From assembly GCA_050015375.1 (NCBI GenBank), contig JBEKBN010000008.1, forward strand, positions 1-40,787: a stretch of 40,787 bases of DNA. The letters run 5' to 3'. The position numbers were made by a program, and so were the translations under genes. Below, piece after piece: positions 1-40,787 of this stretch. How positions within the stretch are numbered: position 1 is the first letter of the stretch; each line of letters starts with the position of its first letter. Under the pieces are notes generated by a model. The model searched no databases and was not told where the DNA came from. It saw nothing but the letters and a program-made list of their open reading frames with translations. Source of the stretch: Minisyncoccia bacterium. GTDB lineage: Bacteria > Patescibacteriota > Minisyncoccia > 2-02-FULL-40-12 > IGHO2-01-FULL-4-A.

Positions 1-112
1 GTCTGGCCGGGTTCAAAGCGACAATGACCACAGCCGCCAAGATAGCGATGATGCCGATGACGACCAAGATTTCAAGAAGGGTGAAACCGGACTGTTTTTT
101 GATATTTTTCAT
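1..112 (-). CDS. Type IV pilin, probably the major pilin (N-terminal part; runs off the window edge)
   Basis: Not in the ORF track. Manual translation from ATG at 112 gives MKNIKKQSG|FTLLEILVVIGIIAILAAVVIVALNPAR, a class III signal with G|F and E5 followed by a hydrophobic helix. Confidence 0.9.
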   Translation of the reverse strand, partial: MKNIKKQSGFTLLEILVVIGIIAILAAVVIVALNPAR

Positions 113-156
113 AGTTTGAATATTTGAATAATGTTCGAAACAAATTGTATCCACTT

Positions 157-226
157 TGTGGATAATCGACCCCGCTTGATACTATTTTAACATTTATAAA
201 AAAAACTGAATAAGCACTTATCCACA
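157..226. promoter_or_regulatory. Two perfect DnaA-box consensus sites upstream of the pilin
   Basis: TGTGGATAA at 157-165 and TTATCCACA at 218-226, plus a degenerate GTATCCACT at 147-155. Confidence 0.55.
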
Positions 227-256
227 AATCAATTAAAATTCGCATATACACCACGG

Positions 257-1723
257 CTAATTCACCTCATCCCAGTAAATCTCGTCATAATTGTCGGAGG
301 TCAGCGGGAAACTGGGCGGCGGGTTGTAAAAAAGATTAGCATCGTAAATGATATTTCGGGTGATGTAGCCGGTACTATCAGTGTAGGCGAAACCGTATCT
401 TTGGTTGGAAGCGATCATGCCGTCAAGAGTTATCGAAGTCCGGATGTAGTTGGCGCTGCAAGAACTGGAATAATAATATCGGCCGACACGGCCGTTGACG
501 GCCATCAAAGCGCCGTCAATAGAAAGGGTGTCGTCGCTGTAAAGACCGGCGTTGATATTGTTTTGAGCGATAAGCGAGATGATATCGGAGCCGTTAAAAT
601 TGGTGTAGGTCAAACTGTTATTGACGGTGATACTGGTTCGAGTGGAGACATTGTCGGGAAAGACGCCGGAAGCAATCGTTACCCGGGCGGTGTTGATCTG
701 GCCCCTGACCCAGACGTTGTCTCCCAGAAAGATCAACCCATTTGCCGGTATCGGGTAATTGCCAAGTAACGTTTCGGCGTTGATGCTCCATGTCCCCCAG
801 CCGTCCTGGGATTCGGAATTGGAGCAGCCGTTGGGAGCGCTGGTGAGTTTGGTGACCGTGTATAGATCGAAAGTGTCATTGGTTTTGAGGACAATGTCAT
901 AGCCGTAGTTGTTTTTACCAGACGAACCGCGATAAAAGCCGGCGCTTTGAGCTGAACTTTGAATGGAAGAAAGGGTTGAAGTGATGCCGGTGAAATCAAC
1001 CGCCGGCACCGGAAATTGCCGGCCGGCGATGAAAACATCAGGGCGATTGGGAACCGGCGACGGCGGCAAGGGGTCGATCGGCGCGACCTCGGTGTGCACG
1101 CCAAAAACATTTGGCCCGCCCTCATCCGGGTCCTGATAAGAAGCAACGGCGCTTGAGACCAAATTGTGGGCCAAACCGTCAAAATGGATCCCTCCATTGG
1201 ATTCGATGGGGCCAAATACTTCTGTTCCCGGACCAAACCTGACGGCGGCGTTCAAAACGGCGGCGTATTTGGCAAAAGACGCGATAGCCATTTTAACCGT
1301 GATGGTTTTGGAAACTGTTGTGTCGGTCAGTATCGTGCCGGTAGAAGTAACCGTGACGACGGTTGAACCCGTCGGTGGCGCGGTAATGGCTAGCGAGAAC
1401 TGGCCGATCTGAACTCCATTTTTGTTGTAGAACGGATGGACATACGGACCGGCGTGGCCGGTGCCATCCTGGTAATCAGTATGGGCGTGGGCCAAGTGCC
1501 AGCGATAATATTCAATGCCGGATTCGGCAACATCGAAGGCCTGGGCCTTGTTGACATCGTGAGCAGCGGAGGTTTGGCGGTTATTGGCCCAGACCAAAAG
1601 ACCCGACAAGATCAAAACCGCTACGGCGGCAAATATCAAAACCAAAAGCGACAATTGACCTTTTTGAAGTCCGGCGCCGCCTCCGGCGGCGCCGGATCTT
1701 TTTTTGTCGAATAAATTCATCAT
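257..1723 (-). CDS. PilX-like minor pilin / pilus assembly protein
   Basis: KG|QLSLLVLIF hydrophobic N-terminus without E5; AFDVAESGIEY PilX-type motif; beta-rich C-terminal region; lies in a pilin cluster. Confidence 0.75.
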   Translation of the reverse strand: MMNLFDKKRSGAAGGGAGLQKGQLSLLVLIFAAVAVLILSGLLVWANNRQTSAAHDVNKAQAFDVAESGIEYYRWHLAHAHTDYQDGTGHAGPYVHPFYNKNGVQIGQFSLAITAPPTGSTVVTVTSTGTILTDTTVSKTITVKMAIASFAKYAAVLNAAVRFGPGTEVFGPIESNGGIHFDGLAHNLVSSAVASYQDPDEGGPNVFGVHTEVAPIDPLPPSPVPNRPDVFIAGRQFPVPAVDFTGITSTLSSIQSSAQSAGFYRGSSGKNNYGYDIVLKTNDTFDLYTVTKLTSAPNGCSNSESQDGWGTWSINAETLLGNYPIPANGLIFLGDNVWVRGQINTARVTIASGVFPDNVSTRTSITVNNSLTYTNFNGSDIISLIAQNNINAGLYSDDTLSIDGALMAVNGRVGRYYYSSSCSANYIRTSITLDGMIASNQRYGFAYTDSTGYITRNIIYDANLFYNPPPSFPLTSDNYDEIYWDEVN

Positions 1724-2403
1724 TGAATAGTTCTCAAATTTCTGATCGTGCCGAATACTCCGTAAGAAACCGATGCCGGCTGGTTAATGCCGGTGGTTCC
1801 AGTGGTAAGCTGGAACTTAACGGCCCGGATCAAAGAAACTGTGACCGGCACGGTCATGGCTGGATCGGTCAAAATGCTTTTGTAGGCGAAATACGAAAAG
1901 ATCGGGTTTGAGCTGGAAATGACGTTGTGAACCGCTTCGGTGGTCTTCTCGTTGGCGGGATCATAAGTCAGGGGCGCACCCGACGGTTTGATGACGCCCT
2001 TCATCATGATATTTCCGTTTAAATAATATCGAACCCGCTCGAACACGCCGTCTTGGTCAATGTCGCTGAAAAAAACCAACGAGGTCGCGCTGGCGGATTC
2101 GATGGGATAGGCGCCGACGGCGGAAGGTCCCATTGAACGGAGCTCGGTCACGAAAGTATCCAGGGTCATCTGGAGTTCATTTTGAGCGGTGATATTTTGG
2201 GTCAAAAAGCCGTTGAAGCCGGTGATATTGAAACCGATATTGACAACTACTCCTAGCAACACGCAAAGAACGCAAATGACGACCAGCATTTCGAGCAAAG
2301 TGAAACCCTCACTTGAAAACGACCGGCCGCAAAGCGGCGATCTTTTAATTGTCGTTTTCAAGTGAGGGACAAGCCCTTTCCATTTTTTTATTAATTTTCT
2401 CAT
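1720..2403 (-). CDS. Minor type IV pilin (PilW/PulJ-like)
   Basis: EG|FTLLEMLVVI prepilin motif; the leader is lengthened by a palindromic insert. Confidence 0.85.
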   Translation of the reverse strand: MRKLIKKWKGLVPHLKTTIKRSPLCGRSFSSEGFTLLEMLVVICVLCVLLGVVVNIGFNITGFNGFLTQNITAQNELQMTLDTFVTELRSMGPSAVGAYPIESASATSLVFFSDIDQDGVFERVRYYLNGNIMMKGVIKPSGAPLTYDPANEKTTEAVHNVISSSNPIFSYFAYKSILTDPAMTVPVTVSLIRAVKFQLTTGTTGINQPASVSYGVFGTIRNLRTIQ

Positions 2404-4157
2404 GGTGACATTGTCGCTCTATATTCCTGCCAGTTGCCGGTGACGCTGAAACTGGAAACATTCAAAGTCGTATAGCCGGTTTTTTCGATCTTGATGCTGT
2501 AGGTGCCCGAAGTCAGGCCGCTGAAATATGTTTGGCCGTCGGGAATGCAATCGGAATGAAAATAGATGGTTAGATCGTCAAGCCGCGGAGTGTTCGATTT
2601 GTCGAGAGTGGTCATGTAAACTTTGTATCGCAAATAGCGATTGCCATTGTGGATGGAATTTATTGTCGTGCCGCTGGCGGTGTAATAAGTATTGGCGGTG
2701 CCGTCCGGTCCAAGATAATTCCAAGTGGTATTATCGTTGTTGGTGGCGATCTGGATCTTCATGGTGGTTGAAGCTGGCTGGCTGGTCGGCGACCAATTGA
2801 GAGCATAAAAAGCCGTGTTGGCGGTGCCAAGATCAACAGTTTGGGAAGTCAGCCAATCCAAACTTGAGGTGGCGTATTTGCCATTGACCTGAGCCAAAGT
2901 CAACGAACCGGTCGGAGCGCTGACCGACATGTTGGCGCTTTTGTCGGTGTATTGGCCCGAAGACCAATCAGTGAACTTGGCGAATCTCTGGCCGGAGTAA
3001 TTGACGGTGCTGACGCCGGATTTGGTGAGGGTGACTTTGGCGTCATTGATCGGCGAACCGGAAGAATTGAGAACCGTAACCAGTGCTGCCAAAGGATTTT
3101 TTGCTTCCATCAGCCAGTTGAAATTGTAAGTTGCCGAAGGATTGACTACCAATGGCGTCAGCGTGAACATCCCGCTGACCTCGTAACTGGTGTCCTGATT
3201 TTGGAAATTGAAAGTGTCCCATTTCAGGGCGTTGTTGGTGTAATGACCGCTGGCGTCGGTGACAAGCGCCGCTGAATATTCAAGAACATTGGGGTTGGTG
3301 CCGATAAGCCGGGTGCCGGTTTGCAAAAAGTGGATGTTGCCGATCGGCTGGCAAAAAATGCCGGCGGTATTGACATTGAGTGTGCTGTAATGATCAATGG
3401 CGAAGCTCAAACTGGTGACTTGCTGTTTGGCGACGGTGGCGTAGGGCTTGGTCGGGTTGGGGTTTCCCGACAAACCGGGTTTGAGAGTTTGGTCGGAGGT
3501 ATAACCGGGGTCGGAAACAGCGACATTATAACCGAAAGAGCTGGTGGCTGTATCAACCAGCTGAAGGACGCCATTAACGTTGGTGGTGTCGTCAAGGGAA
3601 ATAGTAGGCGTGACCAGGGTGTTGGAAATGTGAATGTTGGCGCCGCTGATGGGATGGCCGGAAGCGTCGAAAACATTTATGAACAAAGAACCATTCTTGG
3701 TGGCGCTTTCCAAGTTCTGGGGCGCCACAGTGGTCGTCATCGTGGCCGGAGCCGCCTGGCAAGTGCCGCCACAAGCTACCGTGATCTCGATCAGTTTGTA
3801 ATCGGCCGGCGCCAAATCGCGGGGCGTGCCATTAGCAGTGCCATCGAACGGGTCGTCAATGTCCCTGACCGTAGTTGTCACCGTGTAAGGCGTGTCGCCG
3901 ACATAAACTGTTTTGGTGGGCAAAAGCCGTCCGGGCGGCACTCCCCCGACGGTGCCGATGTCGTCATAAGCCATATTTCTAGCGCTCTCGATCTCGTTTT
4001 GAATTATAGACAGCGTTGACAGGTTGAGCGACGAACTGGAAACCACTTTCATTGTACCGGAGTAGGAAAAGTAGATCGCCAGGGCAACAATCACAAAAAG
4101 TTCCAAACTAATAATGGTCTCAAGGAGAGTAAAACCTTTTTGAGAATATTTATCCAT
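2400..4157 (-). CDS. Large minor pilin (PilV-like) with C-terminal beta-sandwich (carboxypeptidase-regulatory-like) domains
   Basis: KG|FTLLETIISL prepilin motif; VFDASGHPISGANI and VLNSSGSPINDAKV repeat motifs; Thr/Ser/Asn-rich extracellular composition. Confidence 0.8.
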   Translation of the reverse strand: MDKYSQKGFTLLETIISLELFVIVALAIYFSYSGTMKVVSSSSLNLSTLSIIQNEIESARNMAYDDIGTVGGVPPGRLLPTKTVYVGDTPYTVTTTVRDIDDPFDGTANGTPRDLAPADYKLIEITVACGGTCQAAPATMTTTVAPQNLESATKNGSLFINVFDASGHPISGANIHISNTLVTPTISLDDTTNVNGVLQLVDTATSSFGYNVAVSDPGYTSDQTLKPGLSGNPNPTKPYATVAKQQVTSLSFAIDHYSTLNVNTAGIFCQPIGNIHFLQTGTRLIGTNPNVLEYSAALVTDASGHYTNNALKWDTFNFQNQDTSYEVSGMFTLTPLVVNPSATYNFNWLMEAKNPLAALVTVLNSSGSPINDAKVTLTKSGVSTVNYSGQRFAKFTDWSSGQYTDKSANMSVSAPTGSLTLAQVNGKYATSSLDWLTSQTVDLGTANTAFYALNWSPTSQPASTTMKIQIATNNDNTTWNYLGPDGTANTYYTASGTTINSIHNGNRYLRYKVYMTTLDKSNTPRLDDLTIYFHSDCIPDGQTYFSGLTSGTYSIKIEKTGYTTLNVSSFSVTGNWQEYRATMSP

Positions 4158-5214
4158 GTATATTCTGGGTCATCGAATAGATCGGGGTGATGATCGCCAA
4201 GGCAACCAGGGTCACGACAAGGCCCATGAATAAAAGCATCGCCGGCTCAAGGATGTTCGACATGTTCTGGGTGGATTCGTCGAGTTCGGATTCGTAAAAA
4301 TTGGCCAAAAAAAGCAATGACTCGTCAAGCTTGCCGGTATTTTCGCCGACCACGATCATCTCCGAGAAGATCGGAGGGAAAAGCTTTGAGTCGGTGGTCA
4401 GATATTTTGACAAAGCATCGCCCTGGCGGACGCCTTCCGACATCCTGACTATCTCTCCCTTGTAGACCAGATTGGTCAAAGTGTCGGCCGAGATCTGCAA
4501 GGCCTCGATGATCTTCACGCCGGACCTGAGCAACAACCCGAGCGTCCGGGCGAAGTTGACCATATTGATGTTTTGGGACATCGTCTTGACGAACGGGATC
4601 TTGGTTATCAGCCAATGCCAGTAATATCGGAATTTCTGGACTCTCAGCAAAAGGAAAAAACTGACAAGCAAGATGGCAAGAATAACGCCGATATACACGC
4701 CATAATCAAGAAGGAACTGAGACACGGCCATAAAACCGACGGTCACCACCGGCAGTTTCACATTCAATGATTTCAAAACCGGTAAGATCTTTGGAAAAAC
4801 GAAGAAAGCCAAAATACCGACGATGCCCAAAGTCGCCACCATCAAAATTATCGGATAAGCCATGGCGCTCTTGATCTTTTTATTGAGCTCATCCTTTTTT
4901 TTGAGTTCGTCGGCCAGATATTTAAGATTCTCGCTCAAAGTGCCGCTCGATTCACCGACCCGGATGAGGTTGATGAAAAAATCGCCGAAAACATTTTTGT
5001 AACGCTCCAAGCCCGAAGACAAAAAATGGCCGTTCTTGATGTCAACGATGAGCTGATCGATCATGGCGATGAAGGGTTTTGATTTGGTCTGCCTTTTGAG
5101 GATCTCCAGGCCGTCCAAAACCTGCATTCCGGAACGGACCATGACCTCCAGATTTCTGGCAAAGAACATTTTCTGTTTATTACTCAGTCGGAAGAAGATG
5201 CTATTGAGATTCAT
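4150..5214 (-). CDS. pilC: Type IV pilus inner-membrane platform protein PilC/GspF
   Basis: Two T2SSF repeats (VGESSGTL, VGENTGKLD), AMAYP and LEP motifs, transmembrane segments. Confidence 0.95.
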   Translation of the reverse strand: MNLNSIFFRLSNKQKMFFARNLEVMVRSGMQVLDGLEILKRQTKSKPFIAMIDQLIVDIKNGHFLSSGLERYKNVFGDFFINLIRVGESSGTLSENLKYLADELKKKDELNKKIKSAMAYPIILMVATLGIVGILAFFVFPKILPVLKSLNVKLPVVTVGFMAVSQFLLDYGVYIGVILAILLVSFFLLLRVQKFRYYWHWLITKIPFVKTMSQNINMVNFARTLGLLLRSGVKIIEALQISADTLTNLVYKGEIVRMSEGVRQGDALSKYLTTDSKLFPPIFSEMIVVGENTGKLDESLLFLANFYESELDESTQNMSNILEPAMLLFMGLVVTLVALAIITPIYSMTQNIHG

Positions 5215-5229
5215 GCGAGATTCATAATT

Positions 5230-6942
5230 TTACTCATGGACGACTCTCAGTATTTCCTCAATGGTGGTCATGCCGGCGAGGGCTTTTTTGAAACCATCTT
5301 CGATCAAAGTCACCATGCCGTTTTTGATGGCGATTTTCTTGATCTCACTGGCGTCAGCCCGGCTCATGATCGCTTCGCGGATGAAATCGTTCATCTCCAA
5401 AACCTCGTAAACGCCAACCCGGCCGAAGTACCCCGTATTGCCGCAGGAACCGCAACCCTTGCCGTAAAAAAAGTCGTGATTATTGCCGATCAATTCCGGT
5501 GGCAACAAGTCGGCTAAATTTTTGAATTCGGCCTCGGTTATTTTTTTTTGAGTTTTACAATCAGCGCAAATGGTTCTGACCAAGCGCTGGCCGATGGCAA
5601 CATTAACGGTGGAAGCCACCAAGAACGGCTCAATTCCCATATCTAAAAGCCGCGGCAGGGTCGTGGCGGCGTCGTTGGTGTGAATGGTGGAAAGGAGTTT
5701 GTGGCCGGTCAGAGCGGCGTTGACGGCGATAGAAGCCGTTTCTTCGTCGCGGATCTCGCCGACCATGACCACATTCGGGTCTTGACGTAGAATTGAACGC
5801 AAACCGGCGGCGAAGGTCAAGCCGGTTCGGGTATTGACCTGGATCTGATCAACGCCTTCAAGAGAATATTCAATTGGATCTTCAATGGTGATGATCGAGA
5901 CCTCGCGGGTGCTTAATTCTTTCAAGATCGTGTAAAGCGTGGTCGTTTTGCCCGAACCGGTCGGGCCGGTGGCCAGGATCATGCCGTAAGGTTCTTTGAC
6001 AGCATGGCGGATCTTGATCTTGTCGGCCTCGTTGAGAGCCAGGTCGTCGAGGCGGTTGATCTGGGTTTGCTCGGCAAGGATCCGAAGAACCGCGTTTTCG
6101 CCGTAATATGTCGGAATGATCGAAACCCGGACATCGAACTCGCGGGGCGGGTCGGTCAATTTTGTCTTGAATCTGCCGTCTTGGGCCGCTTGGTGTTCGT
6201 CGGTGCGCATGCCGGTCAGAACTTTGATGCGGGTGATGACGCCCGATTGAATGCTTTTGGGAATAGCGAAAACATCGTGTAAAATTCCGTCAACCCGAAG
6301 ACGTAAAACAACCTTGTCCTCGAGTGGTTCGATGTGAATGTCGGAAGCGCGGGCCAAAAAAGCGTACTCCATCAGCCGGTCAACCAAACTAATGATGGGA
6401 ATTTCATTTTCCGGATTCATCAGTAAACTGTCCAGCTCCCCTTTCAGCTTGTCGGGCACCTCGAATTTTTTGGCTCTAGTTTGGTCGGGTTCGGGCGGCG
6501 AATAACTTGTCGGTTGTTGGCTGGGCATCGCCACCGCCGGCCTATGTTCGGGGATTTTTCCTTCGAGAATTTCTTTTATCTTGTCAACGATCTGGTCGGT
6601 GGTCATAAAGGCCTTGACCACATAATCGTTGGCGCCAAGTTGCAAACTTTTCTGCATGCTTTCCTGGTCGTCGAGATTGAAAAGGGTGATGACCGGCAAG
6701 GTCCCGGCATCGTAGGTCTCTCTGATCTTTCTCAAAACCTCAAAACCGTCAATACTTCCGGAAAGCGGCAGATCCAAAAGCACCAGCGAGGGTTTGATGT
6801 TCTCCAATTTTTCCAATCCTTCACTGCCATCGTAGGCGCTCGAAGCCGAAAAACCCTGATTATTTATCTTCTCGGCCAAAAGCTCGGCCATGAAAGGATT
6901 GTCCTCGATGATGAGTATTCCTTTTTTGGGATTGTCGGGCAT
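5230..6942 (-). CDS. pilB: PilB/GspE secretion ATPase with an N-terminal response-regulator receiver domain
   Basis: REC domain (IIEDN..LLDL..GANDYVVK); ASDIHIEP; Walker A GPTGSGKTT; TIEDPIE; LRQDPNVVMVGEIRD; tetra-Cys zinc motif. Confidence 0.92.
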   Translation of the reverse strand: MPDNPKKGILIIEDNPFMAELLAEKINNQGFSASSAYDGSEGLEKLENIKPSLVLLDLPLSGSIDGFEVLRKIRETYDAGTLPVITLFNLDDQESMQKSLQLGANDYVVKAFMTTDQIVDKIKEILEGKIPEHRPAVAMPSQQPTSYSPPEPDQTRAKKFEVPDKLKGELDSLLMNPENEIPIISLVDRLMEYAFLARASDIHIEPLEDKVVLRLRVDGILHDVFAIPKSIQSGVITRIKVLTGMRTDEHQAAQDGRFKTKLTDPPREFDVRVSIIPTYYGENAVLRILAEQTQINRLDDLALNEADKIKIRHAVKEPYGMILATGPTGSGKTTTLYTILKELSTREVSIITIEDPIEYSLEGVDQIQVNTRTGLTFAAGLRSILRQDPNVVMVGEIRDEETASIAVNAALTGHKLLSTIHTNDAATTLPRLLDMGIEPFLVASTVNVAIGQRLVRTICADCKTQKKITEAEFKNLADLLPPELIGNNHDFFYGKGCGSCGNTGYFGRVGVYEVLEMNDFIREAIMSRADASEIKKIAIKNGMVTLIEDGFKKALAGMTTIEEILRVVHE

Positions 6943-6948
6943 CGGGTT

Positions 6949-7350
6949 CTAAACCTTCGGGTAAATGGTATCCATTATTTGTTTCACGATCTTGTCCAAG
7001 TCGTCGCTTTTCCTGATATGAGCGACGGCGCCGATCTCTTTGGCAAATTTATTGTCAACCCAGGACGCGTCTTCGTCGGCCTCGCCGAAACTGGTCAAAA
7101 AGATAACGGTCATGTCTTTTAATTCGGGGTCAGCTTTCATCCTGACCAAGGTCTCAATTCCCGACATACCCGGCATCTTAACGTCAAGAAGTATCACATG
7201 AGGGCGATAGATTCTGGCTTTATCCATACCCGTCTGGCCGTCGGCCGCCGCGGCGACCTCAAAACCGGAGGCCTCGAGCTTGGCCTTGAATATTTCCCTG
7301 AAATCATTGTCGTCGTCAATTATTAAAATTTTCGGTTTTTCGTCGGGCAT
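6949..7350 (-). CDS. Single-domain response regulator (CheY-like receiver)
   Basis: IIDDD acidic pocket, LLDVKMPGMSG phosphoacceptor, FLTS, conserved Lys; no output domain. Confidence 0.95.
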   Translation of the reverse strand: MPDEKPKILIIDDDNDFREIFKAKLEASGFEVAAAADGQTGMDKARIYRPHVILLDVKMPGMSGIETLVRMKADPELKDMTVIFLTSFGEADEDASWVDNKFAKEIGAVAHIRKSDDLDKIVKQIMDTIYPKV

Positions 7351-7457
7351 GATATTCGTATGTTTATGATGTTAATACGCCAAAATCCGCCGTCCCCTGG
7401 CCTTTTTAATATGATAACATATTTTTGACCCGGAGTTGCCAACACAAACCGCAAGAA

Positions 7458-7486
7458 TTGAAAACAATATGATTTTGGGTTATGCT
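7458..7486 (+). promoter_or_regulatory. Sigma70-type promoter, near-leaderless start of the M16 peptidase
   Basis: TTGAAA-N17-TATGCT, with the ATG 8 nt downstream of the -10. Confidence 0.6.
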
Positions 7487-7494
7487 CTCAAAGT

Positions 7495-8739
7495 ATGGAA
7501 CATAACTTTATAAAAGTTAAAACAAAATCAGGCGTTCCTCTATGGATTTTATCTATGCCGCACTTGGATAGTGTCAATGTTGGTGTGGCGGTTAATGTGG
7601 GCGGGCGAGATGAGATTTGGCCGAAAGAAGCCGGTATTGCTCACGCCTTAGAGCATATGCATTTTCAAGGGACGAAAAGTTTTCCGAACAGCAAAAGTGT
7701 TGCTGAGTTTATTGAAGAAACCGGCGGCAGGATAAACGCAAGAACAAGCACCGAACGAACACTTTATCATGCCCGCGTTCCAGCCAAATATGCCGAGAGA
7801 GCCGTTAAAATAATCAGCGAGCAGATCAAATATCCGTTATTCCCGGAAGAGAAAATTCCCATTGAGATGAAAAATATTGTTCAGGAAATGGGAAGAAGAA
7901 ATGACAATCCCCGGCAATATTTATGGACGATCAGCCAAAAATTCATTTATCATGATCATCCTTTGTCCAAAGATGTTCTTGGCCTGGAAGAGTCCCTGCG
8001 GAATTTCAAAAGGGAGGATTTTATCAATTTCAAAAAAAGATATTATAACCCCTCAAATTACAATTTTGTTGTCATTGGGAATATTGATCCGAAGACAGTA
8101 GCCAGTTTGTTTGATAAATATTTTCCGGAAAAAGTCGGAGAAGAGCCCAATAAAAGGCCAGTGGACATAATAAAAAAAGGCGGAGAAAAAAGAAATGTCG
8201 TGAAGAAAGACATTGAACAAACCCACATTTCCCTAAGCGTTCCTACTGCAGCCGCGCGAAACAAAGAAACATTGTATTTGAGTTTTTTCGCAAGCATTAT
8301 TTCTGGAGGTATGTCGTTTCCGCTTTTCCAAGAGGTGAGGGACAAACTCGGTCTTTGTTATGAAATTGGCGCCGGCACAAATAAGCAAACCGACATCGGG
8401 CGATTTAATATTTATGTCGGTACTGACCACAAGAAATATAAACAAGCCATTGAAGCCATTTTCCAAATTATTGAAAAATACAAAACCGATAAAAAATTAC
8501 TGGAAAAAGTGAAGAATATCAAACTCGGCCGGTTAGCCCTTGATTATGAAGATACTGGCGAAATTTTATTCCAAGCGGCGGATGATATTGTTTATCTAGA
8601 CAGACCACGCGGGTTCGATGAAATAAAGGAAGAAATCCAATCCGTAAAAATCGAAAACATTACCAAGGCCGTGGATAAATATTTGAGAAAAGATCTGTTC
8701 TTCACTACTATCCTGGCTCCGCTCTCTTTTATTGACTGA
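7495..8739 (+). CDS. M16 (pitrilysin/insulinase) family zinc peptidase
   Basis: GIAHALEHMHFQGT inverzincin HxxEH; INARTS; LFQEVRDKLGLCY. Confidence 0.95.
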   Translation: MEHNFIKVKTKSGVPLWILSMPHLDSVNVGVAVNVGGRDEIWPKEAGIAHALEHMHFQGTKSFPNSKSVAEFIEETGGRINARTSTERTLYHARVPAKYAERAVKIISEQIKYPLFPEEKIPIEMKNIVQEMGRRNDNPRQYLWTISQKFIYHDHPLSKDVLGLEESLRNFKREDFINFKKRYYNPSNYNFVVIGNIDPKTVASLFDKYFPEKVGEEPNKRPVDIIKKGGEKRNVVKKDIEQTHISLSVPTAAARNKETLYLSFFASIISGGMSFPLFQEVRDKLGLCYEIGAGTNKQTDIGRFNIYVGTDHKKYKQAIEAIFQIIEKYKTDKKLLEKVKNIKLGRLALDYEDTGEILFQAADDIVYLDRPRGFDEIKEEIQSVKIENITKAVDKYLRKDLFFTTILAPLSFID

Positions 8740-8915
8740 TTAGTACCTCCTATCCCAGAACAACATCTAATCCTTCGGTTATCAATTTACCAGCAGAATG
8801 GCTGTTTTGCGATACTTCTTAGAACTTGAACAGGGATCTTCTATTAAACAATTCGACTTAACTTTTTTTGCTGTTTCTGAATTCAGAAATAAAAAAGGAC
8901 ACAAATTATGTGTCC

Positions 8916-10040
8916 TCAAAGACTTAAAATGGCCCACAGAACTCGCTTATCCATATTTGATAGGCTAGTGAACTCTCCTCGTCTAAGTTTTTTTGAAATT
9001 TTAATAAGTTCTTGTTGGTTACACCCATGCCATATCTCAACTGGCGTGATGGCTTCAACCGGTTTTTTTAATACACCATCCGGTATGATTATTGAATGCT
9101 CAATGAGATACAACAATCTGGACGGTAAAGAAACTTCCTTACTCCTATTTCCGAGAACCAGACCCAAAAAATATCTGATCACATTTGGGCGGTAATCTGA
9201 TAGGATGTTCCCAGTCGAGACGATTTCCTTTCCAGCGAAGTCGATATTTACATACGGCAGAGAAACTATAAACCGAGGTATCTTGATGCCCGCAAGCTGC
9301 GACGCTATAGTCGACAGAACCGCTTGCTTTAAAGTTTTATGTCCGGTACAGACTGTATCTACTGAAAAGCCATTTTTCCATAAAGCAGCCAAATAGAACA
9401 TCCAGCAAAAATCAACATCTAAAATAAAATCTTTGCTGAAACCTCTAGTTTTAAAACCAGCGCCAAATTTGCGACTAATAAGGATGGATTTACCGCGGAA
9501 GAAATTAAATTGTTCGCTAAACTCACATTCGGCATATCGTGGTATTACTTGCGGTAATTTCATATCGATGGGCAAACAAAGCAAAAGAACCTGTTCTGTA
9601 CTATTTTCTGCATGTTCGCTACAGGCCCTACAAGTTATCTTTCCGTTGGTTATCTCATAAATTCTGTCAGATTTCAGAGCGGTAAAATTATCCGGTTCAT
9701 CTAGAACTTCCGTTTTGCCGCAACCGCACCTCCAGATGCCACGAGGCTCTTCTTTAATCCAACCGTCACTTAACCCCTGATATAATACGGAAGAAACGAA
9801 TGTTTTATTTGATTCGTTATCATCCTGCCAAATCTGACCCCTCAATCCTAGAAAATAGGCCGAGGATCCGAACTCTTCAATGGCAATCTGGTCAGCTTTA
9901 CAACCTAGACAGTTTAAAGCCAATATCGTTTCCTGATTACACATTTTGCCCAACAGATCGACCATAAGCGGAATACTGTAATAACCTAGCATAGCATTTT
10001 TCCGTGGCGATAAAGGTAAAGATGTGATTGCGGAACGCAT
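8916..10040 (-). CDS. Degenerate class I aminoacyl-tRNA synthetase-like protein (MetRS-like catalytic core)
   Basis: ITSLPLSPRKNAMLGY at the HIGH position; Cys pairs WRCGCG and CRAC like a zinc knuckle; EIVSTGNI..YRPNVIRYFL at the KMSKS..GNV..YG.D..RYFL position. The signatures are degenerate. Confidence 0.5.
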   Translation of the reverse strand: MRSAITSLPLSPRKNAMLGYYSIPLMVDLLGKMCNQETILALNCLGCKADQIAIEEFGSSAYFLGLRGQIWQDDNESNKTFVSSVLYQGLSDGWIKEEPRGIWRCGCGKTEVLDEPDNFTALKSDRIYEITNGKITCRACSEHAENSTEQVLLLCLPIDMKLPQVIPRYAECEFSEQFNFFRGKSILISRKFGAGFKTRGFSKDFILDVDFCWMFYLAALWKNGFSVDTVCTGHKTLKQAVLSTIASQLAGIKIPRFIVSLPYVNIDFAGKEIVSTGNILSDYRPNVIRYFLGLVLGNRSKEVSLPSRLLYLIEHSIIIPDGVLKKPVEAITPVEIWHGCNQQELIKISKKLRRGEFTSLSNMDKRVLWAILSL

Positions 10041-10089
10041 AATGCCACCCCTTGATAGTGAGTTGTTAATGGACTGAGTTGCCCATATC

Positions 10090-11490
10090 TTAAATCATAT
10101 TCTTGATATCGTCAAGCAGGATACCGTCTATCTTTGAAAAGGAGATGTGGGCACATTTTTCTTTTAAATGATAGAAGGCGCCAACGGATAAGCAGAAATC
10201 CAGCAAAGATTTCGGAGAAACATCCTCGTCTTGCTTACCAGCGAAAATATGGATTTTTTTACCGTTTTTCTTCTCTACATCATTAATGGGATTCATCAAT
10301 TGGCCCGTGGCTAAAAAATGCCAATTTTTGTTTTCAAATCTGTATGCTCCTGTAAATGTTGATTGAAGGAAGTTTCCAAGAGAGCGAACACTGGGAACAC
10401 CCACAAAATCAATTACCGGAGACAAAGCAATAACTTTTTTCACTTCAGACTCGTTAGCCAAAGACAAAGCAACGGCTCCTCCAAAACTAGTTCCAATTAA
10501 AACTATTTGCTCGGTTTTAAAGTCAATTTTGTTTATTTCGATGCCGTTAATTAGAGCTAAGCTCAAACTTTTTATGTCCTTGATCGGAGATTCTTTTAAG
10601 AACTCCCCGCCACTTTCCCAAGTACCCCTATATCGCGGGAAGAAAACGGCATAATCAGTAAACAAAAGTTCGTTCATGAGCTCACGTTGATACGGAATTG
10701 ATGGCAAGCCATCACATAAAACGATTGCTCCCCGTATTTTTCCTTTTGGCAGAAGGTATTCAACAAACATATCATTATATTTCCACCAAAAAGGTTTTTG
10801 GGGTACAAGAGGCCGTTCTTTAGCCAAAGTTAAAACCAAGGAGTATATATTTTCATATATTGGTAAATATTTTGTTATATCATTATCTCTTCCCGTTAAC
10901 ATTAGGTAATCATTATTTGTTAATGTTTCAGGGTGGTGTTTTTTAAATCGATTAATCACGTCATCTTTCGAGTAGACACCATTAAAAAAAAGAACATCCT
11001 GCATTGCAAGAATTATTTTCTTTTTGTGAAAATCATTGCTTTTGTCCTTAGCTCCGACTTGATATCCCAAAAAAAGCTGCCTCGCTCTAAAAACATAATA
11101 TTGAATTTTAGCAACCACATCCCGTCGGACAAAGCGAGCGTTTGGGGCGGATGAGCAAAAAGGATTCACCCCATATAATAAACTTGCATTTTCTAGCACT
11201 TTAGAGATAAAACAGCCGTGGCTATCAAGCGATAATAAGTTAGGATTATCTATCTCATTCTCGTAAACAATCTGCAGGTCAATATAGGCCGCACCACTAA
11301 AAGTATTTTTAATTATCTTTGCGATCGACAAATCAGATAGAATATCCACCTTGTTTTTCAATATCAAGATCACGTCATAATCGTTGAACGTTTCAGTGGT
11401 TATCGAAGAGCCGTATTGCAAAATACCCAGCAGATTACCGCCATATTTGTCACGAGAATAATTTACTAACCGTTCCAATGCCTGATCCAT
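10090..11490 (-). CDS. Fusion of a Pol-beta-type nucleotidyltransferase and an alpha/beta hydrolase
   Basis: N-terminal YGSS..NDYDV and IDLQ; C-terminal PRYRGTWES, GTSFGG nucleophile elbow, GKQDEDV Asp and AH His. Confidence 0.75.
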   Translation of the reverse strand: MDQALERLVNYSRDKYGGNLLGILQYGSSITTETFNDYDVILILKNKVDILSDLSIAKIIKNTFSGAAYIDLQIVYENEIDNPNLLSLDSHGCFISKVLENASLLYGVNPFCSSAPNARFVRRDVVAKIQYYVFRARQLFLGYQVGAKDKSNDFHKKKIILAMQDVLFFNGVYSKDDVINRFKKHHPETLTNNDYLMLTGRDNDITKYLPIYENIYSLVLTLAKERPLVPQKPFWWKYNDMFVEYLLPKGKIRGAIVLCDGLPSIPYQRELMNELLFTDYAVFFPRYRGTWESGGEFLKESPIKDIKSLSLALINGIEINKIDFKTEQIVLIGTSFGGAVALSLANESEVKKVIALSPVIDFVGVPSVRSLGNFLQSTFTGAYRFENKNWHFLATGQLMNPINDVEKKNGKKIHIFAGKQDEDVSPKSLLDFCLSVGAFYHLKEKCAHISFSKIDGILLDDIKNMI

Positions 11491-11551
11491 TGTAGAATCC
11501 TAGACGAACAATAAAAAAGAATCAACTATTTCGAAACAAACAAGTAATTCG

Positions 11552-13180
11552 CTATAAACTTCTGGGCAGTTTGATGCAAAATTTACTGCCTTTGCCGGTG
11601 CCTTCGGATTCGGCCCAGATGTCGCCATGGTTGGCGAGGATGATTTGCTTGGCGATGAAAAGGCCCAGGCCGGTGCCTTCGATTTTGCTGGCGGTGGCCG
11701 AGTCGCGCTGGTATTGCTCGAATAATTTTGGTAATAGTTCGAGGGCGATGCCATGGCCGGTGTCGGTGACGGAAATCAATATTTGGTTGTATTGAAACTC
11801 GCCGATCTCGACTTTTATCCAGCCGGTGTCGGTATACTTGATGGCGTTCTCGACGAGGTTCTGGATTGATTGCCTGACTTTTTGAACATCGACATTGGCC
11901 ATCAGAATTTTCTCCGGTTTGGTGAACTCAAACTGGAGTTTCTTGTTTTCGGCCAGCATCCGGAACTCCCCCACCACATCCGCCACCATGTCGCCGATGT
12001 TGGCTTCCTCAAATTTATATTCCATCACGCCTTCCTCGATCTTCCGCAAGTCCATGATGTTGTTGACCAAGGCGATCATCCGGTCGGCGGAATCCTTAAT
12101 CTTCACCGCCGTGTCTTTAATTTTCTCCGAAACCGGCCCGTATGTGCCGTCGTAAATGAGCGTGGCGTAACCCTTGACCACATTCATCGGCGCCTTGACC
12201 TGATGAGACGCGAACGACAAGAACTGCGATTTCAACTTATCCAAGTCCTTCAATTTTTCATTGGCTTCCTCTAAACTTTTCGTCAGTTTTTCTAATCGTT
12301 CCCTCTGCTCGACTTCTTTCAAAACACTGCGAATAAGAAGAATCCCGAACGAAAGAACCAGCAAAAAGATTCCCGACCTCAAAATTATTGTCGTGATATC
12401 GCTGGATAAGATAACATCAATCAAAGAGACAACTGCCAAAACAAAAGCCAGAATTTCGGTAGTGATAATCTTAACATTGAGAAGGTGGTGTTTAAAAATG
12501 GCATAAGCAGTAAAAACAACGAATGGAAAAGTAAATACTGCACCTAAAGAAATATATCTGGCATCATTAAAAAAGGCCGGCAGAATAAAATTAAAAATAA
12601 TTATTAGAGCAAACATCAAAACAGCGCCCAATGATATATATTTAAGTTGTGTCCTCTCAATTTCTCGACTTTTTGTAAATCTTTTTATGAGAAAAAAGAA
12701 AGAGCCGAGGACCAATCCAACCGCTACCAAACCAAAAATAGCTATACCCGGACCATTCTCAATTTTTAAAATCATTCCACCTGATGAAACCTCAGCGACC
12801 CTTTTAAATACTAGAGGAGTTAAAGTTAAAATGGCAGCAAAAAGAGTAATTGGGAAAAGGACATATTTATACTTTTTATTGAAGGTTGCTTGTTTATTTG
12901 GAAAAACGTAGAAAAACTGAAAAATGAAAAAAGCCTGCCAAACCGCAAGAAAAATAACTAAGCGTTGCAACCAAAAAGCGACCTCGGTCGTTTTGATGTT
13001 ATAAGTGAAATAATTAAATACGCCCCAAATAATACTGATCAGGGAAAAAAATAGGAAAGTTTTGTTTGTAATGCTTTTTCTGTCGTTATAATAAACGATA
13101 AAACCCAAAACAGCTATGCCCGCCGCGGCAATTCCTACAGATAGGAGATCTAGATTAATAAATTCGTTTACCATAATCAC
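11552..13180 (-). CDS. Sensor histidine kinase with a multi-TM (7TM-type) membrane sensor
   Basis: About 9 hydrophobic segments; H-box FASHQVKAP; N-box NLVENAIKY; DTGHGI; GTGLGL. Confidence 0.95.
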   Translation of the reverse strand: MIMVNEFINLDLLSVGIAAAGIAVLGFIVYYNDRKSITNKTFLFFSLISIIWGVFNYFTYNIKTTEVAFWLQRLVIFLAVWQAFFIFQFFYVFPNKQATFNKKYKYVLFPITLFAAILTLTPLVFKRVAEVSSGGMILKIENGPGIAIFGLVAVGLVLGSFFFLIKRFTKSREIERTQLKYISLGAVLMFALIIIFNFILPAFFNDARYISLGAVFTFPFVVFTAYAIFKHHLLNVKIITTEILAFVLAVVSLIDVILSSDITTIILRSGIFLLVLSFGILLIRSVLKEVEQRERLEKLTKSLEEANEKLKDLDKLKSQFLSFASHQVKAPMNVVKGYATLIYDGTYGPVSEKIKDTAVKIKDSADRMIALVNNIMDLRKIEEGVMEYKFEEANIGDMVADVVGEFRMLAENKKLQFEFTKPEKILMANVDVQKVRQSIQNLVENAIKYTDTGWIKVEIGEFQYNQILISVTDTGHGIALELLPKLFEQYQRDSATASKIEGTGLGLFIAKQIILANHGDIWAESEGTGKGSKFCIKLPRSL

Positions 13181-13185
13181 CCCGC

Positions 13186-14262
13186 TTATTTATATAATAC
13201 ATTAGGTGGACGTTTTGACGAATGGGAACTAGGCTGATCCGCATAGCCTATCCTAAAATGTATTGCTATATTTTCAGAATCTACTGAAAATAATTTTCGA
13301 AATTCGTTATAATTTTTGTCTATTATAATTTCATGTTTTTGGCAAAAAGTTCCGGATCCTTCAGTTAAAATACGCTGGGCAGCAAATAATAAAGCCGTAA
13401 CCGGTTGTAAGCTCAATCTATTTTTAGTAGCCGTGAGCCAAACTCGTTGAAAAATACGACCCGCGTTTATGAAATTCTCATCACTGTGCCCATCCATCAA
13501 GATAATCCCCAAAACTGCGCCGGTAGAGTACAGTTTACTGTCTTCGCTAACAATTAATTTTGGCAGACCGAGAACCTTGAAAAATTTCATTAAAGGCCAA
13601 AAACTGGCCAATCGAAAGGCCAATCTTTGAGGGGGACTAAATTCCATAGTTTTCACATAAAGACCTGATTTTTTTAACAGCTCATCCTTTTCAGTCCATA
13701 TGATGTCATGAAATAAAAGATGGTGTAAATGCTCGTCTTCTAAAATAACTTGTTCTATACTTGCAGCGGCTTTACCTATTTGCTTTTTTGAATTATCGTT
13801 GTCTGTTAAACGTATTTCGTATTTGTTACCGAGGTTCATTACGGAAGGAATTGATATAAGTTCGTTGTAAATATCTTTTTCAAGTTTAGAAGAACGATAT
13901 TTTTTTCTATTTGTACATCTTGAAAAAATAAACTCGAAAAGAGAATCTTTCTGTGAAATTGTCTTTTCCAGATTTAGCGATGCGATATGATCAAAAAGAC
14001 CACTTTTGGGAAATAACTTTAATTTTACCGCATAACCATAATTTGAAGATGCAATCAAAATATTTTCAATCAAACAACCATGTGCAATATAGGAACCTCT
14101 TTGGCGATAATTAAGAACGGGATTGTCTTTTTCCGGAAGATTAAATATATCTATTTGATTATTCTCAACCTCAAATCTCCAGGGTTGTGAATTATCTCCT
14201 GATGGCGCAAAAATGCCGGCTTCTATTATTTTAATTATGTCATTATTCACCATTGATACCAA
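13186..14262 (-). CDS. Nitroreductase-family FMN oxidoreductase (Acg/TyzC-like)
   Basis: APSGDNSQPWRF, RCTNRKKY, AGRIFQRVWLTAT, FRIGYA. Confidence 0.88.
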   Translation of the reverse strand: MVSMVNNDIIKIIEAGIFAPSGDNSQPWRFEVENNQIDIFNLPEKDNPVLNYRQRGSYIAHGCLIENILIASSNYGYAVKLKLFPKSGLFDHIASLNLEKTISQKDSLFEFIFSRCTNRKKYRSSKLEKDIYNELISIPSVMNLGNKYEIRLTDNDNSKKQIGKAAASIEQVILEDEHLHHLLFHDIIWTEKDELLKKSGLYVKTMEFSPPQRLAFRLASFWPLMKFFKVLGLPKLIVSEDSKLYSTGAVLGIILMDGHSDENFINAGRIFQRVWLTATKNRLSLQPVTALLFAAQRILTEGSGTFCQKHEIIIDKNYNEFRKLFSVDSENIAIHFRIGYADQPSSHSSKRPPNVLYK

Positions 14263-15406
14263 TTTTTCTTAAAAATTCGCCAGTTCTTTTTTTTCGAAAG
14301 GTGACATTTTTCTTGCTGTGCCAGTCTGATTCCAAAATAGAATCCAAACTAACATCATAAACACCCGATTTAATATTGTTTGTCTTTAAGATTACTTTCC
14401 TGGCCAGATAAGCCAATACTGATCCACAAAGATTAGCTGCGGTACCAAGTTGAGGCCAGGAATATAAAGTTTTCCCGACCTCCATTACAGATTTCTGCAT
14501 GCGAAGGACCGAACGATCAGCACCAACCGTTCTTGCAACAACACTGACCATTTCCCCGTGACCGAGTTTCTTAACCTGTTCAGCGGTCATATTACCCATG
14601 AGACCATTAAATGGTTTTAAATTTTTATCAGTATCGTACCTTTCAATATGAGCAATAACGCCGTCGCCATTATCAGCGGCTGCGATAAGAGGAATCTTGT
14701 ATTTTTTTAAAATTTCTCTTGCCTTGAATTTATAATAGGGGTTATCCATTTCTTCAATAAGAACATCAACCCTGGGCTCACCCAAAATTATTGATTCAAT
14801 ATTTTGTTCAGTAACTCCTTCGGGGTAAATGGATATATTACTATAGGGATTAATTTCATATATTTGTCTTGCCACGGCCCTAACTTTAGAAAGACCAATA
14901 TTCTGAAAACCAACTCGGATCCTATTAGTGTTTGAGCCTGAAATAGTATCTGGATCGGCTAGCCTTAAATTTTTTCCTCCACCCGTAAGGGCAGCTGTTA
15001 TAGCCGCATGGCTACCGACGCTTAAACCCAAAATACCAATAGTTGAGTTGTAAAATATGCCTTGTTCTTCTTTGGTGATCAAATTACAATTTCGACCGGT
15101 GCGAAGTTCTTGATGCATGGCCTCCGGCAAGTAGTGCACGAGTTGGTTATGCCACGGAAAATAAAACCAACTTCCCGAGTCATCGGAATTGCCTTTACCA
15201 AAATGTTCTTGTCGAAATTCGGTTAAATGTTTCTTATAATTATTATCAAAACAGTACCTTGGGTTTTTTATCAAAAAAAGCTCATCAAGCATTTCCAAAT
15301 ATTGGTCAATAATAGCCGTTGGCTTACTTGATTTAATAATTTCTTCAAGTTGTCCCCTTTTTACTAAAACCGGTTTCCAGGAATCCCGGTCAATTATTTC
15401 CTTCAT
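14243..15406 (-). CDS. ThiF/E1-like adenylyltransferase (Rv1355c/TyzB/OxzB-like)
   Basis: RNCNLITKEEQ, GILGLSVG, LADPDTISGSNTNR, INPY, WPQLG. Confidence 0.9.
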   Translation of the reverse strand: MKEIIDRDSWKPVLVKRGQLEEIIKSSKPTAIIDQYLEMLDELFLIKNPRYCFDNNYKKHLTEFRQEHFGKGNSDDSGSWFYFPWHNQLVHYLPEAMHQELRTGRNCNLITKEEQGIFYNSTIGILGLSVGSHAAITAALTGGGKNLRLADPDTISGSNTNRIRVGFQNIGLSKVRAVARQIYEINPYSNISIYPEGVTEQNIESIILGEPRVDVLIEEMDNPYYKFKAREILKKYKIPLIAAADNGDGVIAHIERYDTDKNLKPFNGLMGNMTAEQVKKLGHGEMVSVVARTVGADRSVLRMQKSVMEVGKTLYSWPQLGTAANLCGSVLAYLARKVILKTNNIKSGVYDVSLDSILESDWHSKKNVTFRKKRTGEFLRKIGINGE

Positions 15407-15410
15407 AGAT

Positions 15411-16931
15411 TTATTTCTTTATCCATTTTTGCTTTCCCTTATTACTAAAATACTCTGGGTGTTCATAATCCCAAAAAACAATATGGGGTTTAATTCCAAC
15501 TGGATTTTCCGAATAAGTTTTTCGATATTCTGAATTTTCCGCAATCAAATGCTTTGTTATTTCATGTTCAATTATTTTCTCAAGTTTTTTCGACCCTATC
15601 CTATGAAGTTTAAGCTCAATATTAACTTCAAAAAGTTGATTCGCATTTTGATCACCTTTTACCATCATGGTAAATTTACCGGTTATGTCTTCATGAAATT
15701 TACTTTCAAGCAAAACCCTACGTATGGTTTCGGGATAAATTTGAAACCCATATAAACTTACAGAAAAGTCGCTTCGCTCATAAACATAAACAAAAGGCAA
15801 ACGCCAAATAGTGTCTTCAATTCCCGCTTTTTTTGCCTCTGTTCTAATATCAATTCCAGACTTTTTGATCTTACTCATCATATCTTCGAAACCTATAACC
15901 CCCCCGTTATCTTTTAGGTCATATCGCACAAGAGGAAGCCCAGAAAAAGCTGAACATAACAATTGTCCCCGAACTTCTTCAAAAAAGAACAATTCCGGGT
16001 CGTATTGGCACAGAGTCGGGAGCTTTTTTGTATTTGGGAATATTTGTTTATAAAGAAAACGACTTTGTTTAACCGCAAGCCGTCTGATTAAGATAGCCAA
16101 AGGCGTCTCATATGCGAGCGTGCCCTGATCGACAGTTCCGTAGTGGTTTAATGTGTCTCGGTAGATATTTTTTAATCCGGTTTTTTCAGCAATATAATCT
16201 CGAAATTCCTCGCAAAATCCCTCTGCTGAAAAGATAAATTTCAGGTTATATTTTTTCCAATCGATACCCTGGGCCAATCCTTCATCAATCGCGTCCTTCA
16301 GAAATGGTCCATAGCAACCAATAATAATTTGATCATATTTTTCACCGAATTTTTTCACGGAATTAATTATCTCTTTTTTGTCAACACTAGTGGTAATGAT
16401 ACTCAAAGGATAATTACCCCTCTCAGCAATTATCTTGATGGCTTCATAGGTAAAAAGTCCACCTATCCATATACCCATCGGGAATGCATCAATATAGAGG
16501 GTTGATTTTTTTTGAATATCAAAATTAGTTATAAGATATAATTCTGCCGTACCAGCATATTGAAGATCCTGTACGTTTTCCCGGGGGAAATAAAATGGCT
16601 CACCTGTCGAACCAGAGGTTGCCGATATAACCCACCTTTTCTGTTTAAATTTTCCGTCCCAGCATAGCTCTTCAAGCGGATAATTTCGGAGATAATCAGT
16701 TTTGTCTATTGTAGGAATTTTACGAAAATCATTGAACTTTTTAACACCTTTAGAATTGAAATTTTGTTTATCGAGATAACTTTTATACGCCGGTACCCGC
16801 TTCGCCATTTTGTGGAAAAGTTTGAGAGCCCTCCTTTCTCCGGCTTTGACCCACTTGCTTTCGGGCGCGGTTTTCAGGGTCTTAAGAAGCAAAGCTGGAT
16901 TATCATATTTTTTGGGTAGCAACAAAAACAT
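15411..16931 (-). CDS. Phenylacetate-CoA ligase (PaaK)-like adenylate-forming enzyme
   Basis: RVPAYK, ATSGSTGEP P-loop, HYGTVD, PLVRYDLKD, ERSD, IYPETI. Confidence 0.88.
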   Translation of the reverse strand: MFLLLPKKYDNPALLLKTLKTAPESKWVKAGERRALKLFHKMAKRVPAYKSYLDKQNFNSKGVKKFNDFRKIPTIDKTDYLRNYPLEELCWDGKFKQKRWVISATSGSTGEPFYFPRENVQDLQYAGTAELYLITNFDIQKKSTLYIDAFPMGIWIGGLFTYEAIKIIAERGNYPLSIITTSVDKKEIINSVKKFGEKYDQIIIGCYGPFLKDAIDEGLAQGIDWKKYNLKFIFSAEGFCEEFRDYIAEKTGLKNIYRDTLNHYGTVDQGTLAYETPLAILIRRLAVKQSRFLYKQIFPNTKKLPTLCQYDPELFFFEEVRGQLLCSAFSGLPLVRYDLKDNGGVIGFEDMMSKIKKSGIDIRTEAKKAGIEDTIWRLPFVYVYERSDFSVSLYGFQIYPETIRRVLLESKFHEDITGKFTMMVKGDQNANQLFEVNIELKLHRIGSKKLEKIIEHEITKHLIAENSEYRKTYSENPVGIKPHIVFWDYEHPEYFSNKGKQKWIKK

Positions 16932-16936
16932 AATTT

Positions 16937-18106
16937 TTATTTGAATTGATTAAAAATACTTCTAGCCATTTCATCAGCGACAATATTTGTCGGTTTATTC
17001 TGTCTTTCGCTGGTTTCCAGAATATTTTTCATGTTGTCTTTTATGCAATTCAAACGTTTGTTTATCCTCTGGCTGTCCATGTTGTCATTTTCGTATTCAT
17101 CGGCGACGCTGATAAGTCCGCCGGCATTTATAACATAGTCGGGGGCGTAGATTATTCCTATTTCATGTATTTTCCTTCCAATATCCAAATCAGCAAGTTG
17201 ATTATTCGCGCCACCGGCAATGATCGGTGAACGGATTTTTTTGATAGAGTTGTTGTTTAAGATGAGGCCGATGGCGCAGGGCGAAAAAACATCAACTTTC
17301 TGCTGGTGTATCAGCGAGGGACTAACCATTTTGACTTTCGGGTAAGATGCTTTTAAGGTCTTGATTTTTTCGGGGTAAATATCAGCGGCATATATGGTTT
17401 TAGCGAAAGGATACAGCGCTTTTATCAAAGCCGTGCCTATTTTCCCGACTCCCTGAACGGCGAAACTCCGTCCCGAGATGTCGCCTTTACCGAATGCTTT
17501 TTTCAGGCACTCATTTATTCCCAGCAATAATCCTTTGGCCGTGTATTCTGTCGGGTTGACCTTATTTCCAACGAAATACGGGCTGTATTCGCTCATAATC
17601 CTGACATCCTCTTGTTGTAGGCCGACATCCGTTCCCGTGACAAAACGGCCATTCAGGCAATTTATTTTCTCGGCGTATTTCTTAAGAATTTGGGGACGTT
17701 TGGCGTCAAAGCCGTTTTTTACGGCCGGACAAACAATGACTCCCTTCGCCCCGCCGTATTTCAAGTCGGCAAGAGCCGACTTGAAGGACATAAGCCGGGA
17801 TAATCTCAATGAATCCTCCAGCGCTTCGCGGCCATCCTCGTAATGCCACAATCTGGTCGCGCCAAAAGCCGGATTGAAATATCCCCCGCGATGGATGCTT
17901 ATGTAAGCATCGAGTCCAGTTTTCGAATCGGTCACGTTGGCGGCGAGATTATGGTCGTCAAATTCCGAAAATTTGCTTAACAATTCGGAATCCAGAACAT
18001 GAAACCCGTTTTTTTGAAAAAGCAGATCTTTATATTGCAAGCCAAAATGGCCATTCTTGATAGTTTGGCTTGGGGGAGTGATTTTAATCCCACTTATTTC
18101 GTCCAT
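16937..18106 (-). CDS. Glu/Leu/Phe/Val dehydrogenase (leucine/phenylalanine dehydrogenase-like)
   Basis: PAFGATR, MSFKSALA, GGAKGVI, TGTDVG, VQGVGKIG Rossmann motif, GGANNQL, YAPDYVINAGG. Confidence 0.93.
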   Translation of the reverse strand: MDEISGIKITPPSQTIKNGHFGLQYKDLLFQKNGFHVLDSELLSKFSEFDDHNLAANVTDSKTGLDAYISIHRGGYFNPAFGATRLWHYEDGREALEDSLRLSRLMSFKSALADLKYGGAKGVIVCPAVKNGFDAKRPQILKKYAEKINCLNGRFVTGTDVGLQQEDVRIMSEYSPYFVGNKVNPTEYTAKGLLLGINECLKKAFGKGDISGRSFAVQGVGKIGTALIKALYPFAKTIYAADIYPEKIKTLKASYPKVKMVSPSLIHQQKVDVFSPCAIGLILNNNSIKKIRSPIIAGGANNQLADLDIGRKIHEIGIIYAPDYVINAGGLISVADEYENDNMDSQRINKRLNCIKDNMKNILETSERQNKPTNIVADEMARSIFNQFK

Positions 18107-18202
18107 AATATCGCGCCGAGCATCCTAACGGATAAGGGGCCGAGATTCTATATTTTGAGGAACCAAATCATCGGACTGACAGGAGGAAATTATGAATATT
18201 GG

Positions 18203-18326
18203 TTAAGAAAACAAAAAAACGCTTCTATACTTTGATCAAGTTTTATCCCGATCCCTAGATCATTCCTTACAGTATGTGTATGAAATAAGTTAAGAAGCCG
18301 CAGCTATAACTGAAATATAACAACCT
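18203..18326 (-). promoter_or_regulatory. Conserved 5' leader, copy A (upstream of the dehydrogenase operon)
   Basis: Aligns with 21065-21183; the identical 20-mer AAGTTAAGAAGCCGCAGCTA is at 18287-18306. Confidence 0.75.
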
Positions 18327-18332
18327 GAATCA

Positions 18333-18362
18333 ATTATATCACATTTTTAAGTTAGATTACAA
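18333..18362 (-). promoter_or_regulatory. Sigma70 promoter with extended -10 for the dehydrogenase-to-kinase operon
   Basis: On the minus strand, TTGTAA-N18-TATAAT with TGnTATAAT. Confidence 0.7.
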
Positions 18363-18412
18363 ACGGTCGGCGGATATAGGAAAACGGCAGTTAAAACTAA
18401 AAATGATTAGTT

Positions 18413-18442
18413 AAAAAAACGGGGAAACTGATGTTTCCCCGT
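18413..18442 (-). terminator. Intrinsic terminator after the ABC transporter
   Basis: 10-bp stem ACGGGGAAAC/GTTTCCCCGT followed by a T-run on the minus strand. Confidence 0.85.
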
Positions 18443-18446
18443 AAAA

Positions 18447-20249
18447 TTAGATCGTAGTGATCTGGTTCTTAATCAAGGCCTGGTAACGCGGGCAGGTTTT
18501 GGCCAATTCCGAATGCTTTCCCTCGGCCACCAACTTTCCGTTATCGATGACAAATATCCGGTCAACCGAACGAATAGTCGAGAGACGGTGAGCTATGATG
18601 ATCGTTGTTCGGCCTACGGACGCTTTCTCGATTGCTTTCCGAATGAGCATCTCGTTTTCCGTGTCCAAGTTTGAGGTTGCTTCGTCAAAAACGAGAATTT
18701 GCGGTTCCTTGATAAGCGCTCTGGCGATGCCGACGCGTTGGCGTTCGCCGCCGGAAAGTTTTATCCCCTTCTCGCCGATGACGGTGTCAAAGCCATGCTC
18801 GAGCCGGTGGTAGAATTTATCAATGCAAGCCATTCGGGCAACCTCGTGCATTCTTTCTTCGCTGACAAGTTCTTTTTTTCCGTCCAACCCGAAAGTAATA
18901 TTATAGCCGAGCGTGTTATCGAACAAAGTGACATGCTGTTCGACAAGCCCGAGATTCTCGCGATATTTCTTGAGGTCGAGCTCTTTGAGGTCAATTCCGT
19001 CGATCAATATCCGGCCTTTTTGCGGGTCGTAGGCGCGGATAAGCAGGTTCACGATGGTAGATTTGCCGGCTCCAGACTCACCCACAAAAGCGACTTTTTC
19101 TCCAGGATTTATCTTGAAGCTGATTCCGGAAAGCGTCCGCCGTCTACTGGTCTTGATTGGTTCCGGTGGTTTTCCGTTATTGTTGTCCGACGATTGACGC
19201 GCGGGATACTCGAACGAAACATCGTTGAACACGATTTCGCCTCGGAAAGTTTTCGGAGAGATGGGATCTTCGGTTATCTTTATATCCGGCTCGATATCCA
19301 TCATGGCGAAAAATTCTCTTATTGAGGCATACTGGGACATCATCTGCCTTTGAAGATTGCCCAAATTATTCACGCGGCCCAGGGCGTTGGATGTCCAGGA
19401 TAGAAAGATGAACAAATAACCTATCGAGTAATAACCGCGAATAACCATGTAGGCGCCGACTATCATGACCAGAAAAGTCGTCAGGTCGATTACGATCGAT
19501 CTTGAATACATTGAGACAACATATTTTAACCAGAACCTCCGCCCAAAAGATATACTTTTATCCAGTTCCCTATCATAGTCACGCTTGATCTTGCTTTCCT
19601 GGGCGTTCACCTTTACCGCTTCAATGTTTCTGATGATTTCCGTATGCCTTTTGCTGTCATCATTTTGCATGTCTTCCATTTTCTTCAATTGCGGTCGGAT
19701 TTTGGCGTTTGAAACCAAAGTGATTGAAACGAAAGTCGTGACTCCGACGAAAACGATAAGGCCGAGAACCCAGTTTAAGTACATCAAAGCGCCAATGATC
19801 AGAATGACCTGGAAAAATATCGGCATGATGTTGTAAAGCAAGGAGTAGGCGAATTGGCGCAAAGCACTTTCGCCTTTGTTGATGATACTTTGCTTGATTG
19901 CCGAATTTTGGCTGTGATGCTGGCCGATCGAAAAAGAAAACAATTTTTCAAGCGTTTCGCTGGTTATCGCTTTCGCAACGGAATAATCCAAGTGGTTAAC
20001 TTCAAATCTCTCACGAAATGCGCCGATGATAGTGGACACGGTTTCTATAAGCAGAACAAATAAAGCCAGACGCAGGATCAAACTGAAATTTTGTTTTACC
20101 AAAGCGTTGATGGCTAAGCCATAAAGATATGGCGACGCCAAAGCAAAAACTTGCTGGACAATGACGAATACAAAAGCCATAACAACCGCCCATTTGAACG
20201 GCTTGTAGATAGCGAGCAACCTTTTGACGAAACCCTTTGTATTTGGCAT
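18447..20249 (-). CDS. ABC exporter, fused permease and ATPase (MsbA/MdlB-like)
   Basis: N-terminal TM domain; GESGAGKS; LSGGERQR; VFDEATSNLD; IAHRLST. Confidence 0.95.
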   Translation of the reverse strand: MPNTKGFVKRLLAIYKPFKWAVVMAFVFVIVQQVFALASPYLYGLAINALVKQNFSLILRLALFVLLIETVSTIIGAFRERFEVNHLDYSVAKAITSETLEKLFSFSIGQHHSQNSAIKQSIINKGESALRQFAYSLLYNIMPIFFQVILIIGALMYLNWVLGLIVFVGVTTFVSITLVSNAKIRPQLKKMEDMQNDDSKRHTEIIRNIEAVKVNAQESKIKRDYDRELDKSISFGRRFWLKYVVSMYSRSIVIDLTTFLVMIVGAYMVIRGYYSIGYLFIFLSWTSNALGRVNNLGNLQRQMMSQYASIREFFAMMDIEPDIKITEDPISPKTFRGEIVFNDVSFEYPARQSSDNNNGKPPEPIKTSRRRTLSGISFKINPGEKVAFVGESGAGKSTIVNLLIRAYDPQKGRILIDGIDLKELDLKKYRENLGLVEQHVTLFDNTLGYNITFGLDGKKELVSEERMHEVARMACIDKFYHRLEHGFDTVIGEKGIKLSGGERQRVGIARALIKEPQILVFDEATSNLDTENEMLIRKAIEKASVGRTTIIIAHRLSTIRSVDRIFVIDNGKLVAEGKHSELAKTCPRYQALIKNQITTI

Positions 20250-20291
20250 GTTTTACTCCTTTTTTTGAGTGATTATTGCGATTTAACGGCC

Positions 20292-21017
20292 TTAGAATAT
20301 TTCCTCATAAAGGGTAGTAATTTTGTCGGTGAAGATGTCGGTGGGGGTGAGAGAGGGATTATTGCGACACTCTTCGGAAAGAGTAAAAATATCACCGATG
20401 TTGATAGAGATCTTTGGCCGGTGGAATGTGATTATCCGTTTGAAAACATTATAATTTCCGTACAAACTAACAGGCAAAATCGGCGTGTCTGGAAATGACT
20501 CTGCCAAAATTCCGGCGCCAGGTTTAAGCGGTGCGACACCTTTTTCAAGAAATCGTTTACCTTCCGGAAAAAGCACGACTGTGCCGCCTCGAGAAAGGAT
20601 TTTTTTGGGAATTTCCAGAGATTTTTCCATGCCCGAACCATAGTATGACGGGTAAGACCCGAACAAAACCTTGATGAAAAGATAGCTCCAAAAATACTCA
20701 AAAAAATCATCTTTGGCCATGAACCTCAACGGATATTTGTTTGAGAAAAAAGGCAAAGCGATGCCAAGCAGAAGCGGATCAAAAAAACCTTTATGATTGG
20801 CGATGATTAGAAATCCGCCTCTGGGAAATTTCTTGGGCAGACGACCTTTGATTTTGATCGTAGTGAAAAGATAGAGAAAAATATAAGAAAAGATAAGTAA
20901 AATCTTCTGGGTGAACTTGAAGAAATATGGGCCGATGGCGGACTTGAATTCAAAAGACCCGCGTTGTTCAGGCGACGAGTTGGTTTGGGAAACTTTGACT
21001 CCGTTTGTTTCATTCAT
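20292..21017 (-). CDS. PlsC-like lysophospholipid acyltransferase
   Basis: NHKGFFD (HX4D), FMAK, FPEGKR, PILPV. Confidence 0.9.
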   Translation of the reverse strand: MNETNGVKVSQTNSSPEQRGSFEFKSAIGPYFFKFTQKILLIFSYIFLYLFTTIKIKGRLPKKFPRGGFLIIANHKGFFDPLLLGIALPFFSNKYPLRFMAKDDFFEYFWSYLFIKVLFGSYPSYYGSGMEKSLEIPKKILSRGGTVVLFPEGKRFLEKGVAPLKPGAGILAESFPDTPILPVSLYGNYNVFKRIITFHRPKISINIGDIFTLSEECRNNPSLTPTDIFTDKITTLYEEIF

Positions 21018-21064
21018 AATGCCGGGCGGCGCTTAACAAATAGAGACGAAAGGGGTCAAGATTT

Positions 21065-21183
21065 TTAAGAAGCAAAAAGACGGTCCTATTTTCGGATGAA
21101 GCCAGATCTCGATCCCTTCCATCTCTTGGGTTTGAGAACAAAAAAGTTAAGAAGCCGCAGCTAGGTCTAAAATATATCTGCCT
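21065..21183 (-). promoter_or_regulatory. Conserved 5' leader, copy B (upstream of the acyltransferase-ABC operon)
   Basis: Identical 20-mer at 21144-21163 plus colinear blocks shared with copy A. Confidence 0.75.
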
Positions 21184-21190
21184 GTGACAA

Positions 21191-21219
21191 AGGATAGCAT
21201 ACTAGACAGAACCCGTCAA
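21191..21219 (-). promoter_or_regulatory. Sigma70 promoter for the acyltransferase-ABC operon
   Basis: On the minus strand, TTGACG-N17-TATCCT with a TG extension. Confidence 0.7.
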
Positions 21220-21290
21220 TTCTGTTCTCGTAATTAAATAACCCCTCGGGAGAAATGATTCTCGAGGGGTTTGCCGTTGATAAACGGCGG

Positions 21291-22181
21291 TTAGCGCAAG
21301 GGAATGATCGGAATGCCGGCAAAGACGAATCCGCCATTCGCCGTGAAGAAGCATTTGAGCGCCGTGACTGAAACCGCTTGGTCGGCGGTGACTTCAACAT
21401 GGCCGTCAGTAGTCAGGTTGCCTTTGGCATCAGGTTTGAGACCGGGGAAAGTCGAGCTGAAGAACAAAGCCACTTGTTGATTGGCCTTCAGCGCGACGAG
21501 GACGCTTGCCAACGGCGTTGCCGGATCCCCGCTCGCCCGGTAGGTGTCGAACAAATTCAGAATCAACCCGACTGTCGTGCTGTTGGGGTTGAAAACCGCG
21601 AAGCCGGTGTCGATTTTTGAAGTGATGATGGTCGGCACCGAGAATTTGCTTATCGGCGGTTTGATATCTACGCCGGCCGATGACAATTCATTGCCCTGCC
21701 AATCCAACAGCCGATACGTGACGGCAATGCCGATGTCGTCGTTGTAATCGTAGCCGGTCGTGTCCCAGGTGAATGGAGATTGAAACAAAATAACTCCGCT
21801 TTGCTGGGCGCTTGACCCGCAAGATGTGCAAGCCATAAGTGTTCCCCCGCCGGAAGTTTTCGCTTTCGGCGAAAGCAATTGGCTTTTACTGACATTGGTC
21901 TCTCTGGTTCCGTTTGACCAGAGAATGTCGACGACCATCGGAGAGCCGTCGCTTTTTTGAAAGCTGATCGGGACGGGTTTACCCGCAGCAAAAGAATTCG
22001 CCATTGCCTGAAAGTCGCTCATGTACTGATTACTGCCGACTTTTCCGGGCGTCCCTACCCAGCCGACGGCGAATTGAGGTGCGACCAGTTGGCGGGTGTT
22101 GGTGGTCTGAGCGCTGACATCAGCGGCGGCCGTAAACATTACGGCGAAAAGCAAAAGATAATTCGTGACAAGTTTTCTCAT
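21291..22181 (-). CDS. Secreted hypothetical protein (beta-rich)
   Basis: Sec signal peptide (MRKLV..VSA|Q); AGGAG Shine-Dalgarno; no catalytic motif recognised. Confidence 0.75.
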   Translation of the reverse strand: MRKLVTNYLLLFAVMFTAAADVSAQTTNTRQLVAPQFAVGWVGTPGKVGSNQYMSDFQAMANSFAAGKPVPISFQKSDGSPMVVDILWSNGTRETNVSKSQLLSPKAKTSGGGTLMACTSCGSSAQQSGVILFQSPFTWDTTGYDYNDDIGIAVTYRLLDWQGNELSSAGVDIKPPISKFSVPTIITSKIDTGFAVFNPNSTTVGLILNLFDTYRASGDPATPLASVLVALKANQQVALFFSSTFPGLKPDAKGNLTTDGHVEVTADQAVSVTALKCFFTANGGFVFAGIPIIPLR

Positions 22182-22189
22182 GGGTCTCC

Positions 22190-24355
22190 TTATTTTGCGA
22201 AAACACCAATGGTGTACGGAAATTCCAGATTGCCTATTACCGGAAAACTTTGGATATTTCCATTTTGTGTAACCGTGAATATCTCTTTGCTGAAATTAAG
22301 CGTCACCATGAAACTATCCGTACTCGAATCATAGCCGATGCCGACCATATTACAGCAAAGCAGATTACTACTGACGACCCGCTTGATACCGCCACCCGGG
22401 GAAACCAGCCAAATCGCCGATTGAAGATAGTCGGTAACGGCGTAATTTCCCGCTGAATCGATGGTCAACCCCCCGATACTACGGATTGCATTTCCCGAAA
22501 ATACGGTGATTGCCGAGCCGTCCGGAAGGATCCTGACAATCTGACTCATTGGGTTATTGTTTATGTTCGAATCAGAGCCGACAATTATATTGCCAAAAGG
22601 ATCAATGGCAATGCTAATATCAGCATATTGTGCCGGCGAGTAAGGAAGATACAGGATTGGGACAACTGTTCCCATGGTCGGGTTATATCGGTAGACAGTG
22701 TTATTTGTGTTGTCGCCGATAATAAAATTACCGTTACTTTCTACCGCCAGCGCCATGGGCTCGATCAGTGTTTGGCCAAGATAGTAAATCGCCTGTCTGC
22801 CATCCGGCGAAATCTTGATGATGTTCGCTTGGGCTTGGACGTTCGGGAAATAATAATTTCCGGAATTGTCTCTGGCAATGGACATACCGGTGCCAAAAAA
22901 ACTTCCCATGTTCACCAGGGTTCCGTCAACTAAAATCCGGTAAACAACAGTAATCGGATTACTTGAGCTTCTGTTTACGTTGTCGACCAAGATGATTTCT
23001 TTCGCCGTTGAGCCGACCGTGAATGACGAGTCGGAACTGACGTGAGAATCACCGAAACCGTCAACAGCAGTGATCCGCCAATTGACCGAACCGATGGCGA
23101 CAGTTTGAGTCGGCGTTGCCGAGCAGATATTACCGACATCGCAACCAGCGCCCGAAGCCGAATACCAGCCGAGAATTTTGTTTTTAGCGAGATTGTCGTC
23201 AACAGACAAAATATACCGGCTGGCCGATGGAAACGCGTTCCATTTGTATGTTGGAGAAGCGGTGGCGATGGAACCCGTCGGCGAAACGAGAGTGACTCTC
23301 GGCAAACTCGTCGGATCCAGAAGATCGGCGGCGATTTGGTTGAATAAAGCATTATTATCATCTTTCCCGTTGGCCATTTGTCCGTGGTCGTGATTAGCGA
23401 AATAGCGCGTAGCCACGGCGTGGCCGATGAATTGGGCACTGGTAAAAGGCACGACGCCGTCACTGGTCAGGTTGAGTCCGCCGAACAACACCGCGCTTCC
23501 CCAGTTGAAGGGGTCAAACCACGATTGGATGTATTGGGTGGCGGTCACGCCGGCGTAGGCGATGATCTTGGAATCATAGGTCTTGTCGGCGTTGAGATTC
23601 ACCAGCCAAGAGTTGATCTCTTGGGCGTTCGTTCCGGTGAGATTCAGCAGACCATCATAATTGTCCCAACGCATATCTGACCGGTTGTACTGATTCCAGG
23701 TCAAACTCGTAGCGTTCCACCATAAAAAATCCAGAGACGCCAAGGCGTTTTTCAAAACCGGGTCGGATATTTTCTGATCGCGGGCAGGACCGTTGGCGAT
23801 CGGCGTTCCATGATTAGGCGTGGCCAAGGTGATGACTTTTTTGGTTGCGTCACCAATTGGTCTGCTGGCGTATCCGCCGTAATTTAACTTGAGACCCAAA
23901 GCGCTTCGCCCGATCAGTCCGCCCATGCTGTGGCAAATCATCGCCAATTGTCTGTTTCCAAAATTAGTTGGATCGTCCTTGCTGGCGTCATCAAGCAGAT
24001 CGCGCAGGTCAATCCCCAGATTAGCCACACTGGTGAAATTGCTGTAATAGCTGAAGGTATACAATTTGTACAACAACGGCAACTGGCTATTTGAGTTGAA
24101 ATAGCCGATGAAATTATTCCAAGTGCCGGTTGACGGAGACGATGGAACACCAACGGGGTTAAAGCCGTGGATGAGGATCAGCGGCGTTTTGCTCCCCAGT
24201 GAAACCGAACTGACTTCGGCAAGCGTCGCCACGAAATCAGACGAGGTAAAGGTTTTCAATGTCGCCGGACTAATAACCGAGCTCGCCGGCGTCTGGCCGA
24301 AAGTGGGCAAAGACAGAAAAGCGAAGACAAAACCAAACAACAGGAATCTTCTCAT
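22190..24355 (-). CDS. Secreted lipase/esterase-like alpha/beta hydrolase (PGAP1-like) with a C-terminal beta-propeller
   Basis: Signal peptide; LIHG; CHSMGG; TLATPNHGT; SDGVVP; HDH; NHL-like repeats (ALAVESNGN, IAIDPFGN, LTIDSAGN). Confidence 0.8.
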   Translation of the reverse strand: MRRFLLFGFVFAFLSLPTFGQTPASSVISPATLKTFTSSDFVATLAEVSSVSLGSKTPLILIHGFNPVGVPSSPSTGTWNNFIGYFNSNSQLPLLYKLYTFSYYSNFTSVANLGIDLRDLLDDASKDDPTNFGNRQLAMICHSMGGLIGRSALGLKLNYGGYASRPIGDATKKVITLATPNHGTPIANGPARDQKISDPVLKNALASLDFLWWNATSLTWNQYNRSDMRWDNYDGLLNLTGTNAQEINSWLVNLNADKTYDSKIIAYAGVTATQYIQSWFDPFNWGSAVLFGGLNLTSDGVVPFTSAQFIGHAVATRYFANHDHGQMANGKDDNNALFNQIAADLLDPTSLPRVTLVSPTGSIATASPTYKWNAFPSASRYILSVDDNLAKNKILGWYSASGAGCDVGNICSATPTQTVAIGSVNWRITAVDGFGDSHVSSDSSFTVGSTAKEIILVDNVNRSSSNPITVVYRILVDGTLVNMGSFFGTGMSIARDNSGNYYFPNVQAQANIIKISPDGRQAIYYLGQTLIEPMALAVESNGNFIIGDNTNNTVYRYNPTMGTVVPILYLPYSPAQYADISIAIDPFGNIIVGSDSNINNNPMSQIVRILPDGSAITVFSGNAIRSIGGLTIDSAGNYAVTDYLQSAIWLVSPGGGIKRVVSSNLLCCNMVGIGYDSSTDSFMVTLNFSKEIFTVTQNGNIQSFPVIGNLEFPYTIGVFAK

Positions 24356-24517
24356 GGTTTCTCCTTTCAGGGAGCGGGAAAATCGGTTAAATTCGCGTAA
24401 ATTGTCAAAAATCTATCCGTGAAACATTATTCCGGTTTCACTATTGCATAAGTTTCGAAAAATGTAAAAAGGTCGGCGGCGAACGGAGTCCGCCGCCGAC
24501 CGACAAAACAATCGGAT

Positions 24518-24549
24518 AAAAAAAGCCCGGTGGCACGGAGCCGCCGGGT
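24518..24549 (-). terminator. Intrinsic terminator after 24562-25344
   Basis: GC-rich stem with a T7 tail on the minus strand; a second hairpin lies at about 24471-24501. Confidence 0.65.
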
Positions 24550-24561
24550 GGTAGGTTTGTC

Positions 24562-25344
24562 TTATGGGACTTTGACATCCGTAACCTTGCCGTCGACGAG
24601 GATGACGGTGGTATCTTTGAAAAAAAGCGTTTTCTTATTACCGAACGTCTGTGTTTTCATCGGCTTGCCCAACATTTGGATCACCGCCTCCTCGCTCATG
24701 CCTGGCTCGATGACGATATTGTTTGCGGCCTCGATGAGCGCTTTGGCTTCATTTTCCGGAAGAAAGTACTTGTTTATCTCCGAGACGACGGTTTGATAGT
24801 CAGCCACTTTCATGACCTTTTCTTTGTCAAAAAAGAAGCTGAACCGCATGCCGAACTCTCCGCTCGTGATGACTCTGGTATCACTCGTGTGACCGATGTC
24901 GGTGACGACGAGATCAAGCTGGACATTATCTGGCAAAATGTATATCTTCGATACCTTCAGCAATTCGCCCTTGGCCAGTCGGCTGATGTTCAAACCCGCT
25001 ACTCTATCGGCGAAAGTCCGGGCGTCGAATTGGTCCATGTCTGAAATTTTCTTGCCGAGTAATTGCAAGGGAAGGCTCGATTTCCTATCCGGTATCGTCG
25101 TACTCGGGTCGTAATGGTACCAGACAAGCCCGGCCGATCCCTGGCCGAGTGAAAAACCCGCCTTTTTGAATTCACCGGCGATCAAGCCGTCAACGACCGG
25201 CGCTACCAATTTGCCATCGTAGCGCGCCATTATCTGACGCTTGAAATCGTCCTTGTTGGTAGATGACTGACGCGAAAAAGATGAAACCGGCGCCAGAGCC
25301 AAGACGAGAACTGTGAAAACGAACAACAAAACATGCCTTTTCAT
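24562..25344 (-). CDS. Secreted protein with a C-terminal SmpA/OmlA(BamE)-like domain
   Basis: Signal peptide; IEPGMSEEAVIQMLGKP..DGKVTDV motif. Confidence 0.65.
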   Translation of the reverse strand: MKRHVLLFVFTVLVLALAPVSSFSRQSSTNKDDFKRQIMARYDGKLVAPVVDGLIAGEFKKAGFSLGQGSAGLVWYHYDPSTTIPDRKSSLPLQLLGKKISDMDQFDARTFADRVAGLNISRLAKGELLKVSKIYILPDNVQLDLVVTDIGHTSDTRVITSGEFGMRFSFFFDKEKVMKVADYQTVVSEINKYFLPENEAKALIEAANNIVIEPGMSEEAVIQMLGKPMKTQTFGNKKTLFFKDTTVILVDGKVTDVKVP

Positions 25345-25441
25345 TGGCTTTTTCCTTTCTTGAATTGTCAGGGAACTGCGTTGGCGTCGGTTGTCGGCGC
25401 GCGAAACAACGAAACCATCATAGTTTAAAATGCATGGATTG

Positions 25442-26368
25442 TCAAGTCAGGTTCTTTTTCTTGTCGTGGAATTTTTGGTGGATCTCACGAAGCTGCTTGT
25501 CGGTGACGTGAGTATAGATTTGGGTGGTGGTGACAGACGAGTGGCCAAGCATCGCCTGAACCGAGCGGATGTCGGCGCCGTTGCGCAAAAGGTCGGTGGC
25601 ATACGAATGCCTGATCGAGTGCGGGCTGACATGTTTGCCGATGATGCCGGATTTGATGGCATAGTGTTTCACGATGCGTTGAATGCTCCGGGGAGTGAGG
25701 CGGAGCTCCTCGAATTTTTCAAAGGCCTCGTTTCGCGGGACGCGGATAAAAAGCGCTTCATGGGCGTCAACGCGTTTGTCGAGAAAACTTGCCAGTGCCG
25801 ATTTGGCGGTGTCGGACAAAAAGACAACTCGCAGTTTGCTTCCCTTGCCCCGAACCGTGAACTCCCCTCTTTTTAGGTCAACCGTTTCGCGATTAAGCGA
25901 GCAAAGCTCGGAAACCCGAAGGCCGGTAGAAAAAAGCGTTTCCAAAATCGCCCGGTCGCGCAAAGATGAAATCGTTGTGCCCTCAGGCGATTTGAGAAAT
26001 CTGTCGAGTTCATTCGGCTCGAGAAATGTAACTTCCCGTTCTTCCTGTTTGCCAAGTTCAATTTTTTCCGGCGCCACGGTTTTGATGTCAATTTTCGACA
26101 AGTATTTCAGGAACGAGCGGATGGCGATGACATGATAATTTTGGGTGACTTTTTTCAGCGGCGAGCCGTGAGCGTCGGTTAACCGGTTCAAATGCAAACG
26201 GAATTGGCGGACGACATCTTCGGTAATCTGGTTTGGTTTGCTGATGTTGGCGAACTCAAAAAACCGGTTCAGATAATGGTTATAATTCTCAACCGTCTTT
26301 GCCGACCGATTCTTCTCGATTTCCAAATATTCGAGATATTGGGTTTTTAAACCTTTTAAATCCATCAT
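25442..26368 (-). CDS. Tyrosine recombinase, XerC/XerD family
   Basis: RDRAILETLFSTGLRVSE, GKGSK, HSIRHSYAT, LGHSS, TTQIY. Confidence 0.95.
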   Translation of the reverse strand: MMDLKGLKTQYLEYLEIEKNRSAKTVENYNHYLNRFFEFANISKPNQITEDVVRQFRLHLNRLTDAHGSPLKKVTQNYHVIAIRSFLKYLSKIDIKTVAPEKIELGKQEEREVTFLEPNELDRFLKSPEGTTISSLRDRAILETLFSTGLRVSELCSLNRETVDLKRGEFTVRGKGSKLRVVFLSDTAKSALASFLDKRVDAHEALFIRVPRNEAFEKFEELRLTPRSIQRIVKHYAIKSGIIGKHVSPHSIRHSYATDLLRNGADIRSVQAMLGHSSVTTTQIYTHVTDKQLREIHQKFHDKKKNLT

Positions 26369-26532
26369 GAAATTTTACCACAAATGTGCGACATAAAATG
26401 CTTGACAAATGGCTTGCAAACTGCTATACTATACATGTCAAGATAAGAACCTTCAAAACTAAGTAAAAACGGCCTATCTGGGGTCTCGGCAGGTGTCGAG
26501 ATGAGGGATAAGCCAATGAATAGGAGGCCATC

Positions 26533-27159
26533 ATGGCCAAGAATAATCCTTCGTCGGTTGTATCGGGTGCCGGTTTTTTAACGGCGGTTTGGACGGAGTT
26601 CATGTCGGTTGCCCAGAAACTGGGCGTGACCGATGAGCAGATTCACGAGCTTTCCAAGCCGGAAGGCCGTGATAAGATCGCCAAGATCGCCGAAGCGATG
26701 GCGAAAGCGATCGCTTCAATAACTGCCGGTATCTTCTCGATTCTCCTCGACTATTCCCTCCCCCTCTCCGACATGATCACCGCCGGTAAGTATGACTGGG
26801 TCAACTCTGACATCACCGCCAAGCATTTCCCCCTCGATAAGTCAGGCGGCAAGGTCGAGCTCGATGCCCAGCTGATCCACTACGGCAAGTCCATGTCTTC
26901 CGAACAAGTTATTTCCGATCTCGATTCCAAGGGTCTCCGCCCAGCCCTATTACCAGAACTCCTAGCTTTCGGAGCCAAGTATCCCGACAAGCAAAGAGAT
27001 TTTCCTATTATTGCCCTCGGTTCGAAATGGCGGGACCCGCACGGCAGCCTCCGCGTGCCTGATCTCGACGGGGGTGGCTCGGGGCGCGATCTCGACTTGC
27101 GTTGGTTCGACGATGAGTGGGGTGGCTACTGTCGGTTTCTGGCTGTCCGCAAGTCCTAG
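26533..27159 (+). CDS. Probable diversity-generating retroelement target protein (C-type lectin-like C-terminus)
   Basis: GLRPA..ELLAFG..YP..IIALGS core ending in VPxL..RxLxLxW...W...CRFLAVRK; A-poor 3' end; downstream hairpin; strong AGGAGG SD. Confidence 0.7.
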   Translation: MAKNNPSSVVSGAGFLTAVWTEFMSVAQKLGVTDEQIHELSKPEGRDKIAKIAEAMAKAIASITAGIFSILLDYSLPLSDMITAGKYDWVNSDITAKHFPLDKSGGKVELDAQLIHYGKSMSSEQVISDLDSKGLRPALLPELLAFGAKYPDKQRDFPIIALGSKWRDPHGSLRVPDLDGGGSGRDLDLRWFDDEWGGYCRFLAVRKS

Positions 27160-27215
27160 CTCTTTGCTCCTTGGAACCTTGAATCTTCTGACCCTTGGTT
27201 CCTTGGACTCTTTAC

Positions 27216-27243
27216 CCCCCGTTTTCCTAAAGGAAAACGGGGG
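27216..27243. repeat. Perfect hairpin downstream of the DGR-like target (DGR cruciform or terminator)
   Basis: CCCCCGTTTTCC-TAAA-GGAAAACGGGGG. Confidence 0.7.
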
Positions 27244-27369
27244 AGTTTGTTTTTTGGGGCCGATAAAGCTCATTCTTTGGGGTGGACTTTTTTTGAATAG
27301 ATCAAGCGAGAAAAAGCAGGGGTGAGTGGTGATTTGCCAATTGCGACAAACTTTGTTACGATGGTTTCA

Positions 27370-27636
27370 ATGTTAGCAACCAAAGACAAAACCAAGATCG
27401 TCACCAAGCACGCCACTCACGAGGGCGACACCGGCTCGCCGGAGGTTCAAGTTGCCATTTTTACCGCGGAGATCGAGCGCTTAGCCAAACATCTCAAGAA
27501 ACATTCCAAAGACAACAGTTCTCGGACCGGCCTTTTGAAGATGGTTGCCAAGCGCAAACGGATGATGGATTATCTCCAAAAAGAATCGCCGACGAGATAT
27601 AATAAACTTATCAAAGAATTGGGCTTAAAGAAGTAA
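27370..27636 (+). CDS. rpsO: 30S ribosomal protein S15
   Basis: HEGDTGSPEVQVA, HLKKHSKDNSSRTGLLKMV. Start revised to ATG 27370, 7 nt after TTGCCA-N17-TACGAT. Confidence 0.97.
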   Translation: MLATKDKTKIVTKHATHEGDTGSPEVQVAIFTAEIERLAKHLKKHSKDNSSRTGLLKMVAKRKRMMDYLQKESPTRYNKLIKELGLKK

Positions 27637-27648
27637 CCTTTTCCAATT

Positions 27649-28173
27649 ATGGCTTTTAGAAAGACAACGGACGAACTTGGTTCCCAACATCAGCGGGTCG
27701 GGGTTTTTGTGGACGCCCAGAACATGTACCACTCGGCCAAAAACCTCTACCATGCCAAAGCCAATTTCAAAAAAATCCTCGAAGAATGCGTCAAAGGCCG
27801 GCAACTCATCCGGGCTTTTGTTTATGTCATCAAGACCGAAGGCGGCGAAGAGAAAGCGTTTTTTGAGGCGCTTGAAAAAAGCGGCTACGAGATAAAAGAA
27901 AAGGATTTGCAGATCTTTCCCGGCGGCATGAAAAAAGCTGATTGGGACGTCGGCATGGCCATTGATGCCGTTATTCTTGCCGACAAAGTTGATGTTGCGG
28001 TGCTGGTCACTGGTGATGGCGACTTCATTCCTCTTTGCGAATACTTGCGGGTCAACAAAGGCCTGAAAGTCGAAGTCGTTTCATTCGAACGCAGTACTTC
28101 CTCGAAACTCAAAGAAACCGCCGATGTTTTCACGGATCTGGGCTCTGATCCTAAGAAGTTCTTGATGTATTGA
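27649..28173 (+). CDS. NYN/LabA-DUF88 PIN-like domain protein
   Basis: VFVDAQNMY, KKADWDVGMAID, VTGDGDF. Confidence 0.92.
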   Translation: MAFRKTTDELGSQHQRVGVFVDAQNMYHSAKNLYHAKANFKKILEECVKGRQLIRAFVYVIKTEGGEEKAFFEALEKSGYEIKEKDLQIFPGGMKKADWDVGMAIDAVILADKVDVAVLVTGDGDFIPLCEYLRVNKGLKVEVVSFERSTSSKLKETADVFTDLGSDPKKFLMY

Positions 28174-28174
28174 T

Positions 28175-28723
28175 ATGGCCAATTCAAAAAAAATCACCGC
28201 GATCATTATAGTCGTCGTCGTTTTAATAATTGTCGGTTTTGCCGTTTCAAAAAAATCAGCCGTGGCGCCGACAATATCACCCACTGTATCAGCGACGCCA
28301 ATCGTGACCAATATCCCCGTTCCTTCCGGTTTGGTTCTTTATCAGAACAATCAATATGGTTTTGGGATGATACTCCCGGGCGATTGGAACGGTTTTTCAA
28401 TTATCAGCGACACCTGGACCGGTTATGTTTTGCCCGACAGTCAGATGACCGAAACTGGGCCGAAAATAATCATCCGCCATCCCGGCTGGACTGCCGGCGC
28501 GCCTTACGAAGATTTGCCGGTGCTGGTTTTCACGCCCGACGAGTGGTCTCAAGTATTGAGAGAACAACTCTCGGTCAGCGCCGCGCCGATTCCGCCGAGT
28601 ATCTTGGGTCAAAATACGAAATATGTTTTCGCTCTTCCCGCCAGATACAACTATGACTATCGAACCGGCTGGCAGGAACTGGACTCGGCGATTATGGATA
28701 AAAATAATTTCAAAACTTTCTAG
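28175..28723 (+). CDS. Membrane-anchored surface protein (PsbP-like family)
   Basis: N-terminal TM anchor, Pro/Thr linker, YQNNQYGF..LPGDW motif. Confidence 0.7.
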   Translation: MANSKKITAIIIVVVVLIIVGFAVSKKSAVAPTISPTVSATPIVTNIPVPSGLVLYQNNQYGFGMILPGDWNGFSIISDTWTGYVLPDSQMTETGPKIIIRHPGWTAGAPYEDLPVLVFTPDEWSQVLREQLSVSAAPIPPSILGQNTKYVFALPARYNYDYRTGWQELDSAIMDKNNFKTF

Positions 28724-28738
28724 CATTGTCATTCCTAC

Positions 28739-28778
28739 TTGATGGCCGTCTTCAAGCATGCTTGAAGACGGCCATCAA
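28739..28778. repeat. Perfect 40-bp palindrome
   Basis: TTGATGGCCGTCTTCAAGCA|TGCTTGAAGACGGCCATCAA with no spacer. Confidence 0.95.
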
Positions 28779-28793
28779 AAGGACTTCAAAAAC

Positions 28794-29450
28794 ATGGACG
28801 AATTCAGTCCTCTGCCCAGCGAAAATACCCCACCGCTGATTCCGGTCGAACCGAAGAAGAAATTCAATCTCAAGATTTGGATTCCGATTATTGTGGTTGT
28901 TTTGCTGATTGTCGGCTATGTCGCAATTGCAGAAAACCACGGCTGGTGGCCGATGAATCAGTTAATTCCAACAGCGACACCCATCTATTCTCCACCTTGT
29001 TGCAAAACAAACCCGACCCCATTTCCGACTACTGACAATTGGAAAACTTATACCAATAACCAATATGGGTTTGACCTGAAATATCCGGCGGAATGGAATC
29101 AAAGCGGTGATAAATTAGTTGGTGAAAACGGTGAGAGTATGTTGCTTATTTCGGTGATAAAAACTACCTCCAGTAATATTCAAGATTGGTTCGATAACGA
29201 ATTCAAAAGCCGGAATAGTAATGAAAAACCAACATATTCGAGTATCGTCATAGCCGGTTTTCCAGCTTTGCATTATGAAGATCCGACAGTTATTTTTAAA
29301 AGCGGAACGGGTGTCGGCAATTGCATATCGGATAATGTTTTTATTAAAAATGGTAATCTTTATGATCTCCAGGAAGGAGCCACAGCATGCAGTTATTATC
29401 CCGAAGTTGTTTTTTCCCAAATCCTCTCCACATTCAAATTCACAAAATAG
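28794..29450 (+). CDS. Membrane-anchored PsbP-like surface protein, array member
   Basis: PVEPKK-TM-GWWP; NWKTYTNNQYGFDLKYP; QILSTFKFTK. Start revised from 28758, which lies inside the palindrome. Confidence 0.75.
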   Translation: MDEFSPLPSENTPPLIPVEPKKKFNLKIWIPIIVVVLLIVGYVAIAENHGWWPMNQLIPTATPIYSPPCCKTNPTPFPTTDNWKTYTNNQYGFDLKYPAEWNQSGDKLVGENGESMLLISVIKTTSSNIQDWFDNEFKSRNSNEKPTYSSIVIAGFPALHYEDPTVIFKSGTGVGNCISDNVFIKNGNLYDLQEGATACSYYPEVVFSQILSTFKFTK

Positions 29451-30767
29451 CCCAAACCACCCAAGATGTTTCCCAAGATTTCTTGTGAAACATTGAAAAA
29501 TGGCTTGTTGAGCAATATGGATCAACCAAATCCAATGCAAGAACAAAATAATCCAATGCAGAACCAAAATCCGTCAATGTCAGTTCCGCCGATGCCGCCG
29601 GTAGAACCCAAAAAGGGTCTAAAAAAATTCTTACCCTCCCTCCTCATCATTGTCATCCTAGCCGCCATATATGTTTGCTTTGCCGCGTTTTTCGGCTGGT
29701 GGCCGATGAGCCGGAATCAGGTATCAAGTATCAAGAATCAAGGGAATCCAACCCTCTCCCCGACCCAAGACCTGACCACGAATTGGAAAACCTATTCGAA
29801 TTCGACTTACGGATTTGAATTAAAATATCCGAGCGATTGGAATGATTTGAAAATTGATGATGAAAATCTTGATTTGAATGTTACTCCCGGTGGCGATGAT
29901 TCGCTCACATTATATCTCAAAACATCCGACAAAAATTATGAAAATAATTGGAAATACACAGATAATTTTGGATATGCTCCCATGTTTACGATCGATATTA
30001 ATACACCGGTGTCTTGGAAAAATAACTGGGAAAATCCAAATCGTCCCGCTACAGGCAAACCAACTATTTTAACTCAAAACGATAAATTTATTATTGCTTA
30101 CACAAAATCCCAAAATTGCCCATCTGATTTATCTGTAGCATGTGGCAAGACAGACCAAATCCTCTCCACCTTCAAGTTCACAAGCCAAATCGATACTTCA
30201 AGCTGGAAAACCTACACCAACAGCCAGTATGGGTTTGAATTTAAATATCCATCAAATTACTCCGAAGTTCTACCGGCTCCAGGAGGCGGAGTTAATCCTG
30301 AAGGATACACGTCCTTCATTGCCGGTTCGAAATCAACTACATTCCATCTGAATTTCACCAAGTTTTCAGGTTCTGTCAGCGAATTGGTGGCCCTAAATAA
30401 ACAGCAAAAAGCTTTTTCTGTTCAATTTTCCTCACCGCAAACCATCACCGAGCAGAAAACAATTAACAATCTTGATATAACTTGGTACGACAACAATCAG
30501 GTGTATTTCGTTTCTAATGGTTTTGGTTTTATGCTTTTTTCCGATGACAAAAATGTATCTATGATTGACCAAATCCTCTCCACCTTCAAATTCACAAAAT
30601 AATCCAAGCCACCCAAGATGTTTTCCAAGATTTCTTGTGAAACATTGAAAAATGGCTTGTTGAGCGATATGGATCAACCAAATCCAATGCAAGAACAAAA
30701 TAATCCAATGCAGAACCAAAATCCGTCAATGTCTGTTCCGCCGATGCCGCCGGTCGAACCCAAAAAG
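29417..30767 (+). repeat. Near-identical ~199-bp direct repeat (29417-29615 and 30569-30767)
   Basis: Covers a gene 3' end, the intergenic spacer and the next gene's 5' end; only a few substitutions; offset 1152 bp. Confidence 0.95.
29517..30602 (+). CDS. Membrane-anchored surface protein with two PsbP-like domains
   Basis: Two WKTY.N..YGFE.KYP ... DQILSTFKFT units; likely start MDQPNP. Confidence 0.8.
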   Translation: MDQPNPMQEQNNPMQNQNPSMSVPPMPPVEPKKGLKKFLPSLLIIVILAAIYVCFAAFFGWWPMSRNQVSSIKNQGNPTLSPTQDLTTNWKTYSNSTYGFELKYPSDWNDLKIDDENLDLNVTPGGDDSLTLYLKTSDKNYENNWKYTDNFGYAPMFTIDINTPVSWKNNWENPNRPATGKPTILTQNDKFIIAYTKSQNCPSDLSVACGKTDQILSTFKFTSQIDTSSWKTYTNSQYGFEFKYPSNYSEVLPAPGGGVNPEGYTSFIAGSKSTTFHLNFTKFSGSVSELVALNKQQKAFSVQFSSPQTITEQKTINNLDITWYDNNQVYFVSNGFGFMLFSDDKNVSMIDQILSTFKFTK

Positions 30768-31319
30768 AAATTCAATCTCAAATTTTGGATTCCGGCTCTG
30801 GTAGTTGTTGTTATAGCATTGGTCGCCATTTGGCTTTATGGAAGATACATCTCCCAAATGGACAACAACATCGTGACCAGTATGAACAATGCTTCGCAGA
30901 CGGCCACCCCCAGACCGTCGGCAACTCCCCAAAATTCATTCGCTAATCCAGACGGAGGTTATAGTTTTGAAGTTCCCGCCGGATGGAATGTCGCAGTCAA
31001 CAAATATAATAATAAAAATTCCTTGTTTAGCCCGAATGCCGACAGCGGTTCCGGACTGGGCGGCGTGGAGGTTTTCGGTGGCTATTCGTCAATCGACGCT
31101 TTTTTGGGAGGCGTGTCAGCGCAATATACGAACAAAACCAGTGTAACCATTGACGGAATTTCGGGCATCAGGACTCAATACAAAGGTTCGGCCTCAAGCG
31201 GTGAGCAAGCCGTTCTTATCAAAAACGGAACCATTTACAACATCTACGTCAACAGCGAGAGCCAGCAGGATGTCAGTTTATTCGATCAAATTCTCTCCAC
31301 CTTCAAATTCACCCAATAG
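30669..31319 (+). CDS. Membrane-anchored PsbP-like surface protein, array member
   Basis: Same N-terminus as the previous gene; YSFEVPAGW; FDQILSTFKFTQ. Confidence 0.8.
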   Translation: MDQPNPMQEQNNPMQNQNPSMSVPPMPPVEPKKKFNLKFWIPALVVVVIALVAIWLYGRYISQMDNNIVTSMNNASQTATPRPSATPQNSFANPDGGYSFEVPAGWNVAVNKYNNKNSLFSPNADSGSGLGGVEVFGGYSSIDAFLGGVSAQYTNKTSVTIDGISGIRTQYKGSASSGEQAVLIKNGTIYNIYVNSESQQDVSLFDQILSTFKFTQ

Positions 31320-31324
31320 ATTCA

Positions 31325-31369
31325 ATCCCCAATCAAAAATCCAGCTTTGCTGGATTTTTGATTGGGGAT
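31325..31369. terminator. 21-bp perfect hairpin ending the surface-protein array
   Basis: ATCCCCAATCAAAAATCCAGC-TTT-GCTGGATTTTTGATTGGGGAT; no clear U-tail. Confidence 0.55.
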
Positions 31370-31509
31370 GTGGTAATCTGAAAATGTAAATTGACAAATA
31401 AAAAGATCGGGAGAGGAAGCAAACGATGGGGCTTTGGCCACACCGGAGAATTTATTCTCCGGTGTGGCCAGAATCTTACTCTTCCCTCCGTTTATTTGTT
31501 TTTGTTTGT

Positions 31510-33699
31510 ATGGAAATTAAGACATATTCCGAAGAGTTTGCCGGAAAAAAACTCTTTGTCGAATTCGGCCGCCTTGCCGGGCAGGCCAACGGCTCTTGCC
31601 GTGTCCAGTATGGCGACACGACCATTTTGGCGACCGTGACCATGTCGGAACACGCCAAAGATGCCGACTATTTTCCCCTCACGGTGGATTACGAGGAGAA
31701 ATATTACGCCGCCGGAAAGATCAAGGGTTCCAAATGGATAAAGCGCGAATCCCGGCCGTCCGAAGAAGCCATTTTGACAGCTCGGGTCATTGACCGTTCG
31801 CTTCGTCCCAGGTTTAATCAGGGCATCCGCAACGAGGTCCAAGTCGTGCCAACAGTTCTCTCATTTGACGGCATCAACGACCCGGACATTCCGGCGCTTT
31901 TCGCGTCCTCGCTGGCGCTGATGGTTTCGGATATTCCTTTTGGCGGTCCGATCGCCGGCGTCCGCGTCGGTAGAGTTGACGGCAAGTTTGTCATCAATCC
32001 GACTTACGCCGAGCGCATCAAAAGCGACATGGATATTATTGTTTCAGGCACGGCCAACCGTATCAACATGATCGAAGCCGGCATAAAAATCGTTCCCGAA
32101 ACCGAAGTTGCCGAAGCTATCAGCCACGCCTTTAAGGAATTGAAAAAATTGACCGATTTCCAGACCAAGATCGCCAAGGACTTCAATGTCAAAAAGAAAG
32201 AATTGATTATTGCCAGACACGACGAATCTTTGGTTTTGTTAGTCAAAAAATTCGCCGACCCGAAACTGGAAAAAACTCTTTATGCTCCGGGCCAGTCAAA
32301 ATCCGAATTTTACGAAGGCCTGGGCCAGATAAAAAACGAGCTCAACGAATATATCAAAAAAGAATTCAACGAAAATCCCGAGTTGCCGAAAAAATTGAAA
32401 GAATCAGATGTGATTTTTGAAGAAGAAATTAACCGCATCGTTCACAAAAACATCGTTGATCCGCCGGCTGGCGGAGAAAAACGCCCCGACGGCCGGAAAA
32501 TTGACGAGCTGCGAGAATTATCGGCCGAAGTCGGCGTCATCCCCCACACTCACGGTTCCGGGCTCTTTAATCGCGGCACAACCCAAGCGTTATCAATTCT
32601 GACTCTGGCCTCGCCGGGCGCCGAGCAATGGATCGAGACCATGGAGATCGAACTTACCAAAAAAAGATTCATGCATCATTATGTCTTCCCGCCGTTTTCG
32701 GTCGGCGAAGTCGGCCGGATGGGTTTCACCGGCCGGCGCGAGATCGGTCATGGCGCGCTTGCCGAACGGGCGCTGGAGCCGATAATCCCAAGCAAAGACG
32801 ATTTCCCCTACACTATTCGCGTCGTCTCTGAAATTTTGTCGTCAAACGGTTCATCCTCGATGGCCTCGGTTTGCGGTTCGTCTCTGGCTCTTATGGACGG
32901 CGGTGTGCCGGTTAAAACTCCGGCCGCCGGCATCGCCATGGGTTTGATGTTCTCCGCCAAAAGCTCGCAAAGCGAGCATTTAGGCGGATCCGCCACAATG
33001 CTTGCGGAGCAAGCTTTGGGCGGAGATGATAGAAATGAAAAGCTAGAATACAAAGTCCTGACCGATATTCAAGGCCCCGAGGATCATCACGGCGACATGG
33101 ATCTGAAAGTTGCCGGCACCAAGGACGGCATCACCGCAATGCAGATGGATGTGAAAGTCGAGGGCATTAACATTGAAATTCTTGAAGCCGCTTTCAAACA
33201 AGCCAAAAAAGCCCGGCTGGAAATTTTGGAAGCGATGGCTAAAGCCATCACCACTCATCGCGCCGACCTCGCGCCGACCGCTCCCAGAGTCAAGATCATC
33301 AAGATCAATCCCGAAAAGATCGGTGCTCTCATCGGCCCGCAGGGCAAAGTTATCAACGGCATCATCGAACGCACCGGCGTCCAAATTGATATTGACGATG
33401 ACGGCTCAGTGTTCATAACTTCAGATTCCGCCGAAGGAATGAAGTCGGCTTTGAGGATGGTCAACGAAGTAACTTACGAAGCCAAACCCGGCGACGAGTT
33501 CGATGGAATTGTCTCCAGATTGCTTGATTTTGGCGCAATGATTGAGTATTTGCCGGGCAAAGAAGGGTTGGTTCATGTCTCGGAAATCTCTCATCAGCAG
33601 ATCCGCCGGCCGTCGGATGTCTTGAAACTCGGCCAGCACGTCCATGTGCGTGTGAAAAACATAGACGACTATGGTAGAATAAACTTAAGCATGAAGTAA
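31510..33699 (+). CDS. pnp: Polyribonucleotide nucleotidyltransferase (PNPase)
   Basis: YFPLTVDYEEK, RREIGHGALAE, SNGSSSMAS, EDHHGDMDLKVAGT, KH and S1 domains. Start revised to ATG 31510. Confidence 0.98.
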   Translation: MEIKTYSEEFAGKKLFVEFGRLAGQANGSCRVQYGDTTILATVTMSEHAKDADYFPLTVDYEEKYYAAGKIKGSKWIKRESRPSEEAILTARVIDRSLRPRFNQGIRNEVQVVPTVLSFDGINDPDIPALFASSLALMVSDIPFGGPIAGVRVGRVDGKFVINPTYAERIKSDMDIIVSGTANRINMIEAGIKIVPETEVAEAISHAFKELKKLTDFQTKIAKDFNVKKKELIIARHDESLVLLVKKFADPKLEKTLYAPGQSKSEFYEGLGQIKNELNEYIKKEFNENPELPKKLKESDVIFEEEINRIVHKNIVDPPAGGEKRPDGRKIDELRELSAEVGVIPHTHGSGLFNRGTTQALSILTLASPGAEQWIETMEIELTKKRFMHHYVFPPFSVGEVGRMGFTGRREIGHGALAERALEPIIPSKDDFPYTIRVVSEILSSNGSSSMASVCGSSLALMDGGVPVKTPAAGIAMGLMFSAKSSQSEHLGGSATMLAEQALGGDDRNEKLEYKVLTDIQGPEDHHGDMDLKVAGTKDGITAMQMDVKVEGINIEILEAAFKQAKKARLEILEAMAKAITTHRADLAPTAPRVKIIKINPEKIGALIGPQGKVINGIIERTGVQIDIDDDGSVFITSDSAEGMKSALRMVNEVTYEAKPGDEFDGIVSRLLDFGAMIEYLPGKEGLVHVSEISHQQIRRPSDVLKLGQHVHVRVKNIDDYGRINLSMK

Positions 33700-33700
33700 C

Positions 33701-33770
33701 TACTACGAAGTTACGGATCTTTACGAATATACGAATTCGTAAATTCGTATTCATTCGTAAATTAGTAGTA
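33701..33770. repeat. Imperfect palindrome built from TACGAA/TTCGTA units
   Basis: TACGAA-like units in the left half, TTCGTA units in the right half, TACTA/TAGTA ends. Confidence 0.8.
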
Positions 33771-33773
33771 ACA

Positions 33774-35564
33774 ATGGATAATCCGAACATTCCATCATCG
33801 TCGAATCCCAATTCTCAATCATCTTCGTCGTCAGGTGTCGGCGCTCCGCCGCCAAATCTTCCGATAAAACCGATTCCCTCGTCTGCTGGCTCGGGATTTC
33901 CGGCAACGGGTACGCCTCCAACAACTCCGCCGCCTCCGACTCCCAATATTACTCCGCCTCCGCCGATGCAACCCAAACCGGCCACAACTCCCCAGCCCGG
34001 TTCTTTTTCAGCCCAACCAGCAATGCCTGCTCCCTCGTCTGCTGGCCTCTCGCCGTCCGGCTCGGGATCTTCGACTCGATTTCCGGCGACCCCTTCGGCA
34101 AGTTCAGGGCAGGCGGGCACACCTCTAACGCCAACGACGCCAAAACCCATGACCCCGCCCCCGATGCCTCCGCCAATACCCCGTCCGATCGTTCCGACAC
34201 CTCCGGTTACGCCTCCCAATTCGTTCATACCGCCAAAACCGCCTCAATCGGCTGTAGCCCCGCCATTGGCACCAGCTCCCAGACCAACTCCCTCAACACC
34301 GCCTGCGCCTCCGACCCAACCAGCTCCGGCTCCTCAAAATTTAAGATCCTCCATCAGAACCATGGAAGACGATGTCGCGGCCTTGAAAAAAGGTGAAGCG
34401 CCAGTAGGTTTTGGTATGCAAAAACAAACCTATGTTCCGCCACCGCCACCGCCAGCCGGACCACCGGGCCAGTCAGCTTCTCAAGCCCCGCAATCATTTT
34501 CCCAGACATTTCCAAAAGCTGGCGGCGGCATAGAACTTGGCAAGACCGAAAAAGCCAAACCGCTTTCCGGTTCTTCCTATCCCCGGCCATCCACTCCCGC
34601 ACCCACGCCACCATCGCCCGGCCAAGGTGCGAATATCGAACTTGGCAAAACAGAAAAAGCCAAATCATTGTCTCCGACACCAATGCCCGGACGAAGTCCC
34701 CTGCCATCTCTTGGCAGATCCGCGCCGGTAAATCCCGCTTCGGCCACACCCGCTTATAATATCCCGCCACCCAAAAAAGGCGGTCTCAGTCCCACCGTTT
34801 TGATAATCGCGGTCGTTATCTTGGCCATTGTCGGTTTTTCGGTTTGGTTTTTCGTTTTTCACCAGCCGCAAGCCACCTTGACCAATCAGCCCACACCCAA
34901 CGGCACCATTATTGTTTCGGCAACGCCGATCCCGGCCATTGAGACGGTTTTTCCGGTGGTTGATTCGGTCACTCTCGAGGCATCCAGCGCCAGCTTCTCA
35001 ACATTCAAAGATATCGTCAGTCCTCAGATCCAAAATTCCGGCGAAGCCGGTTTGTACAAGGTTTTCCGGCCGCAGAAGGCCAACGGCGACCAATATGCTT
35101 TCAGCGAATTCATGACCGGTAGCGGGGTCAACGTGCCCCAAAATATCGTTTCATTGCTTAACGACCAGGATTTTTACATCACCGCCATCCGCGAGGCCAA
35201 TAACTCCATCGGCTACGGCTTCATTGTTGGGGTCAAAGGCAGTAGCGCCGATCTCCAAGCGGCTTTGACGCCATGGGAAAGCGGCCTGTCGGACGCCTTG
35301 AAATATTTGTTTGGTTTTGACGAGACGAAAGCGGCTTCACCCGGCTTCAATGATAATCTTTACGAAGGGGTCCATATCCGCTATCGGAATTTCCCGACGC
35401 CGGTTTCAACCATTGATTACGCCGTTATCACGACAGCGGACGGAAACTCATTCCTGGTATTTACCAATTCAAAAGAACACATTTACTCGATAATCGATAA
35501 AATGAGAACCATTATTCCGTTAATTTCCGTCACGCCCACGTTGTCCCCCAGCCCCAGCCAGTGA
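33774..35564 (+). CDS. Proline-rich single-pass membrane protein
   Basis: About 330 aa of Pro/Ser/Thr-rich N-terminus with IRTMEDD and a duplicated IELGKTEKAK motif, one TM helix, and a globular C-terminal domain. Confidence 0.8.
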   Translation: MDNPNIPSSSNPNSQSSSSSGVGAPPPNLPIKPIPSSAGSGFPATGTPPTTPPPPTPNITPPPPMQPKPATTPQPGSFSAQPAMPAPSSAGLSPSGSGSSTRFPATPSASSGQAGTPLTPTTPKPMTPPPMPPPIPRPIVPTPPVTPPNSFIPPKPPQSAVAPPLAPAPRPTPSTPPAPPTQPAPAPQNLRSSIRTMEDDVAALKKGEAPVGFGMQKQTYVPPPPPPAGPPGQSASQAPQSFSQTFPKAGGGIELGKTEKAKPLSGSSYPRPSTPAPTPPSPGQGANIELGKTEKAKSLSPTPMPGRSPLPSLGRSAPVNPASATPAYNIPPPKKGGLSPTVLIIAVVILAIVGFSVWFFVFHQPQATLTNQPTPNGTIIVSATPIPAIETVFPVVDSVTLEASSASFSTFKDIVSPQIQNSGEAGLYKVFRPQKANGDQYAFSEFMTGSGVNVPQNIVSLLNDQDFYITAIREANNSIGYGFIVGVKGSSADLQAALTPWESGLSDALKYLFGFDETKAASPGFNDNLYEGVHIRYRNFPTPVSTIDYAVITTADGNSFLVFTNSKEHIYSIIDKMRTIIPLISVTPTLSPSPSQ

Positions 35565-35626
35565 GTCCTCTCCGGATTATCCACAGTTCGGGTTGCGTGA
35601 TCCGGCAACCGGTTTATAATCAGAAC

Positions 35627-35815
35627 AGCACCTTGATGTAGCTGGTTTGTCTTTCGAAAGGCAATTCGGCTGTCTTGTTTTTGCCAGTCCCGACTCTTTG
35701 AGTCGAGGATTCTCGATTTCCGCCAACGGAAATCGGGACCCTATGGCTGGCCATACTGGGGCGCTGCCCCCACATTAACGATGTCATGGGCTCAAGCGCC
35801 CTTTATCGTTTTTTA
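35627..35815 (+). ncRNA. Candidate structured ncRNA of unknown family
   Basis: Follows TTGCGT-N16-TATAAT; contains several hairpins and a potential 3' pseudoknot, and ends in a T-run; the next gene has its own promoter (35850-35877). Confidence 0.5.
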
Positions 35816-35923
35816 TAGTACCATACTAAATCATTTTCAGGCGCGGCTCTTGCAAATTTTTTTCATGGGTATATAATGTGCCTTCACTTTTCTGTGTTGT
35901 GAAATGGAACAAAAATTTTCAGT

Positions 35924-36301
35924 ATGGAAACATCGGAAATCAAAAAACTAAAGAAAGATCTGCTCAAGGAATTGCAGGAGATCGAAACCGAACTAGCAAG
36001 GTTCACCACCAAGAACCCTGTGGTTAAGGACGACTACAAAGCCGTCTATCCCAAAGCCGATTCGCTTGATACTCTTGATGAGCAAGCCCATAGCGTAACG
36101 GAATATGAACAGGAAATGGGTGTCGAACAAAGTTTGGAACTCCGGCGGAAAGAGATAAAAGAGACGCTTGAAAAAATTGATTCGGGCGCCTATGGCCTTT
36201 GCACTAATTGCCAATTGCCGATCGAGGAAAACCGTCTGAAAGCCATGCCGGTGGCTAAATATTGCCTGAATTGCGCCAAGAATATTAACCTAGTCGGTTA
36301 G
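35924..36301 (+). CDS. TraR/DksA C4-type zinc finger protein
   Basis: Coiled coil with DTLDEQA; YGLCTNC..IEENRLKAMP..CLNC. Confidence 0.9.
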   Translation: METSEIKKLKKDLLKELQEIETELARFTTKNPVVKDDYKAVYPKADSLDTLDEQAHSVTEYEQEMGVEQSLELRRKEIKETLEKIDSGAYGLCTNCQLPIEENRLKAMPVAKYCLNCAKNINLVG

Positions 36302-36315
36302 CAAAAATTTTTCGC

Positions 36316-37893
36316 ATGCCTTCTGTCCGGGTATTTTCGGGAGCCATAATAGGTCTCGATGCCTTTCCCATCGAAGTTGAGGTTGATTCAACCCCCGGGC
36401 TTCACTTCTTCAATATTGTCGGCTTGCCTGATAAAGCCGTCGAGGAATCAAAAGACAGAATCGCCTCCGCTATCAGAAATAGCGGATTTATCGCACCCAA
36501 TCAGAAAAACCGCCGGATCATCATCAACTTGGCGCCGGCCGACATCAAAAAAGAAGGTCCGGCTTACGATCTGCCCATCGCCATCGGTTATCTTTTGAAC
36601 ACCGGCCAGCTTGAATTCAACGCTAAAGACAAAGTGTTCTTTGGCGAATTATCGCTGGACGGCTCGGTTCGCAGAGTCAATGGCATATTGCCGGCCGCAT
36701 TTATGGCGCGAAAAGAAGGGTTCAAAGAACTCTACGTTCCGTTTCAAAATGTCGGCGAGGCCTCGATCGTCAAGGGCGTCAGGATCATCGGGGTCAAAAC
36801 GTTGAAAGAATTGTCCGAGCATTTGCTTGGCAAAACCGAGATAGCGCCGGCAAAACCATTCGAGTTCGACAAAGCGGTCCAAACCGCCAATTCCCTTGAT
36901 CTGAATCCGTCATTGATAGACATGGCCCACATCAAGGGTCAAGAAATTGCCAAGCGGGCCCTACTCATCGCGGCGTCAGGCGGCCATAATATCCTGATGT
37001 ACGGGCCGCCGGGTTCGGGCAAATCGCTTCTGGCCCAGGCCTTGTCGGGAATTTTGCCGCCGATGAACTACGAAGAAGCGCTGGAAGTCACGAAAATATA
37101 CAGCATTTGCGGATTGATTAATGGCCAGGACCAATCATTGATCCTGAACCGACCCTTCCGAAGCCCGCACCATACCACTTCGGCCGTGGCCATAATCGGC
37201 GGCGGCAGCTGGCCGAAACCCGGCGAGATCTCTCTCGCCCACCGCGGGGTTTTATTTTTGGACGAAATGCCGGAATTTCCGAGATCCGTCGTCGAGGCCC
37301 TGCGCCAGCCGATGGAAAACGGCCACGTCGTCGTTTCCCGCGCCATCAACACGGTCAAATTTCCTTCTCGTTTCATGCTGGTCGGGGCCATGAATCCTTG
37401 CCCCTGCGGTAACTTCGGCGACGAAATAAAACCCTGCCTTTGCAGTACCCAAACCGTCTCGAAGTACCAGCGGAAATTGTCGGGGCCGGTCCTCGACAGA
37501 ATTGATATTCAAATAAACGTTCCGCGCGAAACGTATGACAAAATAAGCAGCGACGAACTTGGCGAATCAAGTGCCCATATGAGAGAAACCGTGGCCGCTT
37601 GCCGGGCCTTGCAAGAAAAACGTTTTGCCGGCACGGATGTCCACAGCAATAGCGAAATGGGCCCAAAGGACATCAAGAAACAATGCCAAATGACAGCCGG
37701 AGCTGAAGTTATTGTTCGGCGGCTGGTCATGGACAATAACTTGTCCGCTCGAAGCTACCACAAAATATTGAAAATCGGCCGGACCATCGCCGACTTGGCC
37801 AATAGCAAAACCATTCAAGAAAACCACATAGCTGAGGCGTCTTCCTTCCGGATCAAGGGTGAGAAGGACTCTCTTTTGGGAATTGTTTCGTGA
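36316..37893 (+). CDS. comM: ComM/YifB Mg-chelatase-like AAA+ ATPase
   Basis: IVGLPDKAVEES, NLAPAD, GPPGSGKS, PFRSPHH, PGEISLAHRGVLFLDE, AMNPCPCG. Confidence 0.95.
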   Translation: MPSVRVFSGAIIGLDAFPIEVEVDSTPGLHFFNIVGLPDKAVEESKDRIASAIRNSGFIAPNQKNRRIIINLAPADIKKEGPAYDLPIAIGYLLNTGQLEFNAKDKVFFGELSLDGSVRRVNGILPAAFMARKEGFKELYVPFQNVGEASIVKGVRIIGVKTLKELSEHLLGKTEIAPAKPFEFDKAVQTANSLDLNPSLIDMAHIKGQEIAKRALLIAASGGHNILMYGPPGSGKSLLAQALSGILPPMNYEEALEVTKIYSICGLINGQDQSLILNRPFRSPHHTTSAVAIIGGGSWPKPGEISLAHRGVLFLDEMPEFPRSVVEALRQPMENGHVVVSRAINTVKFPSRFMLVGAMNPCPCGNFGDEIKPCLCSTQTVSKYQRKLSGPVLDRIDIQINVPRETYDKISSDELGESSAHMRETVAACRALQEKRFAGTDVHSNSEMGPKDIKKQCQMTAGAEVIVRRLVMDNNLSARSYHKILKIGRTIADLANSKTIQENHIAEASSFRIKGEKDSLLGIVS

Positions 37894-37894
37894 G

Positions 37895-38036
37895 CCCCCA
37901 CACCCAATAAGTATCTGCAGGTCAAATTGTTCTGCTTAACAACCCATATTATTTTTTACATGGCACCGCATTTGCCAATGAGACCGTTATATTTAGATTT
38001 GCAGGGTGCAGAACTTATGCTTGTTGGGTGTGGGGG
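37895..38036. mobile_element. MITE-like element, 142 bp
   Basis: Terminal inverted repeats CCCCCACACCCAA/TTGGGTGTGGGGG flanked by the 4-bp direct repeat TGAG. Confidence 0.75.
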
Positions 38037-38124
38037 TGAGGAACAATTACTTCGAGTAATATTGTGCGAAGTAAGCGAAAACCCAATAAAATCAGTTGTG
38101 CCGCCCCCGCGCCGCCTCGAGAAT

Positions 38125-39159
38125 TTAGTACTTAGCCAGAGGATTTTTGGCTCCATGCACCTCGAAGTGCAGGTGGCAGCCGGTGGAGTTGCCGGTAGTG
38201 CCCATCAAACCGATCTCTTCGTCTTTTTGGACGGATTCACCTGCCGAAACCAGCAGTTTCGACAAGTGGCCGTAAAGCGTCTCGGTACCGTTAGAGTGGG
38301 TGATTTTAATATATTTGCCATAACCGCCGTTCATCTTTTTACCGGTTCGACCCGTGGGATCGGTCGTCCGGGCAAGGTTGACAACGCCATTGGCAGCGGC
38401 GTATATCGGCGTTCCACAAACATTATCGAGATCAACTCCGTTCCAATCGTGAACCACGCCGCGGTCATAACCGGTGGCCGGCAGAGCGAAATAATTCCCA
38501 AGATCGGGCAAATAACTGAACCGTTTAGCCGTTGGCTGTTGAACAACGGCGCTGGGCAAACCCTTGATAATACCGTCGGGAATGATGATTTCCTCGCCGA
38601 TCTGTAAACTGCCATCGGCGGGTAAACTATTGAAATCAATGATCTTATCGGCATCAGCATTGTATTTTACAGCCAATGACTGGGCCGTATCCCCTTTTTG
38701 AACTATATGAATTACGCCATCGATCGGCGGGATCTTCAGGACCATGCCCGGTTTGATATCATCGGCGCTTTTCAAATTATTAGCCCAAACAATAGTACTG
38801 ACCTTGACGCCATAGTCAGAGGCGATAAGCGAAATATTATCGCCGTCTTGAACCTCATAAGTGGTAACATCAGTTCCCTGATCGGAAAAATCGTCAATGA
38901 TGTCGGTCAATACTGTTCCACGAGAAACAACCGAATTGTTTTGGATCATGCTTAAGATCGAAGGCTTGGCGGTTCGGGGCATGTCGTTTGAATAAGCAAA
39001 AACGCTGTTGATATCAGCGGTTTGGTTTTGGGAAGGCGTGATTGTGATGGTCGAGGCCGAGGTTTCTTCAATATAAGTGGCGGAGATAGAATCAAAGATT
39101 CCTGTCTGGCCGTCGGAAGTCGAACCTTTGAAAATAATAAACAAAATCGCCAATGCCAT
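38125..39159 (-). CDS. LysM (x2) plus M23 peptidoglycan endopeptidase
   Basis: YEVQDGD and HIVQKGD LysM repeats; NGVD, YGHLS, GNSTGCHLHFEV. Confidence 0.93.
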   Translation of the reverse strand: MALAILFIIFKGSTSDGQTGIFDSISATYIEETSASTITITPSQNQTADINSVFAYSNDMPRTAKPSILSMIQNNSVVSRGTVLTDIIDDFSDQGTDVTTYEVQDGDNISLIASDYGVKVSTIVWANNLKSADDIKPGMVLKIPPIDGVIHIVQKGDTAQSLAVKYNADADKIIDFNSLPADGSLQIGEEIIIPDGIIKGLPSAVVQQPTAKRFSYLPDLGNYFALPATGYDRGVVHDWNGVDLDNVCGTPIYAAANGVVNLARTTDPTGRTGKKMNGGYGKYIKITHSNGTETLYGHLSKLLVSAGESVQKDEEIGLMGTTGNSTGCHLHFEVHGAKNPLAKY

Positions 39160-39368
39160 TGACCCGAAAAAGACGACTTTGTCGTTGGAAAAGAAATTCT
39201 TTATCTTGGTGGGTCGTGAAGTTGTGGGACGAGTATTAATAGGCCGATTGGCTAGAAACCTATTGGATCAAGTAATAATTTCGCCTATAAACGCAAAAAC
39301 TCTCTTGCGAGAATCCAGTTATTAGTTTATGAATTTATGATGAGTGAGTCAATAGAGGGAGTGGATAA

Positions 39369-39437
39369 CCCCCTCACCCAGAAAGCACCAGCGACCTAGT
39401 CGCCGGAATCCAAAATAGTGCTTTCTGGGTGAGGGGG
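39369..39437. mobile_element. MITE-like element, 69 bp
   Basis: 20-bp perfect inverted repeat CCCCCTCACCCAGAAAGCAC flanked by the 4-bp direct repeat ATAA. Confidence 0.75.
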
Positions 39438-39478
39438 ATAACTAAAATACAAAACAGCTTGACAGATATGTCAAAACT

Positions 39479-39895
39479 ATGAGCGATAAAACAAAAGAAC
39501 TGGGAAATTTAGCTGAAAATTTGGCCGGCAGGTATCTGGAAAGCCAGGGTTATGAAATCATTGAGAGAAATTATCGTAAACCTTGGGGTGAAATTGATAT
39601 AATTGTTTTCAAGGATGACGTCTGCGTCTTCGTCGAGGTCAAGGCCAACAGCCGAGAATTCGCCGGGAATTTTAATCCGGAACTTCGGGTGGATGAGAAA
39701 AAACTGGCTAAGATAATCAAAACTGCCGAGCTTTATATGGCTAGTGAAGCCGTTCGAACGAGCCATGACTGGCCCCCACACTCAAAAGTTGAGTGTGGGG
39801 GCTGGCAAGTGGATGTGGTTTCGGTGACTTTCATCAAGAGCGAACACAAAGCCAAAATCAAACATTTCAAAAATGTGGCCGAGGCATTGTTCTGA
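39479..39895 (+). CDS. yraN: YraN (UPF0102) family endonuclease-like protein
   Basis: LGNLAE..YL..GYEIIERNYR..GEIDII..VFVEVK. Confidence 0.93.
   Translation: MSDKTKELGNLAENLAGRYLESQGYEIIERNYRKPWGEIDIIVFKDDVCVFVEVKANSREFAGNFNPELRVDEKKLAKIIKTAELYMASEAVRTSHDWPPHSKVECGGWQVDVVSVTFIKSEHKAKIKHFKNVAEALF
39773..39801. mobile_element. Minimal 29-bp MITE-like element inserted in frame in yraN
   Basis: CCCCCACACTCAA-AAG-TTGAGTGTGGGGG flanked by the direct repeat CTGG; 29+4=33 nt keeps the frame. Confidence 0.75.
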
Positions 39896-40175
39896 TCGCG
39901 CGAGCCCTTTTCTCGTCCGGATCAGGCTCACCGGACTGCTTTCCAATTGGCCGTCGAGCATATCTTCCCATCACCACTTGTCCGCCCAGCGAGCGGACTG
40001 TGTTCTCTCGAAGTTTGTGGATTCTGCCTCGAGGGAATGCGGTCAAAGGAATATTATACCGCGTTCCCTCGAGGCAGACCGTGCAATCCACAACTTCGAG
40101 AGTGCTGGGAAGACATTCCCGACAGCCGAAAACTGGAAAGCAATCCGGTTCGCGGAACGAAATAGAGCTCGTGAT
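39895..40175. repeat. ~280-nt nested fold-back (rod-like hairpin)
   Basis: Core arms at 40023-40043/40058-40078, extended outward by several complementary blocks. Confidence 0.85.
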
Positions 40176-40239
40176 TTAGTTCGGCGTTCATATCACAGAC
40201 TTCTTAGGGTAGGAATTGGTTTCATCAAAATCATTGGAA

Positions 40240-40267
40240 TAAAAAAGCCCGGCGGATGTCGCTGGGC
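40240..40267 (-). terminator. Intrinsic terminator of the minus-strand ncRNA candidate
   Basis: GCCCAGCG-ACATC-CGCCGGGC-TTTTTT on the minus strand. Confidence 0.65.
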
Positions 40268-40272
40268 AAAAG

Positions 40273-40526
40273 GGTGGGCATGGAAATCATCCATCTGAGC
40301 CAAATCCTTTCCAGTAAAATCAGATTGGTGTTTTGGGGATCAAGTTTTCAAGGGCGGTGTCTCACTGACGGCTCAATTCTGTCCGAAAACAGAATTTCAT
40401 AGCCTCCCGCCTACCCTGCGGCCTTCCGCTTACTCTGCGCAATGAAAACCCCTCAGCAGGACCGATGTCGGGGATCGAACCCGGTGCTGTAGTTTTCAGC
40501 AGTCCATTCTCATCGTCTCCATGCCC
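40273..40526 (-). ncRNA. Candidate ~250-nt structured ncRNA with a T-loop-like arm
   Basis: Promoter TTGACT-N16-TATGCT (40566-40539); closing helix GGGCATGGAGA/TTTCCATGCCC; CGGG-TTCGATC-CCCG arm; terminator downstream; no credible ORF. Confidence 0.65.
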
Positions 40527-40566
40527 GAAATACAGATTAGCATACTTTGAACTGATTTCAAGTCAA

Positions 40567-40787
40567 GCGAGCCCATTCAATCCCTGTGAGTCCCGGTTTC
40601 CGGCAAGGGCACTGCCAGTCTTGTCGAGCAAGGTTTTTCGAGTTGTAATCAACGAGAAAATCGACGGGAACTGGCAATGAGCGCAGCTTTCCTTGGGTCG
40701 AAGGCCGGAGGCCGAGACAGGAAACCGCTGGGTTTCCTAGAAGCGGAGCGTCCCAAACCGGAGACTGGGACGAACCTGGTTCGGGAT
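40567..40787. repeat. Second long branched fold-back, truncated by the window edge
   Basis: GTCCCGGTTTCCGG/CCGGAGACTGGGAC, TGCCAGT/ACTGGCA, AGGAAACC/GGTTTCCT, ATCCC/GGGAT. Confidence 0.7.

Follow-up and report, generated by a model that had tools for sequence, protein, structure and literature searches.

The window analysed here, the whole stretch of 40,787 nucleotides from a Minisyncoccia bacterium, carries on its minus strand a run of five genes, which encode a dehydrogenase of the Leu/Phe/Trp type, a ligase of PaaK fold, a ThiF-like cyclase, a flavin oxidase of the Acg type and a 7TM histidine kinase. In the ORF list they are separated by gaps of 5 and 4 nt, then by an overlap of 20 nt and a last gap of 5 nt. 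An earlier sequence-only reading had claimed five tightly coupled genes with these domains, and the ORFs, domain matches and spacings bear this out. That reading passed over the three genes between the kinase and the CheY-like gene (an NTase-like/hydrolase fusion, a MetRS-like gene and an opposite-strand M16 peptidase), the bracket of hairpins and promoter-like site, and the low GC across the 8-18 kb stretch of the window. The features are as follows, with the basis of each assignment in brackets.

18333-18362, minus strand: promoter-like site preceding the dehydrogenase gene, TTGTAA, 18 nt, TG-TATAAT (pattern match alone)
18283-18327, minus strand: 45-nt leader element (sequence repeat search of the 835-kb genome)
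16937-18106, minus strand: Leu/Phe/Trp-type amino-acid dehydrogenase, extended at the N-terminus by about 40 residues (ELFV_dehydrog match, structures)
15411-16931, minus strand: PaaK-fold adenylate-forming ligase of a CPR-wide family (family models, AF2 model, alignment)
14243-15406, minus strand: ThiF-like cyclodehydratase corresponding to the N-terminal half of TrzS/OxzB (Pfam, NF005901, alignment)
13186-14262, minus strand: Acg-type flavin-dependent oxidase of the nitroreductase superfamily, corresponding to the C-terminal half of TrzS/OxzB (NF005901, Acg models)
12311-13180, minus strand: residues 1-290 of the histidine kinase, its 7TM sensor half, GC3 0.33 (domain match, composition)
11552-12310, minus strand: linker, HisKA and HATPase_c half of the kinase, residues 291-542, GC3 0.70 (domain match, composition)
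10090-11490, minus strand: fusion of an NTase-like N-terminus and an alpha/beta hydrolase, accessory and found in this genome only (domain search, neighbourhood comparison)
8916-10040, minus strand: MetRS-like paralogue of a class I aminoacyl-tRNA-synthetase catalytic core without anticodon domain, accessory (structural match)
8895-8917, minus strand: terminator-like hairpin closing the seven-gene unit (pattern match alone)
7495-8739, plus strand: M16 peptidase (domain match)
6949-7350, minus strand: single-domain CheY-like receiver (Pfam)
5230-6942, minus strand: REC-PilB, an assembly ATPase with a receiver as its N-terminal domain (Pfam)
4150-5214, minus strand: PilC platform protein (domain match)
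1720-4157, minus strand: two pilin-like genes with the N-terminal methylation motif (weak N_methyl matches, E 5e-4 and 1e-3)

The promoter-like site, read from 18362 to 18333, agrees with its pattern at 10 of 12 positions and has an extended -10, and a second terminator-like hairpin lies at the dehydrogenase end of the unit (18442-18419); both were recognised by pattern match alone. These pattern matches delimit a predicted unit of seven genes, from the dehydrogenase through the MetRS-like gene, bracketed by hairpins and a promoter-like site, and CheY and REC-PilB are therefore assigned to a separate unit in this window; by the same kind of match, the ABC/PlsC pair upstream is assigned to another. 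There are no intergenic gaps inside the seven-gene unit in the ORF list, and its 340-nt leader holds no minus-strand ORF of at least 20 aa. Within the genome, the leader element recurs just once, at 21140-21184 in front of the PlsC-ABC unit, with 82% identity and a 20-nt exact core between the two; the ABC/PlsC genes are not kept as neighbours in the comparison loci. The NTase-like/alpha-beta-hydrolase fusion had no relative among 95 comparison loci. The MetRS-like protein, which had no family match in domain and family model searches, resembles MetRS clusters in structure (TM 0.74-0.75), and the M16 peptidase breaks the kinase-CheY adjacency that relatives show.

The closest solved structures to the dehydrogenase are leucine dehydrogenases (E 4.9e-66). 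The ligase had no Pfam match and matched the NCBIfam PaaK models weakly (E 1.5e-10), its 40.2 bits against TIGR02155 (cut-off 646.3) missing the equivalog-level score that implies phenylacetate-CoA ligase function; the FlxY model was also matched weakly (E 3.7e-6). Its AF2 model (pLDDT 89.4) matches PaaK1, 2y27 (E 4e-24, TM 0.80 by target), and, as in the ANL fold, the P-loop residues S106, G107 and G110 and the C-terminal K500 do not vary among the 89 sequences compared. To our knowledge, amide formation has been demonstrated for no ligase of this family; this, and a resemblance to PaaK that is confined to the fold, count against the reading proposed below.

The ThiF-like protein matches Pfam ThiF (E 1.9e-18) and covers positions 26-341 of NF005901 (254.6 bits), the 722-position Rv1355c/TrzS model with a whole-protein cut-off of 476 bits, while the oxidase covers positions 376-714 (144.7 bits); singly and summed, these scores lie below the cut-off for a protein that is split here. 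The oxidase scores 131 bits against the Acg family model NF047509 (cut-off 199) and matches the Acg structure 2ymv in the PDB (E 6e-9). In ThiF, the positions of the G-x-x-x-G, D, N-x-N-R, K and D motifs were set by alignment to TcdA, its closest solved structure, and G127, G131, D153, N159, N161, R162, K174 and D221 are invariant in all 83 sequences, as are six residues of the oxidase in 65 of 65; every catalytic motif checked in the enzymes is invariant family-wide. TcdA is described as an oxazolone-forming dehydratase (PMC12596934), and TrzS as an O2-requiring enzyme whose products are N-acyl tryptazolones (PMC12856293). On sequence grounds, the ThiF/oxidase pair belongs with the oxazolone synthetases. 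ThiF-oxidase fusions occur in seven CPR loci and an oxidase-hydrolase fusion in one, which ties the parts together. In about 11 of 80 CPR ligase loci, where ligase, ThiF and kinase are contiguous, no oxidase was found, which excludes a desaturated oxazolone as the product of every locus. The sequencing runs that hold the window's DNA carry peat metagenome labels, and the O2 need of TrzS, set beside that origin, was counted as a point against.

The module is widely conserved. ThiF, ligase and 7TM sensor (E <= 7e-34) were found in the same nine of 61 relatives and were adjacent in each. CPR-wide, ThiF was found in 77 of the 80 ligase loci and a 7TM kinase in 73, or in 61 of the 62 loci with at least 5 kb of sequence downstream; in an even sample of the phylum, 30 of 32 genomes with the ligase had a co-oriented 7TM-kinase match within about 6 kb downstream, by a count made by eye. 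The order of the genes varies (ligase-ThiF-oxidase, ThiF-ligase-oxidase and oxidase-ThiF-ligase) and linkage is retained throughout. Judged from these counts, the gene linkage is far beyond chance. No exporter is conserved among the neighbours of the module. Within the taxonomic order, ligase, ThiF and 7TM kinase also recur with CheY, REC-PilB and PilC, contiguously in seven of eight relatives, with the run from cassette to pilus genes split at contig ends in the eighth, whereas REC-PilB was adjacent in none of 80 loci from other CPR lineages. The sequence-only reading had named a lack of conserved linkage in other genomes as refuting it, and it passes this test: the association recurs CPR-wide for ligase, ThiF and 7TM kinase, and its extension to the pilus motor holds for this order but fails as a general trait. 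The ligase is present in 33 of 301 sampled Patescibacteria genomes (about 11%); 7TM-kinase family matches occur in 110 of the 301, of which 78 lack the ligase. The same reading had regarded such a pathway as unexpected in a reduced CPR-type genome, but it is not peculiar to a single genome of that kind, because about one in nine sampled Patescibacteria genomes has the ligase. It is very probable that the enzymes and the kinase form one functional unit.

The slot of the first enzyme is variable. It is filled by the dehydrogenase (40 of the 80 CPR ligase loci), by class I/II aminotransferases (29 neighbour ORFs of these loci), by a class IV aminotransferase (IlvE, in one relative) or by an FlxA-like tyrosine ammonia-lyase, which occurs in this order, adjoins the ligase in four relatives and scores 606 bits against a cut-off of 700. 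Whatever its family, the first enzyme always acts on the amino group of an amino acid. No N-acyltransferase of the OxzA/TyzA/TrzA type was detected in the seven-gene unit by Pfam and family models, and the 25 Pfam families met most often in the 145 neighbour ORFs of the 80 loci include none. The PlsC-like gene at 20292-21017 was considered for this role and rejected, as its family is a different one, its unit is separate and its presence is not conserved. The proposal that the ligase and a deaminating enzyme (in the earlier reading, the dehydrogenase) take the place of the N-acyltransferase fits both the swaps of the first enzyme and the lack of a recurring N-acyltransferase family. An amino acid that has lost its amino group thus appears to serve as acyl donor.

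The kinase gene (11552-13180) encodes HisKA_7TM, HisKA and HATPase_c domains (Pfam) and keeps the phospho-accepting His of the H-box; Pfam detects no GAF domain in it, a domain that many kinases of the family carry. In composition the gene is chimeric: the sensor half is like the enzymes and the catalytic half like the pilus genes. A contiguous low-GC3 block extends from the ligase through the sensor (0.27-0.33, within the lowest 5% of 485 ORFs), and the kinase core (0.70) stands beside CheY, PilB and PilC (0.63-0.67). Contigs from two runs span the break without difference, a break of the same kind is present in the relative G006, and the relative G042 retains the kinase core alone. The window's enzymes are closest to those of other CPR lineages (67/53/46% identity) and its sensor is not. 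In the tree, this sensor is sister to sensors of ammonia-lyase-type loci (support 89, not starred), although its own cassette is of the dehydrogenase type, which indicates that sensor phylogeny does not track cassette type.

With regard to the output, REC-PilB has a Response_reg domain at residues 9-122 and a T2SSE domain at 179-566 (399.8 bits) with the Walker A motif GPTGSGKTT, and PilC and the pilin-like genes follow downstream, as befits a PilB-type ATPase. The acceptor Asp is in place in CheY (D56) and REC-PilB (D57), along with the T and K positions, and neither protein has a DNA-binding domain, in agreement with the sequence-only reading. Receivers tied to the module in CPR loci are single-domain proteins (31 of 66 upstream, 9 of 59 downstream), and given these associated receivers the predicted output of the module is not transcriptional. 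The genome has two kinases and four receivers in total. The other kinase, on contig 4, overlaps its own OmpR-type regulator, which leaves the kinase described here for three receivers without DNA-binding domains, all of them at pilus loci. By adjacency in relatives and elimination within the genome, this kinase probably feeds CheY and REC-PilB. Six of 15 REC-PilB genomes have no 7TM kinase alongside. The three genes and the terminator-like site that separate kinase from CheY in the window were counted against the pilus link.

We propose that this is a CPR module by which a cell would produce its own ligand for a membrane kinase. The dehydrogenase would strip the amino group from Leu/Phe-type amino acids to give a 2-oxo acid; elsewhere an aminotransferase would perform the deamination, or a tyrosine/phenylalanine ammonia-lyase would give a cinnamate-type acid. 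The ligase would adenylate the acid and couple it with an amino acid's amine, with no separate N-acyltransferase involved; cyclisation of the resulting N-acyl amino acid by ThiF would yield a 5(4H)-oxazolone, which the oxidase would desaturate. The hydrophobic product may then enter the membrane of the producer or of its neighbours and be read there by the 7TM domain, upon which the kinase would phosphorylate the CheY-like protein and the PilB-fused receiver and so gate the assembly of a third type IV pilus system post-translationally. We give even chances to a product of the oxazolone type, and sensing of the product by the kinase seems equally poised between yes and no. The whole chain, from self-made ligand through this kinase to the pilus receivers, is about evenly balanced. 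That the product is a true cell-to-cell (quorum) signal is doubtful.

It is possible, but rather unlikely, that the kinase senses host contact, membrane state or an external metabolite and that the enzymes make a co-expressed effector, antimicrobial or envelope lipid; the oxazolone-type product would then accompany the kinase or be an output, and would not be its input. The known Mycobacterium oxazolones, as described in PMC10404671 and PMC12856293, are lipids that stay with the cell and for which no receptor is known, 78 of the 301 sampled genomes have the kinase and no ligase, and the sensor phylogeny ignores cassette type. However, co-expression alone does not readily account for the near-universal translational coupling of enzymes and kinase (61 of 62) or for the low-GC3 block that enzymes and sensor share, and the kinase has no evident control over enzyme expression because the linked receivers lack a DNA-binding domain. 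The catabolic character of the dehydrogenase, the aminotransferases and the ammonia-lyase, and the action of PaaK relatives in aryl-acid catabolism, could instead point to salvage, in which host-derived amino or aryl acids are catabolised or converted and the kinase reports their availability, the cue being a nutrient or host signal instead of a self-made one. This is improbable, since no catabolic role is known for a ThiF-type cyclase or an Acg-type oxidase, the ligase reaches 40 bits against the PaaK cut-off of 646, and no further catabolic genes recur nearby.

In photoactive yellow protein, 4-coumarate is loaded by a tyrosine ammonia-lyase and a ligase. A reactive azlactone or acyl-adenylate might similarly become attached by a covalent bond either to the kinase, which it would serve as cofactor or chromophore, or to a different protein: the FlxA-like lyase adjoins the ligase in some relatives, the family's kinases often carry GAF, loci without the oxidase would end at a reactive saturated oxazolone, and alpha/beta hydrolases, which are possible acyl-transfer catalysts, recur and in one case are fused to the oxidase. 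We hold this to be distinctly improbable, as the window's kinase lacks GAF and a varying class of acyl donor suits a fixed chromophore poorly. Finally, most of the characterised ThiF-like enzymes of secondary metabolism act on peptides, as far as the account in PMC12596934 extends, so that ThiF and the oxidase could modify a ribosomal peptide (RiPP) in the manner of MccB, PaaA or azole-forming systems. The empty leader and gapless unit leave no place for a precursor gene of at least 20 aa, for both proteins the fit to the TrzS model, which is one of small-molecule enzymes, is far better than that to ThiF/MoeB models, and the neighbours that recur are amino-acid-deaminating enzymes and not peptidases or precursors, which makes a peptide substrate extremely improbable.

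The module shares with OxzAB of Pseudoalteromonas rubra, TyzACB, and TrzAS of Mycobacterium tuberculosis a ThiF-like ATP-dependent cyclase and an Acg-type flavin oxidase, paired or fused. It differs from them in having a PaaK-fold ligase and a deaminating enzyme instead of an N-acyltransferase, in an acyl group that is probably a 2-oxo or cinnamoyl-type acid and not a fatty acyl-CoA, in the coupling to a sensor kinase and in the lack of the oxidase at some loci. CqsA/CqsS of Vibrio, LqsA/LqsS/LqsR of Legionella and AgrBDCA are autoinducer synthase-sensor kinase systems, and the Lqs regulator has no classical DNA-binding output. As in these, the synthase gene adjoins a polytopic membrane kinase without a large external domain, and the ligand, hydrophobic and self-made, would presumably be read inside the membrane; the enzyme families and chemistry are unrelated, and the output here, judged from the genes, would be a CheY-like and a PilB-fused receiver. 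The four relatives that pair an FlxA-like lyase with a PaaK-like ligase recall FlxA/FlxY of flexirubin biosynthesis, but polyketide machinery is absent, all scores lie below family cut-offs and the window uses a dehydrogenase and not a lyase. Receiver domains also act post-translationally on PilB/PilT in PilG/PilH (Pil-Chp) and the PATAN-REC proteins of Synechocystis, and DrdR of Xanthomonas is reportedly a CheY-like regulator for the motor of type IV pili. In contrast to such regulators, the window's receiver replaces the MshEN-type N-terminal domain within the PilB polypeptide itself, and the presumed kinase is a 7TM two-component kinase and not CheA.

We know of no receptor for bacterial oxazolones. 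Their discoverers could only suggest a signal role (bioRxiv 10.1101/2020.06.11.147165, as far as this account extends), and an oxazolone-type cassette joined to a sensor kinase provides a ligand-receptor hypothesis with four enzymes and a single kinase as its parts. The internal break of the kinase gene offers a natural case of a sensor-domain swap, in which the transmitter stays with its receivers. At its furthest, the module could make an amino-acid-derived, azlactone-type CPR autoinducer that is read by a modular 7TM kinase, whose sensor half is exchanged by recombination together with the synthase genes, giving agr-like specificity groups; in this order the signal would time, post-translationally, the use of an extra type IV pilus by an episymbiont. 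We regard this as unlikely. CPR bacteria are held to be minimal in biosynthesis and regulation and to depend on pili for host attachment. If the proposed chain is true, a self-made small molecule that gates the pilus motor through a PilB-fused receiver would be a new regulatory principle in CPR bacteria, and if the autoinducer reading is true as well, bacterial oxazolones would gain their first receptor and their first physiological role, and the CPR a first self-encoded system of chemical communication.

In this analysis, we show that the enzyme cassette and its 7TM kinase constitute a module that is widespread in the CPR, and that the putative pilus output of this module is limited to the order to which the window belongs. 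The window is an entire contig of an 835-kb genome (G000) with a completeness of 98.9%, and the genes concerned are the following:

16937-18106, minus strand: Leu/Phe/Trp-type dehydrogenase (ORF and domain/family matches)
15411-16931, minus strand: ligase of 506 aa (no Pfam match; weak PaaK equivalog match)
14243-15406, minus strand: ThiF-like protein (domain/family matches)
13186-14262, minus strand: nitroreductase-superfamily protein, the oxidase (domain/family matches)
11552-13180, minus strand: kinase with HisKA_7TM, HisKA and HATPase_c (domain matches)
6949-7350, minus strand: CheY, a single-domain receiver (domain match; acceptor Asp kept)
5230-6942, minus strand: REC-PilB, a pilus assembly ATPase with an N-terminal receiver (domain match; receiver acceptor Asp kept)

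The sequence-only reading had described the first five as tightly coupled genes, and this is confirmed, the spacings from dehydrogenase to kinase being 5 nt, 4 nt, a 20-nt overlap and 5 nt. It had also proposed linkage to the 7TM kinase, REC and PilB across genomes as a check, and this linkage does recur within the order. Among 61 genomes of the order, the window's genome counted, ThiF, the ligase and the 7TM part of the kinase (E <= 7e-34) occur in exactly the same nine, with weak 7TM matches in two further genomes. Seven of the eight relatives have the cassette, kinase, CheY and REC-PilB co-oriented on a single contig, together with PilC wherever the fetched stretch extends that far; in the eighth, the cassette contig ends within the kinase gene. 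The kinase directly abuts CheY in five of these seven, and small opposite-strand ORFs stand between them in the other two, as in the window. The order of the cassette genes varies among the order relatives. An aromatic ammonia-lyase replaces the dehydrogenase in four of them (one has FlxA, the tyrosine ammonia-lyase of flexirubin synthesis, as its nearest match, at 606 bits), and an IlvE-type aminotransferase is found in one other. Ligases of the lyase-type loci are 29-34% identical to the window ligase, and those of the four remaining own-order loci 42-51%.

A scan with one genome per species gave 413 loci with a ligase relative, and the best 80 were fetched. By the titles of its members, the ligase family belongs to the CPR/Patescibacteria; most of the best 80 are titled Paceibacteria, Saccharimonadales, Doudna-, Magasanik-, Roizman-, Gottesman-, Woese- and other CPR groups, and 12 are titled Gammaproteobacteria or Polyangiaceae, yet their gene content is the same. 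With profiles built from the window and its relatives, these best 80 of 413 loci contained ThiF in 77 cases, the 7TM kinase in 73 (61 of the 62 in which at least 5 kb follows the ligase), a separate oxidase in 59, an oxidase fused to ThiF in 6 more, and the dehydrogenase in 40. Scanning of 145 unlabelled neighbor ORFs returned 29 class I/II aminotransferases and 10 alpha/beta hydrolases, and no N-acyltransferase family was among their 25 commonest families, which fits the earlier view that no such enzyme is recognizable in the operon and that the ligase and the dehydrogenase stand in its place. Because of the locus counts, the neighbor families and the first enzymes of the order relatives, the invariant core is ligase, ThiF and 7TM kinase; the oxidase is usual, and the amino-acid-deaminating enzyme is variable. 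Of 301 genomes drawn evenly from the phylum, 33 had the ligase, and 30 of the 32 others besides the window's genome had a co-oriented 7TM-kinase match (adjacency counted by eye) within about 6 kb downstream. One of the two exceptions, an 87%-complete genome, had no match and the other had its match on another contig. Matches to the 7TM family (E <= 1e-5) occurred in 110 of the 301 genomes, so that 78 carry a kinase of this kind but no ligase. Taken together, the counts from the order, the 80 loci and the 301 genomes rule out chance adjacency.

With regard to the enzymes, a Pfam scan of the ligase gave no match and the PaaK equivalog model scored it at 40 bits only. Its AlphaFold model (from 40 sequences, pLDDT 89.4) was superposed by PaaK1 (2y27) in a structure search with E 4e-24 and TM 0.80, and also matched other PaaK-family AMP-ligases, among them 6six and ClxA, two enzymes taken to form amides or esters in benzoxazole pathways. 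The NCBIfam model of Rv1355c (TrzS of Mycobacterium tuberculosis) matched ThiF at 254.6 bits over positions 26-341 and the nitroreductase at 144.7 bits over positions 376-714, both scores lying under the curated cut-off of this model. TrzS converts N-acyl tryptophan to a tryptazolone using ATP and O2 (PMC12856293), and TcdA, the closest solved structure to ThiF, likewise closes an oxazolone ring (PMC12596934). The eight expected catalytic positions of ThiF are invariant in 83 of 83 family sequences, the P-loop and C-terminal Lys500 of the ligase in 89 of 89, and the six expected positions of the oxidase in 65 of 65. The closest counterparts of the ligase, ThiF and oxidase are found in other CPR lineages (67, 53 and 46% identity, respectively), not within the order. 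A RiPP reading was also considered, and the search for a precursor peptide found none.

The earlier claim that the receivers do not bind DNA holds, CheY and REC-PilB having no output domain besides the ATPase. PilC and pilin-like genes follow REC-PilB in the same unit. Genome-wide, G000 has four receiver domains and three HATPase_c matches, one of which is GyrB with an intein (Intein_splicing lies between the DNA_gyraseB and Toprim domains of gyrB, 3087-5999 of the contig 9 locus L109). The second kinase of the genome overlaps an OmpR-type regulator on contig 4. Since GyrB and this OmpR-paired kinase account for the other HATPase_c matches, the 7TM kinase would by elimination be left as the one evident partner of three receivers: CheY, REC-PilB and a further CheY-like protein. 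The latter is encoded on contig 5, about 0.8 kb upstream of a second pilus locus (L107, 3183-11391) with PilM, a PilB carrying an MshEN domain, PilT and PilC; therefore all three DNA-binding-less receivers of G000 are located at pilus loci. As a gene linkage, the proposed tie to the pilus holds in the order, with REC-PilB co-oriented as described, but not beyond it: REC-PilB is adjacent in none of the best 80 of 413 loci and an ordinary PilB-PilC pair in one. Of those loci, 31 of 66 have a single-domain receiver (120-181 aa) in divergent orientation upstream, and 9 of 59 have one downstream of the kinase. PilB fused to a receiver occurs in 15 of 61 order genomes, comprising all nine with the cassette and six without a 7TM kinase beside it, and further PilB-type ATPase matches without a receiver occur in all 61, two in most. 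One of the six (G042) retains just a kinase core, which aligns with residues 278-539 of the window kinase. This 347-aa protein (L020, 4945-5988) adjoins REC-PilB, with no sensor and no cassette, and its cut falls at the same junction as the break in base composition of the window kinase.

That kinase gene is a mosaic. Its catalytic half has a GC3 of 0.70, comparable to the pilus genes and CheY (0.60-0.67), and its sensor half has 0.33, comparable to the oxidase, ThiF and ligase (0.27-0.33); the mean of 485 long ORFs genome-wide is 0.507 (5th and 95th percentiles, 0.34 and 0.625). Taken in 40-codon blocks, GC3 is 0.23-0.47 up to about codons 280-320, shortly before the H-box, and 0.65-0.80 from there on. 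Identity of the catalytic half is 49-60% with seven own-order kinases and at most 48.6%, mostly 35-40%, with 66 other-lineage kinases. For the sensor half, it is 36-51% with own-order kinases and about 50% with some distant ones whose cores reach only 36-39%. In trees of the window and 30 of the 73 kinases, the core falls inside a 99-supported set containing all own-order rows, and the sensors of the order are divided by a split with support 98 and intermingle with those of other lineages. Own-order ammonia-lyase-type loci are sister to the window sensor (support 89), and a distant donor for the sensor is accordingly not supported. It is composition, not phylogeny alone, that ties the window sensor to the window enzymes.

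Low GC3 as a general trait of 7TM domains was rejected, since the halves are equal in six of the seven relatives, where the break is absent, and the membrane protein PilC has 0.67. The exception is G006 (L010, 14357-16966), which has the same break, with oxidase 0.31 and sensor 0.26 versus core 0.56. Its locus has about 4 kb with a phosphodiesterase and a TrmB-like regulator between the oxidase and ligase-ThiF. Assembly chimerism was likewise rejected as the cause, because contigs of two runs cross the break without difference: one of 23,031 bases in run X1 spans 5738-19000 and one of 6,747 bases in run X2 spans 12020-18766, each with 0 differences to the window. The runs are of different years, and both are possibly MAG sources, hence independent only as samples and assemblies. 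In run X2, from peat, contig depth drops at the kinase 3' end (window ~11,550), with 20-26 giving way to about 10, and the deeper contigs diverge by 0.7-3% from the window. This suggests a sibling strain in which, at >=95% likeness, the pilus side is shared and the kinase and cassette are not; it seems to carry something else where these stand.

The following features concern the transcription units:

18442-18419, minus strand: terminator-like hairpin 3' of the upstream ABC gene (pattern match)
18362-18333, minus strand: promoter-like site with extended -10, ahead of the dehydrogenase (pattern match)
10090-11490, minus strand: NTase-like/alpha-beta-hydrolase fusion, 466 aa (N-terminal G-S...D-x-D nucleotidyltransferase-like pattern by eye; weak C-terminal Pfam matches below cut-off)
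8916-10040, minus strand: MetRS-like catalytic-core paralogue, 374 aa, last gene of the unit (Atlas: class I MetRS-like cores, TM 0.74-0.75)
8917-8895, minus strand: second terminator-like hairpin, 3' of gene 8916-10040 (pattern match)

Judging from the two hairpins and the promoter-like site, they seem to bracket a unit of seven genes, namely the five cassette and kinase genes, the NTase-hydrolase fusion and the MetRS-like gene. The latter lacks the anticodon-binding domain, as do its MetRS-like Atlas neighbors, and its protein had no match in Pfam or NCBIfam. Since neither of the two additional genes has relatives in 95 comparison loci, they are accessories of G000. Other cassette loci repeatedly contain alpha/beta hydrolases that are unrelated to the one in this fusion protein, in one case fused to the oxidase (L040). 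A plus-strand M16 peptidase comes after the seven-gene unit, followed by CheY/REC-PilB as a separate unit. The ABC and PlsC genes were rejected as pathway members, their neighborhood not being conserved and their sole tie being a 45-nt leader element. This direct repeat (18283-18327 and 21140-21184; 82% identity, 20-nt exact core) has its sole two copies in the 835-kb genome directly downstream of promoter-like sites, one in the leader of the dehydrogenase-to-kinase unit and the other in that of the PlsC-ABC exporter unit. It may serve both as a common operator or leader, and if so the two units would be co-regulated in G000. An Rfam scan of the window found no family at gathering score, and no RNA run containing window DNA was among those listed. 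The 721-aa protein at 22190-24355 (minus strand) has weak lipase/PGAP1-like and beta-propeller matches, all below cut-offs.

The logic of this synthase-kinase module is similar to that of CqsA/CqsS, Lqs and Agr, and HisKA_7TM is reportedly named in domain-census papers. The likeness to OxzB, TyzBC and TrzS is an enzyme pair of the same working; those systems, however, have an N-acyltransferase partner, which the window system is without. The portions of the oxazolone literature searched give no receptor or role for these compounds, and nothing CPR-encoded was among the literature matches listed. No description of the module was found in the literature searched; the supplementary sequence networks (Fig. 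S1) of PMC12856293 and PMC10404671 may already include CPR ThiF nodes with ligase neighbors.

Several observations stand against a path from oxazolone to pilus: the oxidase is missing in about 11 loci, an exporter is not conserved among the cassette loci compared, sensor clades and cassette type do not go together, REC-PilB occurs without the kinase in six genomes, and three genes interrupt kinase and CheY in the window. As read from the gene content, the conserved catalytic residues and the conserved linkage, the system most likely works from a deaminated acid through an oxazolone and the 7TM kinase to the pilus receivers. The dehydrogenase, or elsewhere the aminotransferase or lyase, would make a 2-oxo or cinnamate-type acid, which the ligase would adenylate and use to N-acylate an amino acid; the deaminated acid as ligase substrate is favored by the variable first enzyme together with a ligase subfamily that shifts with it. 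ThiF would then cyclize the N-acyl amino acid to an oxazolone and the oxidase would desaturate it, giving a membrane-soluble product for the 7TM domain to read. That DNA-binding regulators are absent speaks against a kinase whose sole task is to control expression of the enzymes; CheY and REC-PilB would receive the phosphate, gating pilus assembly.

Follow-up and report, generated by a model that had tools for sequence, protein, structure and literature searches.

A two-copy leader-like element ahead of neighbouring operons in a Minisyncoccia bacterium

Two neighbouring operons on the minus strand of a Minisyncoccia bacterium contig (JBEKBN010000008.1) are preceded by similar non-coding segments. 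This raises the question of whether the segments are copies of a shared regulatory leader or the remains of a local duplication. The window analyzed was the whole stretch of 40,787 nucleotides. An earlier note on this DNA had proposed a regulatory RNA (riboswitch, attenuator or antitermination site), which would place an acyltransferase/ABC exporter operon and its neighbour in the same regulon.

Two copies of one segment and the genes behind them

The minus-strand segments 18195-18326 (copy A) and 21055-21183 (copy B) were colinear homologs by MAFFT and by global alignment, essentially where the earlier note had placed them; the coordinates given here result from setting the 3′ ends a few bases beyond its own. 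Identical residues occupied 91 of the 135 columns of the global alignment (67% overall), and the score of the alignment was attained by no shuffle out of 2000. BLAST returned 82.2% identity over 45 nt. A covariance model (R1) scored the copies at 156.9 bits (A) and 146.3 bits (B), and the leader occurred only twice in the genome of this peat bacterium, which is very small (835 kb). The 20-nt block claimed to be fully identical was confirmed, with no mismatch between 18287-18306 and 21144-21163 (minus strand), and two matches to this 20-mer were seen in none of 100 shuffles of the window. The 60-nt flanks of the two copies showed no similarity, either upstream (P = 0.33) or downstream (P = 0.93). 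The leader duplication is real and private to one lineage. The copies are direct repeats, 2857 bp apart, and flank exactly the accessory acyltransferase/ABC pair. They may, in our tentative reading, be paralogous copies of one 5′ leader module that heads two separate transcription units with different promoters.

All the genes discussed here lie on the minus strand. Copy A precedes an operon of about 9.4 kb, whose first gene encodes a ScyB-like amino-acid dehydrogenase of 389 aa (16937-18106), matching NF035922 with 250.6 bits, under the cut-off of 600. The remainder of the operon (8895-16931, with a terminator at 8917-8895) encodes a PaaK-like adenylating enzyme, a ThiF-like protein, a nitroreductase-like protein, a 7TM histidine kinase, an alpha/beta hydrolase and a 374-aa protein. 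This operon adjoins receiver-domain pilus genes. Copy B precedes a PlsC-type acyltransferase of 241 aa (20292-21017; PF01553, the sole gene of this family in the genome) and an MsbA-like ABC exporter of 600 aa (18447-20249, by profile/domain match). The genes behind the two leaders are unrelated to each other. No homolog of the acyltransferase (E ≤ 1e-8) was present in 104 other genomes of the order, and therefore a lineage-specific gene pair carries the copy of its neighbour's leader. Neither an acyltransferase nor an ABC exporter was found within about 8 kb of any of 13 related clusters, and the suggestion in the earlier note that the two genes may provide missing steps of the pathway (acyl transfer and export) thus finds no support by comparison. 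Pattern searches of public contigs gave 231 matches for relatives of the dehydrogenase (metagenome contigs) and 88 for relatives of the acyltransferase (genome contigs), none of which was confirmed.

The predicted promoters, identified as consensus matches only, are TTGTAA-18-TATAAT with TG (18333-18362, minus strand) for copy A and TTGACG-17-TATCCT with TG (21191-21219, minus strand) for copy B. By these positions, the homology starts 6-7 nt past each -10, as read from the sequence. The earlier note had described a good sigma70 -10 at this distance before each copy; the distance was found in both, but the word good holds for A only, the -10 of B matching four of six consensus positions. Over the scan as a whole, promoter-like matches were not enriched (8 found, compared with 5.4 ± 2.1 in shuffles). 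The hexamers and spacers differ between A and B, and the transcribed part alone is common to both. Upstream of promoter A, a terminator hairpin with a T-run follows the ABC gene (18419-18442, minus strand; fold z-score -4.81, 0 of 200 shuffles). Upstream of promoter B, a terminator-like hairpin with a T-rich tail follows a gene for a 296-aa protein (21240-21271, minus strand), and the stretch 21225-21290 had a fold z-score of -5.36, equalled by none of 200 shuffles. In agreement with the earlier note, each copy of the element opens at the predicted start of its own, separate transcription unit, and the element is predicted to be transcribed. The untranslated leader would extend to the first ATG over about 220 nt (A) and 165 nt (B).

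Conserved blocks, folding and known leader types

The blocks listed in the earlier note were all seen in both alignments. Their order is the same in the two copies, namely AGG..TATATTT.AG, the 20-mer, a variable spacer, AGGGATCG(G/A)GAT, CTT(G/C)ATC, ATAG(A/G)A, a T-run and TTCTTAA. The 20-nt block holds a 3-bp AGC/GCU stem, a UGCG loop and the first CTTCTTAAC box, and its mini-hairpin appeared in the minimum-energy folds of both copies. When the identity vector was permuted, an identical run of 20 arose in 0.8% of cases (P = 0.008); a short gene-conversion tract could be another source of this run. The purine block reads GGGATCGGGAT in copy A (18245-18255) and GGGATCGAGAT in copy B (21106-21116), both by alignment on the minus strand. 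The CTTCTTAAC box recurs downstream with at most one mismatch in both leaders (shuffles, P = 0.011 and P = 0.014), as TTTCTTAAC in A (18202-18210, minus strand, 87 nt after the first box) and as CTTCTTAAA in B (21064-21072, minus strand, 82 nt after it). Of the 135 sites in the genome with at most one mismatch to this box, four fall in the roughly 260 nt of the two leaders. A third genomic GCTTCTTAAC lies at C17:4252, in a long ORF-free stretch that is otherwise unlike the leader, and pairs of similar boxes at C3:10966 and C2:20919 share no further block.

The structure of the leader RNA gave little sign of a switch. The fold z-scores were -1.56 and +1.04 for the leaders and 0.01 and -1.44 for the whole untranslated regions, no better than shuffles, and the minimum-energy folds differed between A and B. 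Of the two minimum-energy folds, only that of A contained the GAUCGRG/CUUSAUC hairpin claimed for both copies; in B, the stem has a C.C mismatch as read from the sequence. RNAalifold drew a shared structure that pairs the purine block with the T-run, with 24 pairs of which five were changed on both sides, but this count is circular because the structure was derived from the same two sequences. The earlier note could match the element to no riboswitch, and the Rfam search agreed: the whole window gave no match at gathering thresholds, and the eight sub-threshold matches obtained at E ≤ 10 in the region 17900-21500 did not include any that overlapped a leader on the minus strand. A scan of 17900-21500 found no intrinsic terminator within 18107-18326 or 21018-21183, and the folds placed no stable hairpin adjacent to the T-run of the leaders. 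The attenuator proposal is thus left with no intrinsic-terminator-like site inside either leader, and the riboswitch proposal with no thermodynamic signal and two copies that fold differently; on these two sequences, the results do not support the riboswitch reading. A small ORF or leader peptide was rejected, since six-frame translation gave no shared ORF: where residues are common to both copies, the frames are of unequal length or have no start codon. Comparison by eye with the rules for ANTAR-type dual hexaloops, TRAP/HutP-type triplet repeats and a T-box led to these being set aside.

The resemblance to boxA was also followed up. In rRNA leaders, a boxB hairpin lies directly upstream of boxA, and a small hairpin is likewise found directly upstream of the box in the present leaders. 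Genes for NusB and NusG are present in the genome. The boxA consensus is GYTCTTTAANA (PMC5725501), and GCTTCTTAACT agrees with it at seven of ten specified positions, failing at C4 (where it has T), T5 and A11. In E. coli, a C4T/T6C double change led to loss of SuhB association (PMC5725501). The likeness to boxA/Nus sites in mRNA leaders (PMC5725501) consists of a short pyrimidine-rich ...CTT.AAC box and the presence of Nus genes, whereas the three failed positions and the lack of a detected Rho gene set the leader apart. Eight of 12 rRNA leaders from this family carry the motif G[GAC]AC[AT]TTNA[ACT]A behind a hairpin; the motif was derived post hoc from extracts of which two of the 12 are possibly out of register. 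It reads GGACATTAAAA in the present genome, and its conserved part was matched by neither leader within two changes. A Rho_RNA_bind domain was not found in the genome, which is rated 98.9% complete, and terminator-like sites inside the long operon were not enriched (12, compared with 9.3 ± 3.3 expected). The boxA resemblance noted earlier thus holds at the level of seven positions but misses the critical C4 of the consensus (PMC5725501) and differs from the family's own rRNA-leader motif; together with the undetected Rho domain, this speaks against the proposed boxA antitermination site.

Other leader elements or dedicated antiterminators of biosynthetic operons include RfaH with ops, LoaP with a leader hairpin, and the EAR RNA, a family that has an Rfam entry. 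The present leaders resemble these systems in being promoter-proximal, in standing before a long accessory operon and in possibly being common to one regulon. Unlike EAR, they match no Rfam family. RfaH/LoaP-type specialized antitermination was rejected because only one match to the NusG family (PF02357) was found in the genome (C9:25356-25667), so that a specialized paralog is lacking. A CsrA-bound leader with GGA sites was also rejected, PF02599 having no match in the genome.

Relatives, strain variation and other repeats

Homologs from related genomes had been called for in the earlier note, and none were found in 104 order and 400 class genomes. The covariance model R1 gave six weak matches in the 104 other genomes of the order (18-24.6 bits), all without the 20-mer and at chance level. 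In 25 other genomes of the family, the 20-mer with up to three mismatches gave no match, compared with six for the reversed-pattern control. In 400 other genomes of the class, 11 genomes had one match each, all with exactly three mismatches; the reversed pattern matched in about 60 genomes (hand count), so the 20-mer was not above control. The exact 20-mer had no match in two public collections (genome contigs and metagenome contigs). At the 13 related cluster loci, the best blastn-short match was 14 nt (E = 0.078), and the 20-mer was not found with up to five substitutions. Some related clusters are preceded by a conserved stretch of about 1.3 kb, for which Rfam gave nothing beyond a nearby tRNA. 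Peat runs X2-X9 contain parts of the locus, and no RNA run was listed among the nine runs found.

In a diverged strain (run X2), leader B is kept in front of the acyltransferase. Of the strain differences listed, 11 lay in leader B, with 24 further differences outside the listing; none of the 11 fell in the 20-mer (P = 0.14), one fell in the purine block at 21111, and seven clustered in a 16-nt spacer that is itself unlike between A and B. Conserved positions held six of the 11 listed, and the depletion was not significant (P = 0.19). In the same run, a joint from 18442 to 20311 would point to a relative that lacks the ABC gene, but with 27 letters on its short side and 81% identity it is too thin to rely on.

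Pairs of similar upstream regions have been described as putative mobile promoters, which occur mostly in pairs, mostly lack an Rfam match and have a function that is open (Matus-Garcia, Nijveen and van Passel; PMC3575422). The present leaders are likewise a similar non-coding pair upstream of unrelated genes in one genome. They differ in that the hexamers and spacers of their promoters are not common, the transcribed part alone being shared, and in their similarity. Mobile promoters are defined by an identity of 80% or more across 50 nt or more, at -150 to -50 of the start codon of non-paralogous genes (PMC3575422); the BLAST match between the leaders, 82% over 45 nt, is just short of that length, and identity over the whole element is 67%. 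The genome also holds 37 families of palindromic intergenic repeats (MITE/REP-like; 130-240 nt, 2-25 loci each), and the leader resembles these as a short non-coding sequence in more than one copy. Representatives of the eight largest families folded into long hairpins with z-scores of -4.6 to -14.4. A repeat of this type was rejected, because the leader pair has only two copies and neither a long hairpin nor a strong fold.

Rival readings and a possible shared factor

The main rival is that the pair is an evolutionary relic, now in decay, of a leader capture or local duplication that took place when the acyltransferase/ABC pair settled beside the older operon and left what is now generic untranslated sequence. 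We consider this somewhat unlikely, with arguments on both sides. The direct repeats bracket exactly the accessory genes, the overall identity is low, the element was not found outside the lineage in the family, order and class genomes and public contigs searched, and the listed strain differences fall about as often on conserved as on unconserved positions. Pairs of unrelated genes with similar upstream regions are also common in prokaryotes, where more than 4000 families have been reported (PMC3575422). However, an identical run of 20 nt is improbable under even decay, the flanks are at chance level and the core is not, both predicted start sites lie at the 5′ limit, and the box is repeated internally. 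An improbable alternative is a DNA-level element, either an operator downstream of the start that uses the two similar CTTCTTAA boxes, 82-87 bp apart, or a conserved plus-strand antisense promoter that interferes with sense transcription. On the plus strand, copy A reads TTAAGA-17-TATACT (18203-18231), and the homologous place in copy B was read as TTAAGA-16-TATTTT, in which case an antisense promoter would have the conserved TTCTTAA block as its -35 and the conserved ATAG block as its -10. But the match in copy B is under the scan threshold, such matches are frequent by chance, the blocks are non-palindromic, and the one OmpR-type DNA-binding regulator found in the genome is encoded on a different contig. 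Homology that starts exactly at a start site is also more natural for an RNA element.

Among RNA elements, a structured cis-acting RNA that senses a pathway metabolite (a riboswitch or protein-independent attenuator) appears quite unlikely. A long untranslated leader ahead of biosynthetic genes and the shared RNAalifold structure would suit it, but against it stand the circular count, the ordinary and dissimilar folds, the missing terminators and Rfam match, the unconserved parts proximal to the ribosome site, and a search of more than 500 genomes that gave no relatives. Loading of NusB/NusE at a boxA-type site, with processive antitermination as the outcome, is very improbable, the box fit, the hairpin and the Nus genes being set against the failed C4, the different rRNA-leader motif, the undetected Rho domain and the unenriched terminator-like sites. 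Because fold signal, Rfam match and internal terminator are all lacking, factor binding fits better than a switch.

Our best reading, still a tentative one, is a shared transcribed leader recognized by a putative trans-acting factor. It is favoured because the similarity is sharply bounded (no shuffle reached it, and the flanks are at chance), because its 5′ limit falls at both predicted start sites though the promoters are unrelated, and because a strong terminator stands ahead of each unit (fold z-scores -4.8 and -5.4). The uneven conservation, the recurrence of the box in both copies, and the retention of leader B in the run X2 strain, where the listed differences spare the 20-mer, point in the same direction, as does the finding that a lineage-specific gene pair has a copy of the leader of its neighbour. 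The reading is weakened because the start sites are predicted only and promoter-like matches are unenriched, because conserved positions show no significant depletion of strain differences, and because there are only two copies and one strain variant, with no homologs in the genomes and contigs searched. In such a mechanism, the module would act after initiation, as a recognition site in the nascent RNA for the putative factor. The parts recognized would be the 20-nt block, with its small C(UGCG)G hairpin and CUUCUUAAC box, the GGGAUCGRGAU block, and the second CUUCUUAA box 82-87 nt downstream. The accessory acyltransferase/ABC pair would thereby share its control with the dehydrogenase-to-kinase operon next to it. 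Both the binding of a factor to the leader and the co-regulation of the two operons are conditional on this reading; the leader pair is nevertheless a reasonable basis for proposing co-regulation, as the earlier note had done in placing both operons in one regulon.

A more specific version, which we regard as quite unlikely, is that the leader is a lineage-specific regulatory RNA, a docking site for a putative elongation or stability factor in an ultrasmall (Patescibacteria-sized) bacterium, and that it couples the acyltransferase/exporter pair to the conserved enzyme-plus-7TM-kinase operon. For now, the element matters as a candidate for mapping start sites and for tests with reporters, rather than as a new class of RNA. 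To our knowledge, gene regulation in ultrasmall, reduced-genome bacteria is almost unstudied. If the docking-site reading is true, the element would belong, as one node, to a small signalling-metabolite regulon of an organism that has very few regulators. A shared leader would in any case be a rare visible clue to the co-ordination of an accessory pair with a conserved enzyme-and-sensor operon.

Two units with a common leader

The source genome (834,902 bp in 23 contigs, completeness rating 98.9%, with the window as one contig) has a size that points to an ultrasmall, Patescibacteria-like organism. The locus was partly present in nine DNA runs, all peat or wetland metagenomes. On the minus strand, genes for a 721-aa and a 296-aa protein are followed by a terminator, promoter B and leader B (21055-21183), and then by a PlsC-type acyltransferase (241 aa), an MsbA-like ABC exporter (600 aa) and a further terminator. 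Promoter A and leader A (18195-18326) precede a long operon on the same strand, which ends in a terminator at 8917..8895. Its first gene codes for a ScyB-like amino-acid dehydrogenase, at 250.6 bits below the cut-off of 600, and after it come genes for a PaaK-like adenylating enzyme, a ThiF-like and a nitroreductase-like protein, a 7TM histidine kinase, an alpha/beta hydrolase and a 374-aa protein. Taken together, the ThiF-like and nitroreductase-like proteins resemble a split Rv1355c-family protein.

The two leaders were colinear, with identity in 91 of 135 alignment columns, and all shared blocks listed in the earlier note were seen in their alignments. The alignment score was equalled in 0/2000 shuffles, and the 60-nt flanks were at chance level (upstream P = 0.33, downstream P = 0.93). 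The 20-mer at 18287-18306 and 21144-21163 had no mismatch between the copies; two matches to it occurred in 0/100 window shuffles, and a 20-nt identical run was equalled in 0.8% of permutations. The duplicated leader is a real feature, with only two copies in the genome.

Promoter A (TTGTAA-18-TATAAT) and promoter B (TTGACG-17-TATCCT), both with a TG extension, were obtained from a consensus-match scan, and the region was not enriched in such matches (8 versus 5.4 ± 2.1). Sequence reading upheld the claim that the shared element starts just past both -10s, 6-7 nt downstream, which is the expected start site. Furthermore, well-supported terminator hairpins preceded both promoters (z-scores −4.81 and −5.36, 0/200 shuffles each). 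The picture is of separate units that share a leader and have unrelated promoters. Among known kinds, the nearest is the putative mobile promoter, a pair of similar upstream sequences before unrelated genes, with >4000 families reported, mostly of unknown function (PMC3575422). The leader pair fell just under the criterion of that study, with 82% over 45 nt, and differed in that the transcribed part, but not the promoter, was common to the copies.

Structured RNA and boxA

The element belonged to no known Rfam family, in line with the undescribed element of the earlier note, with 0 matches in the window at gathering thresholds. At E<=10 over 17900-21500, 8 matches below threshold appeared, and none covered a leader on the minus strand. 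Fold energies of the leaders (z-scores −1.56 and +1.04) were ordinary compared with shuffles, as were those of the whole untranslated regions (0.01 and −1.44). The proposed GAUCGRG/CUUSAUC hairpin was found in the best fold of leader A but not in that of leader B, where, by reading, a G-to-C difference leaves a C.C mismatch in the stem. RNAalifold gave 24 pairs, 5 of them changed on both sides, including a helix of the purine block and the T-run; this favourable count is circular because the structure was derived from the same two sequences. In addition, the start-codon-proximal parts of the untranslated regions were not conserved between the copies. A small ORF shared by the leaders was considered, and none exists. 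The riboswitch reading did not agree with the ordinary fold energies and differing shapes of the copies, nor the attenuator reading with the terminator scan, which gave 0 intrinsic-terminator-like sites within either leader. Accordingly, a structured switch or attenuator is improbable, even with the two-sided changes.

The suggested boxA likeness of GCTTCTTAACT was not borne out: it matched 7/10 specified positions of the published gamma-proteobacterial consensus, GYTCTTTAANA (PMC5725501), and had T at position 4. The same paper reports loss of SuhB association upon a C4T/T6C double change. Among 12 rRNA leaders from the family, two possibly out of register, 8 carried G[GAC]AC[AT]TTNA[ACT]A after a hairpin. 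The motif in the source genome was GGACATTAAAA, 241 nt upstream of the 16S gene, in a leader with a TTGACT-17-TAGAAT promoter and a long hairpin before it. The 16S gene itself (C1:7136-11270) gave three well-scoring pieces over ~4.1 kb and therefore has large insertions. Neither leader A nor B matched the conserved part of the motif with <=2 changes. The genome had one NusB and one NusG-family gene; a Rho RNA-binding domain and CsrA were undetected at its completeness rating. Moreover, terminator-like sites inside the long operon were not enriched (12 versus 9.3 ± 3.3). A boxA in the leaders is thus highly improbable. Only one OmpR-type DNA-binding regulator was found in the genome (C4:70998-71222).

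Related clusters and the sensor kinase

The source genome was the sole member of its genus among the genomes compared. Homologs of the PaaK-like gene were present in 13 of the 104 other genomes of the order, and all 13 shared the PaaK-like/ThiF-like/nitroreductase/7TM-kinase cluster (window 11552-16931 and loci L017-L028); only two of the 13 had the dehydrogenase. Within ~8 kb of the related clusters, there was no match to the acyltransferase, the exporter or six other window genes, and no leader-like sequence occurred at any of these loci. The covariance model of the leader pair (R1) scored 157 and 146 bits on its own copies and gave only 6 matches elsewhere in the order (18-24.6 bits, five other genomes); the 20-mer was absent from the three alignments shown. 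No leader relative turned up in searches of the family, a class sample and two public collections, and two protein-guided scans for relatives were also blank. None of eight papers found for Patescibacteria and riboswitches or cis-regulation was on such a leader, as judged from title and abstract opening.

The 7TM kinase was the best-conserved cluster member, with 43-55% identity where seen full length and 30-38% in two loci truncated by a contig end. The cluster, often adjoined by a further protein of ~526 aa, may form a signal-synthesis-plus-sensor module. The same strand carries, further downstream (5230-7350), genes for a stand-alone receiver protein of 133 aa and a PilB-type ATPase that has a receiver domain at its N terminus, then PilC and a pilin-like gene. 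These proteins are possible targets of the orphan kinase.

Origin and constraint of the leader pair

As direct repeats set 2857 bp apart, the two leaders bracket exactly the accessory acyltransferase/exporter pair. The acyltransferase was the one PF01553 gene in the genome and had a homolog in 0/104 other genomes of the order. The layout is consistent with local duplication or with capture of a leader as the pair arrived. As for other repeats, the genome held 153 dispersed loci of 90-320 nt in 37 families, mostly intergenic, which look MITE/REP-like because representatives of the 8 largest families form long hairpins (z-scores −4.6 to −14.4). One copy lies at 40579-40787 (92.8% match to C9:12874-13078). 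A 199-nt direct repeat (29417-29615 and 30569-30767, 96% identity) lies in a row of paralogous genes, one of which has a PsbP-like domain, and reaches from the end of a gene across the gap into the start of its neighbour. The genome's third GCTTCTTAAC lies in nearly 900 nt of ORF-free sequence (C17:3536-4421), adjoining a palindromic repeat at 4362-4524.

Constraint was assessed with a diverged strain in sequencing run X2, of which a 636-nt contig spans 21027-21257 with 19 differences. From the 13 listed, leader B had at least 11; these figures are lower bounds because 24 more differences lie beyond those listed. Among the 11, none fell in the 20-mer (P = 0.14), at least 7 lay in a 16-nt part of the spacer (P = 0.001), and at least 6 hit positions common to A and B (expected 7.8, P = 0.19). 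Third codon positions accounted for at least 13 of 18 differences listed in the acyltransferase gene. These data show a hypervariable spacer in leader B and no significant constraint elsewhere. At 20955-21027, the X2 strain replaces 71 nt over the acyltransferase start codon and first codons with 68 other letters, and keeps the leader upstream.

A decaying relic is doubtful, though it is the main rival to the reading preferred here. The CTTCTTAAC box (<=1 mismatch) occurred twice per leader, 87 nt apart in A and 82 in B (P = 0.011 and P = 0.014), with 135 such sites per 1.67 million positions scanned genome-wide. These boxes could serve a DNA-level operator, but the element starts where transcription is expected to, and an operator or antisense promoter is unlikely. 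Our tentative preference is for a transcribed leader recognised by a factor, which may place both units under common control.
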